Source of the DNA: Sideroxydans sp.
GTDB lineage: Bacteria; Pseudomonadota; Gammaproteobacteria; Burkholderiales; Gallionellaceae
Direction of reading: 5' to 3'
DNA: 64,000 nt
NCBI GenBank assembly: GCA_011620315.1
Contig: WOZO01000063.1
Coordinates: forward strand, 7,968-71,967
Part shown: one piece after another, positions 1 through 64,000 of the stretch
How positions within the stretch are numbered: the stretch's first letter is position 1
Layout: every line of letters starts with the position of its first letter
The notes under the pieces: model-generated
The model's database searches: none
What the model was told of the DNA's origin: nothing
The model's input: only the letters and a program-made list of their open reading frames with translations
Made by a program: the position numbers and the translations under genes

Positions 1-705
1 GAAGCTGTACTGACGTGCGATGGCCTCCGAATCATCCAGATCGACCAGCGACACGCCGCGCATGTTTGCCACCACGGCGACCAGCGGCGAATTCGGCACC
101 CCGGTCAGGAAGATCACATCCACGATGTCGTGCCGCAACGCTTCCATGGAATCGTCCAGACCGATCTCGTACAGCGTCGCATTCTGTTCGTTCACCCCGG
201 CCGCATCCAGCAACACTTTGGTTATCAGACGGGTGCTGCTCTCCGGCCGCCCCACCCCGACGCGCAAGCCCTTGAGCTGCGACAGGTGTTCGATCTTCTG
301 CTTGCCCTTGCGGAAGATCCACAGCGGTTCATAGTACAGACTGCCCAGTGACTCCAAACCCACCGTGGATTGCCCGCCCGCCATGCCGCCCGGCACGAAG
401 GCCAGATCGACACCGGAATCCGGCTGGCGCAATTCCTCCAGACTCTGCATCGGCCCTTCCGTCTCGCGTATCTCCAGCGTGATGCCGTCCTGCTGCAACA
501 GCGCGCCGTACAAACTGGCATACGCCTGATAGTTGCCGTCTTCCTTGCTGATGGAGATCACCATCTTCTTCGGCGGCGCGGGATCGATCAGCCAATAGCC
601 CAATCCGGCGATCACCAGCAAGGCGAGCAGATAAGGCAGCGTCGCCTTGAACGCCTCCATAGGCAAAGAGACGTGCAATTCCTCGCGCGCCTCCTCGGTA
701 TTCAT
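1..705 (-). CDS. TAXI-family TRAP transporter solute-binding subunit (3'-partial, runs off window)
   Basis: Manual translation from ATG 705: N-terminal TM (LPYLLALLVIAGLGYWLIDPAPPKKMVI), then ETEGPMQSLEEL, VDLAFVPGG, LGSLYYEPLWIF, LKGLRVGVGRPESST, typical TAXI motifs. Alternative GTG at 735. Confidence 0.75.
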   Translation of the reverse strand, partial: MNTEEAREELHVSLPMEAFKATLPYLLALLVIAGLGYWLIDPAPPKKMVISISKEDGNYQAYASLYGALLQQDGITLEIRETEGPMQSLEELRQPDSGVDLAFVPGGMAGGQSTVGLESLGSLYYEPLWIFRKGKQKIEHLSQLKGLRVGVGRPESSTRLITKVLLDAAGVNEQNATLYEIGLDDSMEALRHDIVDVIFLTGVPNSPLVAVVANMRGVSLVDLDDSEAIARQYSF

Positions 706-809
706 CTCACGGTTCTCTTCAGCCACGATGCGCACCTTCCAACTCTGCGGCAAGCTCGCCGCGAACGGTGCGCATCATAGCCGTTCGCCAAACTTTCGTG
801 GCGCGTCGG

Positions 810-1184
810 CTACAGGGCGGGGATCAGCGTCGCTTCGCTGCTGATGTGATCGGCGCTGCCCCAGGTGGTGACCATCTCCACGAACCAGCGCGCATCGCGC
901 GGGTGCGGACAGAAGATGTCGTACTCGGCGAAGAAGCTGCCATCGCTGTTGAAAGTGATGCTGCCGCAACGCTCCTTGCACGCGTTGCGCCACACGCCTT
1001 CGTATCCCGGCAACTGGTTCGCCGGATCGACCACGCGCGTGAACTGCGCAGCGGCAAGGTCTATGTATGGGGCAGCGCCGGTCGCGGTGAACCGCTCGGC
1101 CTCCAACTGCAAAGCGATGACGATACGTCTCGCCATCGGCTCCAGCGCAGCAGGCAATTGCCGCGATGTGTCCAGTACTACCAT
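810..1184 (-). CDS. Hypothetical protein, last gene of nifENX operon
   Basis: 124-aa ORF overlapping the upstream ferredoxin stop, host-like codon use; no recognised motif. Confidence 0.6.
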   Translation of the reverse strand: MVVLDTSRQLPAALEPMARRIVIALQLEAERFTATGAAPYIDLAAAQFTRVVDPANQLPGYEGVWRNACKERCGSITFNSDGSFFAEYDIFCPHPRDARWFVEMVTTWGSADHISSEATLIPAL

Positions 1185-1501
1185 ACGTCAGCCGGTGCCT
1201 GCAGACGCTCGACCACTTTGCCGCCCAGCAGATGCTCGTCGAATATCGCGCTCACATCTTCCTTGGTCACATTGCAGTACATCACGCCTTCCGGATAGAC
1301 CAGCACGTTCGGCCCCATCCCGCACGGGCCGATGCAGCCGGTCGGTGTCACGGCCACTTCGGCGAAACACTGGCGCTGCTGCCACTGCTGCATGAACTCG
1401 TCCACCACGGCCGCGCAACCCTTTGCGCCGCATGATCCGCGCGGATGACCGGCGGGACGATTCTGCGAACACACGAAAACATGTCTGGTTGGTTTTGGCA
1501 T
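1178..1501 (-). CDS. Thioredoxin-like [2Fe-2S] ferredoxin (FeSI/Shethna I-like)
   Basis: HVFVC..R....GSC...TGCIGPC..GPNVLVYPEGVMY; ATG at 1501. Confidence 0.85.
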   Translation of the reverse strand: MPKPTRHVFVCSQNRPAGHPRGSCGAKGCAAVVDEFMQQWQQRQCFAEVAVTPTGCIGPCGMGPNVLVYPEGVMYCNVTKEDVSAIFDEHLLGGKVVERLQAPADVW

Positions 1502-1503
1502 CT

Positions 1504-1800
1504 TTATGCTCCTGCCGGCATCGCTTGATGCGTGTGGCATTGTTTCGGACAGACACGCGCGCACGATCCGCAGCCGATGCAATCCAGCGCGTTGGCGATG
1601 GACATCACCATCATGTTGTCCTCGTCTTCGTCGTAGTTCTCGTCATCCTCGTCGCGCTCCAGCAGCTCGAACACGCTGCGCGGGCAGACCTTGAAACAAC
1701 GACCGCAGCCGATGCAGTTGGCCGGATTCAGTTCGGTGATGAAAGTCGGTTCGTAAGGGGTGCCGCCCCGGGTTACGCCGGTGATGTTTGACATGGTCAT
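1504..1800 (-). CDS. fdxB: Ferredoxin III, nif-specific 2x[4Fe-4S]
   Basis: TGVTRGGTPYEP, CIGCGRCFKVCP, acidic insert, CIGCGSCARVCPKQC; start 1800 or 1794. Confidence 0.9.
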   Translation of the reverse strand: MTMSNITGVTRGGTPYEPTFITELNPANCIGCGRCFKVCPRSVFELLERDEDDENYDEDEDNMMVMSIANALDCIGCGSCARVCPKQCHTHQAMPAGA

Positions 1801-2009
1801 ACTTCCTTCTGTGCTTCGGATAATCTTGCGCTCGCTTCGGCCCATGCCTGGCAAGCATCGTAAGTGGATTGCGCGATGCCCGGCAGCTCCTTGTAGCCCG
1901 CCGGCAACTTGTCCTCGACCAGATCGTGCAACTGCCCCGCCCACTCCGTAGAGATGCGCTTCAGTTTCTTCACTTCCTTGTCGAGGGCTTTCAGTTCGTC
2001 TTCAGTCAT
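1797..2009 (-). CDS. CCE_0567/DUF683-type nif-associated small helical protein
   Basis: VKKLKR...AGQLHDLVED.LP..Y.ELP..A..TYDAC.AW pattern; usual position before fdxB. Confidence 0.8.
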   Translation of the reverse strand: MTEDELKALDKEVKKLKRISTEWAGQLHDLVEDKLPAGYKELPGIAQSTYDACQAWAEASARLSEAQKEV

Positions 2010-2027
2010 TTAATTCTCCTTCGGAGA

Positions 2028-2111
2028 GGATTCAGGATTCTGGATACATGATTCAGTTAAACCCGCTGCTCCGCACTTCCCTGATTCCCGAATCCTGAAT
2101 CCCGTATCCTG
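2028..2111. repeat. Inverted heptamer-array element (GGATTCA/TG)n...(CTGAATC)n, copy 1
   Basis: ggattcaggattctggatac ... cccgaatcctgaatcccgtatcctg; sister copy at 43099-43175. Confidence 0.75.
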
Positions 2112-2113
2112 TT

Positions 2114-2575
2114 TTACATCCCCGCCACTTCCGGATGCTTGCCGATGATCTCCAGTGCCACGGAGAGCACCTTGTCGCCCTCGTCCTTCATCTTGGAAAG
2201 GCTCTCGTATCCGTAGCGGTGCACGTCGCGCAATGTCTTGTCCATCACCACCAGCTTGCCGACGGTGATCACGCCGCGGCCAAAACCTTCGTGCGTGATG
2301 TTGATCATCGGCACCGCCATCAGGCCGCACTCCTTTTCGATCAGCGAAGCGACCGCGTTGTAGAAACACTTGATGCGCGACAACAGGATCTCGTCCGGAT
2401 CGCCGATGATCGGGATCTCGCGTTTCTGTTCCTTGGTCAGAACATACGGTGCCAGCACGCGCTCGGCGGGCCAGCCGTCATACGTGCCGTAGCTGTCGAC
2501 GGCGCGCATCTGCTTGACCATCTCCTGGATGAAATCGGTGGACATCAACGGGTCTGCTGCGACTGCTTGATTCAT
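2114..2575 (-). CDS. NifX-associated protein (DUF269)
   Basis: RAVDSYG...KREIPIIGDPD...FYNAVA..IEKECG...HEGFGR...KTLRDVHRYGYES; ATG 2575 with RBS. Confidence 0.9.
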   Translation of the reverse strand: MNQAVAADPLMSTDFIQEMVKQMRAVDSYGTYDGWPAERVLAPYVLTKEQKREIPIIGDPDEILLSRIKCFYNAVASLIEKECGLMAVPMINITHEGFGRGVITVGKLVVMDKTLRDVHRYGYESLSKMKDEGDKVLSVALEIIGKHPEVAGM

Positions 2576-2994
2576 GGTGTTTCTCCTTTGGTTGAACTTG
2601 TTTGCACGACTACACGCGGCGTCCATCCGGACACGCGCGCCAAAACGAAACCACTTGCTGCGCCGACGGCCGCGCCCATTGCTGAACCGACATCCCCATA
2701 TCCCGAAGCGAGTGCAGCGCCGGCCACCGCCGTCACGCACGGCAACAGATAAGCCAGCAGCCCGGCCTTGACCAGATCACCCTCGCTCAGCGACAACTGC
2801 AACTCATCACCCGCGCACACCTGCGCATCGCAGGCCACGCCGATGGTCTTGCGCCGCGACGAAAAATATTTACCCAGCCCCGACACGCCGCACGACTCGC
2901 GCGATGCGCAACCGCCGCAGCCGGATTTCTCGGTCGGCATCACCTGCGCCACGCGGCCCTGCACCGCGATCACGCGAACCAGCGCGCTGATCAT
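2572..2994 (-). CDS. RseC/MucC-family membrane protein
   Basis: KSGCGGCASRESCG, GD.LQLSLSEG...AYLLP, two C-terminal TM helices; ATG 2994 overlaps the nifX stop. Confidence 0.8.
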   Translation of the reverse strand: MISALVRVIAVQGRVAQVMPTEKSGCGGCASRESCGVSGLGKYFSSRRKTIGVACDAQVCAGDELQLSLSEGDLVKAGLLAYLLPCVTAVAGAALASGYGDVGSAMGAAVGAASGFVLARVSGWTPRVVVQTSSTKGETP

Positions 2995-3401
2995 TCCTGC
3001 CACTCCTCGTCGTCCGCGAAGCTCTTGCTCGACTGTTTCTTCAGATATTTCGTCAGCCACACCGGCGGCTCGCTGACCATGCTCTGCTGCAAACCGCTCA
3101 GCAGACCGTCGATACACATGCCTTCGCCCACGCGCATCGGCTGGATGCCGCCCGCCAATAATTGCTGGATGGCCGATGCACCCGCCGCGTTGCAATACAC
3201 CGCCGCGCAATCGCCCAGCAGTTCCACCTTCGCCGCCAGCTTGCCTTCATGTCCGTCCATCGCTGTTTCGATGAATTCGGCCACTTCGATCAATTTCGCT
3301 TCTGTCTCGCTCACTTCGTAGATGGCGAAAGATTCCGCCGCGCCGAAGTGCTGGTTCACCGCCTTGCGATCGCTGGTGGCGAATGCGATCTTCACTGTCA
3401 T
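2991..3401 (-). CDS. nifX: FeMo-cofactor carrier NifX
   Basis: KIAFATSDRKAVNQHFGAAESFAIYEV...DCAAVYCNAAGASA; follows nifN. Confidence 0.93.
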   Translation of the reverse strand: MTVKIAFATSDRKAVNQHFGAAESFAIYEVSETEAKLIEVAEFIETAMDGHEGKLAAKVELLGDCAAVYCNAAGASAIQQLLAGGIQPMRVGEGMCIDGLLSGLQQSMVSEPPVWLTKYLKKQSSKSFADDEEWQE

Positions 3402-3411
3402 CGCTGTCTCC

Positions 3412-4911
3412 TCAGTGGGTTTGACCAGACGCAGGTGTCGCACGACTCACCCTTTCAAAATTGCTTCTCGCGTTTGCCCCTTCTCCCTCCTGGGGAGGGT
3501 CGGGGTGGGGGAAATGCTCCGCATTGCCTGTCCGCTGTGCATAGATGGAGACATACGGCTCCGGCTCGATGTAACCGTGCTCCACCAGCAGGTTCGCCAG
3601 ATCGAACAGCGATTGGCGCGTGCCGCGATAGCCTACCCACAGGCGCTGATAGCCGCCGAGCAGGTCGTATTGCGGGAAGCCCGCGCGCAGCAGCGGCACG
3701 CCGAGGCGGCGCGCCGTCTCCACCGCATGCGAATTGCTGATTACGAGCTGCGCGCCACGGCTACGCGCGCTGTTCTCCAGGTCTTCCAGATCGCCGATGC
3801 CCACCTGCTCCGCCAGCACACTTTCCAGAATGTGCGCGCGGGCCGGGGCGACGGCCGCCACCACTTCGCAACCCATCTCCGTCACCAGTCGCGACATGCC
3901 GTAAAGCAGATCGGCATCCGCCGCGACGGCGACGCGCGCAAAACCCAGCATGAAGTGCGCATCCACCATCGCGTCCTGCAACTGCGCGCGCTGGCGTTCG
4001 ATCTTCTCCGGCACCGGCTTGCCGCTGATGTCGGCCAGCGCGGAAACAAAACTATCCACCGCCTCCAGGCCCATCAAACAATCGAAGCGATAGTCCGGCA
4101 CCTGTGTTTGCGCTTTGAGAAAATCCGCCGCATCGAACAAAGAATTCCCCAACACCAAGGTCGCGATGGATTCGCCCATGCTGGCGATGTCGCTCACCGG
4201 CGTGCCGCCCACGGTGAGCGGCAAGCTTTCCATCTCGGTGAGGTGACCGTCGAGCGAATCGCCGATGTCAGGCAGCACCAGCGGACGCAGGCCGAATGCC
4301 TCGATCAGTTCCTTGATGTGTTCCACATCGCCGGGTGTGAGGAAGGAGCCGGCCAGCACGTTGACCTGCTTCTTGCGGCGACCAACATTGCTTCCCACGT
4401 TCGTCCCCTCCCCCCCCGGGAGAGGGCCGTTTTTCGCCAGCACCGTTTCCAGTGTCGCCTTCACCGCCAGCGCATAACCGCTCTCCAGACAGCCGGTGAA
4501 GTCCGGCGTGTTCACCGGCACCACGGCCACGTGTGCGTACTCGGGATACTTGGTGTAGAAATCTTTCACCAGACGTTTGATGTCCGTGCCCTGCGTTTCG
4601 GAAAGCCCCGTGGTCGGCAGACCGATCATCGCGGGCTTGCTCTTCTCGCACACCGCACGCAAACCTTCGATCACGTTCTCGTCCGCATTCATCACCGTGG
4701 ACACCTGATCCATCGCCGTGGTCTGCAACGGGATCGGCTCGCGGAAGTGGCGCACGAAATACACCTTGCCGAATGCGGTGCAACCCTGCGAACCGTGCAG
4801 CATCGGAATGGCTTTGTTGATGCCGAGGAAGGCGAGCGACGCGCCGACCGGCTGGCTGGCCTTGAGAGGATTCACCGCGAGTGCTTTGTTGCGTTTCAGT
4901 ATCTCGGCCAT
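3412..4911 (-). CDS. nifN: Nitrogenase FeMo-co scaffold NifN
   Basis: [39 protein letters not shown]; two repeat-derived in-frame extras. Confidence 0.96.
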
Positions 4912-4912
4912 G

Positions 4913-6319
4913 TCACGCTCCCAATTCAATGCCGGGCAGGGACGACTTCGCCCACGGCGCAGGTTTGCGCACGCCCGGCCACACCGGACTCTGTATCGTC
5001 AGCGCCAGTTGCCGCGCCAGTTCCACCATGCCGCTGTAACCCTCGTAACCGAATTCGCGTTCCTGATTGATGTCGAGGAAAGGGATGCGCGCCTTGAGCG
5101 CGGTGTACATGTTGCGACCGCCCGCGATGAGGATGTCCGCTTCGTATTCCTTCACCACGCCGAGCAGCGCCTTGGGGCTGCCGTCGGTGATCATCTTGGT
5201 CTTCTCGCCCATGATCTCGCGGATGCGCGCTTTGTCTTCCTCGGTGGATTTACTGGTGCCGGTGGCAACGACTTCCATGCCCAGGTCTTGCAGCGCGGAG
5301 ACGATGGACCACGACTTCACGCCGCCGGTGTATAGCAACACGCGCTTGCCGCGCAGGCGTTCGCGCCACGGTTCCAGCTCGGCGTTGATCTTCGCCTCTT
5401 CCCTCGCGATCATCGCTTCGGTGCGTTCGGTCAGAGAAGGATCGTTCAGCAGCTTGGCAAAATCGCGGAAGGCATTCGAGGTATCGGTCACGCCGTAGAA
5501 GCTGCCTTCGAAGAACGGCACCTTGTGATCGGTTTGCAGTTTGCGCGCGATGTTGAGCAAGGCTTTCGCGCACACCACCATGCTGGCTTCGGCGCGGTGC
5601 ATGGTCTGCACTTCGTGGAAGCGCGCATCGCCGGACAAGGTGCACAGGATGCGCAGCCCCAGTTCGTCGAACAACGGTGCCACGTTCCAGAACTCACCCG
5701 CGATGTTGTATTCGCCGATCAGGTTCACATCGTGCACGGTGATGCCTGGGCGCTGCAATTCATCAGGCACCGGCAAAGGTTCGCCCGTACCCACCACATA
5801 TTTGAACATCGCCTCACCCGCGATGCGGTTGCCCAGATTCTTGGTGCCGTAGAAACCGGCACAGTCCACCGGCACCACCGGCACGCCGGTCTTCTCGGCA
5901 GCGGCCTTGCACACCGCGCCGATGTCATCGCCGGTCAGCGCGGGCACGCAGGTGTTGTAGACGAACACCGCCTTGGGGGAATAGGAATCGACCGCCTGCT
6001 TGATTGCATGGAACAAACGCTTCTCGCCGCGCCCCATGATCACGTCCTGCTCGGTCAGATCGGTGGTCATACCGATGCGATACAAAGTCGGCCCGGAAGA
6101 GCGCGTGCCGCGGTTGTCCCACGAACTGCCCGCACAAGCGATCGGCCCGTGCACGATATGCGCGACGTCGGCGATAGGCAGCAAAGCGATCTGCGCCCCG
6201 TCGAACGAGCAGCCGCCCGCCGTCGCCCCGGGCTTGGGTCGCGCACAACCGGATTTCTCCTTCTTGTTATGCGCGCAGGCCGGTTCGTTCAGCAGTTCGG
6301 CGATGTCCTTGGCTTGCAT
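4913..6319 (-). CDS. nifE: Nitrogenase FeMo-co scaffold NifE
   Basis: [55 protein letters not shown]. Confidence 0.97.
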
Positions 6320-6354
6320 GGCAGTAGCTCACGAGTATTGACGCCCTCCTACTC

Positions 6355-6370
6355 GCAGGAAACATGCCAA
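6355..6370 (-). promoter_or_regulatory. sigma54 -24/-12 promoter of nifENX
   Basis: Minus strand TTGGCATGTTTCCTGC. Confidence 0.75.
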
Positions 6371-6413
6371 CCGACACATGGTTGATTTATTGGTAGTTTA
6401 TGGGGATGCGATT

Positions 6414-6429
6414 TGTAGGAAAGCATACA
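6414..6429. promoter_or_regulatory. NifA UAS (TGT-N10-ACA)
   Basis: TGT-AGGAAAGCAT-ACA upstream of the nifE sigma54 site. Confidence 0.7.
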
Positions 6430-6517
6430 ATGCGCACCCATCCAACAAATTCAACGCCCCGCTTGGCATGTCCAATATATTGGACACATTCATAAACCGC
6501 CCGTTAGCATCTCCGCC

Positions 6518-6999
6518 ATGTTGATCGACCTCAAAACCGCAGGCCAGCAGATACGCCACACGCGCCAACAGCTCGGCATCAGCCAGGCCGATGTGTCGCG
6601 CGCCACCATCGTCGGCCTTGAGAACGGCCCCCTCAACGAGATCGGCGTAATCCTGCTCAACCGCATCGTCGCCGCCAGCCGCATCGCGCAGCGACCCGTC
6701 GCAACCCCCGCCCCATCGCAACGCAAATCGGCAGACCTCAAACTGTCTTTCCCCTACGACTGGAGCAATCCCGCCATGAGCGACAGCGTGCTGATCGGCA
6801 AAGTGGTCGAGCGCGGTTTATTCGAAGACATGGCCAAGATCGCCGTGCGCTTCGGCGTCGCCTCCTGCGCCGCGCCGTCACCGCATTCACCACACGCAAC
6901 AGCGCCGCCGCGCCCGGCCTGACGCGCATGCTCGCCAACATCGAACAAGCCATACAACAAAACTCCCCTCCCCCGCTTGCGGGGGAGGGGAGAGGGTAG
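6518..6999 (+). pseudogene. XRE-HTH antitoxin (AbiE-type TA), frameshifted
   Basis: IRHTRQQLGISQADVSRATIVGLENG (HTH appears shortened). The expected C-terminus LRRAVTAF...RMLANIEQA is in another frame after ~6862. Confidence 0.6.
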
Positions 7000-7004
7000 C
7001 CATT

Positions 7005-7451
7005 ATGGAAAAGATCGCCATCAAGCCGGAATTCATGCCCGAACGCACCCGCCGCGTGTTTCAAGCGCTGGCGAAAGAACCGCTGATGCAAGGCTTTGTG
7101 TTGATCGGCGGCCCCGCGCTCTCGATACAACTCGGCCACCGCCTGAGCGAAGACCTGGACTTCTGGCTGCCCGCCGCCGCCATGTCCAAGGAACGCGTCG
7201 ATGCCATCCTCGACAAACTGGTCGCGCAAGGCATGCAGCAGAAATTCGCCATCCCGGCATGGAATATTTCGCAGGTGCGCATCAACGGCATCGACCTGCT
7301 CGCGCAAAGCCGCGACCACGTCGTCGACGGCGTGAAGATCACCTTCTTCGCGCGCGACGACACCCCCTACCACCACTTCGCCGCGATGAAACGCATCGCA
7401 GGCAAAGCAAAGTTCGACATCGGTAAGCGTCCAGCCGCCCCACCTGTTTGA
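7005..7451 (+). pseudogene. AbiEii/DUF1814 nucleotidyltransferase toxin, truncated by IS66 end
   Basis: FVLIGGPALSIQLGHRLSEDLDFW signature; similarity stops at GTAAGCGTCC (7423). Confidence 0.8.
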
Positions 7452-7548
7452 TTCAGCCGATTTGTGCAGATGGTTTGAGCGGCAGGAGTTCGTCGATCCG
7501 TTTCATGGTCCAGACCGGAAGTTTCTCCAACGTATCTTTCGGCTCGAC
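7423..7548 (-). mobile_element. IS66-family terminal remnant
   Basis: Terminal GTAAGCGTCC; minus frame encodes KDTLEKLPVWTMKRIDELLPL*, resembling the IS66 TnpC C-terminus. Confidence 0.7.
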
Positions 7549-7703
7549 CTATATATTTCGTTGATGAGCGGCATAGGAATTCCCTTACACCGAGGGAAAT
7601 TCCAGCGACAGGTATCGTCGGAAGAGGAGGGCATCGTGCGCAGCCCCATTGCGATGGCGTGCTTCAAGCTATAATCCGCGCTACTTTCAAAGAGGCCCGC
7701 ATC

Positions 7704-8144
7704 ATGCGAATCACCCGCAGACTGGAATTCGATGCCGGTCACCGCATCCCCAACCACAACAGCCAGTGCAGACATATGCACGGCCACCGTTATGCCATCG
7801 AGATCACTTTATCCGGTGAAGTGGTGACGACCGAAGGCGTGTCGGAACAGGGCATGGTGATGGATTTCTCGGATGTGAAGCGTATCGCCAAGGAGCAGGT
7901 GGTGGATGCGTGGGACCACGCGTTCATCGTGTATCGCAACGACCGGACGGTGCTGGATTTTCTGGGGACTTTGCCGGGACACAAGACGGTGATGCTGGAT
8001 GTGGTGCCGACCGCCGAGAATCTGGCGCGCGTGGCGTTCGATCTGCTCGACGGTGCGTATCAGGACACCTACGGCAACCATCTGCGACTGGAACGCGTGC
8101 GCCTGTACGAGACGCCCAACAACTGGGCAGATCACACGCGTTGA
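7704..8144 (+). CDS. queD: 6-carboxy-5,6,7,8-tetrahydropterin synthase
   Basis: RRLEFDAGHRIP...CRHMHGHRY...MVMDFSDVK...PTAENLA...YETPNNWA. Confidence 0.93.
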   Translation: MRITRRLEFDAGHRIPNHNSQCRHMHGHRYAIEITLSGEVVTTEGVSEQGMVMDFSDVKRIAKEQVVDAWDHAFIVYRNDRTVLDFLGTLPGHKTVMLDVVPTAENLARVAFDLLDGAYQDTYGNHLRLERVRLYETPNNWADHTR

Positions 8145-8359
8145 TCCGCGCCCCACAGCCTGTTAGAACCTTCCATATTGCCCCGTCACCACCCTGTCGC
8201 GACCGCCGCGCTTGGCCTGATAGAGCGAGGCGTCCACCGACTGGAGCAGAGAATCAAAGAATCAAGGAGAATCAATGCAATCAATGAGGTCCGTGTTTTG
8301 GATTTTGAACGGGAGAAATGACATGCGGAAATATATTGCGAGGCTGGCCCCTTTGATTC

Positions 8360-8600
8360 CTTTAGCATGACGATTTGCTTGCCGACCAACGTGCAATAGA
8401 ACACGCGTGCGGTGCCCTCTGCGCCTTTGTACCTCAACTCGAACAGCCCGCTGCCGAATGCCGCAGTATGCGGACTACCGAGATTGGCACCGTAGACCAT
8501 TATCTTTGTAGTCAGCCCGATGTAGCGCCTGCAAGGTCGACGGCAAAGCCATGTTCTCTTGCTGCAGGGCTGCGTTGTAATAGGTAATGGTGTAAGTCGC
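8360..8600 (-). pseudogene. RelE/ParE-like (DUF891/Gp49-type) toxin fragment
   Basis: TYTITYYNAALQQE..ALPSTLQA /frameshift ~8527/ YIGLT..MVYGANLGSPHTAAFGSGLFELRYKGAEGTARVFYCTLVGKQIVML, then truncated. Confidence 0.75.
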
Positions 8601-8669
8601 GACCGCGCAGTAACAAATATGTTATTGCCGGGCAATGTCTGCTCAAGAAGCAATAATTGGCACTCGACC

Positions 8670-8850
8670 TTATTTGACCAGCTTCGACACCTGCCTGAAC
8701 ACCTCAGCCCCCGCGATCTTGAGCCAATGGTACGCCACGGCCTCCGTGCTGGCAGGTACGGCTCCGGCGCAGGTCATGACTTCGAGGGCGGTGTCGCGGT
8801 TGGCGGCGGCGCGGCCCATCACGGCGTTTTCACGGTGTGCACGATGAAGC
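8670..8850 (-). pseudogene. 3' fragment duplicate of the isochorismatase-like gene at 12338
   Basis: EGFIVH...ANRDTALEVMTCAGAVPASTEAVAYHWLKIAGAEVFRQVSKLVK vs EGFVVH...ANRNTAIEAMTLAGAVPTGTETVAFQWLKVAGTDVFKQVSKLVK. Confidence 0.8.
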
Positions 8851-9038
8851 CTTCGATGTGCATCGCCCTCTGCCGATTTCTTGTTCATGGTTTGCTCCAG
8901 ACGCCTGATTTTTTCAATGATCGCAAAGCTGCCCGCATATTGGCGCTTGCCGTATTGACGCGAATCTCTGCGCGGGGATAATGCGCCAACCGTTGCAGTC
9001 CGCTGCGCTGCAACTTCCTATCTGGTGATCATCCGGCC

Positions 9039-9890
9039 ATGCGCAATTTCGATCTCACGATTCCCCCTTCCAAGTCCACCTACGATGCGAAAGGCGCGTT
9101 GCAGTTTTTCGAGGCGGCGGGCGAAACAAAGTATGTGAAAGCAGGCAAGACGCTGTTCAAGGAGAACAGCCGTGCCAGCCCGCTGCTGCTGCAAAATGAC
9201 AAGATGTTTTACCTGCTGGAAGGCGCGGTGGAGCTGACGGCGAACGGTGAGACGGTTGGGCTGGTGCGCGCGGGCGAGTTGTTCGGCGAGATGACGCTAA
9301 TCACCGGCTTGCCTCGCACGGCGACGGCCAGGGCGAAAACGGATTGCCGACTCATCATGCTGGACAAGGAGCAGCTTCAGGCGGCGTTGCAGACTGCGCC
9401 CGAGTTCGCGCTGTTGCTGATGCACTTCATGATCGCGCGTTTACGCGACGCCATCGCACAGTTGAAATCGCAGGGGAACATGACCAGTGATGGGATGCTG
9501 AAAGACTCGGCCATCATCGACAAGAAACTACTGGATGATCTGGCAGACGAGTTCGACCGCAGTGCGCGCATACGTTGCCCGGAAGACAAGGTGATCATCC
9601 AAGAGGGGCAACCCGGCGTACTCATGTATGTGGTGCTGAAAGGCACGGTGGAGATCGCCATTCAGGGCAACACACTGGGCAAGATCGGGCCGGGCGGGAT
9701 GCTCGGCGAGATGGCGCTGATCTCGCGTACGGAGCGCCTTGCCAGTGCCACCGCCAAGACAGACTGCGAACTGCTATCCATCAACCGCGATGTGTTTCTG
9801 AAGATGGTGAGCGCGAATCCGAAGTTCGCCATCTCGCTGCTCGGTGCAGTCGGCCACCGCGCACACTTCATTGCGTCGATGCGAACTTGA
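9039..9890 (+). CDS. Tandem cNMP-binding (CAP_ED) domain protein, no HTH
   Basis: Two GE.FGEM.LI...R.A.A.AKTDC.L motifs; TTGACG-N16-GATAAT at 8955-8982 upstream. Confidence 0.85.
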   Translation: MRNFDLTIPPSKSTYDAKGALQFFEAAGETKYVKAGKTLFKENSRASPLLLQNDKMFYLLEGAVELTANGETVGLVRAGELFGEMTLITGLPRTATARAKTDCRLIMLDKEQLQAALQTAPEFALLLMHFMIARLRDAIAQLKSQGNMTSDGMLKDSAIIDKKLLDDLADEFDRSARIRCPEDKVIIQEGQPGVLMYVVLKGTVEIAIQGNTLGKIGPGGMLGEMALISRTERLASATAKTDCELLSINRDVFLKMVSANPKFAISLLGAVGHRAHFIASMRT

Positions 9891-10042
9891 CCGGCTGCTG
9901 ATTTCGATTCGCGCCCCAATCAAATGGGGTGCGAATACTCTTCAGACGCCATCCGCTTTCTACCTTCCGCACCTCTTCTATTGCGGCATGAAACTGACTG
10001 GCAAAGCCGATGTTGCCAGTGCAAAGCCGCCGTCTCAACGTT

Positions 10043-10840
10043 TCATTTCACGTCGAACGAATCAGGTAGCGTTACCTTTTCAACGCCACCTAGCAGGGGA
10101 GTGAGCGTAACGCCCGGCACGGGACTGATGGCCGAAGTGAGGCTGATGTATTCGTTCAATGCTTCTTTGGCTCTTGCCTTAATGTATTCCTCGCCGGTGT
10201 CTTTCAGCAGCGTCTCGTAAGGTATCTGCGACAAGGCGTCGCGCAGTTGCTCCCGCAGGTCGTCGCTATGGACGAGGATGAATTCTCGCGACCGATCCAC
10301 ATCCTCACTCCCAATAAGTATCTTCAGTTTTGGAATGGCCAGGGTGTGGCCGGTGAAGGTGCGGTACGCATCGTCTTTCAGCAACGGGATGACTTCCACT
10401 TCGTCTATCAGTTCGATCATGCGGTTCGAGTTCTGGGGCATGCCCTGTTCACTGCTCAGGGGCGCTTCCATAGCGACAGGCTGCGGCTGCTCGCGCATCA
10501 GATATCCGGCCGTTACGCCAGCCACGACTATGACGGCCACGCCGATCATCGCCATTGAGGATATGCCCGTTTCAGATTCGGGGATGTATCTTGGCAAAGG
10601 CTGCGCTGCGGGTTGAGAATCGTGCATGCGCATCCGTTCCAGCCCGAGGTCGTACACAGCACGCTTGTCCGTATCGGATAGCACTTCATAGGCCTGCTGT
10701 ATCGACACGGCCCGCGCTGCTGCTTCTGCATCCCCGATATTCCGGTCCGGATGGTAGCGCTGCATCAGGCTCTTGTAGGCTGCCCGAATAGTCTCGGCGC
10801 TGGCTTTGCAGCTAACTTCCAGAGTGTCGTAATGACTCAT
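10043..10840 (-). CDS. J-domain (HPD) - TM - FliL-like protein
   Basis: HYDTLEV...RAAYKSLMQRYHPDRN...QAYEVLSD; TM MIGVAVIVVAGVTAGYLM; C-terminus resembles FliL. ATG 10840. Confidence 0.75.
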   Translation of the reverse strand: MSHYDTLEVSCKASAETIRAAYKSLMQRYHPDRNIGDAEAAARAVSIQQAYEVLSDTDKRAVYDLGLERMRMHDSQPAAQPLPRYIPESETGISSMAMIGVAVIVVAGVTAGYLMREQPQPVAMEAPLSSEQGMPQNSNRMIELIDEVEVIPLLKDDAYRTFTGHTLAIPKLKILIGSEDVDRSREFILVHSDDLREQLRDALSQIPYETLLKDTGEEYIKARAKEALNEYISLTSAISPVPGVTLTPLLGGVEKVTLPDSFDVK

Positions 10841-10980
10841 TCGATAATCCGCTCGTTTACGTATTGCTTTCCGGGAAGATCGGGGCATCCTCTCTCAGTC
10901 GCATCGAAATACCCTTAGTTATTGACTTGGTATCGGGCGGTGATTAATCTGCCACCGACTTCACATGCTCAAACAGGATT

Positions 10981-11802
10981 ATGGCTTATACCATCGCGCA
11001 ACCTAAAACGATATTCGAGCTGCTTGGTCTCCCCCCAAATGCGACCCGCGCCGAGGTGGTGACCGCGTATCAGGCATTGTGCAGGCATTTTGAATCGGGG
11101 GCACACGGTCTTTCAGCGTCATTGGCGGAGTACAAGCTCTCCTCGTTGCACGCTGCCATGCACGCTTATTCTTCCGTCGATGCAGGCAGCGAAACGGGCA
11201 GCTCGCGCGCCCCCTCTATCATGATTGCCCCTCCTCCAGTCATTTGGTCAGAGATCGATGGTGAATCCCCGCTTTGGGCGAAAAGACGGCAGAAATTCGC
11301 CATCATGTCGAGCTGGACTTCCACTGGCCTCAAGTTCTTGTTGGGTTTCCTCGGTATTGTCTTCTTGTTCAAGATGATGTTCTCGTTCACCGCCATCCAG
11401 GCGCACACCGCCCCTGGCAACTTGGAAGCCATGAGCAGGATGAGCGAGGACAAAATAATCATCGAAGAATACTTTCGGGAAACGGGCTATCGCGCTTCTT
11501 CACGCAGCGAAGTCGAGGCACTGCAAGCCGAGGAAAAACGCAAGGAGGAAGAGCGTCGTATCGAGCTTCAAGCCCAGCGCGAAGAAGAAGCAAAACAAAG
11601 GGAATATGAGCGTTTCGTCGAAGAGAGCCGACGCATAGGGGAGAACGTTTCGCGTCAAGTGGAGCAGATAGAGCAACAAGAAGCGCAACAAAAAGAACAG
11701 GAAGAACTAAAACGTGCCTACCAGGAACAAGAGCGAATACGCATGGAGCAAGAGCGCGTCAACGCAGAACGAAGACGCTTGGGCATGCAGCCCGTTTATT
11801 GA
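10981..11802 (+). CDS. Degenerate J-like domain - TM - coiled-coil protein
   Basis: IFELLGLPPNATRAEVVTAYQALCRHFES (HPD replaced), TM LLGFLGIVFLF, long E/R/Q-rich coil. Confidence 0.7.
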   Translation: MAYTIAQPKTIFELLGLPPNATRAEVVTAYQALCRHFESGAHGLSASLAEYKLSSLHAAMHAYSSVDAGSETGSSRAPSIMIAPPPVIWSEIDGESPLWAKRRQKFAIMSSWTSTGLKFLLGFLGIVFLFKMMFSFTAIQAHTAPGNLEAMSRMSEDKIIIEEYFRETGYRASSRSEVEALQAEEKRKEEERRIELQAQREEEAKQREYERFVEESRRIGENVSRQVEQIEQQEAQQKEQEELKRAYQEQERIRMEQERVNAERRRLGMQPVY

Positions 11803-11960
11803 GTGGTTGTTCGCAGCGCGCGATTCGGCAGCGCTCATCCCGAAATTCGAGCTCTCTATGGTTTGGCGCAGGCTAAGCTCAAGAGTGCATTCATCCCGCT
11901 TATCGACTGGCGTTACCCGCCACACCGCAGCCTTATCACTCTGAACCAAGAAAGGTTGAT

Positions 11961-12246
11961 ATGAAGCGTGTCCTTATTCTTATTCTGCCGACCTTGCTGC
12001 CGATCCAGTCCCACGCACTGGACTTGGACAAGAAGCGGCACATCCTTGCTTCTGTCCTTACCTTTAGCACTGCTTATGCCATTACCAATGGATGTTAAAA
12101 CATCCGTCATATTTGGCTTGAGCGTGGGATTGGCGAAGGAAACTTATGATTCGAAAAGCACGAATGGCGACGGGTTTGACACGCATGACCTAGCGGCGGA
12201 TGCGCTCGGCGTTGGATTGGGTTTTATTTGGGGGAAGCGTTTTTAG
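11961..12246 (+). pseudogene. Frameshifted YfiM/DUF2279-like small exported/membrane protein
   Basis: RBS+ATG 11961: signal peptide and DKKRHILAS in one frame; GLAKETYD...GFDTHDLAADALG in another; shift near 12087. Confidence 0.6.
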
Positions 12247-12337
12247 GAGAGGGCGTCACCGAATAATTTCTCCGGCGCTTTCTCCTTGGTTCCGCCGCTC
12301 ATGGTTACCCCCAGAGATAACAGCCCTGCGCTTGGGC

Positions 12338-12904
12338 TTACTTCACCAGCTTCGACACCTGCTTGAACACATCCGTCCCCGCGACCTTGAGCCACTGGAA
12401 CGCCACTGTTTCGGTGCCGGTCGGCACGGCACCGGCAAGGGTCATGGCTTCGATAGCGGTATTGCGGTTGGCGGGGGCGCGGCTCAGCACGGCGTCTTGC
12501 ACAACATGCACGACGAAGCCTTCATGCAGCAGATCGAGCACGGTCTGTTGCACGCACACATGCGTCTCCATGCCGCACACCACGATCTGCGTGCGTCCAC
12601 TCTGGCGCAGTTGCGACAGGAAGTCGTCATTGCCGCAGCAGCTGAAGCTGATCTTTTCGTGGAAGGTGGCGTTGCCGGTTTTTTCCTTGAGCGCGGCGAC
12701 GGTGGGGCCGAGGCCTTTGACGTATTGCTCGGTGACGATGACGGGGACGGACAGCGCGTGTGCGCTTTCGAGCAGGATGCCGGCGTTCTTCACCACGCGC
12801 TGCAGTTCGTCCTGATCCATGGCGGCACTGAGGCGTTCCTGCACGTCGATGACCAGCAGCAGGGAGTGTGCGGCTTGCAGACGGAATTTGTCGGGGGTGG
12901 GCAT
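12338..12904 (-). CDS. Isochorismatase-family (cysteine) hydrolase
   Basis: LLVIDVQERL, TEQYVKGLGPTV, KISFSCC, VCGMETHVCVQQT. Confidence 0.92.
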   Translation of the reverse strand: MPTPDKFRLQAAHSLLLVIDVQERLSAAMDQDELQRVVKNAGILLESAHALSVPVIVTEQYVKGLGPTVAALKEKTGNATFHEKISFSCCGNDDFLSQLRQSGRTQIVVCGMETHVCVQQTVLDLLHEGFVVHVVQDAVLSRAPANRNTAIEAMTLAGAVPTGTETVAFQWLKVAGTDVFKQVSKLVK

Positions 12905-12953
12905 GGCGGTTCCTTTCGCTCTTTACGAGGTCAGGATCATACCGCCTGCCGTA

Positions 12954-13919
12954 TCAAACGGAATACGGTGCCGCCGCCCAGCCTTGCACCAATGCCGCTT
13001 CGGTGTCCGGCAGATAGCTGAAGCCGGCTTCCAGATCGCGCACGACGGCGTAGGCGACGGCGGGCGGGGTGATGGTGTTGGAGACGAGGTGGAAATACCA
13101 GGCGGAGGGATAGCCTGCCGCGCGGTCGAAGGCTTGCAACTGGTGCGACATCTCGACGCCGGAGAGTTCGGCGTTCCAGTGGAACGATTTGAGTTCGCGC
13201 GCGTGGCGCGACACCAGCGAAGCGGTTGCCACCGGGTTGCGGTAGCGGTCCAGATGTTCGCGCAGGGCGACGATCCAGTGGTCGCTGAAGTGGCCGCGCG
13301 TGGCGGCGCTGCTGTGCGACCATTCTTTGAGCAGGCGCGGCAGGCCGTTGCCGCGCCCGGTCGCCAGCCCTGCGCGCGCGACGGTCTGCTTCATGTCGAG
13401 CAGGCGGCGGAATTTGTAACGCGGCGAACCCACGGCCTGCCCTTCCAGCAGCAGCGGTGAGATGGGGTCGATGAGTTCCTGCATGTCTTCGGGCAATGCG
13501 TCCGGATCGATCAGTTCGCGGTCCAGCACTTCCTGCAGTTCTTCCACTTCCAGTTGCATGAAATCGGCGGGGGCCGGGCCGTAGGCGCAGACGAAATAAT
13601 GTGTGCGGCCGGAATGGCGGGTGACTTGCAGACCCTTGTCGAGATAGCGCTCGACCAGTTCTGCCATGTCGCCATCGCAAGCTTCCAGCTCGCTGCGCGC
13701 CCAGCGTTCCAGTTCGTCCGAGAGCCGGTCGCCGTTCGGCGCGATGACGCCGCCCGGGCGATACCAGCCGCCACGGTTCAGCGCGTATTCAAAGGTGCAG
13801 CCGGGATGGATGCGGTTGGCGATCTCCAGCAACCCGGCGTGATGCGGGCGCGGCGACAACGCTTCGATCTTGCGCGCGAGTTCCTGCAGCGCTGTTTCGT
13901 CGGGCGTCATGATCGTCAT
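12954..13919 (-). CDS. Hypothetical protein co-transcribed with lrv
   Basis: 321-aa ORF with 4-nt overlap with lrv, host-like codon use. Confidence 0.75.
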   Translation of the reverse strand: MTIMTPDETALQELARKIEALSPRPHHAGLLEIANRIHPGCTFEYALNRGGWYRPGGVIAPNGDRLSDELERWARSELEACDGDMAELVERYLDKGLQVTRHSGRTHYFVCAYGPAPADFMQLEVEELQEVLDRELIDPDALPEDMQELIDPISPLLLEGQAVGSPRYKFRRLLDMKQTVARAGLATGRGNGLPRLLKEWSHSSAATRGHFSDHWIVALREHLDRYRNPVATASLVSRHARELKSFHWNAELSGVEMSHQLQAFDRAAGYPSAWYFHLVSNTITPPAVAYAVVRDLEAGFSYLPDTEAALVQGWAAAPYSV

Positions 13920-14677
13920 TTCTCTGCTCCCATCAGGTATTCGTTCAATCGCTGGCGCACCACGGTGCGCACGTCAGGCTCGGCATCGTCCGCTAGTTCG
14001 GCGATAGACTCAAGCGGTGCATGCTCCGCCGCGCGCAGCCGCACCACCCAGTCCTCGTCGTGCAGCATCTTTACGGCATCGTCCGCCAGTACGCGCTCGG
14101 CCACGATGCGCCGCACTTCCACATCTTCATCCTGCGCCATGCGCCCCAGCGCGAACGGCGGCAAACGGCGCGCCACCACCTTGCGCACTTCGCGCTCCTC
14201 GTCGTGCGCCATCTTCGGCAACTGCCCGTGCGGCAGGCGTTTCGCCACCTGCATGCGCACCAGATAATCTTCGTCGTTCTGCAATACGCCCAGTTCTTCC
14301 GGTACCAGGCGATCCGCCGCCGTCATGCGCACTTCGCGGTCGGTATCGTGCAGATAGTCCCCCAGCCCGTCGATGGGCAGGCGCATCACCATCACGCGCC
14401 GCACCACCTCGTCCTCGTCGCGCGCCAGCGGGCGCAAGGCTGCCAGCGGCGCATGTTGCGCGGCGATGGCGCGCCTTTCCCAGAAAGCATCGTGCAGATA
14501 GCCTTCGGCGAATTCCTTGTTGCGCCGCAAAAAGCGGTCGATCTGCCGCCCGCTGTGCGCGGTCACGCAGATGTCGCCCGGCACACAGCGGCCTTCCGCC
14601 AGTAGCGCGCGGTGCGGACAAGTCGCGCAATCCGCGAGGGCGGACGGCGGCGCTGCCTCCGGGTGACTTTCTGGCAT
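13916..14677 (-). CDS. lrv: 4Fe-4S-binding leucine-rich-variant (LRV) repeat protein
   Basis: CATCPHR...RCVPGDIC...SGRQIDRF plus repeated D.D..VR..VA.RL units; ATG 14677. Confidence 0.88.
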   Translation of the reverse strand: MPESHPEAAPPSALADCATCPHRALLAEGRCVPGDICVTAHSGRQIDRFLRRNKEFAEGYLHDAFWERRAIAAQHAPLAALRPLARDEDEVVRRVMVMRLPIDGLGDYLHDTDREVRMTAADRLVPEELGVLQNDEDYLVRMQVAKRLPHGQLPKMAHDEEREVRKVVARRLPPFALGRMAQDEDVEVRRIVAERVLADDAVKMLHDEDWVVRLRAAEHAPLESIAELADDAEPDVRTVVRQRLNEYLMGAEK

Positions 14678-14716
14678 GTGGGTCCCTGCTTTCAAAATAG
14701 ACATCGCCTGAGTGAC

Positions 14717-14732
14717 TGCAACACCCGTGCCA
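14717..14732 (-). promoter_or_regulatory. sigma54 promoter of lrv operon
   Basis: Minus strand TGGCAC-GGGTG-TTGCA. Confidence 0.85.
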
Positions 14733-14806
14733 ATCTGCTGCGCGGGTAATTTATCAAGCCATGACAGAGGGTTAGCGATTCTGACTGCGGGATACAAACA
14801 GGAGTT

Positions 14807-14822
14807 TGTAGCGATTGCGACA
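14807..14822. promoter_or_regulatory. NifA UAS
   Basis: TGT-AGCGATTGCG-ACA. Confidence 0.75.
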
Positions 14823-14855
14823 AAACAAATCGTTGGGTGGAGCCCTTCCTGCATC

Positions 14856-15305
14856 TTATAGATTCTTGCGCAGCACCGTCATGTGCGAACCGTCGAATCC
14901 GAGCGCGCGGTAGAAATCCAGCGCGGTGGCGTTGTCGCGGTCGGCCAGCAGGGTGACGCGCGTCATGCCCTGCTCGCGCGCCCAGTCCAGCACATGCTCG
15001 ACCAGCTTGCGCCCGTAACCGCCGCCGCGATGCGCGCGGCTGACGATCACATCCTCCAGCAGCAACACCTTGCGGCCCTCGGCGGTGCTGACGGTGATGA
15101 GCGCGTTGGCCATGCCCGCCACCTGCCCGGCTATGCGCAGCACGAACAGTCTGCCCAGTTGCGGTTCGTCGAGGATGAGTTGCAGGCCGCGCAGTTGTTT
15201 GTCGCGCTCGGGGGTGAAATCGCTCTCAAGCGCGAACAGCCCGGCGAGAAGGTCGGCGAGGTGCGGCAGGTCCTCAGCGGTAGCGAAGTCGATAGCAGTA
15301 TTCAT
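14856..15305 (-). CDS. GNAT-family N-acetyltransferase
   Basis: LLEDVIVSRAHRGGGYGRKLV...N.TALDFYRALGF; ATG 15305. Confidence 0.9.
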   Translation of the reverse strand: MNTAIDFATAEDLPHLADLLAGLFALESDFTPERDKQLRGLQLILDEPQLGRLFVLRIAGQVAGMANALITVSTAEGRKVLLLEDVIVSRAHRGGGYGRKLVEHVLDWAREQGMTRVTLLADRDNATALDFYRALGFDGSHMTVLRKNL

Positions 15306-15431
15306 GGTTCTCTCGGTTAGCTTTTCATCCCTCGATACGGTGCTACGCACCTACTCTGGACGAACGGACTGGAAAAATGCAACCGTTCGCCCTGAGTAGT
15401 TCGCATCGCGAACGTATCGAAGGGCACGTTC

Positions 15432-16502
15432 CTACATCAGCGCCACGCTCTTCACCTGTGCGCACACGTACATCCCCGCGACCAGGCCCAGATGGTCGCG
15501 CGAACGGCGCGTGATGCGCGACAGCAGCATATGCGACTCGCCCACCTGCATGCGCACGATCACCTTGTCCGGCCCCTCGTCGCGTATCTCTTCGATGCGC
15601 GCATTGAGGATGTTGTTGATGCTGGAGCCTTGCGGCGCCTGCGTGGCGATGCTCACGTCGCGTGCCAGCACGCGGGCACGCACGCGATAGCCTGCCGTCT
15701 GATCCACCTTGCCCACCCACAGGTGGCCGCCGGGGAAATCGAGCTGCGTCAGATGATAGGCCTCGTCGTGCCGCGCCACCGACGCTTCGATCACCGCGCC
15801 GGCGTCGTCGAAATGCGCGATGGGCAGGTCCAGCCGCGCCAGCGTCTCACCCAGCGCGCCGCTGGCGATGACCTTGCCCTGCTGCAGCAATACCAGATGG
15901 TCGGCCAGCCGCGCCACCTCGTCCATCGCATGGCTGACGTACAGAACGGGGATCTGCAGTTCGCGGTGCAGGCGTTCGAGGTAGGGCAGGATCTCCTGCT
16001 TGCTCTGCGTGTCGAGCGCGGACAGCGGCTCGTCCATCAGCAGCAGTTCGGGGCTGACCAGCAGCGCGCGGCCGATGGCGACGCGCTGGCGCTCACCGCC
16101 GGACAGGCTGGCCGGATCGCCGCGCCCGATGATGCGGTCCAGCCCCAGCCATTCGATCACTTGTTCCGGTTGCACGCGGCGTAGCGCAGGCGCGATGCGC
16201 CGGTAGCCGTATTCCAGATTGGCACGCACCGACAGGTGCGGGAACAGGCTGGCCTCCTGGAACACATAGCCCAGCGGCCGCTTGTGCACCGGCATGAAGG
16301 TCGTCTCGTTCTGCCACGGCTCGCCGTTCACGCGCAGCCAGCCCTGCGCGCGCTCCAGTCCGGCGATGCAGCGCAGCAGCGTGGTCTTGCCGGAACCGGA
16401 GGAGCCGAACAATGCGGTGACGCCGAGCGGCGGCGCGCTGAACTGGGCATCCAGTTCGAAGCTACCCTGCTGCATCTTGAGGTGTACGCGCAGCCAGCTC
16501 AT
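15432..16502 (-). CDS. modC: Molybdate ABC transporter ATPase
   Basis: [31 protein letters not shown]-terminal TOBE; ATG 16502. Confidence 0.95.
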
Positions 16503-17176
16503 CGCGCCCCCTTGGACCAATTGCCGCCCACGCGATACAGTCCGACCAGCACGAGGAAGGAGAACAGCACCATGCCGCCCGACAGCCAATGTGCCTCGCT
16601 GTATTCCATCGCCTCGACGTGGGTGTAGATGGCGACCGAGAGCACCTGCGTCTCGCCGGGGATGCTGCCGCCCAACATCAGCACCACGCCGAACTCGCCG
16701 ACCGTGTGCGCGAAGGCCAGGATGATGGCGGTGAGGAAACCGGGACGCGCCAATGGCAAGGCGACACTGATGAATCGATCCCACGGTGTCGCGCGCAGGG
16801 TAGCCGCCACTTCCAGCGGACGTTTGCCCATCGCCTCGAACGCGTTCTGTATCGGCTGCACCGCGAACGGCAGAGAGAACAGCACCGAGCCGACCACCAG
16901 TCCGGCGAAGGTGAACGGCAGTGCACCGATGCCGAGCGCGCGCGTCAATTCACCCACCGCGCCCTGCGGCCCCATCAGCAACAGCAGATAGAAGCCCAGC
17001 ACCGTCGGCGGCAGTACCAGCGGCAGCGCCACCAGCGCCGACACCAGTCCCTTGTACCAGCTGCGGCTGTGCGCCAGCCACCAGGCCAGCGGCGTGGCGA
17101 TGCACAGCAACACAAGCGTGGTGAGGCTCGCCAGCTTGAGTGTGAGTGTTACGGCTTGCAGGTCTTCGGGTGTCAC
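16499..17176 (-). CDS. modB: Molybdate ABC transporter permease
   Basis: [37 protein letters not shown]. Confidence 0.95.
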
Positions 17177-17204
17177 AATATTTTCCTTACTCTCTTTCTA
17201 CACC

Positions 17205-17384
17205 GTCATTGATGGAACTACTAGCCAATCCACTAAGCCAGCAAGCTGGCAAGTGGCTGGTTATCCCGCGCAGGCGGGAATCCAGCCATCAAAACAATTC
17301 CGCGAAGCGGACAACATGTTCTGGTTATGTCCCGCTGCGCGGGGAATGTTGAACCACTGGATTCCCGCCTGCGCGGGAATGACG
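17205..17384. repeat. REP doublet (GTCATTCCCGCGCAGGCGGGAATCCA family) interrupted by a 49-nt hairpin element at 17216-17264
   Basis: gtcatt[insert]cccgcgcaggcgggaatccag ... ctggattcccgcctgcgcgggaatgac. Confidence 0.85.
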
Positions 17385-17390
17385 GATCAA

Positions 17391-18143
17391 TCATGGCAGT
17401 TCGTAGCCGTAGCTGCGTATCACGGTTGCGGCCTGCGGGCCTTTGAGGAATGCGAGGAATGCTTTGGTCGCTTCGGTATCTTGTGCACTCGACAACATCA
17501 CGGCGCTCTGTTCGATGGGGTTGTAGTAGTGAGCCGGCACGATCCACCATGAACCTTCGCCCACCTTGCCGCCCTTGGTGATCTGCGACAGCGCGATGAA
17601 ACCCAGCTCCGCATTGCCGCTGGCGGCGAACTGATAGGTCTGTGTGATGTTGTCGCCTTTCACCAGTTTGGATTGCAGCACTTTCCACAGTCCCATTTCT
17701 TCCAGCGCTTCCTGCGCGGCGGTGCCGTACACCGCGAGCTTGGGATCGCCGATGGAAAGTTTGTTGTAGCCGCCTTTGCGCAGCACCGCGCCCTTGTCAT
17801 CCACCAAGCCCGGCTGCGCACTCCACAGCACCAGCTTGCCCAGCGCATATACGAAGCGCGAACCGTTCACTGTCAGACCGTCGCCATCCAGTTTCTTCGG
17901 CGTCCTGGTGTCGGCCGCGATGAATGCATCGTAGGGCGCGCCCTGTTTGATCTGCGCGTAGAACTTGCCGGTGGAGCCGAAGCTGACCGATACCTTGTGT
18001 CCGCTCGCCTGCTCGAACAGCGGCACGATCTCCTGCATCGGCGCGGTGAAGTTCGCCGCCACCGCCACGCGCACCTCGCCCGCCTGCGCCACTTGCGCCA
18101 TCATCAACAGCGCGCCCAACAAACCCAGTTTGATCGATTTCAT
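17391..18143 (-). CDS. modA: Molybdate-binding periplasmic protein
   Basis: VAVAANF, SFGSTGKFYAQIKQGAPYDAFIAAD, IGDPKLAVYGTAA. Confidence 0.95.
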   Translation of the reverse strand: MKSIKLGLLGALLMMAQVAQAGEVRVAVAANFTAPMQEIVPLFEQASGHKVSVSFGSTGKFYAQIKQGAPYDAFIAADTRTPKKLDGDGLTVNGSRFVYALGKLVLWSAQPGLVDDKGAVLRKGGYNKLSIGDPKLAVYGTAAQEALEEMGLWKVLQSKLVKGDNITQTYQFAASGNAELGFIALSQITKGGKVGEGSWWIVPAHYYNPIEQSAVMLSSAQDTEATKAFLAFLKGPQAATVIRSYGYELP

Positions 18144-18153
18144 TTCCTGCTCC

Positions 18154-18975
18154 TTATGCTGTAACTGCCAAGATTATGTGCGACGCCTTGATCAACGCCG
18201 CGGCTTTGACCCCTTCCTTCAATCCCAGTGATTTGATGCTGTCGTTGGTGACGATGGCGGCCACGCTCTTGCCGCCCGCCAGCTCGATGATGACCTCGCC
18301 GTTCACCGCGCCTTCCTGACAACGCACCACCGTGCCGTGCAACTCGTTGCGCGCGCTGGTCTTGAAACCTTCCGAGGTGGTCACGATCACCCACGGCGCT
18401 TTCACCAGCGCATACGCCTCGCCACCCACCTTCAAACCAAGATGCTGCACGCTCTCGTTGGTGATCACCGCCGCCAGCGTGTCGCCGCTACCAATATCCA
18501 TCACCACTTCCGCGTTGATCTGTCCCAGCTTGATGCTCTTGATAGTGCCGAGGAACTGGTTACGCGCACTCGTCTTCATGTCGAATCTCCTGATTAGTTG
18601 GTAGTACTCATCGAAGTCGTCCATCACCTCGGCCAGCCGCTTGAGCACCTGCTCGCGCTCCTGCTCCAGCCGCCGATAGGCGCCCGCCACCCGGCGGCCG
18701 TAGGTGGTCAGCGTGGTGCCGCCGCCTTTAGCTCCGCCGGTCTTGCGCTCCACCAGGGGTTGCTCGGAAAGATTGTTGATGCTGTCCACCGCTTCCCACG
18801 CCGCCTTGTAGCTCATGCCCATGGCACTCGCCGCCGCCGAAATGGAGCCGGTCGCATCGATACGTTCCAGCAATTCCAGATGGTCCCAGCGCCGCCCGCG
18901 GGCGATCTTCAGTTTGGAGACAACGCTGCCGTCGGTCTGCTTCGCTGCTTTGCTTGCTGCTGCTGTCTGAGCCAT
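18154..18975 (-). CDS. modE: Molybdate-responsive regulator (wHTH + 2 TOBE)
   Basis: GSISAAASAMGMSYKAAWEAV, TGGAKGGGTTLT, KTSARNQF, TSARNEL. Confidence 0.93.
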   Translation of the reverse strand: MAQTAAASKAAKQTDGSVVSKLKIARGRRWDHLELLERIDATGSISAAASAMGMSYKAAWEAVDSINNLSEQPLVERKTGGAKGGGTTLTTYGRRVAGAYRRLEQEREQVLKRLAEVMDDFDEYYQLIRRFDMKTSARNQFLGTIKSIKLGQINAEVVMDIGSGDTLAAVITNESVQHLGLKVGGEAYALVKAPWVIVTTSEGFKTSARNELHGTVVRCQEGAVNGEVIIELAGGKSVAAIVTNDSIKSLGLKEGVKAAALIKASHIILAVTA

Positions 18976-19107
18976 GTTGTCCTCACTCGTAATCGAAAAT
19001 CTCGCCTAGCGACTCGTTCGCCCTTTCTCCCGCTTGCGGGAGAAAGTTGGAAAGGGGGAAGCGGGCATGGCAAGCCTCAAAATCATCCGTTTCACATGTG
19101 CCATGCC

Positions 19108-19131
19108 CGTTATCGCTTGCGCCACCTAACG
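19108..19131. promoter_or_regulatory. ModE box (imperfect) at the modE transcription start
   Basis: CGTTATCG-N8-ACCTAACG. Confidence 0.6.
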
Positions 19132-19134
19132 TCA

Positions 19135-19150
19135 TGCAAGAGCGATGCCA
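19135..19150 (-). promoter_or_regulatory. sigma54 promoter of modEABC
   Basis: Minus strand TGGCAT-CGCTC-TTGCA. Confidence 0.8.
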
Positions 19151-19237
19151 GCCTGCCATCGCGCCGCATAACCCCATCCCGTACGGGGTTCCCTCATATC
19201 GACCTGCCACCTGCACAGCGTTATGTCGGGCTTCAGC

Positions 19238-19253
19238 TGTAGGCTTTTGCACA
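19238..19253. promoter_or_regulatory. NifA UAS between two divergent sigma54 promoters
   Basis: TGT-AGGCTTTTGC-ACA. Confidence 0.75.
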
Positions 19254-19265
19254 ATTTGGCGCGTT

Positions 19266-19289
19266 CGTTACAACCCAAATTACATAACG
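19266..19289. promoter_or_regulatory. ModE box
   Basis: CGTTACAA-N8-ACATAACG. Confidence 0.65.
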
Positions 19290-19338
19290 CTACCCAGCCT
19301 TATCCCTCAATCCCACGCACAACAGCCTTCAATGTGAT

Positions 19339-19354
19339 TGGCACGCCACTTGCT
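19339..19354 (+). promoter_or_regulatory. sigma54 promoter divergent from modE
   Basis: TGGCAC-GCCAC-TTGCT. Confidence 0.85.
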
Positions 19355-19366
19355 AAAACGCTGTTG

Positions 19367-19390
19367 CGTTATGTCGCAATTTACATAACG
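19367..19390. promoter_or_regulatory. ModE box (perfect palindrome)
   Basis: CGTTATGT-N8-ACATAACG. Confidence 0.8.
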
Positions 19391-19418
19391 AAATCCAATC
19401 ACACAACAGGAGTATGAA

Positions 19419-19559
19419 ATGAACGCAAAACGCTGCCCCCCCCCTGACGGTCGCCACCCGGCCATGGCCGACAACGGCAACATCACTATCTACGGCAGCG
19501 CGCTGCCGGGCCGTTACGACACGCCGTACAAAATCATCACGCGCAAGCTGGACAACTAA
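19419..19559 (+). pseudogene. Internally deleted Gram-negative porin remnant
   Basis: RBS ACAGGAG; MNAKR...PAMA|DNGNITIYG joined to GRYDTPYKIITRKLD, both resembling betaproteobacterial porin motifs. Confidence 0.55.
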
Positions 19560-19610
19560 CGTGTCAGTCCCATGGGTTCGATGAACCCAGATTGTCCGTT
19601 AGAAAAATCA

Positions 19611-19695
19611 CGTCATTCCGGCGCAGGCCGGAATCATGGCGTTGTCCGCTGCGCGGCGTATTTTTCATCGCCGGATACCGGCCTGACCGGAGGTC
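19611..19695. repeat. REP doublet (GTCATTCCGGCGCAGGCCGGAATC variant), degenerate
   Basis: cgtcattccggcgcaggccggaatc ... ggataccggcctgaccgga. Confidence 0.65.
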
Positions 19696-19909
19696 AGTCT
19701 GTCCTGAGTTGATCGAAGGGCCGGTATGACGGCCTAATGGACGATCCGGGATGAAGGCAGGATTTCGCCGGGCTATTCCCTGAATATCAGGCGGTAATTT
19801 GCGGCGTTCTAAATAATGACTTGGCAGTGCAAATCCCCCCCCCCGCATTAGCATCGTCAATCGCTACTGTTTTTGAGTAAGGCGATGTATTAGAAGCATT
19901 CCTTCAGCA

Positions 19910-22627
19910 TCACCAGGTCAGCCAACGCCGCACAAAGCGATTGTCGCGGCGGATCAGCCATCTTCTCCACTCGTCGCCCAGCAGAATCACAGCGGCGAAC
20001 GGCAAGACCAGCGACACCTCGAACCAGCCTATTGGCGCGGTGCCGAAGAAGGGTTGCAGGTAGGGCGCGCGCGAGATCGCGGCCACCAGTCCCAGCTCCG
20101 CCGCGATGCCCACCCAAATCAGTTTGTTGCGGAAGATGCCGGCGGACAGCATGCTTTCGCGGCGCGTGCGGCAGATCAGCACATTGGGTATCTGGCAGAT
20201 CACCACCGCCGCGAAGAATGCCGTGACGGCGGTGCGGTACAGCAGGCTGTCCGTCGGCAATTCCGCGCCCCATGTCCAGTCGCCCCGATGCAGCACTACA
20301 AAAAATACAAAGAACCCGGCGGCCGCCTGGATCATGCCGACGATGCCGTAGCTCCTGCCCAGCAGCGGCCAGGTGAGCAGTCTTTCGTCGCGGCGGCGCG
20401 GCGGCTGTTTCATCACATCATGCTCCGGCAGCTCGCGTCCCAATCCCAGCGCGGGCAGCAGGTCGGTGCCCAGGTCGATACTGAGGATCAGCACCACGGT
20501 CAACGCCAGCGGCGCGTCGATGGCGACAAAGGCGATGAAGGGCAATATCTCGGGCACGTTGCTGGTGAGGATGTAGGCGATGAACTTCTTGATGTTGGAG
20601 AAGACGGTGCGGCCTTCTTCGATGGCGTGCACGATGGTGGCGAAGTTGTCGTCCATCAGCACCATGTCTGCCGCTTCCTTCGCCACCTCGGTGCCGGATA
20701 GTCCCATCGCCACGCCCATGTCGGCGTTCTTCAGCGCGGGCGCGTCGTTCACGCCGTCGCCGGTGACGGTGACGATCTCGCCCTTCTTCTGCAGCGCTTT
20801 GACGATCTGCAGCTTCTGCAACGGCGTGGTGCGCGCGAACACCAGTTCGCGGCTATCCAGCAAGTCGGACAGTTCTTCCTTGCTCATCGTCTGCAACTGC
20901 TCGCCCACGACCACCCGCCCGTCGCCGGTGAACAGGCCGACCTGGCGGGCGATGGATTCGGCGGTGGTGTGGTAGTCGCCGGTGATCATGAACACGCGGA
21001 TTCCCGCGCTGCGACATTTGTCCACCGCATCGGCGATCTCGGGGCGCGGCGGATCGAGCATGCCGACCAGCCCCAGATAGATGAAGCCGTCTTCGCTGGC
21101 TGCCTCGGCATCGGTGGTCTTGTAAGCCAGCGCCAGCACGCGTTCGCCGCGCGCGGCCAGCACTTCGTACAACTCCATAGCTTTGCTGTGCGCTTCCTCG
21201 TCGAACGCGACCTGCTCGCCCCGCTGCATACGATGCGTGCATTTTTTGAGAACGATCTCCGGCGCACCTTTCATGTAGGCGATGTTGGGCTGGCCCGCCG
21301 CGCCCTGGTGCGTGGTGATCATGCGCTTGGTGGCGGAATCGAACGGGCTTTCGTGCAGACGCGGGAAACGTTCCGCCAGATCGCCTATTGCGTGCAGACG
21401 CTGCGCCAGCACCAGCAGCGCGCCCTCGGTGGGGTCGCCGAGGTAATGATGGTCGGTGAGGCGCGCGTTGTTGCACAACACCATGGCCGTCCATGCATCG
21501 CTGAAGCCTTCCGCCTGCGCCAGCCCGCTCTGGTAGGCAGACCACACGCGCAGTCCCAGCACCAGCGTGGCGACCCGCATCTGGTTCTGCGTGATGGTGC
21601 CGGTCTTGTCGGTGCAGATCACGGTGGTCGAGCCCAGTGTCTCCACCGCTTCCAGATTCTTGATCAGCGCGTTCTTCTTCGCCATGCGTTTGGAGGCCAT
21701 GGTCAGCGCCAGCGTTACCGTGGGCAGCAAGCCTTCCGGCACGTTGGCGACGATGATGCCGATGGCGAAGATCAGGCTGTCGGTGAAGGGATTGCCGAGC
21801 AGCACACTGAGCGCGAAGAACAGCAGACCGAGCGCGATGGCGATGGCGGAAATGACGCGGATAAAATGGCGCAGCTCTTTGCGGATCGGCGTGTCCACCG
21901 TGTCCGCCTCTTTGGTGAGCTGCACGATGCGGCCGATCTGCGTGTTCATGCCGGTGCCATACACCAGCGCGCGACCGTTGCCGCTTTGCACCAGCGTGCC
22001 GGAGAACACCATGTTGCGGCTCTCCAGCAGATTGTCGTGGGTACAGGCCAGCTTGCGCAACTGCGGTTCGCTCTCGCCGGTCAGCGAAGAATGGTCGACC
22101 TTGAGCCGGTTCACTTCCAGCAAGCGCCCGTCGGCCGGCACGCGGTCGCCTTCTTGCAGCAGGATCACATCGCCCGGCACCACCAACCGCGCTTCGATAC
22201 GCGCGACCTGCCCGTCGCGCCGGACCGTGATCATCTGCGGCAGCATGTTGCGGAAGCTCTCCATGATGCGTTCACTCTCGCGCTCCTGCACGTAGGTGAA
22301 CAGCGCGTTGAGCAGCACCACTGCCAGCAGCGCGACGCCGATGTAGAAGTTGCCTTCGCCCGGTCGGAGGTAATCGGCAAAGAACGCCAGCGAGGAACCG
22401 GCAATGAGCAGCAGCGCAAAGAAGTTGGTGAACTGGCGCAGGAATTTGACGAACTCCGGCGTCTCCTTGCGCACGCGCAATTCGTTGCCGCCGAACTCGG
22501 CCAGACGGCGCGCCGCCTCGGCCGCGCTCAGCCCTTCCCCGCTGCAATGCAGGCGCTGCTGCAAGGCCTCCAGCGGGATGCGATGCTGGTCGGCGGGCAC
22601 TGCCTTTGCATCAGTATGGTTCATCAC
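19910..22627 (-). CDS. Type II cation-transporting P-type ATPase (Na/K-ATPase-like motifs)
   Basis: TGES, IIVANVPEGLL, ICTDKTGT, MITGDY, TGDGVNDAPALK, ILSIDLGTD. Confidence 0.93.
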   Translation of the reverse strand: MMNHTDAKAVPADQHRIPLEALQQRLHCSGEGLSAAEAARRLAEFGGNELRVRKETPEFVKFLRQFTNFFALLLIAGSSLAFFADYLRPGEGNFYIGVALLAVVLLNALFTYVQERESERIMESFRNMLPQMITVRRDGQVARIEARLVVPGDVILLQEGDRVPADGRLLEVNRLKVDHSSLTGESEPQLRKLACTHDNLLESRNMVFSGTLVQSGNGRALVYGTGMNTQIGRIVQLTKEADTVDTPIRKELRHFIRVISAIAIALGLLFFALSVLLGNPFTDSLIFAIGIIVANVPEGLLPTVTLALTMASKRMAKKNALIKNLEAVETLGSTTVICTDKTGTITQNQMRVATLVLGLRVWSAYQSGLAQAEGFSDAWTAMVLCNNARLTDHHYLGDPTEGALLVLAQRLHAIGDLAERFPRLHESPFDSATKRMITTHQGAAGQPNIAYMKGAPEIVLKKCTHRMQRGEQVAFDEEAHSKAMELYEVLAARGERVLALAYKTTDAEAASEDGFIYLGLVGMLDPPRPEIADAVDKCRSAGIRVFMITGDYHTTAESIARQVGLFTGDGRVVVGEQLQTMSKEELSDLLDSRELVFARTTPLQKLQIVKALQKKGEIVTVTGDGVNDAPALKNADMGVAMGLSGTEVAKEAADMVLMDDNFATIVHAIEEGRTVFSNIKKFIAYILTSNVPEILPFIAFVAIDAPLALTVVLILSIDLGTDLLPALGLGRELPEHDVMKQPPRRRDERLLTWPLLGRSYGIVGMIQAAAGFFVFFVVLHRGDWTWGAELPTDSLLYRTAVTAFFAAVVICQIPNVLICRTRRESMLSAGIFRNKLIWVGIAAELGLVAAISRAPYLQPFFGTAPIGWFEVSLVLPFAAVILLGDEWRRWLIRRDNRFVRRWLTW

Positions 22628-22759
22628 GCCCCTTCCAGTCGGGTCGAGGCTGCGCCAGCCGCCCGCAACCGATGGCCCACTGTACTACACGGGAAGGAAG
22701 ATGGAACCGCAAGCGCCGAGCGCATGGTCAAAGCGCGCCGACTCCGCTACATTCCGCGC

Positions 22760-23089
22760 ATGAAATCGCGCCGCAAACATTACCACGTCTATGTCATCGA
22801 ACTGTCGAAGGACGTGCTGTACGAAGCCAAGTTCAAGAAGTGCAACCCGTACTACCGCCCCGGCATGCCCTGCGTCTACGTCGGCATGACCGGACTCGAC
22901 CCCGACATCCGCTTCGACAAACACAAGGCCGACATCCAGTCCAACCGCTATGCAAAGCAGTACGGCCTGCGTCTGCTGCCCGACCTGTACGAAGCCTTCA
23001 ACCCGATGAGTTACGACGACGCCTGCGACAAGGAAGTCGAGGTCGGCATCGACCTGCGCAGTGCGGGGTTCGGGGTGTGGCAGGCTTGA
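22760..23089 (+). CDS. Small GIY-YIG-like protein
   Basis: HVYVIEL...CVYVGMTG...RFDKHK...E; 109 aa from ATG 22760. Confidence 0.7.
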   Translation: MKSRRKHYHVYVIELSKDVLYEAKFKKCNPYYRPGMPCVYVGMTGLDPDIRFDKHKADIQSNRYAKQYGLRLLPDLYEAFNPMSYDDACDKEVEVGIDLRSAGFGVWQA

Positions 23090-23098
23090 GTCGCGGCC

Positions 23099-23281
23099 TC
23101 AGAAGTTAGCGATCACCAGCGCCTGGCCGCCCAGCAACAGGAAATAGCCCGCGCCCCAGCTTATGCTTTCCGTCAGCGCGTGCGCCATGCTCTGCCTTGC
23201 ATCCTTGCTCAGCAGGATGCCGACTATCATGACCGCAGCACCGGCCAACGCCAAAGTCATCATCGAAAAGAGTTCATCCAT
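23099..23281 (-). CDS. 60-aa membrane protein, paralog A
   Basis: RBS GGAGG; MDELFSMMTLALAGAAVMIVGILL...TESISWGAGYF; paralog at 27373. Confidence 0.65.
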   Translation of the reverse strand: MDELFSMMTLALAGAAVMIVGILLSKDARQSMAHALTESISWGAGYFLLLGGQALVIANF

Positions 23282-23430
23282 CTCATACCCTCCGTCGTTC
23301 GTTGCGCGCGGCATGTCCACCACCGCCGACCCCTGTAAACTAGCGCCAAGTTGTTGCAACTGCGTGATGCGTGCATGACATTCGCGCGACACCCCATGAC
23401 GCGTCCTGCCGACAACCCGACATCCATTAG

Positions 23431-24899
<1,469 letters not shown>

Positions 24900-25015
24900 A
24901 CATCGGGCGCGGACGGTATTGCACACGTCCGAGAATTGCCTACCCTGCCTCGCAGGGGGAGGGGCAAGCCCCTCCTCCCGCATCCAATCCCGCAGCATCG
25001 CAAAGGAGAAACACC

Positions 25016-25283
25016 ATGATCCTCGGCCTGCGCACCGCCATTTACCCCGCTCCCGTTCTGGACGCCGCCAAGCGCGCAACCCGCGACCGCCGCGCCGCGG
25101 CCATTGCGGGGTGCGACCGACATCGAAGCGGAATACGCGCGCCTGCTGGGACTGGGCGCGACCGCGCTGGAGCCGGTGGTCGAGGTCGGCGAGGGCATCA
25201 AGGTGGCTGCGGTGCAGGATCTGTTCGGCAACCGCTTCGGCCTGGTCCAGAATCCCTATTTCGTTCCGCAGACCTTGCGCTGA
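25016..25283 (+). pseudogene. VOC/glyoxalase-family gene with internal deletion and frameshift
   Basis: RBS AAGGAG; MILGLRTAIYPAPVLDAAK in one frame, DIEAEYARLLGLGA..LEPVVEVGEGIKVAAVQDLFGNRFGLVQNP in another. Confidence 0.75.
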
Positions 25284-25305
25284 ATCTCCGACGCGGGAAC
25301 AGGCC

Positions 25306-26526
25306 ATGACTGTCCATCACGATCACTCGATGCTCTCCCTGCTGCGACGGGTGCTGCCGCTGGCAGTGGTGCTCATCGGCAACCCGTCACAGGCCTGCAC
25401 CCAGCCGCTGACATATGAACAGCAAACCTTGCTGGTGGATGGCGAACGCCGCGTCGCGCGCGTGCCCAAGGGTTACCTGCTGGAACGGCTGGCCGCCATG
25501 GACGGGCCGCGCATGCTGACCTTCGCCGCCAACGGCGACCTGTACGCAGGTTCGCGCGCGGGCAAGGTGTATCGCCTGCCGCCGCCATACACGCTGGCGG
25601 AAGTGTTGGTCGACAGCGGCGACTATCCGCACAGTGTGGCGTTCCGGCCGGGCGAGATTTTGATCGCGAAGACGGACGGCGTGTATCACGCACTCTACCG
25701 CGCCGGGCAGACGCGCCTCGATCCGCAGGCCCTGCGATTGCTGGCCGCACTGCCCGGAGGCGGCGGGCACAACAGCCGCACCGTGGGCGTGGGACCGGAC
25801 GGGCGCGTGTATGTGAGCCTCGGCATCCAGCGCAACTGCAGCGACCAATACCTGGGCGCGGGTTACGATTTCGACAAGCGGCGCGGCGGCGTGCTGGTGC
25901 TGCACGAAAGCGGCGGCCAGGCAACGTGGCAGAGCTACGCCTCGGGGCTGCGCAACCCGGTCGGCTTCGACTGGCATCCGAAGAGCGGCGCGCTCTACGC
26001 GAACAACAACGGGCCGGATCATCTCGGCTTCGGGCAACCGCCGGAATATTTCAGCCGGCTCGATGCCGATTCCTTCCACGGCATGCCGTGGTTCCAGTTC
26101 GACGGCAAACAGATGCAGCGTGACGATTGCGTGTCGAGTCCGCCGCCGCGCCCCATCGCCGAAGTGACACTGCCGGTCGCCACCTTCCCCTCGCGCAACG
26201 CGCCGCTGGGCATGGCTTTCGTTCCCAAGGGCGCGCTCGATGCGCGGCTTGAATTCGATGCAGTGGTGGCGTTGCACGGCTCGTGGGGCAAACAGCCAAG
26301 CGGCGGTTTCTTCGGGCCGAACGCCACGCGCCGCCCGCCCGCGCTGGCGGCGGTGCGCTTCGACGGTGACAAGGCGGTGCGTGTGGACGAGCTGGTCAGT
26401 GGCTTCCAGTTGCCGGACGGCGAGCGCTGGGCACGACCGGCCGGAGTCGCGTTCGGGCCGGATGGCGCGCTGTATTTCAGCAGCGACAGCGAAGCCAACG
26501 GCCTGTTCCGTCTGCGGCGGCGCTAG
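25306..26526 (+). CDS. PQQ-dependent glucose/sorbosone dehydrogenase-like beta-propeller
   Basis: GPRMLTF, GHNSRTVGVGPDGRVYVSLG, ASGLRNPVGFDWHP, APLGMAF, ALHGSW, RPAGVAFGPDGALYFSSD. Confidence 0.88.
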   Translation: MTVHHDHSMLSLLRRVLPLAVVLIGNPSQACTQPLTYEQQTLLVDGERRVARVPKGYLLERLAAMDGPRMLTFAANGDLYAGSRAGKVYRLPPPYTLAEVLVDSGDYPHSVAFRPGEILIAKTDGVYHALYRAGQTRLDPQALRLLAALPGGGGHNSRTVGVGPDGRVYVSLGIQRNCSDQYLGAGYDFDKRRGGVLVLHESGGQATWQSYASGLRNPVGFDWHPKSGALYANNNGPDHLGFGQPPEYFSRLDADSFHGMPWFQFDGKQMQRDDCVSSPPPRPIAEVTLPVATFPSRNAPLGMAFVPKGALDARLEFDAVVALHGSWGKQPSGGFFGPNATRRPPALAAVRFDGDKAVRVDELVSGFQLPDGERWARPAGVAFGPDGALYFSSDSEANGLFRLRRR

Positions 26527-26617
26527 CGCGCCTGCGGAATCTGAGCATTCCCGTCACGGTGAATCAGTTAGACTGCGGCAACGATGCATCCCGCGATGCA
26601 TGCCACCGAAAGTCCGC

Positions 26618-27319
26618 ATGAACTCTGCAGCAACCCGGTCTTCCGATGCGCCACGCATCGACCAGGACAACCACTTGTGGCTGGAATTCTGGCGCGATCA
26701 GCGCAGCGATTTCCACCAGTCCGCCGTCAACCCCCTCCTGACAAAATTCTGGCCCGCACTGGCTCTGGCGCAAGGCAGCCGTGTGTTCGTGCCGCTGTGC
26801 GGCAAAAGTCTGGACATGCTGTGGCTGGCGCAACAGGGACACGAGGTAATCGGGATCGAACTGAGTCCGGTGGCGGTCGCAGCGTTCTTCAGCGAGAACG
26901 ATTTGCAGCCGACGCAACAACAGGTCGGTGCATTCACTTTGTGGCGCGACGGCCCCATCAGCATCCTGTGCGGCGATTACTTCGCTCTGACAACGAACGA
27001 GCTGGGCATGATCGATACGGTCTATGACCGTTCAGCACTCACTGCTTTGCCGGAGGAGATACGCGGACTCTATGTCGCGCAATTAAATCGTCTTATCTCG
27101 GATACTGCCGTGGTGTTTCTGCTGACAGTGGAAGATGCCGCCGAGGACGCGACGATGCAGCAGGCGACCGGCGTGGATAAAGAGATCGCCAGCTTGTACG
27201 CGCGCGATTTCGATATCGCCCTGACTTATGTCGAGAGCGTGTTCGAGGCCGATCCGGCATCGGCAGCGCTGCCCGACATACGCGCCGAGTACAAGGTGTA
27301 TCGGCTCACTTCAAGATAA
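26618..27319 (+). CDS. tpm: Thiopurine S-methyltransferase
   Basis: FHQ..VNPLL..FW, RVFVPLCGKSLDMLWLAQQGHEVIGIELS, YDRSALTALP. Confidence 0.9.
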   Translation: MNSAATRSSDAPRIDQDNHLWLEFWRDQRSDFHQSAVNPLLTKFWPALALAQGSRVFVPLCGKSLDMLWLAQQGHEVIGIELSPVAVAAFFSENDLQPTQQQVGAFTLWRDGPISILCGDYFALTTNELGMIDTVYDRSALTALPEEIRGLYVAQLNRLISDTAVVFLLTVEDAAEDATMQQATGVDKEIASLYARDFDIALTYVESVFEADPASAALPDIRAEYKVYRLTSR

Positions 27320-27327
27320 GCAACACT

Positions 27328-27357
27328 CGTCATCCCCGCGCAGGCGGGAATGACGAA
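27328..27357. repeat. Collapsed REP (single palindrome)
   Basis: cgtcatccccgcgcaggcgggaatgacg. Confidence 0.7.
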
Positions 27358-27372
27358 TTAATCAGTGCATCC

Positions 27373-27555
27373 TCAGAAAAACGAGATCAGCGCCGCATGG
27401 CTGGTGAAGGTCACGAAGAATCCCGAACCCCAGCTCACGGCTTCAGTCATGCTGCCGTCCAGACTGCGTGCTTCGTTCCTGTTGAGACGGATGCCCGCCA
27501 TCAGAATCACCGTGCCCGCCACGATCATCGCCATCATTATCAGAAATTCGTTCAT
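27373..27555 (-). CDS. 60-aa membrane protein, paralog B
   Basis: RBS GGAGG; MNEFLIMMAMIVAGTVILMAGIRL...TEAVSWGSGFF. Confidence 0.65.
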   Translation of the reverse strand: MNEFLIMMAMIVAGTVILMAGIRLNRNEARSLDGSMTEAVSWGSGFFVTFTSHAALISFF

Positions 27556-27658
27556 CTCATCACCTCCGTCGGTTTAGTTACATATCTGCTGTTGATAAGC
27601 AATCGGCGCTATCGACCCGATTGCTGTTGCAATATTTCAATGCAACATCCGTGCCCGC

Positions 27659-28009
27659 TCACATCACCATCAAGAACAATTTCGGCTGCGTGCGTTTGTA
27701 GTCGTACAGATGGTGCAAGGTCATCGGCGTCAGTTCCTTGATCGCCACCCATATCTGCAGCGGATGCTGCTCGGGCTTGGCGAGCGCGATCCTGACGGCA
27801 TGCCAGGCCACCCAGTCGATCTGCGGCAGTCGCGCGCATGCCGCAGGCGGCAGGTTGGCGGCGGACTTGGCCAGATTACCCAGCGTCATCAGCGTCTGCG
27901 CACGCGTGATGCGGCTGTCGAAGAATTCGCGCTCGCTGCTTTCTTCGGTGAGCGTGATGATGTTCAGGGCGAGCTGTTCCATCAGCCCGAGTAGTGCGCC
28001 GGTCAGCAT
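27659..28009 (-). CDS. DUF86/HepT-like (HEPN) protein lacking the R-X4-H motif
   Basis: NLAKSAANLP...RLPQIDW.AW...LQIWVAIKE aligns by eye with DUF86; overlaps the upstream oxidoreductase stop. Confidence 0.6.
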   Translation of the reverse strand: MLTGALLGLMEQLALNIITLTEESSEREFFDSRITRAQTLMTLGNLAKSAANLPPAACARLPQIDWVAWHAVRIALAKPEQHPLQIWVAIKELTPMTLHHLYDYKRTQPKLFLMVM

Positions 28010-29379
28010 GTCTTCTCCTTGAGTGCGTCGCGCAGCAGCAGGGCGACGTGTTGGGCTTTGCGTTGTGTGCCTTCGTGTATCTGGTGCCTGCACGAAAAAC
28101 CGTTGGCGAGGATGGCAGCATCGGGGGCGGCGCGCAGTGCGGGCAGCAGATCGAGTTCGGCCATCTGCATCGAGAGGTCGGCATGCTCCGCTTCCACGCC
28201 GAAACTGCCGGCCATGCCGCAACAACTGGCTTCGATGAATTCGAAATCGAACTCGGGGATCATGCGCAACACCTTGCGCAGCGACTTCATCGCGCCGACG
28301 GATTTCTGGTGACAGTGGCCGTGCACCAGCGTCTTGCCCGGCAGCGGTTTGAGATCGAGTGCGAGACGTTTGCGGTCATGTTCGCGCGCGATGAACTCTT
28401 CGAACAGGTAGACCTGTTTCGACAAGGCGACCGCCTCTTCACCCAGACCGAGTTTCAGATGATCGTCGCGCAAGGAAAGGATGCATGAAGGTTCGAGACC
28501 GACGATGGGCGTGCCCGCCGCCAGCGCGGGACGCAGCGCGAGTTGCATGCGGCGCGCTTCGCGCTTCGCTTGTTCCACTTGGCCGAGAGAAAGATAAGTG
28601 CGGCCGCAGCACAGCGCGCGTTCCGGTTCTTCATCGAACAAGTCCGGCTGCAAAGTGGTGACGCGATAACCGGCGGCACTCAACACCTGATGCGCGGCGT
28701 GTGCGATCTCGGGATCGAAGTGGAGGGCGAAGGTATCGACGAACAGGATGACGTCTTTGCTGTCTGCCTTAGACAGCGCTCCGAAATCGTTCATGCTTCG
28801 ATACGCTTCGCTACTCAGCACGAACGGAGTAGTGGAAGGCTCAGGCAATTTCCGTTTGGCGGAGATACCGAACAATCTTTCGCCCAGCTTCGCCAGCCAC
28901 GGCGCACGGTTGCGCCAGCGGATGATTCGTCGCATCACAGGATAACGATGCAGTTGCTGCGGCAGGTCGGCGAACAATCGTTCGCGCAAGGGCACGCCCG
29001 ACTTCTCATTGCGCTGTGCCTGATATTCGATCTTGATGGTGGCCATATCGACCTGGTTGGCGCATTCGCGTTTGCAGCCTTTGCAGCCGACACACAGTTC
29101 CATCGCGTCGGCGAGTTGCTGGCCGGTGAATGCATCTTCACCCAGCTCGCCGTTCAACGCCGCCTTCAGCACCTGCACCCTGCCGCCGGGCGAATGTGCA
29201 GTCTCGTCGGTGGCGCGGAAGCTGGGACACATCACGCCCTTGGGTTTGCGCTGACATTGTTTGTCGCTGATGCACACCGCGACGGCCTTGGCGAAGTCGC
29301 CGCCGCTCGCAGGGATGCCCGCGTAGGCATCGCCCTGTCCGGCGGTTTCGTAAGCTGACCAGTCGAGATGGAGTTTCAT
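28003..29379 (-). CDS. Fe-S oxidoreductase (4Fe-4S + CCG domains; C-terminal-half type of FAD-linked oxidases)
   Basis: VMCPSFRAT, CVGCKGCKRECANQVD, CCGRT, HGHCHQK, SCCGMAGSFG, GFSCRHQI; ATG 29379. Confidence 0.85.
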   Translation of the reverse strand: MKLHLDWSAYETAGQGDAYAGIPASGGDFAKAVAVCISDKQCQRKPKGVMCPSFRATDETAHSPGGRVQVLKAALNGELGEDAFTGQQLADAMELCVGCKGCKRECANQVDMATIKIEYQAQRNEKSGVPLRERLFADLPQQLHRYPVMRRIIRWRNRAPWLAKLGERLFGISAKRKLPEPSTTPFVLSSEAYRSMNDFGALSKADSKDVILFVDTFALHFDPEIAHAAHQVLSAAGYRVTTLQPDLFDEEPERALCCGRTYLSLGQVEQAKREARRMQLALRPALAAGTPIVGLEPSCILSLRDDHLKLGLGEEAVALSKQVYLFEEFIAREHDRKRLALDLKPLPGKTLVHGHCHQKSVGAMKSLRKVLRMIPEFDFEFIEASCCGMAGSFGVEAEHADLSMQMAELDLLPALRAAPDAAILANGFSCRHQIHEGTQRKAQHVALLLRDALKEKTC

Positions 29380-29390
29380 GCCTTTGTATA

Positions 29391-29406
29391 GGCAAGTTGG
29401 ATGCCA
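29391..29406 (-). promoter_or_regulatory. sigma54 promoter of Fe-S oxidoreductase operon
   Basis: Minus strand TGGCAT-CCAAC-TTGCC. Confidence 0.75.
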
Positions 29407-29513
29407 GCCCGCAAGGGATACCACACTATTCTTGTAAGCCATTGTGCGCACGGGATATTCATCTGCATGCCCGCTCCTACCCTCGCCCCCTGCATTGCCT
29501 GTGCTGTGGTTTT

Positions 29514-29562
29514 TGTCGCCTTCGTCACAAGCTTTCGCGCATGTCATGTGCAATTTGCAACA
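29514..29562. promoter_or_regulatory. Two tandem NifA UAS
   Basis: TGT-CGCCTTCGTC-ACA (29514-29529) and TGT-GCAATTTGCA-ACA (29547-29562). Confidence 0.75.
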
Positions 29563-29625
29563 GGTAAGCCCACAACACCAACGCAGGCACCCAACAAAAC
29601 AACGAGTTAAGCGTGCCGATATTTC

Positions 29626-29641
29626 AGGCACGCGGCTTGCT
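29626..29641 (+). promoter_or_regulatory. sigma54 promoter of nifB operon
   Basis: AGGCAC-GCGGC-TTGCT. Confidence 0.8.
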
Positions 29642-29674
29642 GATAGTCGGGCGGATCTTATCGGAGGACATATT

Positions 29675-31171
29675 GTGGAACTACCAGTCTTGAACAACAC
29701 AGCAAGCGAAGCCGCCAAGGGCGGATGTTCCGAGAGATCGTGCGGCTCGACCGACGACCAGATGAACCACCTGCCGGATAGCATCCGCGACAAGGTGAAG
29801 AACCATCCCTGCTATTCCGAAGAAGCACACCATTATTTTGCGCGCATGCACGTCGCCGTCGCACCGGCCTGCAACATCCAGTGCAACTACTGCAACCGCA
29901 AATACGATTGCTCCAACGAGTCGCGCCCCGGCGTGGTGTCCGAGGTGCTCAACCCAGTGCAAGCGGTGAAGAAGGTGATGGCCGTCGCCGCCACCATCCC
30001 GCAGATGACAGTGCTGGGCATCGCCGGTCCCGGCGACGCGCTGGCCAATCCGCAGCGCACCTTCGACACCTTCCGCATGCTGAACGAGCAAGCACCGGAC
30101 ATCAAACTGTGCGTCTCCACCAACGGCCTTGCCTTGCCGGAGAACGTCGAAGAGATGTGCCAATACAACATCGACCACGTGACCATCACCATCAACTGTG
30201 TGGACCCGGACGTGGGCGCGAAGATCTATCCGTGGATCTTCTGGAACAACAAGCGCATCAAGGGCCGCGAGGGCGCAGCCATCCTCATAGCGCAGCAACA
30301 GAAGGGGCTGGAGATGCTGGTCGCCAAGGGCGTGCTGGTGAAAGTGAACTCGGTGATGATCCCCGGCGTGAACGACAAGCATCTGGAAGAAGTGTCGCGC
30401 ATCGTGAAGGCCAAGGGTGCGTTCCTGCACAACGTGATGCCACTGATCTCGGAAGAGGAACACGGCACGTTCTACGGCCTCACCGGCCAGCGCGGTCCGA
30501 CCAACGAAGAACTGCAGGAATTGCAGGACTCGTGTGCGGGTGACATGAACATGATGCGTCACTGCCGCCAGTGCCGCGCCGATGCGGTGGGCCTGCTGGG
30601 CGAAGACCGCGGTGCGGAATTCACGCTGGACAAGATCGAGGAGATGGACATCGATTACGCCGAGGCGATGAAGATGCGCGCCGAAGTACATGCGGCCATC
30701 AACGAAGAACTGGAAAGCAAACACAAGGCCAAGGAAACCAAGCTGGTCAGCATCGAAGGTCTGAAGAAGGAAGTGACCCGTCCGGTATTGATGGCGGTCG
30801 CCACCAAGGGCGGCGGCGTCATCAACGAACACTTCGGTCATGCCGGCGAGTTCCTGATCTATGAAGCATCGAGCAACGGCGTGCGCTTCATCGGCCACCG
30901 CAAGACCACACCGTATTGCGAAGGTGGCGACACCTGCGGCGACGGCGAGAGCGCACTGGATGTGACCATCCGCGAACTCTCGGGCTGCGAAGTGGTGCTG
31001 TGCAGCAAGGTCGGCTACGAACCTTGGGGCCCACTGGAAGCCGCAGGCATCCAGCCCAACGGCGAACACGCGATGGAAGCCATCGAAGATGCAGTGCTGG
31101 CTGTGTATGAAGAGATGCGTGCCGCAGGCAAGCTGGAAGCCAAGGCAGACACCGCGCAAAAAGCGGCATAA
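29675..31171 (+). CDS. nifB: Radical SAM FeMo-co biosynthesis protein NifB (with NifX-like domain)
   Basis: HPCYSEEAH, CNIQCNYCNRKYDCSNESRPG, MRHCRQCRADAVG, INEHFGHA; GTG start after GGAGGA. Confidence 0.97.
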   Translation: MELPVLNNTASEAAKGGCSERSCGSTDDQMNHLPDSIRDKVKNHPCYSEEAHHYFARMHVAVAPACNIQCNYCNRKYDCSNESRPGVVSEVLNPVQAVKKVMAVAATIPQMTVLGIAGPGDALANPQRTFDTFRMLNEQAPDIKLCVSTNGLALPENVEEMCQYNIDHVTITINCVDPDVGAKIYPWIFWNNKRIKGREGAAILIAQQQKGLEMLVAKGVLVKVNSVMIPGVNDKHLEEVSRIVKAKGAFLHNVMPLISEEEHGTFYGLTGQRGPTNEELQELQDSCAGDMNMMRHCRQCRADAVGLLGEDRGAEFTLDKIEEMDIDYAEAMKMRAEVHAAINEELESKHKAKETKLVSIEGLKKEVTRPVLMAVATKGGGVINEHFGHAGEFLIYEASSNGVRFIGHRKTTPYCEGGDTCGDGESALDVTIRELSGCEVVLCSKVGYEPWGPLEAAGIQPNGEHAMEAIEDAVLAVYEEMRAAGKLEAKADTAQKAA

Positions 31172-31182
31172 AGGAGACCATC

Positions 31183-31437
31183 ATGGCATTTGAGATCATC
31201 GAATCCTGCACCAACTGCTATGCCTGCGAACCGCTGTGCCCGAGCAAGGCGATCTATGAGGCGAAGCCGCACTTCCTCATCGACGCTGACAAGTGCACGG
31301 AATGCGCAGGCGATTTCGAAGAACCGCAGTGCGCGAGCATCTGCCCGATCGAAGGCGCGATCCTCAACGAAGACGGCGTGGAGCTCAACCCGCCCGGTTC
31401 TCTGACCGGCATCCCGCCAGAGAAGTTGGCTGCGTAA
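31183..31437 (+). CDS. fdxN: 2x[4Fe-4S] ferredoxin
   Basis: CTNCYACEPLCP, CTECAGDFEEPQCASICP; directly after nifB. Confidence 0.88.
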   Translation: MAFEIIESCTNCYACEPLCPSKAIYEAKPHFLIDADKCTECAGDFEEPQCASICPIEGAILNEDGVELNPPGSLTGIPPEKLAA

Positions 31438-31442
31438 GCATC

Positions 31443-31871
31443 ATGGCCACCATCGTCTTCTACGAGAAACCCGGCTGCGGCAACAACACCAAACAAAAGG
31501 TGTGGCTGGCCGCGTCGGGTCACACCGTGTTGCCGAAGAACCTGCTCATCGAAAGATGGACGACAGAGAAGCTGCGTCCTTTCTTCGGCGAGATGCCGGT
31601 CGAGAAATGGTTCAACCCGTCCGCACCCAGCGTGAAATCGGGCGAGATCGATCCGGCTGCTTACTCTGAAGAAGAAGCACTGGCGATGATGGTGGAACAA
31701 CCGCTACTCATCCGCCGCCCCTTGATGGATATCGAAGGTGAGTTGCGCGCAGGTTTCGAAGCCAGGGCAGTAGATGCCTGGATCGGCCTCAACGACAGTC
31801 AGCCGAAAGATGAGCCGTGCCCCATCTGCCATCGTTCCGAACCTTGCCCGGCACCGGAAGCCGTGACATGA
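31443..31871 (+). CDS. nifO: ArsC-like nitrogenase-associated protein
   Basis: FYEKPGCGNNTKQK..L..SGH, WFNPSAP, PLLIRRPLM. Confidence 0.85.
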   Translation: MATIVFYEKPGCGNNTKQKVWLAASGHTVLPKNLLIERWTTEKLRPFFGEMPVEKWFNPSAPSVKSGEIDPAAYSEEEALAMMVEQPLLIRRPLMDIEGELRAGFEARAVDAWIGLNDSQPKDEPCPICHRSEPCPAPEAVT

Positions 31872-33136
31872 ACGCCTCGCCGAATGCTGTTGAAGTCGCA
31901 CCCGGCACGCACTGGATCGGCGCGCTCGATCCAAGCTTGCGCGATTTCGACATCATTCTGAAGACGGCGAACGGCACCACCTACAATTCCTATTGCGTGC
32001 GCGGCGACGATGGCGTGGCCATCATCGACACGGTGAAGGCTTCGCATGCGGATGAATTCTTCACACGACTGGAACAGGTCGCGCGCTACGACGAGATCAG
32101 TACCATCGTGCTGAACCATCTGGAACCGGATCACAGCGGAGCATTGCCGGAGCTGATGCGGCGCGCACCACAAGCCAAGCTCTACATCTCGGCCAAAGCA
32201 CATCTGATGCTGAAAGCATTGGTGAAGACCGACGATCTGCGATTCAACGTGGTGGAGACGGGCGACCGCGTGGAACTGGGCGGACGCACGCTGCATTTCT
32301 TCAGCACACCTTTCCTGCACTGGCCGGATACACAATGCACGCTGGTGGAAGAACAAGGCATCCTGTTCAGCGGCGATGTGTTCGGCTGTCACTTCTGCGA
32401 CCCGCGTCTGTTCAACGACAAGGTCGGCGATTTCCGTTTCTCGTTCGAGTATTACTACCAGCACATCATGCGGCCGTTCCGCGAACATGTGTTGGAAGCA
32501 CTCGAACTGCTGGAGCCATTGGCGCTGAAGACCATCGCCCCCGCGCACGGCCCCATCCTGCGCGATGCGCCGCAAAGTTATCTGCAACGCTACAAACAAT
32601 TGGCCGCACCGCTGCTGCACAACGAGGTCGGCGCGAATGACAAATCGCTACTGGTGTTCTACATCTCCTCCTACGGCAACACCGCGCTGATGGCGCAAGC
32701 CGTTGCCGAAGGTGCAGAGACGGAAGACGGCGTGCGCGTTTCGCTGTACGACCTGCAAGCCAGCGGCGGCCTGCCCTTCGTCGATCTGATCGAGGAAGCG
32801 GACGGCATCGCCATCGGTTCACCCACCATCAATGGCGACGCGGTGAAGCCGGTGTGGGATCTGCTGTCTTCGCTGGCCGTGATCAAGGTGCGCGACAAGT
32901 TGGGCGCATCGTTCGGTTCCTACGGCTGGAGCGGCGAAGCCATCAACATGATCGAGGACCGCCTGCGCGGACTCAAGCTGCGCGTGCCGGTCAAAGGTGT
33001 GCGCGCCAAACTGATCCCCAACGAAGAAGAGATGCAGCGTTGCCGCGACCTCGGCAAACAACTTGCACAACATCTGACCGGCAATCTGCAACGCCGCGTC
33101 ATCTCCATGTCCGAACTACTTTCCCAGGAGTCATAG
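31868..33136 (+). CDS. fprA: Flavodiiron protein (metallo-beta-lactamase + flavodoxin)
   Basis: GTTYNSY, NHLEPDHSG, PFLHWPD, FSGDVFGCH, APAHGP, SSYGNT, FGSYGWSGEA. Confidence 0.92.
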   Translation: MNASPNAVEVAPGTHWIGALDPSLRDFDIILKTANGTTYNSYCVRGDDGVAIIDTVKASHADEFFTRLEQVARYDEISTIVLNHLEPDHSGALPELMRRAPQAKLYISAKAHLMLKALVKTDDLRFNVVETGDRVELGGRTLHFFSTPFLHWPDTQCTLVEEQGILFSGDVFGCHFCDPRLFNDKVGDFRFSFEYYYQHIMRPFREHVLEALELLEPLALKTIAPAHGPILRDAPQSYLQRYKQLAAPLLHNEVGANDKSLLVFYISSYGNTALMAQAVAEGAETEDGVRVSLYDLQASGGLPFVDLIEEADGIAIGSPTINGDAVKPVWDLLSSLAVIKVRDKLGASFGSYGWSGEAINMIEDRLRGLKLRVPVKGVRAKLIPNEEEMQRCRDLGKQLAQHLTGNLQRRVISMSELLSQES

Positions 33137-33137
33137 C

Positions 33138-33422
33138 ATGCCCAAGGCCAACGTCACTTTCGAAAAACTCGGTGTCACCATCAGCGTGCCCGCCGGTACA
33201 CGCCTGATCGAGATCAGCGAAAAGGTCGGTGCCAGCATCACCTACGGCTGCCGCGAAGGCGAGTGCGGCACCTGCATCATGAAGATCGTCTCAGGCATGG
33301 AACACATGAGCGAACGCTCGGTGCTGGAAGACAAAGTGCTGCAAGAGAACATGGCCGGCAGCAGCCATCGCCTCGCCTGCCAGGCGCAGGTGCTGGGCGG
33401 AGATATAACAGTCAAGGCGTAG
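33138..33422 (+). CDS. Plant/adrenodoxin-type [2Fe-2S] ferredoxin
   Basis: YGCREGECGTC...RLACQ. Confidence 0.9.
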   Translation: MPKANVTFEKLGVTISVPAGTRLIEISEKVGASITYGCREGECGTCIMKIVSGMEHMSERSVLEDKVLQENMAGSSHRLACQAQVLGGDITVKA

Positions 33423-33454
33423 TTTTTCCAACCACCACAACAGGAGTAACAGCA

Positions 33455-33814
33455 ATGCCGAACATCACTTTTTCCAGCCCTTTGCACAAGGACAAGACCG
33501 TCTACGCGACCGCAGGCAGCCACACCATGACCGTGCTGAAACTGGCACGCGACAATCACATCCCCATCGACTTCGGCTGCGAGAACGGCGAATGCGCGAC
33601 TTGCCTGGTGAAGGTGACCAACCTGTCCAACAAAGGCCCGATGGCCGGTCCGCTGACCGACCGCGAGATCACCGTGCTGAAGCAGGAAGGCAAGATCACC
33701 GCCGCACAGATCGAAGCGATGAAAGTGAACGATGTGGTCACCAGCGAATGGCGTCTGGCTTGCCAGATGGTGCTGCGCGACGAAGACGTGCTGATCGAAT
33801 ACCCAAGCAAGTGA
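33455..33814 (+). CDS. [2Fe-2S] ferredoxin, FeSII (Shethna protein II)-like
   Basis: ITFSSPL, FGCENGECATCLVKV, LTDRE..VLK..GK, RLACQ..L.DED.LIEY resemble Azotobacter FeSII as recalled. Confidence 0.8.
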   Translation: MPNITFSSPLHKDKTVYATAGSHTMTVLKLARDNHIPIDFGCENGECATCLVKVTNLSNKGPMAGPLTDREITVLKQEGKITAAQIEAMKVNDVVTSEWRLACQMVLRDEDVLIEYPSK

Positions 33815-33824
33815 TCATCAAGCA

Positions 33825-34538
33825 ATGATCATCATGCAGCCCACCGCCATGCACACCACCAAGACACCACCGCAGCCGGGCTCCCCCCTCTCTAACTCTG
33901 GTGAAACTACTAGCCATTCGACTAAGCCAGCAAGCTGGCAAGTCGCTGGTTATCTCCCGCAAGCGGGAGAAAGGACGAACGAGAAAGGCAATAGTCGATC
34001 CCCGGGCCTGTATGCGGAGTTGATGTCGCATGCGGCTGGGCTGCCCAATGATGAACTATTCGCACAACTGATCGCCAACCAGATCGCCGGCCTCGGCGCA
34101 TTGCCGCCCGGACTGGGGCTGGATGAAGAAGTGTTCGCGGCGCTGCTGTCGCGTCACTTCCCCAGCATGCAACTGGTGATACGTCGCAACGCGAATGCGT
34201 CCGACGAACGCGAACTGGAACACGAAGACGTGCGCGCGCTGATCCTAGAACATCGCGCCAACCTCGACGTCTCCGAAGTATGGATGGCAGAGATCGTCAC
34301 CACCGCCTGCATGGCGAGCGACCATCTGTGGCAAGACCTCGGCCTGTGGTCGCGCAAATACCTGACCCAGATGATGACGCAGAACTTCCCCACGCTGGCC
34401 GCGAAGAACAGCAAAGACATGAAGTGGAAGAAGTTCCTCTACAAGCAACTGTGCGAGAAAGAAGAGATCAGCATCTGCCGCTCACCGAGTTGCGAAGTGT
34501 GCATCGACTATCAGAAATGCTTCGGGCCGGAGGAGTGA
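33825..34538 (+). CDS. nifQ: Molybdenum donor NifQ (N-terminus extended by repeat DNA; start uncertain)
   Basis: DHLWQDLGL.SR..L..MM..NFP.LAAKN..DMKWKKFLYKQLC....CRSPSCEVC.DY..CFGPE. Confidence 0.93.
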   Translation: MIIMQPTAMHTTKTPPQPGSPLSNSGETTSHSTKPASWQVAGYLPQAGERTNEKGNSRSPGLYAELMSHAAGLPNDELFAQLIANQIAGLGALPPGLGLDEEVFAALLSRHFPSMQLVIRRNANASDERELEHEDVRALILEHRANLDVSEVWMAEIVTTACMASDHLWQDLGLWSRKYLTQMMTQNFPTLAAKNSKDMKWKKFLYKQLCEKEEISICRSPSCEVCIDYQKCFGPEE

Positions 34539-34540
34539 CC

Positions 34541-34888
34541 CGTCATACCGGCGCAGGCCGGTATCCAGCCATACAAATACCCTGCGAAGCAGACAAAACC
34601 ATGATGACGTCCCGCTTGCGAGAACTTATTGATCAACTTGATACCAGTCCCGTAGGATGGGTGGCCCCCGTTCGGGGACAAGAGCAACGCGATACCCATC
34701 AATCGCCATCTGCAAAACGATGGGTATCGCTGCGCTCCTCCCATCCTACAACTCATTGGCCGTCATACCGGCGCAGGCCGGTATCCAGTCAAAACATGCA
34801 TCCTGCAAAGCAGGCAAAACCGGTGTTGTCCCGCTGCGCGGGGAATTTTTCTATCATCTGGATTCCGGCCTGCGCCGGAATGACGGCG
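34541..34888. repeat. Composite REP cluster (GTCAT..CCGGCGCAGGCCGG copies and a GTAGGATGGG doublet)
   Basis: Two gtcataccggcgcaggccggtatccag copies, inverse ctggattccggcctgcgccggaatgac, and gtaggatgggtgg ... ccatcctac. Confidence 0.85.
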
Positions 34889-34894
34889 GTTTGA

Positions 34895-35773
34895 ATGTCT
34901 GCTTCTGACCGCGCCATCGCCGCCTACCTCGGCCTCGCCATCGGCGATGCGCTGGGCGCGACGGTGGAGTTCATGACGCCGCGCGAGATCAAAGCCCAAT
35001 ACGGCGTGCATGACAAACTGATCGGCGGCGGCTGGTTGCATCTGAAACCGGGACAGGTCACCGACGACACCACCATGTCACTCGCACTCGGCACCTCCAT
35101 CCTCAAAGCAGGCAAGGTCGATGCGCATGCCGCCGCGCAAGCCTTCGACGACTGGATGCGCGGCAAGCCGGTGGACATCGGCAACACCGTGCGGCGCAAC
35201 CTGCTGCAATTCCGCAAGACCGGCAATCCAGAAGCCCCCTACTCCGACCACGACGCAGGCAACGGCGCCGCGATGCGCGTGCTGCCCGTCGCACTCGCCA
35301 CCTTCGGCCAGAGCGAAGACGAAGTGCGCGTCGCCTGCCGCGCACAAGCGCATGTCACCCATCATTGCACCCTGTCGGATGCGGCCTGCGAATGTCTGGT
35401 GCTGATGGTGCAAGACGCACTGCGCGGCGCAAGCAAGAACGACCTGCTGCACAAACACGCCCACCCGCTCGCACTGCAACATCCCTCCTTCAAGTTCCGC
35501 GCCGTCAAACCCGCCGCCAACCCCAGCGGATACATCGCCGACACCATGCCCGCCGTGTTCCAGAGTTTCTTCGATACCGACGATCTGCACGACTGTCTGG
35601 TCGATGTAGTCAATCGCGGCGGCGATGCCGACACCACCGGCGCCATCGCGGGCATGCTGGCCGGTGCGATGTATGGCACAGAGGCTATTCCGGGTGATTG
35701 GATGAAGGGACTGGACGCAGAGACGCGCACCTTGTGTGAGATGCAGGCGCAGGCGCTGCTGCACACAAATTAG
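34895..35773 (+). CDS. draG: ADP-ribosyl-[dinitrogenase reductase] hydrolase
   Basis: GLAIGDALGATVEFMT, GQVTDDTTMSL, KPVDIGNTVRR, GNGAAMR, NRGGDADTTGAIAG. Confidence 0.95.
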   Translation: MSASDRAIAAYLGLAIGDALGATVEFMTPREIKAQYGVHDKLIGGGWLHLKPGQVTDDTTMSLALGTSILKAGKVDAHAAAQAFDDWMRGKPVDIGNTVRRNLLQFRKTGNPEAPYSDHDAGNGAAMRVLPVALATFGQSEDEVRVACRAQAHVTHHCTLSDAACECLVLMVQDALRGASKNDLLHKHAHPLALQHPSFKFRAVKPAANPSGYIADTMPAVFQSFFDTDDLHDCLVDVVNRGGDADTTGAIAGMLAGAMYGTEAIPGDWMKGLDAETRTLCEMQAQALLHTN

Positions 35774-35916
35774 ATCTTGCTTTGCCATATTCTATTAATG
35801 GGAAATATTGCCCTCCCAACTAGTTGGCCAGCTATCTAAACCGGATATAGGCCATTCGGCATATGGTCTCCGAGAAATTTTACTGATATGGTCATGCCCA
35901 CATAAACGGGGTTGAT

Positions 35917-36939
35917 ATGAAACTTAAAATAATTGGTTCATTCCTTATATTGCTGAACTTGTCTGTCAGTGGCTGCGGCGGTGGCGGTGGCGGCGGGGAT
36001 AGTGGCGGCGGTTCAACAACTACAACACCTACTTGGCAATTGCAGAATACCGGTGTGCCAAGTGACAGCTACAACGTAGGCATTTGGAATGGCACCAAAT
36101 ATGTCCTATTTGGCTGGAGCGGGAATAACGTCATATCAAGTGTTGATGGGAACAATTGGGCATCAGTTAATCCTGGGCATCTAATCAGAGATGTTGCTTG
36201 GGATGGCAGCACCTTTGTGGCGGTAGGAAAACTCAACTCCGGCGTCCTAACCGGTCTTCAAAATTCCGTCATGACAAGCCGAGATGGAATAATTTGGAAT
36301 CCAAATATCATAGGAAATTCGAACTCGTATTCGACCGTAGTTTGGAATGGCAATTCGTTTCTGGCCGTACGAGATTCTTCCGGTGGCTATGGCTCAAATC
36401 TAGCTATCGATCAGAGTACTGATGGGGTTTCGTGGTCAAATATCGCGATAATTCCCTCCTCGCTCGGAGTCGGAAATGTGCTGACAGATATGGCATGGAC
36501 AGGTGCTCTGTACGCTGCTGTTGGATATGATCCGGTATCAAATATTGGGCTATCAATGACAAGTACAGACGGTGTTAATTGGACTCGCTCGTCTCTTGCT
36601 GAAACCGCACAATTGAACTCGGTCGCATGGGATGGGACAACATTGGTTGCCGCCGGAACAGATCGCGCAAATGCGATAACAAGAGGAGTAATTTACACGT
36701 CAGCGGATGGTGCCACGTGGACTAAGCGGCATGATTCTATAGACGGAGGAATAGATAGTGTTGTTTGGACTGGGACCCAGTTTTCAGCTATTGATTGGCG
36801 TACTGGGCAATATCTCACAAGCTCAGATGGTGTGACATGGACGAGTGAGGCAAGTCCAAGTACTAATGTCTATGCATTGACCGTAGGCGGAGGAAAAATA
36901 ATTGCCCATGGCAATCTCGGTACCATCTATGTTCGTTAA
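35917..36939 (+). CDS. AT-rich lipoprotein with beta-propeller repeats
   Basis: Lipobox LSVSG-C, Gly linker, repeated V.W.G..fvAVG / S.DG..W units; visibly lower GC. Confidence 0.8.
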   Translation: MKLKIIGSFLILLNLSVSGCGGGGGGGDSGGGSTTTTPTWQLQNTGVPSDSYNVGIWNGTKYVLFGWSGNNVISSVDGNNWASVNPGHLIRDVAWDGSTFVAVGKLNSGVLTGLQNSVMTSRDGIIWNPNIIGNSNSYSTVVWNGNSFLAVRDSSGGYGSNLAIDQSTDGVSWSNIAIIPSSLGVGNVLTDMAWTGALYAAVGYDPVSNIGLSMTSTDGVNWTRSSLAETAQLNSVAWDGTTLVAAGTDRANAITRGVIYTSADGATWTKRHDSIDGGIDSVVWTGTQFSAIDWRTGQYLTSSDGVTWTSEASPSTNVYALTVGGGKIIAHGNLGTIYVR

Positions 36940-36998
36940 ACCGCGCGGTCACGGGGTCTTGCATTACGACATTCCTAACTAGAACCTGAGCCGCCGCA

Positions 36999-38003
36999 CT
37001 AACCCGCCTTCGCGCGTGAAACCATATCCTTTACGGCGGCGGTCATATTCACAGGAACCAAGCTCGTATCTGGATGCGCCTTCTGGAACACGCGAAACAC
37101 TTCATCTGAGAATGCTTGGCCGATCTCCTCGACGCCGGCGAAATCCAGGATCACCGTCCTGAATTTTTCGAACCTGAAGATCAACCTTTTTGCCTGCGAC
37201 CTGGATACGAGTTTTTCACCCTCGTACTGGCCGAGTTTCACCGGCACGATGGTCTTGGCGAAGGTGTATTCCTCGGGAGCGGCGAATTTGTCGAAGATCT
37301 CTTTTGTCGTGCGTTCGCTGTCGTTTTGCAGCCGCATCACGACTAGCGTGCCGGGGGCGTTCTTTGGGCGTTCGATCAACAGGTCGTCGCGACCGTCGTC
37401 ATGCATGAAGTGCAGGCTGCCGGAGCGTATGTCGAAGAGGTCGAACACCTTGCTGGAGAAGAAGATGCCTTCGCCGGAATGTCTCTCGGGGTCGGTGGTG
37501 AACTTGCCCTTGGCTAACTCTAGGATGGCTTCACGCGGGTCGTATAGCTGGAGCGCTTTCTGGATCTTGTTGAAGATGCCTTCCCCGTCGTCTGACACCC
37601 AGACTTGGGTGTAAAGCGCGTTGCGCGCGCACCATGTCTTGATCTTGTCGGAACCGGAGTGGTCGATGGCATTGTTCACCATTTCCGTGAATCCATAGCG
37701 CCAGATGTCCCGAACGTTCTCAGGCAGATCACGTACGATTGGCGCCAGCAGTGACTGCCATACACGATCTTCAGAAAGGCCTGCGCGGTCATATTCTTCG
37801 CTGACCCGGCTGGTCTCGACCAGTGTGTATTCCACCCCACGGCCTACACCTGTTTTGGCGATGAGGCCTTTTGCCACGGCGGCACGCAGCTTGGCACTGG
37901 CTGCCTGCCTTGAGAAATCTTGTGCCGCAGCCAGCCTGACCGCGACGTTCTTCCCATCGTCGGAAACCAGCTTCAGCAATGTACGCATAGGATCGTCGAT
38001 CAT
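36999..38003 (-). CDS. wHTH - HATPase_c - STAS-like (DUF4325) protein
   Basis: FTEMVNNAIDHS, VSDDGEGIF, SGEGIFFSSK, LVSRSQAKRL...VILDFAGVEEIGQAFSDEVF. Confidence 0.85.
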   Translation of the reverse strand: MIDDPMRTLLKLVSDDGKNVAVRLAAAQDFSRQAASAKLRAAVAKGLIAKTGVGRGVEYTLVETSRVSEEYDRAGLSEDRVWQSLLAPIVRDLPENVRDIWRYGFTEMVNNAIDHSGSDKIKTWCARNALYTQVWVSDDGEGIFNKIQKALQLYDPREAILELAKGKFTTDPERHSGEGIFFSSKVFDLFDIRSGSLHFMHDDGRDDLLIERPKNAPGTLVVMRLQNDSERTTKEIFDKFAAPEEYTFAKTIVPVKLGQYEGEKLVSRSQAKRLIFRFEKFRTVILDFAGVEEIGQAFSDEVFRVFQKAHPDTSLVPVNMTAAVKDMVSRAKAG

Positions 38004-38119
38004 GGCACCTCAATAAACGTAAAGTTAATTGGCATTAATTGTAAAGTATTTGAAATTTAATTGTAAGGGTTGGCTTAGCTAAACGTAACCCTGCATCCGA
38101 CCTCGGCAGCGAATGGCGC

Positions 38120-38167
38120 TTGACGCCAGAACGAACGTTCTTTACAGTGCGAAGAACGTTCGTTCTG
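38120..38167 (+). promoter_or_regulatory. sigma70 promoter with two LexA boxes (GAAC-N4-GTTC)
   Basis: TTGACG-N17-TACAGT; perfect 16-bp inverted arms CAGAACGAACGTTCTT / AAGAACGTTCGTTCTG flank the -10. Confidence 0.85.
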
Positions 38168-38179
38168 TAAGAGGTCGCC

Positions 38180-38659
38180 ATGAATCACTTGAATACCCAT
38201 ACCTCGTTGCGCGGCGCGCACATGCCACACACAGCCTTGCTGTCGATGACGCGCCCCAACCGCACCATGTTCGAAAAGCAACGCGCCTTGCTGCGCAAAG
38301 CCGTTCCGGCCGGCTTCCCTTCGCCCGCTGACGACTATGTGGAGCGCCGCCTGAGCCTGGACGAGCACTTGGTTCAGCACAAGGAATCCACCTTCTTCAT
38401 GCGTGTGGCCGGCCACTCTATGCGCGAGCTGGGCATCTATGACGGCGATCTGCTGATCATCGACCGCGCGCTGCCCGCCACGCAAGACTGCGTGGTAGTC
38501 GCGGTGATCGACGGCGAGTTCACCGTGAAGCAACTGCACTACACACCACAAGGCAAAGTGCTACGCGCCGCCCACCCGGACTATCCGGATGTCGTCATTA
38601 CTGATGATCAGGATTTCTCCATTTGGGGAGTTGTGCAGTGGAATGTGCATAAGGTTTAA
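38180..38659 (+). CDS. umuD: UmuD-like S24 peptidase
   Basis: PAGFPSPADDY, RVAGHSM, GEFTVK. Confidence 0.9.
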   Translation: MNHLNTHTSLRGAHMPHTALLSMTRPNRTMFEKQRALLRKAVPAGFPSPADDYVERRLSLDEHLVQHKESTFFMRVAGHSMRELGIYDGDLLIIDRALPATQDCVVVAVIDGEFTVKQLHYTPQGKVLRAAHPDYPDVVITDDQDFSIWGVVQWNVHKV

Positions 38660-38698
38660 ATATCCATACTCCGTCTCAATAACGAGCGGCAGCTAATG

Positions 38699-38893
38699 TG
38701 TAGGATGGGTGGAGCGATAGCGATACCCATCATTTTTCGACATTAGCGATGGGTATCGCTGCGCTCCACCCATCCTACGATTTTGGTCCGGCTTGTCCGG
38801 CTAGAGCATCGCCGTTATTCGGTTCTGTCGTTCCCGCGCAGGCGGGAACCCAGTTGAATAAAGGCACTGGATCCCCGCCTGCGCGGGGATGAC
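38699..38893. repeat. Two REP doublets between umuD and umuC
   Basis: gtaggatgggtggagcg ... cgctccaccatcctac; gttcccgcgcaggcgggaacccag ... ctggatccccgcctgcgcggggatgac. Confidence 0.85.
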
Positions 38894-38934
38894 GAATAAA
38901 TCAGCGCTTACTTGAATCTTCAGAGGTCCCAAAA

Positions 38935-40212
38935 ATGAAGCGCGCCATCGCACTGGTCGACTGCAATAACTTCTACGTCTCATGCGAGCGCGTGTTCCAG
39001 CCCAAACTGGAAGGCAAACCGGTGGTGGTGCTTTCCAACAATGATGGCTGCATAGTTTCGCGTTCGCAGGAGGTAAAAGACTTGGGCGTGAAGATGGCTG
39101 CGCCTTGGTATCAGATGAAAGCCCTCGCCAAGCGGCACGGCATCGTGGCCTTCTCTTCCAACTACGCCTTGTATGCCGACATCTCCAACCGCGTGATGTC
39201 GCTGCTGTCGCAGTTCAGCCCGCAGCAGGAGGTGTATTCCATCGATGAATCTTTCCTGGAGCTGACCGGCATGCCCGGCAGTCATGCCGAGTACGGGCAG
39301 CTCATGCGCCACACCGTCCGCCAGTGCGTGGGCATCCCGGTGTGCGTGGGTATCGCGCCGAGCAAGACGCTGGCCAAACTCGCCAACCATGTCGCCAAGA
39401 AGCAGCCGCAGCGCAACAGCGTGTGCGACTTCAACAGCATGGATGAATATGAACTGGATGCGCTGCTCGCCAGCATCGAGGTGGGCGAGGTGTGGGGCGT
39501 GGGTCGGCGCACCGCGCCGAAGTTGCAGGAAATCGGCATCCGCAGCGTGCTCGATCTGAAACGCGCGCCGGCCAAACAATTGCGCACCCGCTTCAGCGTG
39601 GTGTTCGAACGCATCGTGTCCGAGCTGAACGGCGTCGCCTGTCTGGAACTGGACGACCTGCCGCATGACAAGCAGCAGATCATCTGCTCGCGCTCGTTCG
39701 GCATGCTCACTTCCAGCCTCGATGATTTGGAACAAGCGGCCATCGCCTACACCACGCGCGCCGTGGAGAAACTGCGCCAGCAAAAGTCCATCGCCGGCGC
39801 GCTGCATATCTACGTGCGCACCAACCCGCACCGCGAGCAGGACAGGCAATACCAGCAAGGCATACTCGTTCCGCTGGATGAACTAGGAGACGACACGCGC
39901 GTTTTTTGCAAAGCGGCGCTGCACGGCCTGCGCCAGATCTACCGCAGCGGCTACGCCTACCAGAAGGTCGGCGTGATGCTGGCCGAGATCATCCCCGCCA
40001 GCGAACGCCCGCAGACCTTGTTCGACGACCATGCGGCACGCGAACGATCAAAGTCACTGATGAACACCATCGACCGCATCAACCGCAGGATGGGCAGCGG
40101 CACGCTCAGATTGCTGGGAGAAGGTGCGAACCAGAGTTGGGCGATGCGCCGGGAGAGCAGTTCGCGGCGCTATACGACGGAGTGGGAGGATTTATTCATA
40201 TGCCCAAGTTGA
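38935..40212 (+). CDS. umuC: Y-family DNA polymerase V subunit
   Basis: ALVDCNNFYVSCERVF, VLSNNDGC, VYSIDESF, SKTLAKLAN, W.MRRE..S.RYTT.W. Confidence 0.93.
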   Translation: MKRAIALVDCNNFYVSCERVFQPKLEGKPVVVLSNNDGCIVSRSQEVKDLGVKMAAPWYQMKALAKRHGIVAFSSNYALYADISNRVMSLLSQFSPQQEVYSIDESFLELTGMPGSHAEYGQLMRHTVRQCVGIPVCVGIAPSKTLAKLANHVAKKQPQRNSVCDFNSMDEYELDALLASIEVGEVWGVGRRTAPKLQEIGIRSVLDLKRAPAKQLRTRFSVVFERIVSELNGVACLELDDLPHDKQQIICSRSFGMLTSSLDDLEQAAIAYTTRAVEKLRQQKSIAGALHIYVRTNPHREQDRQYQQGILVPLDELGDDTRVFCKAALHGLRQIYRSGYAYQKVGVMLAEIIPASERPQTLFDDHAARERSKSLMNTIDRINRRMGSGTLRLLGEGANQSWAMRRESSSRRYTTEWEDLFICPS

Positions 40213-40288
40213 TCCATTCCTTGATCCGCTTAATTGGTTACAGGTCAACGCCACTTGTCGACTATAACGACTTACGTTATGCTTTGCC

Positions 40289-40570
40289 ATGATCATCGGA
40301 TTTGCATCCAAGGAGACCGAAAAAATCTGGCATGCTGAAGTATCACGCAAACTTCCTCGTGATATTCAGCAAGTGGCTTTGCGTAAACTATTCATGCTGG
40401 ACAAAGCCCAGGTACTCAAAGACCTGAAGATTCCCCCCGCAAATCGGCTCGAAGCCCTTAAGGATGATCGCAAAGGACAGTACAGCATTCGCATCAACGA
40501 TCAGTGGCGTATCTGCTTCATATGGACCAAGAACGGCCCCGATGCGGCCGAGATCGTTGACTACCATTAA
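40289..40570 (+). CDS. higB: HigB/RelE-type toxin
   Basis: [41 protein letters not shown]. Confidence 0.92.
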
Positions 40571-40580
40571 GGAGGATGAT

Positions 40581-40871
40581 ATGGGCAAGCTTCAAAACAT
40601 ACACCCCGGAGAGATTCTCCTCGAAGAGTTTCTGATACCGATGGGCATCAGCCAGACACGGCTGGCAAACTCCATCAACGTACCGCCGCGCCGCATCAAC
40701 GAGATCGTATTGGGCAAGCGCGGCATCACAGCAGATACTGCCCTTCGCCTTTCCAAGGTATTCGGCACCTCCGTGCAATTCTGGATGGGCCTGCAGGACG
40801 AATATGAGTTGCGCGAGGCAAGCGCCACGATTCAGGATCAACTCGATCAGATGCTGCTGCTTGCAGCATAA
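40581..40871 (+). CDS. higA: HigA antitoxin
   Basis: IHPGEILLEEFL.PMGISQ..LA...RINEIV.GKRGITADTALRL...FGTS..FWMGLQ. Confidence 0.93.
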   Translation: MGKLQNIHPGEILLEEFLIPMGISQTRLANSINVPPRRINEIVLGKRGITADTALRLSKVFGTSVQFWMGLQDEYELREASATIQDQLDQMLLLAA

Positions 40872-40940
40872 CTTCTCTATCCGTCTGCAAGCGCATCCAG
40901 CCTTTAGCCACCCATCTCGAGACGGATGGGCACGCTGTGA

Positions 40941-41786
40941 TTACTTTGCGAGCAGGGCCTTCATCCATCGCTGCTGCACCGCACGCTTGCGCTTCTTCTC
41001 CAGCACTTTTCGGATGGATGAATTCGCCTGCGCAAAGTCCAGCACTCTGGCCGGAGTGATCGTGTCGCAGCGCAACACGTGGAAGCCGAGTTCTGTTTCG
41101 ATCACGCCGCTCACCTCGCCAACTTGCAGCGCGAACAAAGCCTGCTCCAATTCCGGAAACAGTTTGCCGCGCGGCAGATCGCCGAGCTTGCCGCCTTCCA
41201 GCGCGGTGGGACATTCGGAATGCTTGAGTGCCTGTTCTTCGAAACGACCCGGTTCTTTGCCAAATCGTTTGGCGATCTCGGTGATGCGTTTGAGCGCCGT
41301 CTCGCGCGTGTTCTCGGGGATGGCCTCGTTGATGGTGACCAGGATGTGGCGCGCGAGGCGCGTCTCCTGACGGCGAAACTGGTCGGGGTGATACTGGTAA
41401 TACAATTCCACGTCAGTGTCGGTGACGTGCTCGGCATGCGTGCCGACCTTTTCCAGGATGGCTTCCACCCTGAGTTCGCGCTCCAGTGCATCGGCGAATT
41501 CGGATTCGTTCAGTCCGTTGTTGGTCAGATCGTCGGCGAAATCGTCCGCGTTCTCATAGCGGCCACGGATCCCCTGCAAGGCAGACTTCAATGTCGCCGA
41601 CGGCACCATCGCGTCGCGTGCTTCGGGTGCGGCTAGGATGCGCGTTTCGAGTTCGAATTGTTTCTGCGCCATGTTCTGCACGCGCTCGGTCTCGTCCGCC
41701 GCCAGTGCGGCGGGCGCTTTGCCGTACAGTTTCTGCGCGGCTTTCAGCGCTAGATAGGCGACGCCGCTTTCGATCACTTCAGGCAT
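40941..41786 (-). CDS. nifM: NifM peptidyl-prolyl isomerase
   Basis: ARHILVTIN, ALKHSECPTALEGG.LG, ETELGFHVLRC. Confidence 0.9.
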   Translation of the reverse strand: MPEVIESGVAYLALKAAQKLYGKAPAALAADETERVQNMAQKQFELETRILAAPEARDAMVPSATLKSALQGIRGRYENADDFADDLTNNGLNESEFADALERELRVEAILEKVGTHAEHVTDTDVELYYQYHPDQFRRQETRLARHILVTINEAIPENTRETALKRITEIAKRFGKEPGRFEEQALKHSECPTALEGGKLGDLPRGKLFPELEQALFALQVGEVSGVIETELGFHVLRCDTITPARVLDFAQANSSIRKVLEKKRKRAVQQRWMKALLAK

Positions 41787-42249
41787 GGTTCGCCTCCCTG
41801 CTGTCGTCGTACACATGCACCGCCTCGATCATCGCTTCCGGCACTTGCAATACATGGTCGTGGAAGATGACCTGATACTGCACACCGCCGTCCTCGTCAC
41901 GCAAAACTTTCAACACTTCGCCTTCCATTCCCGGTGTGGCGCGCACTTCGCCGCGCACGGCCAGCGTGATCTTGCTGCGCACTTTCTCGCGGCTCTCGTA
42001 TTTGCTGGGCACCCATGGTTCGTCGATGCCGATCAACTCCTCTTCGCGGAAGCCGACGATCTTGTCCTGTTCCAGGAAGTTCACGGTGTAGATCAACTGG
42101 TCCAGCAGGAAAGTGCCGACGTTCATCACGAATCCGGTCGAGCCGCGACGGATCAGCAGCGTGCCGATATCCACGCCGGGGTAAGTGCCGTCGTTGCGCA
42201 CATTGCGCACGATGCGGACTTCATCGCCGAATTCGAATTTAGGCAGCAT
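41779..42249 (-). CDS. nifZ: NifZ
   Basis: PKFEFGDEVR..RNVRNDGTYPG...GTFLLDQLIY.V.F. Confidence 0.93.
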   Translation of the reverse strand: MLPKFEFGDEVRIVRNVRNDGTYPGVDIGTLLIRRGSTGFVMNVGTFLLDQLIYTVNFLEQDKIVGFREEELIGIDEPWVPSKYESREKVRSKITLAVRGEVRATPGMEGEVLKVLRDEDGGVQYQVIFHDHVLQVPEAMIEAVHVYDDSREANHA

Positions 42250-42580
42250 CTTTCTTGTTCACTGTGATGGAAGTGAGCGATACGAACTTCGTCTGCGGTT
42301 CGTGCATATGGAAAACTTTGAACACCTTTTCGGTGAGCGCGTCGGATTCGACGAAATCCAGATAAGCCCTAGTCAACAGGCGGGTGTAGACCTCGCGTTG
42401 CGCGGCTTCGTCTTCCGGCAAGACTTCCTTGCTCAGGTAGTTGTGATAACGCTGCAGGATGTGCAGACGATTCACATGCACCACGGAGGGGTCAAAATCA
42501 ATTTCGAAGTAGCTCAGGAAATCCTCGGCGGATACCATATCCTCCATTGCTTCTTCCAGGGTCAGATCGTCAGTCATCAC
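42239..42580 (-). CDS. nifW: NifW
   Basis: SAEDFLSYFEIDFDP.VV.VNRLHILQRY..Y, AY.DFV.S.AL.EKVFKVF. Confidence 0.93.
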   Translation of the reverse strand: MMTDDLTLEEAMEDMVSAEDFLSYFEIDFDPSVVHVNRLHILQRYHNYLSKEVLPEDEAAQREVYTRLLTRAYLDFVESDALTEKVFKVFHMHEPQTKFVSLTSITVNKKDAA

Positions 42581-43086
42581 ATATTCCTTTCTTCATGTTC
42601 CACTTCAGTCATCACTTCCAGCAAAGCCTTGCCGCCGATGCGGTCGTGACTGTCCAGTTGCACCAGTTTCTCCAGCATCGCGCGGCCCGTCTGCAGATTG
42701 CCCAGCCGCAGATTGATATAACCCGCCGCCTTCAGCACCATCAGGTAGAAGCGCACCAGCCCCATCGAGCGCATCACACCCGCGCCGACATTCTCTTCAC
42801 GCAGATAGACCCAGGTGTCGGGAAACTCCAACCGCCGACCGACCACCGCCAGCGCGCTCTCGGCCACCAGCAGCGCATCGTCCAGCCGGTGCTGGTAGAA
42901 GTAGTAACGGTACAAGGCGACCAGCACCATCAGGTGTTGCGGGGCCATCAGGTTGGCGCGCAGCAGATAACCCTCGCTCTCCTCGCTGCCATAGGTGTCA
43001 GCTGCCTGCACCAGCAGACGCGCCACATCCTGCGCCAGCGGCTCGTCGAAATACAGTTCGGTCTGGTCGAAATCCAGCAGGTCCAT
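42577..43086 (-). CDS. TPR-like helical nif-associated protein
   Basis: Helical pattern LYFD...LYRYYFYQHRL.DAL...KAAGYINLRLG; coupled between cysE and nifW. Confidence 0.75.
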   Translation of the reverse strand: MDLLDFDQTELYFDEPLAQDVARLLVQAADTYGSEESEGYLLRANLMAPQHLMVLVALYRYYFYQHRLDDALLVAESALAVVGRRLEFPDTWVYLREENVGAGVMRSMGLVRFYLMVLKAAGYINLRLGNLQTGRAMLEKLVQLDSHDRIGGKALLEVMTEVEHEERNM

Positions 43087-43087
43087 A

Positions 43088-43912
43088 TCAACTCCTTGAG
43101 GATTCTGGATTCAGGATTCTGGATTCAGCCAACCGCGTCCCCCCTGACTCCTGCATCCTGAATCCAGAATCCTGAACACACAGATCATCCGCTTCGCAGG
43201 TATGGCATTGCCCGTCCACCGGCTCGCCCTGTTTGCGCAACTGCCCTTCCAGCACTTCGATGCGTTCCATCAGACAGGCGATGGCGCGGCCGACCGGATC
43301 GGGGATAAGGTGGTGGTCGAGATTGATGCCGTAGATGTTGTTCGCATCCGCTTCTTCGGTGCGCAGCACGATGCGACCGGGGATGCCGACCACGGTACGG
43401 TGCGCGGGCACGTCTTTCACCACCACCGAGTTGGCACCCACGCGCACGTTCTCGCCCAGTTTGATCGCACCCAGTATCTTTGCGCCCGCACCGATCACCA
43501 CGCCGTCGGCCAGTGTCGGATGGCGCTTGCCCTTGTTCCAAGTCGTGCCGCCCAGCGTCACGCCGTGATACAGCGTCACGTCGTTGCCGATCTCGGCCGT
43601 CTCGCCGATCACCACACCCGCACCGTGATCGATGAAGAAGCGGCGACCGATGGTGGCTCCTGGATGGATGTCGATATTGGTGAGCAGACGCGCGAACCAG
43701 CCGAGCAGACGCGCCAGATAGCGCAGCTTCATGGCCCACAGTTTGTGCGCGATACGCTGCAGCAGGATGGCGTGCACTCCGGGATAGGTGGTCAGCACTT
43801 CGAAGCGCGAACGCGCGGCGGGGTCGCGCTGGAACACGCAGCGCACATCCTCGCGCAGCAGTTGCAACAGCGATGGCTGCTCTGGATTTTCGATCTCGAC
43901 ACGAGTGCTCAT
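43088..43912 (-). CDS. cysE: Serine O-acetyltransferase (nifP-type)
   Basis: RDPAAR...[38 protein letters not shown]; C-terminal tail is repeat-derived. Confidence 0.93.
43099..43175. repeat. Inverted heptamer-array element, copy 2 (inside cysE 3' end)
   Basis: ggattctggattcaggattctggattcag ... ctgaatccagaatcctgaa. Confidence 0.75.
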
Positions 43913-43933
43913 CACGTCTTCCATGTCGTTCTT

Positions 43934-45097
43934 CTAGTGCGCCAGCACGCCGGGCTCGCTACGCCCGCCGTGATGCTGGCCGATGAACTTCCGGTAGATG
44001 AACAACAACTCCTGATCGGCAGGCGAGCGTTTGGCACGCTCGGCGAAACTGCGGATATCCGGCAGCAGTGCGCGCGCCTCGGCCTGGCTCAGGTTCAATC
44101 CCATGCTGGCGTAGGCGGCGATGATGCCGTGCGCGCCGGAATGCTTGCCCACCACCAGTTTGTGTGACCGACCGACTTCGACCGGGTCGTAACCTTGATA
44201 GGTGTCCGGATCCTTTAGCAGGCCGTCCACATGGATACCGGCCTCGTGCGTGAACACCCCCTCGCCGGTGACACTCTTCTGCCAGGGGATGGGGCGGCCC
44301 GATGCCGCAGCAACGATTTGCGACAGCACGGGAAAATGCGTGAGATCGATACCGGTGTCCATCGCGTAGAGCTTCTTCAGGCCCAGCGCGACTTCTTCCA
44401 GCGGCGCGTTGCCCGCACGTTCGCCCAGTCCGTTCACCGTGGTGTTGATGTGCGTGGCACCGGCCAGCGCGGCGGCCAGACTGTTGGCGGTGGCCAGCCC
44501 CAGATCGTCATGCGCATGCATCTCGATCTCGATGTCGCACACACTGCGTATCGCCGCGATCACCTTGTGCACGCCGAACGGCTCCATCACCCCAAGCGTG
44601 TCGGCGAAGCGCAGACGCTGCGCACCGGCGGCCTGCGCCGCCTCGGCCACCTGCAGCATGAATTCCGGATCGGCACGCGAGGCATCCTCGCAGCCGACGA
44701 TGATCTCCATCCCCGTGTGGTACGCGCGCGGCACCACTTCATAGATGGTGTCGATCACCCACTGGCGATCCCGCTTGAATTTTTTTTTCAGGTGGATGTC
44801 CGACACCGGGATGGACAGGTCGAGCATCTGCACATCGACCTGTTCGCAGATGTTCACATCCTCCATGCACATGCGGTTCCATGCGATCAGCTTCGCCTTG
44901 AGCCCCAACGATGCGACGGCATTGATACTGTCACGCTCCACCTCGCCCATCGCCGGGATGCCGACTTCCAGCTCCGGCACGCCCAGCGCATCGAGCTGGC
45001 GCGCGATGTCCAGCTTTTCCTCCAGCGTGAACGCCACCCCGGCGGTCTGTTCGCCGTCGCGCAGGGTGGTGTCGTCGATGGTGATGGTGCGGGACAT
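43934..45097 (-). CDS. nifV: Homocitrate synthase
   Basis: [53 protein letters not shown]. Confidence 0.95.
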
Positions 45098-45107
45098 GAT
45101 GTATGCC

Positions 45108-46322
45108 TTATGCGTACGTCGGCGCGAACGCTTTTTCCGGTTCGACAGCGGGGCCGTCGCCATCCCAGTACGGCGACAGCTTGCGCAGTTGCGCGATGAT
45201 CTCCGGCACCACGGCGATGACGCGATCCACTTCGGCTTCGGTGCTGTAACGCGACAGCGAGAAACGCACCGTGCCGTGTGCGGCGGTGTAGGGGATGCCC
45301 ATGGCGCGCATCACGTGCGACGGCTCCAGCGAACCAGAGGTGCAGGCGGAGCCGCTCGATGCGGCGATGCCGAACTTGTTCAGCAGCAACAGAATCGCCT
45401 CGCCCTCGATGAACTCGAACGCGATGTTGCTGGTGTTGGGCAAACGGTTGCCCGGATCACCGGTGACAAAAGAGCGCGGCACCTTGGCCAGTATCCCGGC
45501 TTCCAGCTTGTCGCGCAGGCGCGCGACTTCGGTGTTCTCGAAGGCCATCGCCTCCATCGCCATCTCGGCGGCTTTGCCCAGACCTACGATAGACGTGGTG
45601 TTCTCGGTGCCGGCGCGGCGGCCGCGCTCCTGGTGCCCGCCGCGCAGCAGCGGACGGAAGCGCACGCCGCGCTTCAGGTACAGCACGCCCACGCCCTTGG
45701 GCGCATGCAGCTTGTGGCCGGATACCGACAGCATGTCTATCTTGGTGTCCTTTAAATTCAGAATTACCTTGCCCGCGGCCTGCACCGCGTCGGTGTGGAA
45801 CATCGCGCCGGCGGCGTTGGCCAGTTCGGCCATCTCCACGACCGGGAAAAATGTTCCGGTCTCGTTGTTCGCCCACATCACCGACACGACAGCAGTCTGG
45901 TCGCTGAGCAGATTTTTGTATTCGCCCAGGTCGATGCGGCCTTTGCCGTCGACCTTGAGGTAATGCACCTTGTAGCCGTCTTTTTCCAGCCAGGCGCACA
46001 GTGTCAGCACGGCCGGGTGCTCGACGGTGGTGGTGATGATCTCTTTGCGTTCCGGCTGTGCTTTCAGTGCGGACAGGATGGCAGTGGAATCCGACTCGGT
46101 ACCGCAGGAGGTGAAGATGATCTCGGAGTCGTGCTCCGCGCCGAGCAACTCCTGCACCTGCATGCGCGCCTTCTTGATGGCGAGGCCAACCTTGTTGCCG
46201 AAGCTGTGCATCGACGACGGATTGCCGAACTGTTCGGTGAAGTAAGGCAACATCGCCTCAACCACCTGCTCGTCCACACGGGTGGTGGCATTGTTGTCGA
46301 AATAGATGCCTTCCATGTTCAT
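45108..46322 (-). CDS. nifS: Cysteine desulfurase
   Basis: [34 protein letters not shown]. Confidence 0.96.
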
Positions 46323-46326
46323 CTCC

Positions 46327-47217
46327 TTATGGGTTGCATGAGGCGCGGCTCAATGCCCCTGCCTTGGTCGGCACGATCTTGATGAACTCCTTCAGCTCTT
46401 CCATCAGCTTCTGCTGGATGCCTTGCAGCGTGAGCGCCTCCATCTGGCAACCGGCGCAGGCACCGGTCATGCTGACGTAGATGGTCTTGCCGTCCACATC
46501 CAGCAACTCGATGTTGCCGCCGTCGCGCAGCAGTTGCGGGCGCACCGATTCCAGCACCGCTTCGATCTTCTTGATGCGCTGCAGATTGGTCATGGCGGCC
46601 GGTGCCGCAGTTTCCGCAGAGGGCGTGCCGGGCTTGAAGCTGTCGCCGCGCTCGGCCATCACCTTCACCAAAATCTCTTCGATGCCTTCGTGGCAAGAGG
46701 AACAACCGCCGCCCGCCTTGGTGTAGTTGGTCACGTCCTGAACCGAGCTGAGGTTGTTCGCGCGTATGGTGTCTTCGATCAGCACCGCGTCGATGGCGAA
46801 ACACTTGCACACCAGCGCGCCTTCTTCGTGGTCGTCGCTCCACACTTCGCCGCGATAGTTGGCGACGGCGGCTTGCAGCGCCTCGCGGCCCATCACCGAG
46901 CAGTGCATCTTTTCCGGGGGCAGGCCGTCGAGATAGTCGGCGATGTCCTGGTTGCTGACCTTCAGCGCCTCGTCCAGCGTCTTGCCCTTGATCATCTCGG
47001 TCAGCGCGGAAGATGAGGCGATGGCCGAGCCGCAGCCGAAGGTCTGGAAATGCGCATCGAGGATGATGTCCGTCTCCGGTTCCACCTTGAGCATCAGGCG
47101 CAGCGCGTCGCCGCAGGAGATCGAACCGACGTCGCCCACCCCGTTCGCGCCTTCCAGCACACCGGCGTTGCGCGGTTGGAAGAAGTGTTCTTTGACTTTT
47201 TCAGAGTAGTCCCACAT
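46327..47217 (-). CDS. nifU: Fe-S scaffold NifU
   Basis: [54 protein letters not shown]. Confidence 0.96.
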
Positions 47218-47394
47218 GGCGTTGCTCCTAATATCCAAAATTTGTTTTATTCATACCGTACCCCTCGCCTTTCTGGAGAGGGGGAACGGGGGGTGAACAA
47301 GGGGTTTCGCGGAGCATGCTCCGCTCCTTGTGAACGGTTTCGGCTTTGCCGAAACGCGCCCTGCAAGGGAGGGAAACGATCATGTTCATGATCG

Positions 47395-47718
47395 TTATGC
47401 AGAGAATGAAGAACCGCACGCGCAGCTGGAACTGGCGTTCGGGTTTTCGAATTTGAATCCGCTGCCGGTGAGACTTTCCACGTAGTCCACGGTCACGCCT
47501 TCCAGCAGGGGAGCGGACAGGGGATCGACCAGCAGGGTGACGGCACCGAGCTCAACGACGATGTCGTCTTCGCTCTTGGCCTCTTCCAGCGACATGCCGT
47601 ACTGGAAGCCGGAGCAGCCGCCGCCGGAGATGGCGATGCGCAGGCCGGCGACCGGCTCGGCCGCGCCTTTGATGAAACGCACCACGGCTGTGGCGGCGGT
47701 TGGGGTGAGAGTGATCAT
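47395..47718 (-). CDS. iscA: A-type Fe-S carrier IscA-nif
   Basis: GGGCSGFQYGM, GFKFENPNASSSCACGSSF. Confidence 0.93.
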   Translation of the reverse strand: MITLTPTAATAVVRFIKGAAEPVAGLRIAISGGGCSGFQYGMSLEEAKSEDDIVVELGAVTLLVDPLSAPLLEGVTVDYVESLTGSGFKFENPNASSSCACGSSFSA

Positions 47719-47756
47719 TGTCTGGCTCCTTGATGGGTTAGGTACGACCTATCAAG

Positions 47757-47772
47757 TGCAAGCTGTGTGCCA
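47757..47772 (-). promoter_or_regulatory. sigma54 promoter of iscA-nifUSV operon
   Basis: Minus strand TGGCAC-ACAGC-TTGCA. Confidence 0.85.
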
Positions 47773-47866
47773 GCCCGTGCCAAAAACTCAATTCACTGTT
47801 TTATATGGAAGTTATTTTGCGGATACGCTCTACCCAGCTGTGTGCAACAAGACGGAGTGGAGGGCT

Positions 47867-47882
47867 TGTAGGTTTTGCGACA
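47867..47882. promoter_or_regulatory. NifA UAS
   Basis: TGT-AGGTTTTGCG-ACA. Confidence 0.75.
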
Positions 47883-47972
47883 AGGCCCGCACGGACATAT
47901 GCTGTCGTGCGGGGATCGTTGTCTTGTTTGGGGATGATGATAGGTTTTGAAGAAAGACCGACCAACTGAAAT

Positions 47973-48049
47973 TGGTCGGAGCGAGAGGATTCGAACCTCC
48001 GACCCCTGCGTCCCGAACGCAGTGCTCTACCAGGCTGAGCCACGCTCCG
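47973..48049 (-). tRNA. tRNA-Pro (anticodon CGG)
   Basis: CGGAGCGTGGCTCAGCCTGGTAGAGCACTGCGTT-CGG-GACGCAGGGGTCGGAGGTTCGAATCCTCTCGCTCCGACCA, 77 nt, encoded CCA. Confidence 0.97.
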
Positions 48050-48073
48050 AAGTGATGCTGAACTACCTTGCTG

Positions 48074-49036
48074 CTAAAACTGTCGCGTTGCCGCGAAGCG
48101 CGCCAATTCTAACAGAGCGCGTTTGAATTGAGTATCCGCCAATGCAGAAATTGCGGCACATCCCGCCTCGGCTTCCAGCAACGCCTGTTGCCGCGTGAAT
48201 TCCAAAGCACCGGTCGCCTCGATGATGGCCTGCACCTCCGGCAGACGGGCCACATCACCCTCTTCAATGGCGGCGCGCACCACGGTGGCCTGCTCGGGTG
48301 TGCCGTGCTGCATGGCGTGGATCAGCGGCAGCGTCGGTTTGCCTTCGGCCAGATCGTCGCCCAGATGTTTACCGGTTTGCGCTTCGTCGGCGGAGTAGTC
48401 CAGTACGTCGTCGATCAACTGGAAGGCCGTGCCCAGATGCATGCCGTACTTCGCCACGGCCTCTTCTTCCGCCGCCGATGCCTTGCCGAGGATGGCCCCC
48501 AGACGCATCGCCGCCTCGAACAGCTTGGCCGTCTTGCAATGGATGACGCGCATGTAGTTCGCCACATCCACATCGGCGTCGTGACAGTTCAAGAGTTGCA
48601 ACACCTCGCCCTCGGCGATCACGTTGGTCGCGGCGGCCAACACCTCCATCACGCGCATCTCGCCCACGTCCACCATCATCTGGAACGCGCGGGTATATAA
48701 AAAGTCGCCCACCAGCACGCTGGCCGCGTTGCCGAACAGCGCATTGGCCGTCTCGCGCCCGCGACGCAGTTCGGATTCATCCACCACATCGTCGTGCAGC
48801 AAAGTCGCGGTATGGATGAACTCCACCACTGCCGCCAGATCATGGTGATGTGAGCCCTTGTAGCCAAAGGCCTGTGCGGACATCAGCACCAAAGCGGGAC
48901 GCAAACGCTTGCCGCCGCCGTTGACGATGTACTCGCCGACTTGGTTGACTAGCACCACTTCGGAATGCAGACGCGCGCGGATCACCGCATCGACTGCGGC
49001 CATGTCCGGCGCAAGCAACTCTTTCAGACTATCCAA
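48074..49036 (-). CDS. ispB: Octaprenyl-diphosphate synthase
   Basis: GGKRLRP, LLHDDVVDES.LRRG, KTA.LF, FQLIDDVLDY, DDLAEGK.TLP. Confidence 0.95.
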   Translation of the reverse strand: MDSLKELLAPDMAAVDAVIRARLHSEVVLVNQVGEYIVNGGGKRLRPALVLMSAQAFGYKGSHHHDLAAVVEFIHTATLLHDDVVDESELRRGRETANALFGNAASVLVGDFLYTRAFQMMVDVGEMRVMEVLAAATNVIAEGEVLQLLNCHDADVDVANYMRVIHCKTAKLFEAAMRLGAILGKASAAEEEAVAKYGMHLGTAFQLIDDVLDYSADEAQTGKHLGDDLAEGKPTLPLIHAMQHGTPEQATVVRAAIEEGDVARLPEVQAIIEATGALEFTRQQALLEAEAGCAAISALADTQFKRALLELARFAATRQF

Positions 49037-49234
49037 GAAACTCTCCTATCTGAACCGGCGCATAACGCGCTCTCTATAATGGGCGCGCATTGTCGCACAA
49101 TTATCCACAGGCGAAAAAGCCGAGCCGCCAACCACCGCACCGTCTCCCCCTTTATCAAAGGGGGAGCAAGGAGGATTTAAAATCGCGGCCCATCAACCTC
49201 TCCAACAACCACACACCAACACACCTCGGAATAA

Positions 49235-49252
49235 GTAGCACTCATGTGCTAC
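49235..49252. promoter_or_regulatory. Palindromic operator of TA operon
   Basis: GTAGCAC-TCAT-GTGCTAC just upstream of the RHH gene. Confidence 0.6.
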
Positions 49253-49286
49253 AGTAATCGCGCCCCTTCAAACCTCGGAGACAGCC

Positions 49287-49571
49287 ATGAGCACCACCAC
49301 CATACGTTTGCCTGAAGACCTGAAAGCACGCATTTCAGCAGCAGCCAAACGGGCCGGCACAACAACCCACGGTTTCATCCTTGAAGCCATCGCAGAAAAA
49401 GCCGAGCAGGAAGATCTGCGTGCCGCATTCGATGCAGAAGCAGAAGATCGTTATGCACGTATCGCCGCCACCGGCAAAACCATTCCCTGGCAGGAAATGC
49501 GCGGCTATCTGGATGATCGTCTTGCCGGTAAAGAAGTAAAACGCCCGACCGCCCGCAAACTGGCACGCTAA
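49287..49571 (+). CDS. Ribbon-helix-helix antitoxin
   Basis: TTTIRLPEDLKARI..AA...G.T.H.FILEAI.E...W.EM..YL. Confidence 0.88.
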   Translation: MSTTTIRLPEDLKARISAAAKRAGTTTHGFILEAIAEKAEQEDLRAAFDAEAEDRYARIAATGKTIPWQEMRGYLDDRLAGKEVKRPTARKLAR

Positions 49572-49573
49572 TC

Positions 49574-49870
49574 ATGGCGCGCATCGAACTGGCAGCGGAA
49601 GTCGGGGATGACTTTGATCGCATCCTCGATCACTTTTCCCAATATCAGGTCGAGAATCCGGCATTGCGCATTCGCGAGATCATCGAGGCATTCAACGTGC
49701 TGGAATACAACCCCATGATCGGCCGCCCCACAAACAACGACAAGCGAGAGCTGGTGATCGGGCAACGCTCGCACGGCTACGTGGCTTTGTACCGCTACGT
49801 GGCCGAAGTCGATACTGTCTTTATCCTTGCCGTGCGCAGCCAGCAGGAGGCCGGGGGTGCAGGGATTTAG
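49574..49870 (+). CDS. ParE/RelE-family toxin
   Basis: DFDRILDH...P.IGRP...RELVIG..SHGYVALYRY....V.ILAVRSQ.EAG. Confidence 0.88.
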   Translation: MARIELAAEVGDDFDRILDHFSQYQVENPALRIREIIEAFNVLEYNPMIGRPTNNDKRELVIGQRSHGYVALYRYVAEVDTVFILAVRSQQEAGGAGI

Positions 49871-49937
49871 ACGCTAGTGACATCAATTCAAGCCTTGGCT
49901 CCTGGGATTATGTGTTGGCATGCAGCCACTTAATTCT

Positions 49938-51905
49938 CTACTCATATTTTTTTCGCTGGCTTTCAGCCGTCTCGTTAGGATTGTTCAAATACGCAATCAA
50001 CTCTTCAAGAATAATCAAATCGCAAAGCTTTGCCCCAGACTCCAGATCATTCAATACATGCGTAACACCATGATATTGGCGCTGATCCGCATTCTCAGGC
50101 AACAACAATGAAGTTATGCCATAGCGCTCTTTGTAGGTATCGCCTGTGCTCCATGCCACAGACAAATCGATGTCTTTAATATTTTTGTCTTGGTTGTCTA
50201 CATCCTCAACCAAACCGTCAAGGCAGAGCTTGTACTCAAGAATGCGGGGGGGCGTTGTTTTTCCGTTAAGTGCATATGCGGTTTCCGAAGGGACACCTAA
50301 TGGATTCTCTTCCTTGTCGTATATATATAAATTGACATCCAAATCGAAGGAAATCTTAAAAAGTCCATCGTAGACGAAGCGTTCATTTGTTGACATCACA
50401 TTGATGCCTCGAATTACACCGCCAGCGATTAATTGATGAAAGAGTGCAATTACATCTTGCTCTCGCGTCGGCACAGATGTGATCGATACACGCTCAACAG
50501 GCTTGAAAAAATGGTGGTTTGTTAAGAGTAATGGGGCCGCAGTTTCATGAGCAAGCATCGCAGTCTTCCAGTCACTTATTTCAAGCTCCCTTACTAAGTC
50601 TGGTGCAACACCTGTGTTCGCTTTAAGAGAAGCGCGGAACTTTGACAAGTGAGACTCGGTTATCATTCGCGCAACGCTTTTTGCAAAATCTGCCAGTTCG
50701 CGGTGGAAACCTTTCCGCCCCAAGTCAGGGGTGTAATTATCAAAATGAACGAGAAAGTGAACTTGGTTTTGACGGCCAATATTTCTATTGAGGGGCACTT
50801 GAATTATTTCACCTTGAGGCATGTTATTCGCAGCAAGCTGAATGCCGCTTGTCAGAACCTTCCGGCCAGAACGTATACCCAAAGAATCGTTGAATCGGTT
50901 CCATAGTTTTGCGGTGTACCCAAATTCAACGCTAACTGTAGGTGTGTGATTCGCAATAACTTCACGCTCTTCATCGTCTAGCGCGACTCCAAGCAGAGCC
51001 TCTAATTCGCTGGAATTCCACGCGTCATATATAAAATCCAAATTCTTGTACTTGTCTGGCATTTTTCTGCCAGCGCCGAATTTCTTCAAAATGGTTTCTT
51101 GCTCATGTACTAACTCACGAAACGACGCTTTCTTCCCTGCGTCATCGTGCAACCAAAGATATGCAGTGCCCTGCGAAGATGCTTTAGTAATTTTGTTATT
51201 GAAACGAACCTTAATATTTACGTGTATTGCTTTGTCAGGAATGATTGAGCCTAACCCAGTCTTAATTGAAAGTATTTTCAACCACTTCTCGGCAGTATCG
51301 GCGCATAACCAACTCAATTGTTTTGGATGAGTGCTTTCGTCGAAGCGCACAGTAATAGAAACGCCCCGATCAGTACTTCCAAACGCAGGGTCGTCATGTT
51401 GTGATACGTCGGGCTCGACTTTTGGGCTACCACCAACAGCCCTATTTTTTATCCAGTTCCTGGCACCGACAATTCTTCCTGACACCTCAAAACCCGGGGC
51501 CTTGCTTGATATTCGCAAATAGTTAAATCCGTATGCAAGATAAGTCGCGCCAACACCTTTGTGACCGCGAGTATTGCCAGATTTGAACGAAAGGCTTGGT
51601 GCGAGAAATAGCTTGAATTGATCTTGATCTAATCCGATTCCGTTATCGGTAACAGTTAAAGTATTCTCATCTAAATCAACGAAAATATCGATAGTGGGTT
51701 TATAGACATCGCCTTTACCAGCTGCTTTCTCATTTTCAGCGCGTGCTTCCACAGCATCAAGCGCATTTTGAATTAGTTCACAGAATGGGTCATACCAGCC
51801 AACATAGGAACTGAGAATGTTCTCAATTTCTCTTTTGAGTATGTTGGTCGCATCGCTCAGGTTATTGTTTTTTGCGTCGAGTGGATCGAATGGCGTGAAG
51901 CTCAT
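49938..51905 (-). CDS. GHKL/MORC-type ATPase fused to putative PD-(D/E)xK nuclease domain
   Basis: ELIQNALDA, VTDNGIG, GHKGVG; C-terminal EQDVIALF...YDG...LEYK...VAW; AT-rich relative to flanks. Confidence 0.75.
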   Translation of the reverse strand: MSFTPFDPLDAKNNNLSDATNILKREIENILSSYVGWYDPFCELIQNALDAVEARAENEKAAGKGDVYKPTIDIFVDLDENTLTVTDNGIGLDQDQFKLFLAPSLSFKSGNTRGHKGVGATYLAYGFNYLRISSKAPGFEVSGRIVGARNWIKNRAVGGSPKVEPDVSQHDDPAFGSTDRGVSITVRFDESTHPKQLSWLCADTAEKWLKILSIKTGLGSIIPDKAIHVNIKVRFNNKITKASSQGTAYLWLHDDAGKKASFRELVHEQETILKKFGAGRKMPDKYKNLDFIYDAWNSSELEALLGVALDDEEREVIANHTPTVSVEFGYTAKLWNRFNDSLGIRSGRKVLTSGIQLAANNMPQGEIIQVPLNRNIGRQNQVHFLVHFDNYTPDLGRKGFHRELADFAKSVARMITESHLSKFRASLKANTGVAPDLVRELEISDWKTAMLAHETAAPLLLTNHHFFKPVERVSITSVPTREQDVIALFHQLIAGGVIRGINVMSTNERFVYDGLFKISFDLDVNLYIYDKEENPLGVPSETAYALNGKTTPPRILEYKLCLDGLVEDVDNQDKNIKDIDLSVAWSTGDTYKERYGITSLLLPENADQRQYHGVTHVLNDLESGAKLCDLIILEELIAYLNNPNETAESQRKKYE

Positions 51906-52066
51906 AATGCACCTCTATTAATCAATAGAAAATGAATGTACCTGAGTCAAACAAGTTTGACTATTCCAACCTCAGAATGAAATGGTGTCGGTGCCGCCTA
52001 CGCAATAAAGCTGCCAAAGGCCCGCAGCACATCGTGCAGCACGGACCTCATCCCGATAGCCTCGGG

Positions 52067-53338
52067 CTATACCTTCTCTATTGCTCGATCCCGCTGCAGA
52101 TACAAACCGATCCCCACGCCCAAAACGCTCAGCGCCACCACATACCAGGCAGGCACCTGCGCCCCCAGCACCGGCAGCAGCAGGCTGACCAGCACCGGCG
52201 TCATGCCGCCGAACACGGCGTAGGCCACGTTGTAGGAGAAGGACAGACCGGAGAAACGCACGGCGGGCGGGAATTGCATCACGGCGGCGCTGGGCACCAC
52301 GCCGATCACGCCGACGAAGAAACCGTTCAGGGCGTACCACATATATAAGTGTTCCGTGCCGCTCGCCAGTTGCTGGTAGAGCAGCCATGAGGTCGCGCCC
52401 AATGCCACACAGCCGTAGGCGAGTACGCGCCCCGCGCCGTAGCGGTCGGCCAGCGCGCCGAACACGATGCAGCCTATGGTCAGCGCCAGCGTGGCGAAGC
52501 TGTTGGCGGTGAGCGCGGTGGCGCCGGGGATGGCGAACAGCTTCTGCATCAGCGTCGGTGTCATCAGGATCATCACCACCACCGCGGCGGAGAGCAGCCA
52601 GGTCATCAGCATGGTGAGCACCACGGCCGGACGGTGCGCGCGCACTACTTTCTTCAGCGGTAGTTCATCGGCCAATTCCTGGCGGGCTTGCATCTCTTTG
52701 AACACCGGCGTCTCTTGCAGGTACTGGCGTAGCCACACCGCGACCAGACCGAACACACCGCCGAGGATGAACGGCACGCGCCAACCTTCGGCCAGCAGTG
52801 CGGCGGGGTCGTACGCATGGTTCACCGCCGTCGCCACCAGCGAGCCGAGCAGGATGCCGCCGGTCAGCCCTGCGGTGAGCGTGCCGCAGGCGAAGCCGAC
52901 ATGGCGTGGCGGCACATGTTCGGCCACGAACACCCAGGCACCCGGCACCTCGCCGCCGATGGCCGCGCCCTGCATCACGCGCAGCAACAGCAGCAGCAAG
53001 GGGGCTGCGATTCCCAAAGCGGCATAGGTGGGCAACAGACCGATGAGCAGGGTCGGTACTGCCATCAGCAGGATGCTGAGCATGAACATGCGCTTGCGGC
53101 CGAACAGGTCGCCGAAGTGCGCCATGATGATGCCGCCCAGCGGCCGCGCCAGATAACCGGCGGCGAAGATGCCGAAGGTCTGCACCTGACGCAGCCAGTC
53201 CGGCATGTCGGGCGGGAAGAACAGTTGCGAGATGGCCGCCGCGAAGAACACGAAGATGACGAAGTCGTAGAACTCCAGCGCGCCGCCCAGTGCGGCCAGC
53301 GTCAGCGTGCGGTAATCATTGCGCGTCAGGCTGGACAC
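52067..53338 (-). CDS. MFS transporter (metabolite:H+ symporter, ProP-like)
   Basis: GGALEFYDFVIF, RPLGGIIMAHFGDLFGRK, GGEVPGAWVFVAEH; GTG 53338 after GGAGG. Confidence 0.92.
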   Translation of the reverse strand: MSSLTRNDYRTLTLAALGGALEFYDFVIFVFFAAAISQLFFPPDMPDWLRQVQTFGIFAAGYLARPLGGIIMAHFGDLFGRKRMFMLSILLMAVPTLLIGLLPTYAALGIAAPLLLLLLRVMQGAAIGGEVPGAWVFVAEHVPPRHVGFACGTLTAGLTGGILLGSLVATAVNHAYDPAALLAEGWRVPFILGGVFGLVAVWLRQYLQETPVFKEMQARQELADELPLKKVVRAHRPAVVLTMLMTWLLSAAVVVMILMTPTLMQKLFAIPGATALTANSFATLALTIGCIVFGALADRYGAGRVLAYGCVALGATSWLLYQQLASGTEHLYMWYALNGFFVGVIGVVPSAAVMQFPPAVRFSGLSFSYNVAYAVFGGMTPVLVSLLLPVLGAQVPAWYVVALSVLGVGIGLYLQRDRAIEKV

Positions 53339-53936
53339 GTTTCCTCCGCAAAGCATATTGCAGGTTCACCTTGATGGTCACCCACAGCGCATAGATGGCC
53401 AGCGGCGCGTCGATCAGGTAGTCCCACAGGTTGGTCGATTCGAGCAGGTTGAAACTCCAGCCGGTCGCGGCCAGCGCGAACACCAGCGGCAGCAGGTAAA
53501 AGCCGCGCCGCATCAGCCACAGCGCGAGCAGCGCCAGCATCAACAGCAGCCCGACACCGCCATAACCGGAACGGTACGGGTCGAGCGAGCCCAGTCCCAG
53601 CGCGAACGGATACAGCAGCAACGCCAGCACCGCGAGGAAGCCGAGCAGCGCACTGCGTTCGCGTGCATTCCATTTCGGCGGCATATTGAACAATCTTGCA
53701 TACAGCGCGGCAGACAGCAGCAGCATGCTGGTGATGCTCAGATCGCCCACCATGCCGCGCAGCCAGATCGCTGGCGACCATCCCGCTATCGGGAACATCA
53801 CCAGCACATACCCCAGCCCAGCCAGCAATGCGCGGCGCTTGCCATCGAGACGCTGCACATATGGCAGACGCAACGCCAGCAGCAACCACACCAGCGCCAA
53901 ACCGCTCAAGCCCATCCAGTCGGTGAACAACATCAC
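53316..53936 (-). CDS. Polytopic membrane protein (candidate partner of the sialidase-like enzyme)
   Basis: 206 aa, ~6 hydrophobic helices, 4-nt overlap with upstream gene. Confidence 0.75.
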   Translation of the reverse strand: MMLFTDWMGLSGLALVWLLLALRLPYVQRLDGKRRALLAGLGYVLVMFPIAGWSPAIWLRGMVGDLSITSMLLLSAALYARLFNMPPKWNARERSALLGFLAVLALLLYPFALGLGSLDPYRSGYGGVGLLLMLALLALWLMRRGFYLLPLVFALAATGWSFNLLESTNLWDYLIDAPLAIYALWVTIKVNLQYALRRKRVQPDAQ

Positions 53937-55321
53937 TTGCCTCCCTTCGCGCCAAGCAGTTTCTGCATCCAGCGCGCGTCGATGCGCACATGTTTGATGA
54001 AGGTACGGTTCCAGGTATAGACCAGATGGATGTCGCCGTTATGCGTCTGGATCATATAAGGATAGGAGAACTCGAAATGGCAGTTGCCGCCGCCCACCAC
54101 TTTGGGTCGTGCCGACTCGACATAGGGGGCGAGCGTTTGCGCATCCGCCCTGCGCAGCAGGGGATCGCTGCTGCGCAGCAATTTTTCGGTGACATCCAGA
54201 CAGGCACCCTCGGACATCTCCTTGTCGCGCAACACGTTCATCTCTTCCAGCCGGTGCAGTTCACGCCAGCTGGCACCGCCGTCTTCCGACAATTGCAGAC
54301 TCAGCGATTCGCGGCCGTGCTCCTGGTCGTTCAGCACCGCCAGCATGCGGCCGTCTTCCAGTGCCAGCGCGGTCAGCGCGGCGTCGGGATTGCGCAGGGA
54401 ATTCTTGTGCGGTGCCTCCCAGTGACGGCCGCCGTCCCCGCTCGCCATCACCACCACGCGCTTGTCCGCGTCCTTGCCGGAATAGCGATTGAGCACCAGC
54501 GCCGCTTTCTCGCTGCGCACCAGCACCACCGGCTGCAATGTGCCCTGTCCGCCCGCTGCCAGACGCTGTTTGTCGATCACCTTGCCTGCTTGGTCCAGAC
54601 GCAATATCTCGGAGAATTTGCTGATGAACTCGTGATACACCGGCAGGCCCATGGTGCCATCGGCATAGAAGAACGGTGCACCTTTGACCAGCGTGCTGAT
54701 GTTGATGAAGGGCGAGGTGACCAAGCGGCGCGGGGTGTTCCAGCTTTCACCGTCGTCGTTCGATGTCATCAATGTGATCGAGCTGCCCGCCCAGCCGCCC
54801 AGCGACACCGTGACATAAAACAGCCACAGCTCGCCGTTGGCCGCGCGCACCGCCACCGGGTTGCCGACCTTGGCGATGTAGCGATGCAGGCCGAGCTGCG
54901 TGCTCTTGCGTCCCGCCACTTCCTGCTCGCGCCACCAGGTGTTCGCCACCGGATCGTAGAGCGCGCTGTTGATGGTGACATCCGCCGCGCCTTCGCGGCT
55001 GCCGGAGAACCAGAACGCGCGTAGGCGTCCGTCCTTCAATTCCACCAGCGAGGCGGCATGGGTGGAAGTGTGCTGGCGGCTGGACACCAGATGCGCTTCC
55101 AGCTTGCCCATCACCACGCCCGGATCGGGTGCCTCGGCGCGGCGACCGCGACGCTTCTTCACCACCGGCGCGGGTGCGGGTTCGGCATCCAGCACCACCG
55201 GCTCCGGCAGGCGGAAATCAAAACCGACTTGCCAGCTCGCCGCCTTGGACAATGCCAAGGTGAACGCCGCCAGCACGAACGCCAGCAAAGCGAGGCGCTT
55301 ATATTTCCCCATCAACGGCAC
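53933..55321 (-). CDS. Membrane-anchored sialidase-like (BNR/Asp-box) protein
   Basis: N-terminal TM; THAASL.EL.DG, Asp boxes SNDDGESW, SGDGGRHW, SEDGGASW; FSYP, YTWNR..IKH. Confidence 0.85.
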   Translation of the reverse strand: MPLMGKYKRLALLAFVLAAFTLALSKAASWQVGFDFRLPEPVVLDAEPAPAPVVKKRRGRRAEAPDPGVVMGKLEAHLVSSRQHTSTHAASLVELKDGRLRAFWFSGSREGAADVTINSALYDPVANTWWREQEVAGRKSTQLGLHRYIAKVGNPVAVRAANGELWLFYVTVSLGGWAGSSITLMTSNDDGESWNTPRRLVTSPFINISTLVKGAPFFYADGTMGLPVYHEFISKFSEILRLDQAGKVIDKQRLAAGGQGTLQPVVLVRSEKAALVLNRYSGKDADKRVVVMASGDGGRHWEAPHKNSLRNPDAALTALALEDGRMLAVLNDQEHGRESLSLQLSEDGGASWRELHRLEEMNVLRDKEMSEGACLDVTEKLLRSSDPLLRRADAQTLAPYVESARPKVVGGGNCHFEFSYPYMIQTHNGDIHLVYTWNRTFIKHVRIDARWMQKLLGAKGGK

Positions 55322-57111
55322 CCTTCCTCATTCTGTTTTTCTTCTCCATCGCCTGCCTGAACGCGCAACAGCCATTCGCGCACGAACAGTTGCTGCATCA
55401 CATCGCCGCCCAGCATGGCTTTGATCTCTGCATCGTTATGGCGGCCGCGTATCTCCAGACGCGAGCCGAGCACTTCACATTCCGCACAGGGTTGTTCCTG
55501 CAAAGGCAGTTGCACGGCGAACAGTGCATAGTTCGCCTTGAGTTCATCCACCGCGAGCGGCGGCTGCGCATGGTAACCGTGAATGTAGGCGGCGGGCAGC
55601 AGGAATCGATAGTCTTCCCAGCTGGCGCGGAAATCGCACGGCACCCACACATCCTTGTTCTGCGTCGCCTGCTGTGCGGCGCTGTCGTAACGGCCTGCCG
55701 CACCGTCGAAAGGGCGCAGCAACATGGCCAGCACCAGCAAGGTCAGCAAGGCCACGACATTGCTCAAGCCGCGCGTCCAGTGTGCCGCATAGATCGCCAG
55801 CGCAACCAGCAACAGGGTGAACGCCAGCACTGACCAGAACACCGCGTCGTACAAGCCGCCCATCTGCGCTTGCAGGTTGTACGCGAGCCAGCCGAACAAG
55901 GCGAGCACCGCGACCGAAGCCAGCAGGCTGGCGACGAAGGCGGCACGCGGGATGCGCTGCCAGTTCAGGGCCAGCAGCAAGGCCACGCCCGGCATGGCAT
56001 CCAACAGATAACGCGCCGAGCGCTGGCTGGGAATGGCGAAGATCACGAACAGGGCTATCATCCACATCCACAACAGGCGCTCTTCGTCGCTCATGCGGTA
56101 GCGGCGGTGCCAGGCGACCACGAACAGCGCCAGCACCGGGAAAGCGAGCACACCGGCGTTGAGCGGATAGCCGAGCAACAGCACCCACACACTGCTGCCG
56201 CCCCACAATAATTTCGCCCAGTAGCTGCCGCCGTGCGGGTCGAACTTGGCGGCGTTCTCGCCCAGCACGAATTCCTGCCACACCGCCTGCGGATCGGGAT
56301 CGAGCGCGAACCACAGCGCGAACAGCGCCAGCGCGACGACGCCGACCATCACCAGTTTCGTCACATCGTGCAGCAGGAAAGGCCGCAAGCGATAACGGCG
56401 CTGGTACAGATACCACCAGCTCAGCGCGATGCCGACCGGTGCCAACAAGGCGAACGATTTGTAGAGCAGGCCGATGCCCGCAAATATGCCGAGCAACAGC
56501 GGCACGACGAAGCGCGAATCGAAAGCGCGCTCGCGCCAGTACAGCAAAGTGAAGAACGGCAGGAACAGCCAGAACGTCTCGGCCGGATTGACCAGATAGG
56601 GCCGACCGAAACGGTAAGTGCTGAAGAAGGCGAGGAAGACCAGCGCCGCCGTTGCACCCACCGCACATTCACCACCCAGCTTGCGCCCGAGCAGGAACAC
56701 CAGCCAGGCGGTGAGCAAGGTGTAGAGCACGCTGGGATAGCGCAGATGCCAGCGGTCCCATTGCGTTGCCCATCCGGTGGAGACGATGCCCTGCCAGAAC
56801 AGCAGCGGCGGTTTGGTGTTGCGCATATTGTCCAGATTCGACTGCAAGGGCAGCCAGTCGCCGCTCAGCGCGGTGAGGCGGGTGATATGCGCGTACACGT
56901 TCTCGTCGCCGTTGCGCGGGCTGTGCAGACCGTCCAGCGCGTAAAAGTAGACGAACACGGCCAGCGCCACAGCCGCCAGATATTGCAGCGGACGCAAATT
57001 GAGGTGAATCCAGCGAAATGCTGCGTTTGCCCCCTCTCCCCACGGGGGAGGGTTGGGGTGGGGGGAGCGCATGCGCTCGACGGCAACATGTCTCATCGGG
57101 TCGCGCAACAT
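55312..57111 (-). CDS. ArnT/PMT-like (GT-C fold) glycosyltransferase; start uncertain
   Basis: NGDE.VY..ITR, TKPPLLFW, LRYPS, GLLYKS, many TM helices. Confidence 0.8.
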   Translation of the reverse strand: MLRDPMRHVAVERMRSPHPNPPPWGEGANAAFRWIHLNLRPLQYLAAVALAVFVYFYALDGLHSPRNGDENVYAHITRLTALSGDWLPLQSNLDNMRNTKPPLLFWQGIVSTGWATQWDRWHLRYPSVLYTLLTAWLVFLLGRKLGGECAVGATAALVFLAFFSTYRFGRPYLVNPAETFWLFLPFFTLLYWRERAFDSRFVVPLLLGIFAGIGLLYKSFALLAPVGIALSWWYLYQRRYRLRPFLLHDVTKLVMVGVVALALFALWFALDPDPQAVWQEFVLGENAAKFDPHGGSYWAKLLWGGSSVWVLLLGYPLNAGVLAFPVLALFVVAWHRRYRMSDEERLLWMWMIALFVIFAIPSQRSARYLLDAMPGVALLLALNWQRIPRAAFVASLLASVAVLALFGWLAYNLQAQMGGLYDAVFWSVLAFTLLLVALAIYAAHWTRGLSNVVALLTLLVLAMLLRPFDGAAGRYDSAAQQATQNKDVWVPCDFRASWEDYRFLLPAAYIHGYHAQPPLAVDELKANYALFAVQLPLQEQPCAECEVLGSRLEIRGRHNDAEIKAMLGGDVMQQLFVREWLLRVQAGDGEEKQNEEGCR

Positions 57112-57112
57112 G

Positions 57113-57616
57113 TCAGTGCTTGTGTTCTCGCAGCGCAGCTGCCTTGAACTTGAGGCGGCCGAAGGTCCAGATGTCGTTGAGCAGGAAGTTCAGCACGCTG
57201 GTGACGCCGATGGCGATGAAGTTGGCGATCAGATAATAGACGTGCGGTGCCAGCAGGTTGGTGAACATGAACTGCAGCGCAATGCTCACGCCGCAGGCCA
57301 GCGTGTATTGTCCGAACTGCACGACCCACGGACGATGATGCAGTTCGACGCGATCACGCCAGGTCCACAGCCGGTTCCAGAAGAAGTTGTTCAGGGTCGC
57401 GAGGAAGATCGCCACCGACAGCGAGGCATTGAGCAGCAGCCAGTCCACTTGGCCCGCCACGTTCGCCACATGAAAGACATGCTCCTGCATGACATACAGC
57501 GCCCCCTGGTTGACCACGATACCGGATACGCCGACGGTGCCGAATTTCAGAAAACGGAGGGAGAAGATGCGCCGCAGCAGCGACGCCGTGCGCATGCGGA
57601 GCTTGAACGGCGTCAT
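57113..57616 (-). CDS. GtrA-family flippase-like protein
   Basis: FLKFGTVGVSGIVVN, NNFFWNRLWTW, NFLLNDIWTF. Confidence 0.88.
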   Translation of the reverse strand: MTPFKLRMRTASLLRRIFSLRFLKFGTVGVSGIVVNQGALYVMQEHVFHVANVAGQVDWLLLNASLSVAIFLATLNNFFWNRLWTWRDRVELHHRPWVVQFGQYTLACGVSIALQFMFTNLLAPHVYYLIANFIAIGVTSVLNFLLNDIWTFGRLKFKAAALREHKH

Positions 57617-58830
57617 GCGGCGGGTTGCGCCTGCAACAGCGCATGCGCATGCGCCAGCACTTGCTGCGGCGTGATGCGTTTCAGGCACTGGTTGTCGCCG
57701 TCGCACGGCGAGTTGCGGTGGTTGTACGCCGTCAGGCAGGGCGAGCAGGACAGGCCGGTGAACAGGCAATGGATGTTGGGCGCGAGCGGGCTGTACAGCG
57801 CGGGCGTCTCCGGCCCGAAGAACACCAGCGTCGGCAGGGAAGTGAGCGCGGCGAACTGCCCCGGCCCGCCGTCGTTGGTCACCAGCAGCGAGGCGCGCTG
57901 GAACACGGCCAGCAGATGACGCACGTTGCGCGTGTAGCCGGTAAGGTCGATGCAGTGCTCGTGTTTGCAATGCGCCACGATGCGTTTGGCCAGCGGCTTG
58001 GCGTCCGGCAGACCGATCAGACCGAGCACATATCCTCCCTGCAGCAATTCATCGCACAGTTGTTCGTAGTATTCCGGCGGCCAGGCGCGGATGGGCAGGA
58101 TGCCGCCGTCGGGATAGACCAGCACCATCTTCTTGCCGCCCAGCACCGGATAGTCTTCTTCCAGCTGCGCGATCTCGCGCGCCACTTCGCCTTCCTCGAA
58201 CTGCAGCAGCGGCGGTGCGCCGACTGCGCCGGGCATTCGCTTGGCGATGGGGCGACCGCCCGACTCGATGGCCTCGACCATGGTCAGAAACTGCTGCGAC
58301 AGATGCTGGTAGGGGTTGTACATGACCTTGCGGTTCATGAACGAACCGCGGTACAGACCTTCCTGTGTGTGCGCCTCGAAACCGACGCGCACTTTCGCGC
58401 CGGACAGGTAGGAGAAGATGCTGCTGATGCGCGTGAACAGTTCGCAGTCGATCACCACGTCGAAGTCCAGCGCGCGCATCCTGCGGATGGCTTGCAGGCT
58501 ATCCCCGGCCAGATCGCCCAGCGCCTTGTCGTTGAGGGTGATGACGTTCTCTTTGGGCATCACGCCCTGCAGGTCGAGCACTTCGCGATTCTTGCGGAAC
58601 ATCAGCATGTACAGCTCTGCGCCGGGATAGCGGCGTTTGAGGTCGGCGAACATGGGCTGCGCCAGCACCAGGCTGCCCATCTCGGACAGGAGCACGATCA
58701 GGATGCGGCGGGGCTGCCCGACCTTGGCAGGCGCGACGAACGCCGACTTGACGCGCTCATAAAGCGACAAGACCGCGCAGATGGGGATGCCTGCCAGCCG
58801 GTCGACGGCTCTCTGGAAATCGATGTTCAA
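57613..58830 (-). CDS. Glycosyltransferase family 9 (heptosyltransferase-like)
   Basis: TTG start 58830; RILIVLLSEMGSLVLA.P...LK..YP.A, RAWPPEYY, IDLTG, LVTNDGGP...AAL, FFGPE. Confidence 0.88.
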   Translation of the reverse strand: MNIDFQRAVDRLAGIPICAVLSLYERVKSAFVAPAKVGQPRRILIVLLSEMGSLVLAQPMFADLKRRYPGAELYMLMFRKNREVLDLQGVMPKENVITLNDKALGDLAGDSLQAIRRMRALDFDVVIDCELFTRISSIFSYLSGAKVRVGFEAHTQEGLYRGSFMNRKVMYNPYQHLSQQFLTMVEAIESGGRPIAKRMPGAVGAPPLLQFEEGEVAREIAQLEEDYPVLGGKKMVLVYPDGGILPIRAWPPEYYEQLCDELLQGGYVLGLIGLPDAKPLAKRIVAHCKHEHCIDLTGYTRNVRHLLAVFQRASLLVTNDGGPGQFAALTSLPTLVFFGPETPALYSPLAPNIHCLFTGLSCSPCLTAYNHRNSPCDGDNQCLKRITPQQVLAHAHALLQAQPAA

Positions 58831-58962
58831 TGGATAGTCCCTGGCTTGAAGAAAACAGAATGCGGCAGTACCGTCATTCGGCGCGCCGGAATTATCGGCT
58901 AAAGCGCCATCTCGGACAAGCCGGGATATCCCGGCTGTTCGCGCCACCCCACTTGGTGTAAA

Positions 58963-60279
58963 TTGCCGCGCATGGACGCAACCAGCACAGCCCCGCAAAC
59001 CACCCACCCGCCCGCCTTCCTTGGAAACTACCGTATCCTGCGCAAGATCGGGCACGGCGCGACCAGCGAAGTGTTCCTGGGATTCGACCCGTTCAACAAG
59101 CGCGAGGTCGCGATCAAGGTCATCAAACAATCTTTTCTTGAAGATTCGCGCAACGGTCGCCAGAACCGCAAACACCTGCAGAACGAGGCCACGCTGGCCG
59201 GCACGCTGAACCATCCGCACATCGTCGACATGTACGAGGCGGTGATCGGCGAGGACATCAGCTATATCGCCATGGAGTTCGTGCCCGGCGGCACGCTGGA
59301 ACAGCATATCCATTCCGACAATCTGCTGCCGCTGGATGCCGTGGTGGAGCGCATGTACGAATGCTGCCGCGCGCTCAACTACGCGCAATACAACGGCGTG
59401 ATCCACCGCGACATCAAACCGGCCAACCTGCTGCTGGACGAGAACGGCCAGATCAAGATCTCGGATCTCGGTGCCGCGGTACGCATGGACGTCGAGCAGA
59501 CGCAGAGCAATGTCGGTTCGCCAAACTATATGTCGCCGGAACAGGTGCGCGGCGAATCGCTGTCGCACCTGACCGACATCTATTCGCTGGGCGTGGTGAT
59601 GTACCGCCTGCTCACCGGCCACTCGCCCTACAGCCCGAAGAATCTGGCGCATCTGTACCAGCAGATCATGAACGAGATGCCGCCCATGCCCACCTCGCTG
59701 CGCAAAGACCTTCCGCCGCAACTGGAACGCATCGTGATGCGCGCCCTGCAAAAGCACCCGGCGGACCGCTACGCCAGCTGGCGCGAGTTCGGCGACGATC
59801 TGGCCGCACTGGGCCATTTCGAGAAGAGCGATCTGGAGGTGGCCGAGAACGAGAAATTCAATATCCTGCGCAAGATGAAGTTCTTCACCGACTTCAGTGA
59901 TCTGGAACTGTGGGAAGTGCTGCGCATCGCCGAATGGCATAAACAGCCGGAGAAAACCGTGCTGATGCGCGAGGACGAAATGAGCGACGCCGTCTATTTC
60001 ATCATCGACGGCAGCGTCAGCGTCACGCGCGGCACACGATTATTGATCGCGCTGCGCGGCGGCGACTGCTGCGGCGAGATGGCCTACATCCGCGGCAAGC
60101 AACTGCCGCGCTCGGCCACCGTCACCGCCAACACCGAAATCTCGGTGATGAAGCTCGACCCGCAGCAGCTCGCGCAGCTTTCCGACAGCTGCCAGAGCCA
60201 TTTCAACCAGGCTTTTCTATATGTGCTGGCGGAACGCCTGCGCCTGGCCGACGAGCGCATCGCGCGTCTGGTCAGTTAG
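58963..60279 (+). CDS. Ser/Thr protein kinase with C-terminal cNMP-binding domain (paralog 1)
   Basis: [42 protein letters not shown]; GEMAY...RSATV. Confidence 0.92.
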
Positions 60280-60311
60280 AATCTCGCCCTTACCAAACGG
60301 AGGAACGCCAC

Positions 60312-60698
60312 ATGGCACAAAAAACCATCATCCAAACGCCCGACGCGCCCGCCGCCATCGGCACCTACTCCCAGGCGGTGCGCGTCAACGATACCGTCTA
60401 CCTGTCCGGCCAGATCGGCCTCGACCCGGCCAGCATGCAGATGGTGGATGGCATCGAGGCGCAGGTGCACCGTGTGTTCCAGAACCTGCGCGCCGTCGCC
60501 AATGCCGTCGGCGGTAGCCTGGAAGACGTGGTCAAGCTCAACATCTTCCTCACCGACCTGGGCCATTTCGCCAAGGTCAACGAGATCATGGCCACCTATT
60601 TCCGCCAGCCCTACCCGGCGCGCGCCGCCGTCGGCGTCGCCAGTCTGCCGCGCGATGCGCTGGTGGAGGCGGACGGAGTGATCGTGCTAGGTGATTGA
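60312..60698 (+). CDS. ridA: RidA/YjgF-family deaminase
   Basis: [39 protein letters not shown]. Confidence 0.92.
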
Positions 60699-60710
60699 GA
60701 TGGAACAGCA

Positions 60711-61991
60711 GTGACACACCCAAAATCGATCGGCAAATACGCCATCCGGCAGGTCCTCGGGCACGGCACCACCAGCGTGGTCTATCGCGGTTTCGATCCC
60801 TTCGCCAACCGCGAAGTGGCGATCAAGGTACTGAAGCAGGAGATCCTCAACGACGCGCGCATGGGCAAGGCGTTCCGCCGCCAGCTCGACAATGAAGCGT
60901 CGCTGGTCGGCCGTCTGGAACACCCGCACATCGTTTCGATCTACGACGCGCTGATCAGCGACGGCGAGAGCTACATCGTGATGGAATACGTCAGCGGCGG
61001 CACGCTGGAAAAATTCACCGAACCGGACAGCCTGCTGCCCGTCGACCGCGTGATCGAGTACATGTTCAAGTGCTGCCGCGCGCTGAACTACGCGCAGTAC
61101 AACGGCGTCATCCACCGCGACATCAAGCCGGCCAACATGATGCTGACCGAGGACGGCGACATCAAGATCTCCGACATGGGTGCCGCCCTGCTGCTTGATC
61201 TGGAACAGACCCAGGTCAGCAACCTCGGTTCGCCCAACTACATGTCTCCGGAGCAACTGGGCGGTGAAACCCTCACCCACCAGACCGACATCTACTCGCT
61301 GGGCGTGGTGATGTATCGTTTGCTGTGCGGGCAGGCGCCCTACCGCGCGCAAAGTCTGGCCAGCCTGTGCCACCAGATCCTCAATACGCCGCCCGCGCCG
61401 CTGCGCACCTATTGCGCAGACATCCCGCCAGAGCTGGAGCAGATCGTGGCGCGCGCGATGCAGAAAGACAAAAGCCTGCGCTACCAGAACTGGCGCGACT
61501 TCGGCAACGACCTCGCGGCGCTGGGCCACTACAAACATTCCGATCCCGCCGTCAACCAGACGGAAAAATTCACCACGCTGCGCGGCATGTCGCTGTTCAG
61601 TGATTTTTCCGATACCGAACTGTGGGAGATCCTGCGCATCGGCGAATGGCAGAAGCGACCGGCGCAGACCGTGCTGATGCGCGAGGACGAGCTGGGCGAC
61701 GATTTTTACATCATGATCAGCGGCACGGTGAACATCACCAAGAACGGCTACCTGCTCAACCTGATCAGCCGCGACGATTGCTTCGGCGAGATGGCCTACA
61801 TCAGCGGCCGCGTCGTGCATCGCTCGGCCACCGTCACGGCCGGCACCGATGTGACGGTGATGAAAATCGCGCCAAAATTGCTGAACGAATTGTCCGACCA
61901 CTGCCAGCTGCATTTCAATCAGGCCTTCCTGCGCGTGATGGCCGACCGGCTGCGCATGGCCGATTCGCGCTTCGCCAAACTGGCCAGCTAG
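60711..61991 (+). CDS. Ser/Thr protein kinase with C-terminal cNMP-binding domain (paralog 2)
   Basis: [37 protein letters not shown]; FGEMAY...RSATV. Confidence 0.92.
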   Translation: MTHPKSIGKYAIRQVLGHGTTSVVYRGFDPFANREVAIKVLKQEILNDARMGKAFRRQLDNEASLVGRLEHPHIVSIYDALISDGESYIVMEYVSGGTLEKFTEPDSLLPVDRVIEYMFKCCRALNYAQYNGVIHRDIKPANMMLTEDGDIKISDMGAALLLDLEQTQVSNLGSPNYMSPEQLGGETLTHQTDIYSLGVVMYRLLCGQAPYRAQSLASLCHQILNTPPAPLRTYCADIPPELEQIVARAMQKDKSLRYQNWRDFGNDLAALGHYKHSDPAVNQTEKFTTLRGMSLFSDFSDTELWEILRIGEWQKRPAQTVLMREDELGDDFYIMISGTVNITKNGYLLNLISRDDCFGEMAYISGRVVHRSATVTAGTDVTVMKIAPKLLNELSDHCQLHFNQAFLRVMADRLRMADSRFAKLAS

Positions 61992-62005
61992 GTCACCCGG
62001 CTTTG

Positions 62006-64000
62006 ATGGCGACCTTGGCCACTCCCCTGAAGATCGCGCCGGCCACGCTGGCCAAACTGGCAAAGATCGGCATCCATCACCGCGCCGATCTGCTGTTGCA
62101 CCTGCCTTTGCGCTACGAAGACGAGACCCATCTCACCCCCATCGCCCAGGCACTGCCGGGCGAGACGGTGCAGGTGCAGGGCGAGGTCACGCATTGCGAG
62201 GTGATGTTCCGCCCGCGCCGCACATTGGTGTGCCGCATCCGGCAGGGCAAGGAAGAACTCACGCTGCGCTTCCTGAATTTCTATCCCGGCCAGCAGAAAC
62301 AGCTCGCCGTCGGCAAACAGATACGCGCCGTCGGCGAAGTGCGCGGCGGATTCTTCGGGCTGGAGATGGTGCATCCGAAATGCAAGGCAGTGGACGACGA
62401 AACGCCGCTGCCGCAGAGCCTGTCGCCGGTGTATCCCACCACAGCCGGCCTGTCGCAGACCGTGTTGCGCAAGCTGATCAACAACGCGCTGGAGAGCATC
62501 CCGCTCAGCGACACCCTGCCCGCGCCCTTGCTCGAACGCCTGCAACTGGCTGATTTCGGCGACAGCCTGCGCCTGCTGCACAATCCCACGCCGGACATCT
62601 CTGCCGCCACGCTGGGGAAGCGCAGCCACAGCGCCTGGCGGCGCATCAAGTTCGACGAACTGCTGGCGCAGCAACTGTCGATGCGCGTGCATCACCGCGA
62701 ACGCAGCAAACGCCTCGCCCCCGCCCTGCCCGCACACGACAAACTCACCCATGCCCTGCTGAAAAAATTGCCCTTCCAGCTCACCGGCGCGCAGCAAAAA
62801 GTCTGGCGCGAGATCGCGCACGACCTCACGCAGTCGCACCCCATGCAGCGCCTGCTGCTGGGCGACGTGGGCAGCGGCAAGACCATCGTCGCCGCACTGG
62901 CCGCATTGCAGGCGATAGAGAACGGCTATCAGGTCGCGTTCATGGCCCCCACCGAGATATTGGCCGAGCAGCATTATCTGAAGCTGCACGAATGGCTGGC
63001 ACCGCTCGGCATCGAACCGGTGTGGCTGTCCGGCAGCCTGAAAAAGAAAGCCAAGACCGAGGCCGCCGCGCGCATCTCGTCGGGCGACACCCTGCTTGCC
63101 ATCGGCACGCACGCGCTGTTCCAGAAGGATGTCGAGTTCCACAAACTCGGCCTCGCCATCATCGACGAGCAGCACAAGTTCGGCGTGCAGCAGCGGCTGG
63201 CGCTGCGCAACAAGGGCAAGGAACCGCACCAACTGATGATGAGCGCCACGCCCATCCCGCGCACGCTGGCCATGAGCTATTACGCCGACCTCGACGTGTC
63301 GGTGATCGACGAACTGCCGCCGGGGCGCACGCCCATCGTCACCAAACTGGTGAGCGACGCGCGGCGAGAGGAAGTGTTCGAGCGCGTGCGCCAGGCCTGC
63401 CTCAAAGGCCGGCAAGCCTATTGGGTGTGCCCTTTGATCGACGAGAGCGAAGCGCTGCAACTGCAGACCGCGCTGGACACGCACGCCACGCTGAGCGAGA
63501 TATTCCCCGAGCTGCGCATCGGCCTCGCCCACGGCAAACTGGGCAGCGAGGAGAAGGCCGCCACCATGGCGGCGTTCAAAGCGGGCGAGCTGCAACTGCT
63601 GGTCGCCACCACGGTGATCGAGGTCGGCGTGGATGTGCCCAACGCCAGCCTGATGGTGATCGACCACGCCGAACGCATGGGGCTGGCGCAGCTGCACCAG
63701 TTGCGCGGTCGCGTCGGACGCGGTGCAGCGGAGAGCATGTGCGTGCTGCTGTTCCAGCAGCCGCTGTCGGAACTGGCGCGCGAACGGCTGCGCGTGATCT
63801 ACGAGAACACCGACGGCTTCGTCATCGCGCAGCAGGATTTACAATTGCGCGGCCCCGGCGAACTGCTGGGCGCGCGCCAGAGCGGCGTGGCCATGCTGCG
63901 CTTCGCCGACATCAGCGAAGACGAAGAACTGCTGGATACGGCGCGCGAAATCGCCGACGAACTTCTGCGCGAACACCCGGATGCGGCGCGCGCGCACTTA
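62006..64000 (+). CDS. recG: ATP-dependent DNA helicase RecG (3'-partial)
   Basis: ATG 62006; LHLPLRYED, RLLLGDVGSGKT, MAPTEILAEQH, IIDEQHKFG, MSATPIPRTL, LHQLRGRVGRG, RGPGELLG.RQSG. Confidence 0.96.
   Translation, partial: MATLATPLKIAPATLAKLAKIGIHHRADLLLHLPLRYEDETHLTPIAQALPGETVQVQGEVTHCEVMFRPRRTLVCRIRQGKEELTLRFLNFYPGQQKQLAVGKQIRAVGEVRGGFFGLEMVHPKCKAVDDETPLPQSLSPVYPTTAGLSQTVLRKLINNALESIPLSDTLPAPLLERLQLADFGDSLRLLHNPTPDISAATLGKRSHSAWRRIKFDELLAQQLSMRVHHRERSKRLAPALPAHDKLTHALLKKLPFQLTGAQQKVWREIAHDLTQSHPMQRLLLGDVGSGKTIVAALAALQAIENGYQVAFMAPTEILAEQHYLKLHEWLAPLGIEPVWLSGSLKKKAKTEAAARISSGDTLLAIGTHALFQKDVEFHKLGLAIIDEQHKFGVQQRLALRNKGKEPHQLMMSATPIPRTLAMSYYADLDVSVIDELPPGRTPIVTKLVSDARREEVFERVRQACLKGRQAYWVCPLIDESEALQLQTALDTHATLSEIFPELRIGLAHGKLGSEEKAATMAAFKAGELQLLVATTVIEVGVDVPNASLMVIDHAERMGLAQLHQLRGRVGRGAAESMCVLLFQQPLSELARERLRVIYENTDGFVIAQQDLQLRGPGELLGARQSGVAMLRFADISEDEELLDTAREIADELLREHPDAARAHL

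Follow-up and report, generated by a model that had tools for sequence, protein, structure and literature searches.

A 54-nt hairpin element nested in REPs and other palindromic repeats of Gallionellaceae: a probable non-autonomous mobile element and a possible substrate of HUH/RAYT-type enzymes

The window, by which we mean the whole 64-kb stretch of DNA analysed here, contains two copies of a short hairpin-forming element, the first of which lies in the gap between two genes for molybdate uptake, among the following features:

16499..17176, minus strand: modB (molybdate ABC permease), context of copy 1
17177..17390, no strand: lineage-specific REP cluster of about 214 bp in the modA-modB gap, 3-4 REP-like hairpins plus copy 1
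17203..17209, plus strand: left REP part, CCGTCAT, CGTC-type, interrupted by copy 1
17210..17263, plus strand: element copy 1, 54 nt (covariance-model match of 87.5 bits over model positions 1-55; fold; boundaries inferred from empty and filled sites)
17210-17221, plus strand: 5' tail of copy 1, TGATGGAACTAC
17222-17263, plus strand: hairpin of copy 1, with outer stem TAGCCA/TGGTTA including a G.T wobble, middle stem CCACT/AGTGG and tip GCCAG-CAAG-CTGGC
17264..17285, plus strand: right REP part, TCCCGCGCAGGCGGGAATCCAG, interrupted by copy 1
17391..18143, minus strand: modA (molybdate-binding protein), context of copy 1

The gene modE is found just past modA, and copy 1 is antisense to the modAB operon. 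In relatives with a ModB 93-95% identical to that of the window, modA and modB overlap by 4 bp and no intergenic DNA is present between them. Joining positions 17203-17209 to 17264-17285 rebuilds CCGTCATTCCCGCGCAGGCGGGAATCCAG, which is the CGTC-type REP consensus, the T at 17264 being assignable either to copy 1 or to its target. Six intact paralogues of this REP are found in the window, at 17361-17383 (minus strand), 19612, 27329, 34862 (minus strand), 38827 and 38871 (minus strand), and the original prediction that copy 1 interrupts a REP is thereby confirmed, the REP being of the CGTC type and the insertion reading GTCAT^T^CCCGCGCAGGCGGGAATCCAG.

The second copy is located within nifQ, inside another repeat:

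33825..34538, plus strand: nifQ ORF, 237 aa (Pfam PF04891, E = 3e-57), with two nested inserts that amount to 41 extra residues
33880..33898, plus strand: left part of the host repeat (palindromic, ~70 nt), GCTCCCCCCTCTCTAACTC, in frame in nifQ; the repeat is element-free in loci L129 and L130 and absent from L131
33899..33952, plus strand: element copy 2, 54 nt, CGACT/AGTCG subfamily (covariance-model match of 86.8 bits; protein and DNA alignment to empty sites)
33953..34005, plus strand: right part of the host repeat, TCTCCCGCAAGCGGGAGAAAGGACGAACGAGAAAGGCAAT..., where the element abuts the 5' foot of the repeat's palindrome

The nifQ ORF starts with MIIMQPT, as in its closest homologue, and the NifQ domain occupies residues 79-234, with both inserts N-terminal of it. 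Copy 2 adds 18 codons in frame (GETTSHSTKPASWQVAGY) to this non-domain part of the protein. The NifQ homologues compared, of 193-216 aa, either have no insert (P0121 and others) or an insert of 23 residues (P0123, P0146), and the window protein has 23 + 18 residues. At the DNA level, the empty site of L130 reads ...CTCTCTAACTC|TCTCCCGCAAGCGGGAGAAAGG..., and the filled site of the window reads ...CTCTAACTC[TGGTGAAAC...GCTGGTTA]TCTCCCGCAAGCGGGAGAAAGG..., that is, exactly 54 nt were added, with one T shared and no duplication; the T at 33953 is accordingly ambiguous between copy 2 and the host repeat. The nifQ of L131 is doubly empty, lacking the host repeat as well as the element, and consequently the gene contains, in the window, one repeat that itself contains a second, both of them in frame. 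A paralogue of the host repeat that carries no element is also found in the window, at 18976-19095 (minus strand). Copy 2 had been described as splitting a palindrome in the nifQ 5' region; its position in nifQ stands, and is in fact within the coding sequence and in frame, but the element lies immediately 5' of the palindrome TCTCCCGCAAGCGGGAGA, inside the ~70-nt repeat.

The two copies were originally reported as 49-mers on the plus strand, at 17216-17264 and 33905-33953, differing at three positions, and both the positions and the number of differences proved correct; the number of 49-mer matches expected by chance, from shuffles of the 64-kb window, is 0. One difference, A/T at 17228/33917, falls in an internal loop, and the other two, C/G at 17231/33920 and G/C at 17255/33944, are mutually paired in the predicted hairpin, with energies of -20.2 and -19.6 kcal/mol for the two copies (z about -3.4). 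These latter two had been interpreted as a compensatory change, CCACT/AGTGG vs CGACT/AGTCG, and the bases do pair, but the change is not a local event, since both states occur as a dimorphism throughout the family, together with a third, TGACT/AGTCA. Likewise, the element is real, but the unit measures 54 nt rather than 49, with a longer 5' side. Repeat finding and the covariance model both place its start six bases 5' of the one first proposed, both 17210-17264 and 33899-33953 fit the full length of the model at ~87 bits, and the comparison of empty and filled sites fixes the unit at 54 nt, TGRTG...GGTTA, with one ambiguous T. No further copy was found in the 64-kb window by the covariance model with its filters off, which leaves two in total. 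The flanks of copies 1 and 2 are unrelated, and therefore the two are not the product of a segmental duplication.

The element is composed of a 12-nt 5' tail (TGRTGRAACNAC) and a 42-nt imperfect hairpin in three tiers: a 6-bp outer stem with a conserved G.T wobble, a 2+1-nt internal loop, a 5-bp middle stem and, above an AA/A bulge, a tip helix of variable sequence. Its ends read ...GRAAC-NAC-TAGCCA and TGGTTA|T, the bases adjoining the stem being (A/T/G/C)AC with neither a GTAG nor a CGTC tag, and long-loop variants measure 60 nt. Three of the six frames are free of stops, and the length is a multiple of three. In two alignments of the family, 97.8% and 98.2% of the cells hold standard pairs, whereas shuffled alignments give 88-90% and those with slid partners no more than 40%; none of 500 shuffles reached the observed values, and changes on both sides of a pair were seen in 11/16 and 7/16 pairs. 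Both alignments had been fitted to the covariance model, and therefore evidence independent of the model was sought. Tip helices located by their conserved flanks alone turned out to be unrelated in sequence and yet all paired (for example GCCAGC/GCTGGC, GCAACC/GGTTGC, GGCTATC/GATAGCC, GGCCGTC/GACGGCC, GGCTGCG/CGCAGCC and GCCCC/GGGGC). In addition, a scan of metagenomes in which two tip pairs were set to N and the middle pair to S, leaving three pairs free, gave among the matches listed 85 CC/GG, 33 CA/TG and 3 non-complementary combinations at the tip (118/121 complementary), and 121/121 complementary combinations at the middle pair. The structure dependence proposed at the outset is thus upheld by covariation in two independent samples and by an unbiased free-pair test, and the hairpin is under selection. 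The G.T wobble of the outer stem was kept in 58 of 74 and in 84 of 90 distinct sequences, the remainder having only A-T or G-C at this position. Since such a wobble becomes an A.C mismatch on the opposite strand, the folded strand has a polarity, and retention of the wobble speaks for a single strand that folds with a defined polarity. The signals of covariation linking the 5' tail to the flank of the target were confounded by subfamilies and were not used.

A covariance-model scan of related DNA, the check suggested along with the original prediction, recovered many copies instead of two alone. Among the matches listed, more than 240 copies are present in about 1.3 Mb of genome and metagenome loci of Gallionellaceae/Nitrosomonadales, comprising more than 120 loci among those listed from a genome scan (one genome per species, queried with the 20-nt tip) and more than 120 among those listed from a metagenome scan; with the model termed R1, the genome loci (589 kb) yield 104 copies and the metagenome loci (622 kb) 123. 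The majority of the genome loci belong to Gallionella, Sideroxydans, Sideroxyarcus and other Nitrosomonadales MAGs with the unit CTGATGRAACNACTAGCCAWTCSACTAAGCCAGCAAGCTGGCAAGTSGCTGGTTAT, and the searches with ModB and NifQ also assign the window to Gallionellaceae. In Methylotenera a homologous form of 51 nt is arrayed head-to-tail, and in Sphingopyxis and other Sphingomonadaceae only a common 25-nt core is found, wedged among other palindromes; this core, GACTAAGCCAGCAAGCTGGCAAGTC, is identical between the repeats of the alpha- and of the betaproteobacteria. One sequencing run, from a relative, contains 28 contigs that match the copy-2 stretch, the pieces listed covering the entire element, and the summed word depth at the element is about 560-700, compared with about 6-7.5 for single-copy DNA, or roughly 90x, which as a rough indication gives tens to about a hundred copies per genome in that relative.

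With Rfam 15, the window at gathering threshold gives a tRNA only, the region 17150-17420 shows no match to the element at E <= 10, and a search of 18 loci revealed no known structured RNA at the insertion sites. Two RNA readings were considered and discarded: a molybdenum-linked regulatory RNA, on account of the missing match to a Moco or other riboswitch, the opposite orientations of the copies and the unrelated neighbours elsewhere, and a hammerhead-like reading of CUGAUGA...GAAAC, which lacks the conserved GAAA/stem III and an Rfam match. A plasmid collection gave no match to the element, a literature search did not find the core sequence, and the REP surveys consulted make no mention of these taxa. 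We consider the element to be previously undescribed, and akin in kind to the non-autonomous hairpin elements of the REP/REPIN type.

Several observations indicate that the element moves. Besides nifQ, a second pair of empty and filled sites was found for the 60-nt long-loop variant, in which the empty site ACGTTAC|TGGCG corresponds to the filled site ACGTTAC[TGATGAAAC...GGTTA]TGGCG. Copies are inserted within copies, at ACT^AGCCA and ACT^AAGCC, and in a triply nested case (L007) the removal of the two inner copies restores a canonical outer copy. The modB and nifQ loci of relatives hold no copy of the element. Mobility, as had been predicted, is therefore supported by two exact pairs of sites with the same boundaries, by self-nesting and by the absence of the element from close relatives at both window sites. 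Excision joints were not seen in four metagenome runs, examined as Logan contigs, which drop rare variants. Taken with the number of copies, the REP targeting described below and the covariation, all of which run counter to what was named as able to overturn the original prediction, this makes it very probable that the element is a structure-dependent, non-autonomous mobile element of 54 nt.

In 94 distinct contexts, position -1 is occupied 70 times by C, 19 times by T, 5 times by A and never by G (27, 9, 4 and 0 of 40 in one sample; 43, 10, 1 and 0 of 54 in the other), position -3 is a pyrimidine in 80, and the left flank is conserved as YNC only; the base 3' of the shared T is rarely T. The left junction is mostly C|T, reading C|TGATG, and the right junction is A|T. 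The 5' arm of the CGTC REP is hit in about 19 contexts, always as GTCAT^T^CCSGCG and in one orientation, and further targets are the loops of REPs, entered at CCCGCC^T^GCGCGG or, in the GTAG type, at GCC C^T^GC, as well as CCCTC...GGGAGAGGG palindromes at their 5' foot and other copies of the element itself. The proposed targeting of REPs and palindromes thus holds: CGTC-REP arms were entered independently about 19 times, at one place and in one orientation, REP loops and other palindromes were hit as well, and the element shows a preference for the loop or the 5' foot of repeats that, like itself, form hairpins. Apart from nifQ, in-frame copies are found in a glnE gene and in a gene for a UvrD/PD-(D/E)XK (UvrD/AddA-like) helicase-nuclease, and judging from these reading frames in-frame insertion appears to be tolerated inside genes. 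At six loci one copy is carried as a passenger by a MITE of ~180 nt. The orientation of the copies relative to local GC skew showed no bias (28 vs 30 loci), the skew over 8 kb being a weak proxy.

No autonomous version with the same ends was found in about 1.3 Mb of flanking DNA, where half-site searches gave nested copies only, and no neighbour gene recurs, the clustering of ORFs yielding only GGDEF/EAL, ABC and LysR paralogues. A transposase gene flanked by the same ends, which the original prediction proposed to look for, was thus not found in about 1.3 Mb around about 240 copies, and since no enzyme gene is bounded by the ends of the element, the enzyme must act in trans. The same DNA contains only three Y1 HUH genes, 2-6 kb from the element and with partners of their own: the RAYT of L039 is flanked by its own GTAG REPs (GTAGGAGCGCGCCCTGCGCGCGA), the RAYT of L190 lies 5.7 kb from the nearest copy, and the Y1 gene of L051 (P0242), of the TIRYT type, is highly conserved, occurs in multiple contexts and has inverted repeats GGGGTCAGGTCTTGCA, with no element within 6 kb. 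RAYT genes are present in genomes that bear the element.

We hypothesize that the element moves as folded single-stranded DNA, and that a Y1 HUH enzyme of the RAYT/TnpA_REP type, acting in trans, would cut and rejoin it 5' of a T. The 5' tail and the hairpin, wobble and bulges included, would take the role that the 5' tag and the imperfect REP hairpin have for TnpA_REP, and REPs would be hit because RAYT-type enzymes bind and nick there and the DNA extrudes as hairpins. TnpA_REP of E. coli cuts single-stranded DNA at C|T, one of its sites being TGCC|TGAT (PMC3333891), in accordance with the C|T target and with the C|TGATG left junction of the element. The substrate of this enzyme must have a 5' motif and an imperfect, bulged hairpin (PMC8266576), and a folded single strand with mismatch, bulges and 5' motif is what the element offers. 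Likewise, REPINs, whose putative transposition intermediates are hairpins that carry a single-stranded 5' tail, insert into one another and build tandem clusters (PMC3116915), which also argues in favour of this type of enzyme. An enzyme that binds and nicks REPs would in turn explain why REPs are the preferred sites. The explanation as a whole, a mobile hairpin element mobilised in trans by a RAYT-type enzyme, is given a probability of roughly 0.5; as to the enzyme taken by itself, the assignment to the HUH/RAYT type is tentative and falls slightly short of even odds. Several observations point the other way: no Y1 gene is flanked by the element, which also lacks the GTAG/CGTC tag; at the right junction the bases are A|T rather than C|T; no orientation bias by GC skew was seen, although IS608-type elements prefer the lagging-strand template; no excision joint was seen in the four metagenome runs; and the element has one hairpin, compared with the two-hairpin substrates of IS200/IS605 and the REPIN doublets.

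The nearest competitor is an IS110/IS1111-family (DEDD) recombinase acting in trans and recognising the joined ends of the element. In Neisseria, Pseudomonas and E. coli, dRS3/REP sequences serve as targets of IS110-type enzymes, and members of this family characteristically enter REPs in a specific orientation and leave the target unduplicated. IS elements directed at REPs are on record (PMC3733652). The CGTC REP of this genome has the form ATTCCC-N8-GGGAAT, the orientation of the element is fixed, its junctions are precise with an overlap of only 1 nt, and insertions into REP loops occur at CC^TGC, all of which is in agreement with such a recombinase. Nevertheless, at least 90 distinct target contexts sharing only the consensus YNC|T are too diverse for a single target of ~10 nt, the overlap is one T instead of a CT core at both ends (the right end being A|T), a bridge RNA cannot be encoded in 54 nt, no IS110-like gene recurs near the copies, and a covarying hairpin with a G.T wobble is not needed by that mechanism. 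We therefore regard this recombinase as improbable, and an HUH/RAYT-type enzyme as the better fit, since insertion at C|T is the specificity of TnpA_REP and the targets are too diverse for one sequence-guided target.

The layered fold, with an outer box, a 2+1 unpaired spacer, an inner box, bulged bases and a variable tip of 14-20 nt, is also what would be expected of a folded single-strand site for a tyrosine recombinase, as in the integron attC or the CTX attP. The RYYYAAC/GTTRRRY boxes are absent, however, the junction is C|T and not G|TT, the copies are single and dispersed in REPs and genes rather than arranged in cassette arrays, and no attC-like Rfam match was obtained at E <= 10; the missing boxes and the position of the crossover exclude an integron-like site, and a site of this general kind is improbable. 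Very improbable, too, is an ordinary MITE, whose arms would be terminal inverted repeats bound as double strands by a DDE transposase, the covariation reflecting the fit of both ends to one protein. The arms do form inverted repeats of about 18 nt, and the interior of the tip varies as in deletion derivatives of IS elements, but at two exactly defined insertions no target-site duplication reaches 2 bp, the 12-nt 5' tail is not repeated in inverted form at the other end, the conserved G.T, the asymmetric bulges and the freely covarying tips are unexplained by double-strand recognition, and no longer element with the same ends occurs in 1.3 Mb. A DDE-type MITE is accordingly excluded by the lack of duplication and the asymmetric tail. 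An immobile functional RNA or protein-binding hairpin (an mRNA stabiliser, processing site or regulator) travelling as a passenger of other repeats, which the conserved structure, the molybdenum-related genes next to both window copies (modABC, nifQ) and the passenger copy in the ~180-nt MITE might suggest, is very improbable, being largely refuted by the presence or absence of exactly 54 nt in an otherwise identical host repeat and opposed by both orientations to transcription (antisense to modAB, sense in nifQ), by in-frame copies in nifQ, glnE and the UvrD/AddA-like gene, by copies within copies, by unrelated neighbour genes across loci and by the lack of an Rfam family.

Returning to mobilisation by a RAYT-type enzyme, a stronger version of it, which we think unlikely, would make the element parasitic on REPs, in that the resident RAYT/TnpA_REP enzymes would be hijacked by a minimal substrate with a single hairpin. 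If that were true, the base-precise sites would be the first natural record of RAYT-type C|T cleavage followed by integration, the spread of REPs would be directly testable with a 54-nt oligonucleotide, and the shared 25-nt core would be a recognition module common to, or exchanged between, the classes.

Among known systems, the element most resembles the REPs and REPINs, such as the REPINs of P. fluorescens SBW25 and the REP/BIME of E. coli, in being a short, multi-copy, non-autonomous hairpin DNA with an imperfect stem that has a mismatch or bulge, and with a conserved single-stranded 5' motif. REPs are defined by a GTAG or CGTC tetranucleotide at the 5' foot of a palindrome (PMC3733652). 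In contrast, the element has no such tag, and no RAYT flanked by it (no REPtron) is found in about 1.3 Mb; it is a sharply bounded unit of 54 nt whose insertion can be read to the base and which resides inside REPs, and where a REPIN is a doublet of short palindromes it has a single hairpin of 42 nt, whose arms are not palindromic REPs themselves. The long hairpin together with its 12-nt 5' tail does agree with the asymmetric intermediate of a REPIN. We therefore describe it as REP/REPIN-like in kind, a sharply bounded 54-nt single-hairpin unit that targets the feet and loops of hairpins at C|T. With the IS200/IS605 elements it shares the lack of target duplication, the asymmetric ends, the subterminal hairpin and a single-strand logic, but those have separate left and right hairpins, insert 3' of a fixed target of 4-5 nt and encode, or derive from, tnpA/tnpB, whereas the element has one hairpin, a target of YNC|T only, no gene and no detected strand bias. 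The IS110/IS1111 insertions into REP/dRS3 are similarly directed to REPs, orientation-specific and free of duplication; nevertheless, they are kb-sized, autonomous and confined to one specific target, compared with 54 nt and many targets. With attC the element has in common a layered imperfect hairpin with an unpaired spacer, bulges, a variable terminal part and a structure conserved above sequence, and differs in the absent consensus boxes, the position of the crossover and the lack of cassette arrays.

The in-frame copies in nifQ, glnE and the UvrD/AddA-like helicase recall the Rickettsia palindromic elements (RPE) and intragenic REPs, from which the element differs in sequence, size and host lineage, and in that its intragenic copies are nested in a second repeat; RPE-1 measures roughly 100-150 nt. 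Intragenic palindromic repeats inserted in frame in functional genes, DNA-repair genes included, have been described (PMC3733652). The nesting of the element recalls the cyanobacterial small dispersed repeats (SDR). The SDRs described by Elhai and co-workers in 2008 are reportedly very small mobile repeats that nest in each other and in other repeats and keep their hairpin potential; going by this description the nesting is alike, and the SDRs are shorter and unrelated in sequence and phylum. SDRs are also named in PMC3116915.

For the multiplication of REP-type repeats, clean natural insertion events are scarce, even though cleavage and strand transfer by RAYTs have been demonstrated in vitro. 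The present family offers such events, with boundaries defined to the base, empty sites at orthologous loci and dozens of targets hit independently, and its sites point to cutting 5' of T, mostly at C|T, at the feet and loops of hairpins, with selection maintaining a layered hairpin that has a free tip. Such elements can nest in other repeats and sit in frame in genes of essential pathways (nifQ, glnE, a RecB/AddA-like helicase), as far as the reading frames indicate without destroying them. On the practical side, they give rise to spurious ORF extensions and to breaks in assemblies, and provide strain-level markers, in genomes of the Gallionellaceae, the iron-oxidising lineage that hosts the family.

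At the modA-modB junction of the window, a REP-like hairpin cluster (17177-17390) is found as a lineage-specific insertion separating the two genes, in place of the 4-bp stop/start overlap displayed by relatives. At this cluster ModA ends five residues earlier at its C-terminus, and the start codon of modB is now GTG, preceded by a new AAGGA. In nifQ, the hairpin element lies within a palindromic host repeat of about 70 nt, which is itself an in-frame insertion in the gene of some lineages (the window and the nifQ loci L129 and L130) and is missing from that of others (L131). The members of this repeat family in the window, and two further genes of other loci that carry the hairpin element in frame, are the following:

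33880-34005 minus the hairpin element, within nifQ: palindromic repeat of about 70 nt, CCCCTCTCTCTAACTC-TCTCCCGCAAGCGGGAGAAAGGRCGAACGAG...
18976-19095, minus strand: paralogue of this repeat
6962-7005, minus strand: similar sequence
L060:523-3351, minus strand: UvrD/PD-(D/E)XK helicase-nuclease gene with the element in frame
L035:4135-6996, plus strand: GlnE adenylyltransferase gene with the element in frame, near the N-terminus

In the helicase-nuclease, the copy is positioned between the N- and C-terminal domains of the helicase, and its host is, as elsewhere, a CCCTC...GGGAG repeat. The hairpin element is also carried by a MITE of about 180 nt with inverted ends CTCTAAAAATTCAAAGTTC ... GAAATTTGGATTTTTAGAG (for example L016:2240-2420), one copy being located near the left end in six loci (L016, L029, L030, L045, L107 and L109), two of which share one genome; the L109 version has an internal deletion.

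Outside the Gallionellaceae, a homologous hairpin (CATAAAACTGATAAGCAYTACTAAGCCAGCAAGCTGGCAAGTATTGCTAAC) forms head-to-tail arrays of four 51-nt units in Methylotenera (L044:5705-5910, L054:2153-2204), located between convergent genes and directly after a hairpin resembling an intrinsic terminator. A copy of this type is present at L132:7105-7155, on a 38-kb IMG/VR contig classed as viral, with a second, weaker match at 9539-9565, and such a contig is a possible route of spread from host to host. The exact 25-nt core GACTAAGCCAGCAAGCTGGCAAGTC is found in Alphaproteobacteria as well (L004, L012, L015, L019, L062:1313-1337 and about 40 further Sphingomonadaceae loci), where it has a different outer stem, GCTGC...GCTGC, and is squeezed between the palindromes CCCCACCC and CCCTCCCC..GGGGAGGG.

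Among Y1 transposase genes, one encodes a TIRYT-like protein of 279 aa with Y1_Tnp and a C-terminal HTH (L134-L140, gene at 6001-6840; L051:2-724), 94-96% identical over many Gallionellaceae samples. The gene is enclosed by inverted repeats GGGGTCAGGTCTTGCA / TGCAAGACCTGACCCC, it occurs in different contexts and contigs end directly behind it; it appears to be an element that is, or recently was, active and that has no connection with the hairpin family. In another locus (L039:859-2019), a lipoyl(octanoyl) transferase (LplA-B_cat), a GTAG REP and a RAYT (Y1_Tnp) follow one another within a single frame free of stops, and the RAYT has GTAGGAGCGCGCCCTGCGCGCGA REPs on both sides.

Further along, 48001-52000 has the window's lowest GC content (0.51 vs about 0.60 in the rest) and adjoins the following gene:

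47976-48049, minus strand: tRNA gene

This stretch, which may be acquired DNA, contains a 655-aa ORF whose sole match, a weak one, is HATPase_c. The window also has two diverged direct-repeat pairs of 70-80% identity, one at 59166-61738 with a spacing of 1.7 kb and one at 8660-8830 / 12328-12498 with a spacing of 3.7 kb; both have the appearance of paralogous gene segments.

Follow-up and report, generated by a model that had tools for sequence, protein, structure and literature searches.

A decayed Porin_4 gene behind an intact, predicted molybdenum- and nitrogen-responsive promoter next to modE in a Sideroxydans-like bacterium

The crossing of the outer membrane by molybdate is usually left to 'general porins'. 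For phosphate, specialised pores are well established: PhoE of Escherichia coli and OprP and OprO of Pseudomonas aeruginosa are phosphate-starvation-inducible anion porins, co-regulated with the Pst importer. A double control by nitrogen and molybdenum is known from the morAB genes of Rhodobacter capsulatus, which are strictly NifA-dependent together with RpoN and are repressed by the ModE-like regulators MopA and MopB via Mo-boxes (PMC6925177). Additionally, an outer-membrane component, IcmP, has been proposed for molybdate acquisition in P. aeruginosa together with a T6SS-secreted ModA, in work cited in PMC11734730, and this T6SS-ModA/IcmP route of Pseudomonas was the only outer-membrane route for molybdate that we found in the searchable literature. 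The searchable full-text literature likewise yielded no report of a porin controlled by ModE or NifA; regulon databases and subscription journals could hold one. The porins described in PMC545781 belong to the Fur regulon and not to the ModE regulon.

Here, we describe the remnant of a porin gene beside the molybdate genes in a 64-kb stretch of DNA (hereafter the window) from the nif region of a Sideroxydans-like member of the Gallionellaceae. The window carries a nifE/N-like gene (4913-6319), the gene of a nif-associated LRV Fe-S protein (13916-14854), nifB (29444-31171), nifQ (33825-34538), draG (34895-35773), nifV (43934-45163) and nifS (45108-46322); neither nifA nor rpoN was identified among the window ORFs scanned. 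The presence of mod genes in this nif region agrees with the arrangement in Sideroxydans lithotrophicus ES-1, where nifENX is adjoined by mod genes (PMC3770913). On the minus strand, modE (18154-18975), which codes for a molybdate-responsive regulator, is the first gene of modE-modA-modB-modC. Its product is a full-length ModE with a DNA-binding domain and two Mop/TOBE domains (HTH_1 and two TOBE in Pfam), is also matched by the NCBIfam models ModE_repress and Mop, and is 84-95% identical to ModE of metagenome-assembled Sideroxydans and Gallionella genomes. Between modE and a convergent P-type ATPase gene (19910-22627) lies a gap of 934 bp, and it is this gap that holds the porin remnant.

The remnant is an ORF of 46 codons on the plus strand (19419-19559; MNAKRCPPPDGRHPAMADNGNITIYGSALPGRYDTPYKIITRKLDN), preceded by the ribosome-binding site AGGAG (19408-19412) six nt 5' of the ATG, a spacing kept as AGGAG-N5/6-ATG in relatives. 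The original prediction had placed an intact sigma54 promoter, a ModE palindrome, this AGGAG and the short ORF in the gap, and had read the peptide as pieces of an outer-membrane porin. All four elements are where they had been placed, and a tblastn search of the 46-aa peptide against 80 related mod loci bears out the porin assignment, with two separate pieces matching. Peptide residues 14-28 correspond to the stretch where the signal peptide gives way to the mature protein in the porins of relatives, and residues 25-46 to an internal stretch of the same porins, with matches as good as E = 3e-9. In these relatives the two pieces are separated by 270 nt within a single ORF, which codes for 370-410 aa and runs divergently from modE. 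The mature start, DNGNITIYG (19470-19497), represents the beginning of strand 1 and ends in a TACGGCA junction (19491-19497); the internal fragment, YGSALPGRYDTPYKIITRKLDN (19491-19556), equals residues 108-129 of a 372-aa ortholog, that is, strand 6 and the start of loop 3 as positioned from an AlphaFold model. At the DNA level, both pieces are 90% identical to the porin gene of the related locus L001, the mature-start piece aligning to nt 335-375 of that gene, and the remnant is 88-90% identical to the intact porin gene of contig L091. The internal fragment shares 15-20 of its 22 residues with porins of a mod-linked clade, described below, versus 8-16 of 22 with other porins, and the remnant carries the signature of that clade (YG, RYD, LDN). 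Against Pfam, including Porin_4 and Porin_1, the 46-aa peptide gave no family even at E <= 10; it is too short and too broken for such profiles, so that homology was taken from the tblastn comparison with related loci.

Intact counterparts, which the original prediction had expected in relatives, do exist. Full-length Porin_4 porins of 370-410 aa stand divergent from modE at the exact position of the remnant in at least 10 loci (L003, L006, L008, L010, L011, L012, L026, L038, L046 and L091), and the L006 protein matches Pfam Porin_4 at 5.7e-39. The closest intact ortholog, found by protein search, is the 372-aa protein P0019 of contig L091. This contig is 90% identical to the window over 19108-19497 and shares with it the promoter, the ribosome-binding site and the first five codons (MNAKR). 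The AlphaFold model of P0019 (pLDDT 87, pTM 0.82) is a 16-strand barrel, and the sequence ends in ...HMF. Its best structural match is Omp32 (TM 0.77/0.87), which is also the best match of the intact ortholog by sequence (E = 2.6e-12, about 22% identity). Basic residues aligned to R38, R75/76 and R133 of Omp32 are kept in the ortholog; in the comparison of pore residues with Omp32, nothing was peculiar to the mod clade, the basic residues being typical of the family. Other relatives have lost the gene. In L002, a sister lineage labelled S. lithotrophicus, porin and promoter are cleanly gone and the terminator of modA2 abuts the central ModE box, whereas L035 holds an independently truncated porin copy. 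Together with the window remnant, these cases make loss of the porin gene a recurrent event, and its frequent absence, including the many loci that have a TonB-dependent receptor instead, indicates that the porin is dispensable.

The lesions were mapped base by base against L091 and L001. Relative to L091, an 11-nt deletion lies within what is now a run of nine C (19436-19444; breakpoint near 19441/19442), and a 1-nt deletion follows near 19456/19457, 15 nt (19442-19456) past the first. Together, they turned the hydrophobic core HLPLLAALLAAT into CPPPDGRH and restored the reading frame. The original prediction had noticed that the +1 frame of 19445-19459 reads LTVAT and had proposed a 1-nt shift near the C run; the shifted frame is as it said, and comparison with L091 bears out the 1-nt shift, alongside the 11-nt deletion. 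As a result of them the signal-peptide region (19419-19469) is wrecked, MNAKRCPPPDGRHPAMA replacing the MNAKRHLPLLAALLAATPAMA of the ortholog, and no Sec signal peptide with a hydrophobic core is left. The third lesion is an in-frame deletion of 237 nt, or 79 codons, whose two ends have the 7-nt repeat TACGGCA (19491-19497) in common; the repeat stands at both ends of the deleted stretch in L001 and in L091. This deletion took out strands 1-5 except for the first few residues of strand 1. Finally, all homology is lost after GACAACT at 19557, past codon 129, and a stop codon (19557-19559) falls exactly on the 3' breakpoint, where relatives run on with FxDSIADNR and about 240 further residues. 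Only residues ~18-30 and 108-129 of 372 remain, far from a complete 16-strand barrel with a C-terminal Phe. With an intact homologue at the same position in relatives and disabling lesions in the window, ORF 19419-19559 is a pseudogene of a 372-aa, 16-stranded Porin_4-type outer-membrane porin; it is a relic of a Porin_4 member and itself no member. Since only strand 6 with the beginning of loop 3 and a few residues of strand 1 are left behind a ruined signal peptide, its product can neither be exported nor form a pore, and so cannot act as a porin.

The DNA that replaces the rest of the gene (19560-19909) consists of REP-like repeats (19584-19760), with hairpins and a U-run (19602-19668), followed by the 3' end of the ATPase gene. 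The hairpins fold at -59 kcal/mol (z = -3.3) and form a terminator-like site. Further copies of the repeat occur in the window at 17271-17384 and 34541-34885 and in many of the loci, and contig depth is raised at the repeats. No other porin fragment was found in the 64-kb window, the replacement DNA included, nor any remnant of a TonB-dependent receptor, a binding protein, a di-haem protein or a second modA. In L091, L006 and L046 a terminator and then a second, convergent modA come after the porin gene; the window lacks both. This P-type ATPase gene was found near mod in none of the 80 related loci, which makes the junction lineage-specific. Rfam returned a single tRNA over the whole window and no match at the remnant, and a sigma70 scan of 18900-20000 gave no promoter-like sites. 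The layout of L001 had suggested that the remnant could be a fusion, formed by a deletion of ~4.7 kb that joined the start of a TonB-dependent receptor to a distal porin; this origin was rejected, since in L091 the promoter shared with the window leads straight into the porin, which likewise begins with MNAKR.

Upstream of the wrecked gene, the regulatory DNA is well preserved. The divergent region was aligned with 24 related intergenic regions and rescored with L091 added, giving 26 sequences. Facing modE, a sigma54-type -24/-12 promoter lies on the minus strand (19135-19150; TGGCATCGCTCTTGCA), kept as GCAAAAGCGATGCCA in 23 of the 26, and the ModE box CGTTATCGCTTGCGCCACCTAACG (19108-19131) covers the predicted modE start site, with CGTTAT-N12-TAACG in 21 of the 24 aligned relatives. 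In the opposite direction, the promoter of the former porin gene (plus strand, 19339-19354; TGGCACGCCACTTGCT) has all 12 consensus positions of TGGCAC-N5-TTGCW and reads TGGCACGCC-N-TTTGCT in relatives. Its start site is predicted near 19365 from the usual spacing, and just past it lies another ModE box, CGTTATGTCGCAATTTACATAACG (19367-19390), whose consensus in relatives is CGTTATGCACTAATTTACATAAC, of the form CGTTATGCAC...TACATAAC. Between the two promoters, and common to both, is a site of the form TGT-N10-ACA (19238-19253), the classical NifA binding motif. TGT and ACA are invariant in all 26 sequences and the spacer is variable. In the window this site lies 101 bp upstream of the plus promoter, within the ~80-150 bp typical of an upstream activator; the distance to the plus -24 element is 97-102 bp in all 19 sequences that have this promoter, and that to the minus -24 element is mostly 104-108 bp. 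A central ModE box, CGTTACAACCCAAATTACATAACG (19266-19289), separates the activator site from the plus promoter. Its half CGTTACAACC is kept throughout the 24 aligned relatives, in L006 and L011 with a single base changed, and is retained even in the porin-less L002. The box at the porin promoter is a dyad of the form CGnTAT-N12-ATAnCG conserved in relatives, with the same 24-nt layout as the E. coli consensus quoted in PMC2700814.

These motifs are not chance occurrences. The ModE-box pattern has three matches in the 64 kb, all in the modE gap, against 0.11 expected, and the sigma54 pattern four against 0.28. Furthermore, a porin, a TonB-dependent receptor or the remnant comes first in the divergent direction in 19 sequences, all 19 of which have the plus promoter, and this promoter is absent in the six aligned loci with neither gene first (L014, L015, L017, L021, L024 and L029). 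In all porin- or receptor-first loci the plus sigma54 site, the ModE box past the start and the upstream site are in register, and the window elements come as near to the family consensus as the L091 elements do. At nifB (29626), nifUSV (47772) and the LRV gene (14732) of the window, TGT-N10-ACA again lies 79-112 bp upstream of a strong sigma54 site. At the level of sequence, therefore, the regulatory part of the original prediction holds: the motifs keep register across relatives, and nif genes of the window share the same pairing of sites. NifA is the putative activator, named from the motif, and repression of the porin promoter by Mo-bound ModE is suggested by the identity of the boxes, by the neighbouring genes and by analogy. 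With its two sigma54 promoters, single activator site and three ModE boxes, the region would be a compact design that brings nitrogen and metal signals together in about 290 bp.

Taken as a whole, we consider it highly probable that a Porin_4 gene under molybdenum and nitrogen control stood divergent from modEABC and has decayed to a pseudogene in the window. Molybdate transport by the intact porin is suggested by the identity of the motifs, the gene neighbourhood and analogy with known anion porins. The ancestral gene could instead have encoded an ordinary diffusion porin, which was a mere neighbour of modE or was induced during nitrogen fixation for another solute. Every named family member is called simply 'porin' in the databases, and the basic residues that line the pore are shared by Porin_4 and Omp32. 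The gene is often lost, and housekeeping porins encoded elsewhere in the genome are close paralogs of it (about 50% identity). However, the mod-linked porins form a clade of their own. In a neighbour-joining tree, all 11 porins with an established mod context fall into one clade, P0050 (52% identity) included, and porins of similar identity (about 50%) that stand beside slt and cca are housekeeping copies of another clade; the mod-linked clade has longer loops, one of them with a conserved Cys pair. The ModE box lies just past the predicted start of the porin's own transcript and is conserved wherever a porin or receptor is present.

Moreover, the position beside modE has been taken by several unrelated porin types behind ModE boxes. 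L072 carries, divergent from modE, a Porin_O_P protein of the anion-specific OprO/P family; L050 and L055 have a 446-aa Porin_4 protein beside modE, and L048 a divergent Porin_4 protein. In L048, L055 and L072 the stretch from modE to the porin gene contains ModE boxes; in the corresponding gap of L050 the pattern scan gave no match, and box-like sequences only are present. No sigma54 or NifA-type motif was found in the modE-porin intergenic regions of these four loci. Similarly, a TonB-dependent receptor alternates with the porin at the same promoter: in 14 loci a receptor gene stands behind the same sigma54/ModE-box promoter, in L023 it is followed by a binding protein and a di-haem oxidoreductase with a porin further downstream, and in some receptor loci a further copy of the promoter precedes the distal porin. 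We regard an ordinary porin as unlikely. Going by its motifs, the clade would be switched on with nitrogen fixation and off by molybdenum, and apparently it has not been described before.

A second alternative concerns the remnant itself, which could have been put to new use, either as a small transcript of ~300 nt (roughly 19365-19668) that responds to Mo and N, or as a functional peptide of 46 aa. Consistent with this, its regulatory elements equal or better those of L091, where the gene is intact, the reading frame has survived three indels (11 + 1 nt, then 237 nt), the ORF is followed by strong hairpins and a U-run, and the sequence is identical in four metagenome runs. Against these points, preservation of the frame by chance has a probability of about 1 in 9 and is unremarkable, and the 46-codon ORF is seen in one lineage only. 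The non-conservative changes (V to A, L to P) in the retained fragments are what relaxed selection would produce, and there is no match to Rfam or Pfam. L002, moreover, lost promoter and gene entirely, which shows that the mod locus can do without either. We consider such reuse very improbable. That the truncations are an artefact of assembly or binning, the real genome having a whole porin gene, is scarcely credible: although the source is apparently known from metagenomes only and contig L081 departs from the window beyond 20040, contigs of four metagenome runs from two studies (oil field and soil) match the window without differences, X1 spans 18900-19613 in one piece, X3 (19176-19496) covers the signal-peptide deletions up to the junction repeat, and L081 and L082 are 100% identical across the remnant.

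Loss of a regulated porin gene thus remains the favoured explanation, and its history may be pictured as follows. In the ancestral state, as still seen in relatives, the porin gene was transcribed divergently from modE-modABC. Its sigma54 promoter and the mirror-image one of modE had a TGT-N10-ACA enhancer site in common, ~100 bp from the porin promoter, and ModE boxes covered both predicted start regions, with a third box in the middle. Under nitrogen-fixing conditions NifA or a NifA-like activator would presumably fire both promoters, and with plentiful molybdate Mo-bound ModE would occupy the boxes and shut both. Porin and ModABC importer would then be made only when nitrogenase needs molybdenum and little is available. 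The likely role of the porin would be to speed the passage of molybdate through the outer membrane, by the same logic as PhoE and OprP. In the window lineage, two small deletions ruined the signal peptide, a 237-nt deletion arose between the 7-nt repeats, and a rearrangement took the last two-thirds of the porin gene together with the neighbouring second modA. As the promoter, the ModE box and the ribosome-binding site have stayed perfect, transcription of the locus may continue and give a cytoplasmic peptide of 46 aa; among sequencing runs, the remnant was found in DNA metagenomes only and in no RNA run. A perfect promoter beside a wrecked gene is most simply read as recent decay.

A wider generalisation is possible, and we put it forward tentatively. 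Gallionellaceae may have a dedicated, ModE-controlled molybdate step at the outer membrane, filled interchangeably by the Porin_4 clade, by other porins (including the OprO/P type) or by the receptor cassette, in which a TonB-dependent receptor is joined by a binding protein and a di-haem protein. In diazotrophs, this step would be wired to NifA via the enhancer shared with modEABC; it would provide the first defined porin route for molybdate, and the remnant would mark a recent loss, possibly in a Mo-replete habitat. As a dead gene, the window copy is ordinary in itself. Its value is that of a pointer, and of evidence for repeated gain and loss: it points to a porin clade and an alternating receptor cassette that many iron-oxidising betaproteobacteria carry beside modE and behind ModE boxes, with a NifA-type enhancer site shared with modEABC in the diazotrophic members. 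If true, the mod/nif gene set would gain an outer-membrane component, and the PhoE/OprP paradigm a molybdate counterpart.

Several described systems resemble parts of this locus. As with PhoE and OprP, the porin is predicted to be made only when an oxyanion is scarce and to be co-regulated with a high-affinity ABC importer, and one relative, L072, has a porin of the OprO/P family itself divergent from modE. Control here, however, is predicted to be by ModE repression and sigma54/NifA-type activation rather than by PhoB, and the window clade belongs to Porin_4, not to Porin_1 or Porin_O_P, its window copy being dead. The double control of morAB(C) is the same as that predicted here from the motifs, but its product is a ModABC-like inner-membrane ABC system and not an outer-membrane porin. 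In addition, modABC of R. capsulatus is NtrC-dependent, whereas modEABC of the window appears to share the NifA-type site. With the ModE-modABC system of E. coli, the locus shares a regulator of HTH and di-Mop/TOBE architecture and, going by the consensus as quoted in PMC2700814, a 24-nt dyad CGnTAT...ATAnCG over the start site of the repressed operon. In contrast to E. coli, the window promoters are of the sigma54 type, three boxes lie in one divergent region, and modE is the first gene of the mod operon and not a separate divergent unit. The mechanism of IcmP is quite different, in that a secreted binding protein docks on an outer-membrane protein; that system has neither homology to the present one nor a porin behind a ModE box. 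Omp32 of Delftia (Comamonas) acidovorans (PDB 1e54, 2fgq), an anion-selective porin, shares its 16-strand barrel with the intact ortholog but, unlike the mod-linked clade, is a major constitutive porin with no tie to a mod locus. The clade appears to be a known kind of protein under a form of regulation not described before, for which PhoE and OprP are the closest functional analogy, morAB the closest regulatory precedent and Omp32 the closest structure.

The sigma54 promoter lying within 19108-19150 on the minus strand appears to read modEABC, with a ModE box, the 24-nt ModE-type dyad, over its predicted start. A single TGT-N10-ACA upstream activator site (19238-19253) is common to this promoter and to that of the divergent porin pseudogene, at distances of 103 and 101 bp, respectively, and the modEABC arrangement is kept in 22 of the 24 Gallionellaceae loci compared. 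Together, the sigma54 promoter, ModE box and common activator site imply that the molybdate importer would be under NifA-type activation and autorepression by Mo. Between the modE promoter and start codon a multi-copy repeat is inserted (18998-19071), owing to which the modE leader is approximately 100 nt longer than in relatives. This repeat matches positions 33953-33983 of the window as well as three related loci (L040, L042 and L052), and contig depth in metagenomes is raised there. The mechanically called modC ORF (15432-16784) encodes 450 aa and overlaps modB; since the modC called on L081, a metagenome contig identical to the window across the pseudogene, is 356 aa long, translation of modC probably begins near 16502.

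The missing 3′ part of the porin gene has its place occupied by REP-like palindromic repeats (19584-19760; core ACGTCATTCCGGCGCAGGCCGGAATC), also found at 17271-17384, 34541-34605 and 34761-34885, and dispersed through the spacers between genes in the mod and nif regions; many related loci contain such repeats too. The pseudogene is adjoined by a P-type cation ATPase gene (19910-22627, minus strand), and no such gene was found near mod in any of the 80 relatives. A second homopolymer, C11 (19838-19848), closely follows the stop codon of the ATPase gene. L081, in other respects identical to the window, diverges from it at 20040, carrying a GST-like gene there instead (L081:1-576). The ATPase-side junction may mark a hot spot for rearrangement, or else L081 may be chimeric.

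The porin is lost independently in two relatives (L002:5690-5990; L035:5362-5688). In L002, labelled S. lithotrophicus, the porin is absent, the terminator of modA2, the second modA, directly adjoins the central ModE box, and the activator site is degenerate (TGC, 9-nt spacer); in L035 only approximately 100 N-terminal codons are left. Other porin types lie divergent from modE elsewhere: L072 (about 5300-5790) has an OprO/P-family member that carries an N-terminal coiled coil, L050/L055 a 446-aa Porin_4 and L048 (4653-5765) a divergent Porin_4. In L072, L055 and L048 the DNA separating modE from the porin gene contains ModE boxes, and no sigma54 or NifA-type motif was found in the modE-porin intergenic regions of L072, L050/L055 and L048. 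A possible tungstate connection is hinted at in L088 (4001-9149), where some 2 kb separate the housekeeping-clade porin P0049 from a permease and a tupA-like binding protein (PBP_like_2/PBP_like).

In many relatives (L001, L004, L005, L009, L016, L018, L019, L022, L023, L036 and L052), a sigma54/ModE-box promoter of the pseudogene's type drives a TonB-dependent receptor. In L023 (1078-5676) the receptor is followed by an SBP_bac_6/8 periplasmic binding protein and a di-haem oxidoreductase (Pfam DHOR), with the porin farther downstream; such a cassette is a candidate uptake system for Mo or a metallophore.

Elsewhere in the window, the promoters of nifB (29514-29641), nifUSV (47757-47882) and the LRV Fe-S gene (14717-14822) combine TGT-N10-ACA with a strong -24/-12 element. 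The position of the first indicates that the annotated nifB ORF start (29444) is over-extended. All three are textbook NifA-type promoters, their activator sites lying 79-112 bp upstream of -24/-12.

Follow-up and report, generated by a model that had tools for sequence, protein, structure and literature searches.

A Kdo hydrolase-like gene pair and its linked GT-C glycosyltransferase in a conserved envelope operon of Sideroxydans sp.

A six-gene operon of Sideroxydans sp. encodes homologues of both subunits of the Helicobacter pylori Kdo hydrolase side by side, directly downstream of a GT-C glycosyltransferase that depends on this pair in its distribution across genomes. The operon lies in a window of 64,000 nucleotides, which is the whole stretch of DNA that was analysed. 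Judging from sequence, it is reasonably probable that a two-subunit Kdo hydrolase trims the outer Kdo of the lipopolysaccharide (LPS) and that the dedicated GT-C then adds a lipid-linked sugar. The features of the region are as follows.

52067 to 53338, minus strand: MFS transporter, metabolite/H+ symporter type, about 423 aa (PF07690 MFS_1, 5.8e-30)
53316 to 53933, minus strand: small membrane subunit candidate, 205 aa, about seven helices, HP0579 homologue by hhalign
53933 to 55312, minus strand: catalytic subunit candidate, 459 aa (PF13088 BNR_2, 4e-86), HP0580 homologue
55312 to 57111, minus strand: GT-C fold glycosyltransferase, 599 aa (PF02366 PMT, 8.8e-10), distantly ArnT/PMT-like
57113 to 57616, minus strand: GtrA small membrane protein, 167 aa, putative polyprenyl-phosphate-sugar flippase (PF04138, 2.7e-20)
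57613 to 58830, minus strand: GT9 glycosyltransferase, 405 aa, TTG start (PF01075, 8.5e-19)
58891 to 58919, minus strand: candidate sigma-70-like promoter (TTGTCC-17-GATAAT), some 60 nt upstream of GT9

All six coupled genes that a first-pass annotation had proposed are present on the minus strand with the domains claimed for them, as assigned by Pfam for every product except the small protein, which matched nothing in Pfam or NCBIfam. Their order, from Pfam and a reading of the junctions, is GT9, GtrA, GT-C, the sialidase-fold protein (BNR_2; hereafter the BNR protein), the 205-aa membrane protein of about seven helices and the MFS transporter. The successive junctions read ATGA, TGAcATG, TGATG, TGATG and then an overlap of at least 23 nt; neighbouring genes overlap or stand 1 nt apart throughout. 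Thus the GtrA ATG overlaps the GT9 stop (ATGA), the ATG of the small protein at 53933 (database call, 205 aa) overlaps the BNR stop (TGATG), and the MFS gene, whose likely start is GTG 53338 in an open reading frame spanning 52067-53356, overlaps the end of the small-subunit gene. As relatives begin MGKY, the start of the BNR gene is most likely ATG 55312 (459 aa) and not GTG 55321. The operon span given earlier, 53316-58830, holds for GT9 through the small protein and leaves out the MFS gene that the same annotation had listed. An identical six-gene order, at about 60% protein identity, occurs in Sideroxyarcus emersonii, so the arrangement is conserved and not a product of chance. The promoter candidate sits in the 132-nt gap between GT9 and a divergent kinase gene, and is argued from position alone, such sites being found at chance level in a promoter and terminator scan of the region.

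The BNR protein has one N-terminal hydrophobic helix (residues 10-28), which is the predicted membrane anchor, together with a K/R-rich linker and a propeller of six blades with the sialidase fold; a helical insert of 50 residues carries two conserved Cys. Its AF2 model (pLDDT 83) has GH33 sialidases as best fold matches (E about 1e-13), while a pairwise sequence search of the PDB returned no significant match. The Asp-box propeller is common to the GH33 exo-sialidases (NanH, NanA/B/C, NEU2), with profile matches reaching 1e-6; the BNR protein differs from these in its membrane anchor, in its need for a membrane partner and in the apparent replacement of the N-terminal RIP-type Arg. Against HP0580, the sialidase-like subunit of the H. 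pylori Kdo hydrolase, BLASTP gave 9e-43 at 30% identity over the whole propeller (residues 83-453 against 62-371). Furthermore, the BNR family profile found a single match in each of two H. pylori genomes (E 2.8e-69), which is the sole BNR_2 gene there; the H. pylori genome used for comparison was picked out by a 16S primer. In the family tree HP0580 nests within the BNR family and not outside it, on a long branch and with an odd amino-acid composition.

The conserved polar residues of the active H. pylori enzyme are retained in the BNR protein. In the alignment, R250, R334 and Y432 are invariant across the family and H85, E107, D111 and Y226-H227-E228 nearly so, and HP0580 has all of them. 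H85 is located on the N-terminal strand, and R334, which precedes the last Asp-box, aligns with a sialidase Arg by profile comparison. The first Arg of the sialidase triad is not evident in the family, as position 106 varies among R, K, E and S, and in one divergent member (L017) several of the conserved polar residues are gone. Both observations could suit a non-enzymatic BNR protein, in which the propeller binds sugar or acts as a scaffold that aids the GT-C or LPS export. This is highly improbable, however, because a conserved Asp, Glu, two Arg and Tyr stand in the order expected of GH33, all common to the active H. pylori enzyme, and because most carriers of the pair have no GT-C to assist. 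A lack of similarity to Kdo hydrolase and missing sialidase catalytic residues had been named beforehand as findings that would speak against a hydrolase; on sequence, the similarity is there and conserved candidate catalytic residues are present.

The small protein carries the conserved motifs LRGxxGDLS, YPFALGxGxxDPYRxG and ESxNLWDYLIDxPL. Its family and the HP0579 family align end to end over 173 columns by hhalign (probability 86.7%, E 4.3e-6), with a score of 43.4 compared to about 10 for reversed and 21.5±2.7 for block-shuffled controls. The match is a distant one, since the family profile by itself had no hit in H. pylori genomes at E<=1 and the link is seen by profile-profile comparison only. 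The H. pylori gene downstream of HP0580 carries the name Kdo hydrolase subunit 1. An AF2 model of the small subunit was poor (pLDDT 64), and a fold search with it gave no match. At 50% identity the family comprises 1033 clusters and extends to Desulfobacterales and Planctomycetota. The AT-rich members that were named are all environmental MAGs, with no Legionella or Francisella among them, and in fusions that bear the small-subunit domain (856, 434 and 423 aa) the extra part is without a Pfam domain.

In H. pylori, Kdo hydrolase KdoH1/KdoH2 corresponds to HP0579/HP0580 (Stead et al., 2010, via PMC3245313 and PMC4402001). Published accounts of KdoH1/KdoH2 describe a sialidase-like protein with one N-terminal transmembrane (TM) helix and a seven-TM partner, encoded by adjacent, co-transcribed and overlapping genes (PMC4402001; PMC3573668). 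The resemblance to the Helicobacter enzyme that the first-pass annotation had proposed is thus borne out for both subunits, which are homologous by sequence, and in both organisms a one-TM sialidase-fold subunit is encoded directly upstream of a small polytopic one. There are also differences. The K/R-rich linker and the Cys-pair insert belong to the window protein; the HP0580 and HP0579 genes lie 6 nt apart whereas the window genes overlap; and the H. pylori pair adjoins no GT-C, GT9 or GtrA, its next gene encoding another membrane protein. H. pylori is a host-adapted pathogen, whereas the window organism is a free-living iron oxidiser. KdhA/KdhB of Francisella correspond to KdoH1/KdoH2 and to FTN_0495/FTN_0494 (Zhao and Raetz, 2010; Okan et al., 2013, PMC3573668). 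Both Francisella subunits are required, and the design of a one-TM sialidase-like protein with a 7-TM partner is common to the window, where it is read from the genes alone; the gene overlap is 8 bases in kdhAB and 1 base here. Homology to the Francisella proteins is drawn via H. pylori only, a published kdhAB primer being unmatched in the genome collection.

The products of 53933-55312 and 53316-53933 would accordingly form an inner-membrane, periplasm-facing hydrolase of the KdoH/Kdh family, most likely acting after flipping to cleave the outer (side-chain) Kdo off Kdo2-lipid A or core-lipid A, the reaction of HP0580/HP0579 in H. pylori. With only 30% identity to a long-branch HP0580, the substrate specificity could differ. 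The enzyme might then be an exo-hydrolase of the same family for a different 2-keto-3-deoxy or nonulosonic residue on LPS or another envelope glycolipid, such as Ko, a third Kdo, the Kdo linker of a capsule or a Pse/Leg-type sugar, and not for the outer Kdo of Kdo2-lipid A. The first sialidase Arg that is not conserved fits such a change, and so large and broadly distributed a family leaves room for divergent specificity. It is nevertheless unlikely, given that HP0580 nests inside the family and keeps all family-conserved residues, that the architecture and gene coupling are identical to those of the characterised enzymes, and that GT9 and the ArnT-like GT-C, as operon partners, suggest a target in the LPS inner core or lipid A. 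The searchable literature yielded no LPS structure for Gallionellaceae.

The two subunit genes behave as one unit in evolution. The small subunit occurs in 16 of 400 genomes sampled at class level (Gammaproteobacteria) and 13 of 201 at order level (Burkholderiales), or about 4-6%. Named carriers include Sideroxyarcus emersonii, along with several species of Polynucleobacter and of Dechloromonas. A BNR gene lies directly upstream of the small-subunit gene at 13/14 and 11/12 loci (24/26 together), usually with an overlap of 1-13 nt among the surveyed loci. Most carriers have no adjoining GT-C.

Where the GT-C does occur, it depends on the pair. Orthologues of the window GT-C (46-60% identity) were found in 5 of the 201 genomes, from Gallionellaceae and Polynucleobacter; all five are directly upstream of the BNR/small pair and none lies away from it. 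The association has a hypergeometric P of about 5e-7, uncorrected for shared ancestry, and perhaps rests on two or three independent lineages. The BNR proteins linked to a GT-C form a single clade (support 98/95). In Polynucleobacter the GT-C and the pair are an isolated three-gene unit amid unrelated genes, while in genome G543 GT9-GtrA is kept, the GT-C is reduced to a 150-aa stump and the pair is absent. In G431, of the same genus, GT9-GtrA is swapped at the same locus for a GalE-like epimerase and an ArnC/PgfS-like GT2 that carries two TM helices at its C-terminus. Both this replacement of the front-end cassette and the constant position of GT-C orthologues directly upstream of the pair are new here.

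The GT-C keeps the DExxYA (as GDENVYAHI) and KPPL motifs; a pairwise PDB sequence search with it gave nothing useful. As a candidate for the genome's ArnT it was rejected, scoring 47.4 bits against the ArnT model cut-off of 567 bits, and a complete arn cluster elsewhere (contig C107, with ArnT at 252 bits, ArnB and ArnD) indicates the same. Modifiers of this kind that depend on undecaprenyl-phosphate (Und-P) sugars include ArnT with ArnC, Rhizobium RgtA-D with RgtE and the GtrA-like RgtF, Francisella FlmK and Bordetella LgmB. As in these systems, a GT-C with DExxYA and KPPL stands alongside a GtrA-type protein in the window, and in G431 an ArnC-like GT2 and a sugar-nucleotide epimerase adjoin it. 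The window GT-C differs from them in its obligate linkage to a Kdo hydrolase-like pair, which is not described in the searchable literature. The window operon holds no Und-P-sugar synthase, and the genome yielded a single ArnC-like GT2, which is part of the arn cluster.

The GT-C could instead be a further ArnT paralogue, acting on a lipid A phosphate or on the core regardless of Kdo trimming, in which case the linkage would reflect only common regulation of envelope remodelling. The genome does hold four ArnT/PMT_2-type GT-C genes, in most carriers the pair does without a GT-C, and GT9-GtrA survives in G543 without a functional GT-C or pair. Such independence seems quite unlikely in view of the constant adjacency across 201 genomes, the isolated unit in Polynucleobacter and the truncation of the GT-C in the sole lineage that lost the pair. 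As the hydrolase's dedicated partner, the GT-C would most likely move a sugar from undecaprenyl-phosphate to the site exposed by Kdo removal, the candidate acceptors being the Kdo left in place and the nearby 4' region of lipid A. A precedent for periplasmic steps in a set order comes from H. pylori, where efficient removal of the 4'-phosphate needs Kdo removal (PMC3245313). The earlier proposal that a lipid-carrier-linked sugar is added finds support in gene context only, namely the GtrA in the operon, the G431 cassette and the GT-C beside the pair.

The remaining genes would serve this pathway in different ways. GtrA, placed in its family by 73.2 bits against a PF04138 gathering score of 26.1 bits, is predicted to flip the Und-P-linked sugar. 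GT9 probably adds a core sugar in the cytoplasm. The best-fitting NCBIfam model, heptosyltransferase II, gives it 85.9 bits where the cut-off is 134.6, and assignment as WaaC, WaaF or WaaQ was rejected on scores below the equivalog cut-offs, though the protein is LPS-heptosyltransferase-like. Among solved structures, E. coli WaaF (1psw, 2.4e-13) comes closest to it, its C-terminus has four Cys, and two of the four GT9 genes in the genome, both elsewhere, score better as heptosyltransferases. The MFS protein (287.7 bits against a TIGR00883 cut-off of 443) follows the pair at loci L002 and L049 and is absent at L051 and in Polynucleobacter; this linkage is confined to the closest relatives, and the transporter is probably a lineage-specific add-on. 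A more speculative and distinctly doubtful extension is a swap and salvage line, in which the outer Kdo is replaced by the carrier-delivered sugar and the MFS protein re-imports the freed Kdo. Exchangeable front ends (GT9-GtrA here, the epimerase and ArnC-like GT2 in the congener) would then set the sugar delivered, and KdsB could directly re-activate the re-imported Kdo. If true, the saving would suit an energy-limited chemolithoautotroph, and both the exchange of Kdo for another sugar and a Kdo salvage transporter would be new.

A pathway of this type had been called undescribed in this lineage, and the searchable literature agrees: as late as December 2025, a paper lists Kdo hydrolase for H. 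pylori and F. novicida only (PMC12856342). In the present samples, a homologous two-subunit module appears to be widespread in free-living proteobacteria, and as such its primary role is probably in envelope physiology and not in host evasion. Until now the enzyme was regarded as peculiar to a few pathogens (Helicobacter, Francisella, Legionella), and its role was discussed in terms of immune evasion. The operon suggests that free-living bacteria build their outer membrane with a 'trim, then decorate' step, and a GT-C clade that depends strictly on the hydrolase offers a concrete, testable case of LPS editing by ordered steps in the periplasm. Candidate genes for a decoration of the inner core or of lipid A are gained as well, and names become available for two large families now entered in databases as 'sialidase family protein' and 'hypothetical protein'.

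A BNR_2 sialidase-like protein and the small membrane protein encoded next to it form a candidate two-component Kdo hydrolase within a run of six tightly packed genes on the minus strand of the window (52067-58830). The domains that the first-pass annotation listed for this operon are borne out by Pfam:

57613-58830, minus strand: GT9 (PF01075, 8.5e-19)
57113-57616, minus strand: GtrA (PF04138, 2.7e-20)
55312-57111, minus strand: GT-C enzyme (PF02366 PMT, 8.8e-10)
53933-55321 (or from 55312), minus strand: BNR_2 sialidase-like protein, the candidate catalytic subunit (PF13088, 4e-86)
53316-53936, minus strand: small hydrophobic protein of 205/206 aa, the candidate small subunit (no Pfam family)
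52067-53356, minus strand: MFS transporter (PF07690, 5.8e-30)

Neighbouring genes either overlap or are 1 nt apart (ATGA, TGAcATG, TGATG, TGATG and, for the last pair, an overlap of 23 nt or more). A promoter scan of the region was at chance level overall, with one promoter-like site about 60 nt upstream of GT9. NCBIfam provides a named equivalog for none of the six proteins, the scores being 85.9 bits for GT9 against heptosyltransferase II (cut-off 134.6 bits), 47 bits for the GT-C enzyme against ArnT (cut-off 567) and 288 bits for the MFS protein against a metabolite/H+ symporter subfamily (cut-off 443).

Kdo hydrolases consist of a sialidase-like protein with one N-terminal transmembrane helix and a seven-helix membrane partner; their genes are adjacent and co-transcribed, activity needs both proteins and the site of action is the periplasmic face (PMC4402001, PMC3573668, PMC3245313, PMC12856342). 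Comparison with the characterised enzyme was made using Helicobacter pylori sequences, from genomes located via a standard 16S primer that was itself checked in the literature; a published Francisella primer had no match in the genome collection. Searching two H. pylori genomes with the BNR family profile yields a single gene per genome (2.8e-69), at a locus where a dihydroorotase-like gene is followed by a 372-aa membrane-anchored BNR protein and, after 6 nt, by a 183-aa polytopic protein. The latter is HP0579 and the BNR gene is therefore HP0580, which the window protein matches by BLASTP at 9e-43 with 30% identity across the entire propeller. A plain profile search with the small-subunit family gave no match in H. 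pylori; profile-profile alignment of the family (40 sequences) with HP0579 (8 sequences) gave a probability of 86.7% and an E-value of 4.3e-6 over 173 colinear columns, in which the C-terminal motif ESxNLWDYLIDxPL aligns with SNFQILDSLLDFPL of HP0579. The real score of 43.4 compares with about 10 for reversed alignments and 21.5±2.7 (maximum 27.1) for forty block-shuffles. Together, the BLASTP match and the controlled profile-profile match indicate homology to the H. pylori enzyme, clear for the catalytic subunit and distant for the small one. The Kdo-hydrolase-like pairing proposed in the first-pass annotation is thus upheld at sequence level, where every membership test run points to the Kdo hydrolase family. 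In a tree of catalytic subunits HP0580 is nested within the family and not outside it, on a long branch and with a deviating amino-acid composition that make its exact position uncertain.

The AlphaFold2 model of the BNR protein is a six-bladed propeller (pLDDT 83, pTM 0.82) whose best matches among solved structures are GH33 sialidases (E ~1e-13). Its family profile also matches sialidases at ~1e-6, with R334 aligned to the arginine ahead of the last Asp-box. R250, R334 and Y432 are invariant in the family alignment, which includes HP0580, and H85, E107, D111 and Y226-H227-E228 are nearly so and all present in HP0580; these conserved polar residues, which the H. pylori protein keeps, speak against the loss of sialidase catalytic residues that the first-pass annotation named as telling against its proposal. 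Along the sequence they run Asp, Glu, Arg, Arg, Tyr, as would be expected of a GH33-type site. The first sialidase arginine is not evident in the alignment, where position 106 varies, with a His on the N-terminal strand. By the positive-inside rule, the K/R residues ahead of the single hydrophobic helix at the N-terminus (residues 10-28) suggest a propeller on the periplasmic side. The main difference from HP0580 is an added helical insert of about 50 residues (about 361-410) holding two invariant cysteines, which would fit a periplasmic location. This insert, and a disordered linker rich in K/R that follows the anchor (residues about 45-70), characterise the Gallionellaceae catalytic subunits and are absent from H. 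pylori and most other BNR members; the BNR proteins of two other surveyed loci (L011 and L017) have a comparable helical insert.

The small subunit has about seven helices. Its AlphaFold2 model is poor, and a fold search with that model gave no match. Since invariant charged residues (R60, D65, D119, R122, E166, D172 and D176) sit inside or next to its helices, the sequence argues for a role as more than a passive anchor. The family comprises 1033 clusters at 50% identity and extends to Desulfobacterales and Planctomycetota. Fusions of the domain (P0309, 856 aa; P0351 and P0384, 434 aa; P0332, 423 aa) originate from marine Gammaproteobacteria, Planctomycetota and metagenomes, and their additional 200-600 residues have no Pfam match.

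The pair is found well outside this operon. In an evenly drawn class sample the small subunit occurs in 16 of 400 genomes, and in 13 of the 14 loci fetched a BNR homologue lies directly upstream on the same strand, as a rule with an overlap of 1-13 nt; in an evenly drawn order sample it occurs in 13 of 201, with the BNR homologue directly upstream in 11 of 12 fetched loci and 2 kb away in the twelfth. The only surveyed homologue without an adjoining BNR gene (genome G081, locus L007, 7936-12954) is extended at its N-terminus (246 aa), and its gene directly follows one for a 1411-aa protein. Among the named carriers are Polynucleobacter spp., Dechloromonas denitrificans, D. hortensis, a Neisseriaceae MAG and Lucinoma symbionts, in which the database annotation is hypothetical protein or exo-alpha-sialidase throughout. 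D. denitrificans has just the pair. No GT9, GtrA, GT-C or MFS gene lies near any class-level locus, and the pair is therefore the conserved core of the operon. The MFS gene follows it only in the closest relatives.

The GT-C enzyme is tied to the pair more closely than the pair is to it. Among the 201 order-level genomes, just five have orthologues (46-60% identity, E<=1e-150), namely the window's own, its congener G431, a second Gallionellaceae genus (G485) and two Polynucleobacter species, each time immediately upstream of the pair. By our own arithmetic, which ignores shared ancestry, the probability that all five would lie by chance within the 13 genomes with the pair is ~5e-7. The catalytic subunits linked to GT-C form one clade (support 98/95). 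The order in G485 is GT9-GtrA-GT-C-pair, and in both Polynucleobacter species GT-C and the pair are an isolated three-gene unit with unrelated genes on either side; Polynucleobacter asymbioticus is a carrier of this unit. A further genome, G543, carries GT9 (9e-167) and GtrA intact, then a 150-aa N-terminal GT-C stump (locus L061, 5144-8490), and no hydrolase pair; the operon there is a decayed version, with a convergent ArnC-like GT2 gene after the stump. Across the surveyed genomes GT-C is never found without the hydrolase, whereas the hydrolase is often found without GT-C, an asymmetry that would be expected if GT-C acts on the hydrolase product.

Whether GT-C could simply be the ArnT of this genome (a 2.95-Mb assembly of 233 contigs) was also considered, and DExxYA and KPPL motifs are indeed common to it and the true ArnT. 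This assignment was rejected, as a full arn-type cluster with ArnT-like (252 bits), ArnB-like, ArnC-like and ArnD genes lies on another contig (C107, about 17066-24625). Two more PMT_2 GT-C genes lie back-to-back on contig C140 (726-4038). Because the arn cluster and these two genes are present besides the operon GT-C, at least four periplasmic lipid-linked-sugar transferases are predicted for the genome.

A possible type of donor is suggested by the congener, where the slot between a cNMP-binding protein kinase and GT-C holds, in place of GT9-GtrA and on the opposite strand, genes for a GalE-like epimerase and for an ArnC/PgfS-like GT2 of 318 aa whose C-terminus has two transmembrane helices (locus L049, 4529-6514). 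As these are the usual equipment for undecaprenyl-phosphate sugar synthesis, they support a lipid-linked donor for GT-C. No orthologue of this GT2 was found in the window's genome, the best match being the arn-cluster ArnC (29% identity). The two genomes differ by a cassette swap ahead of a shared GT-C/hydrolase/MFS operon. At 54%, the GT-C of the congener is less similar to the window's than is that of the other genus, which keeps GT9-GtrA (60%). The genome has four GT9 genes, and the product of the one in the operon is closest to WaaF. Its C-terminus (57613-57700) has a four-cysteine motif, CSPC...C...C, which could bind metal.

The names of homologues (Sideroxydans, Sideroxyarcus, Gallionella) assign the window to Gallionellaceae. 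Sideroxyarcus emersonii has the identical six-gene order followed directly by ispB. In the window, a stretch of low GC content (49938-51905 and 49287-49870; 0.43-0.49 versus about 0.63 around) separates ispB (48074-49036, polyprenyl synthase 7e-84) from the MFS gene. This stretch encodes a 655-aa protein that matches GHKL ATPases weakly, and it looks like an insertion because the MFS gene of S. emersonii directly precedes ispB. Divergent from the operon (58963-61991) are two paralogous Ser/Thr protein kinases, both with C-terminal cyclic-nucleotide-binding domains, around a RidA-like gene. The trio also adjoins the operon in S. emersonii, one such kinase does so in the congener, and a regulatory link is possible.

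In the most likely scheme, Kdo2-lipid A or core-lipid A would be flipped and the anchored propeller and its seven-helix partner would then hydrolyse the outer Kdo, a step that rests on homology. GT-C would next move a sugar from a GtrA-flipped polyprenyl-phosphate carrier to a site that the loss of Kdo opens up; this trim-then-add order is favoured by the gene dependence and by the precedent of H. pylori, in which efficient 4'-phosphate processing requires Kdo removal (PMC3245313). The searchable literature describes Kdo hydrolases for H. pylori, Francisella and Legionella only, and an obligate GT-C partner was not found in it. As far as its sequence goes, the assignment is solid: the pair would extend a known enzyme to a new lineage, set within an undescribed operon variant.
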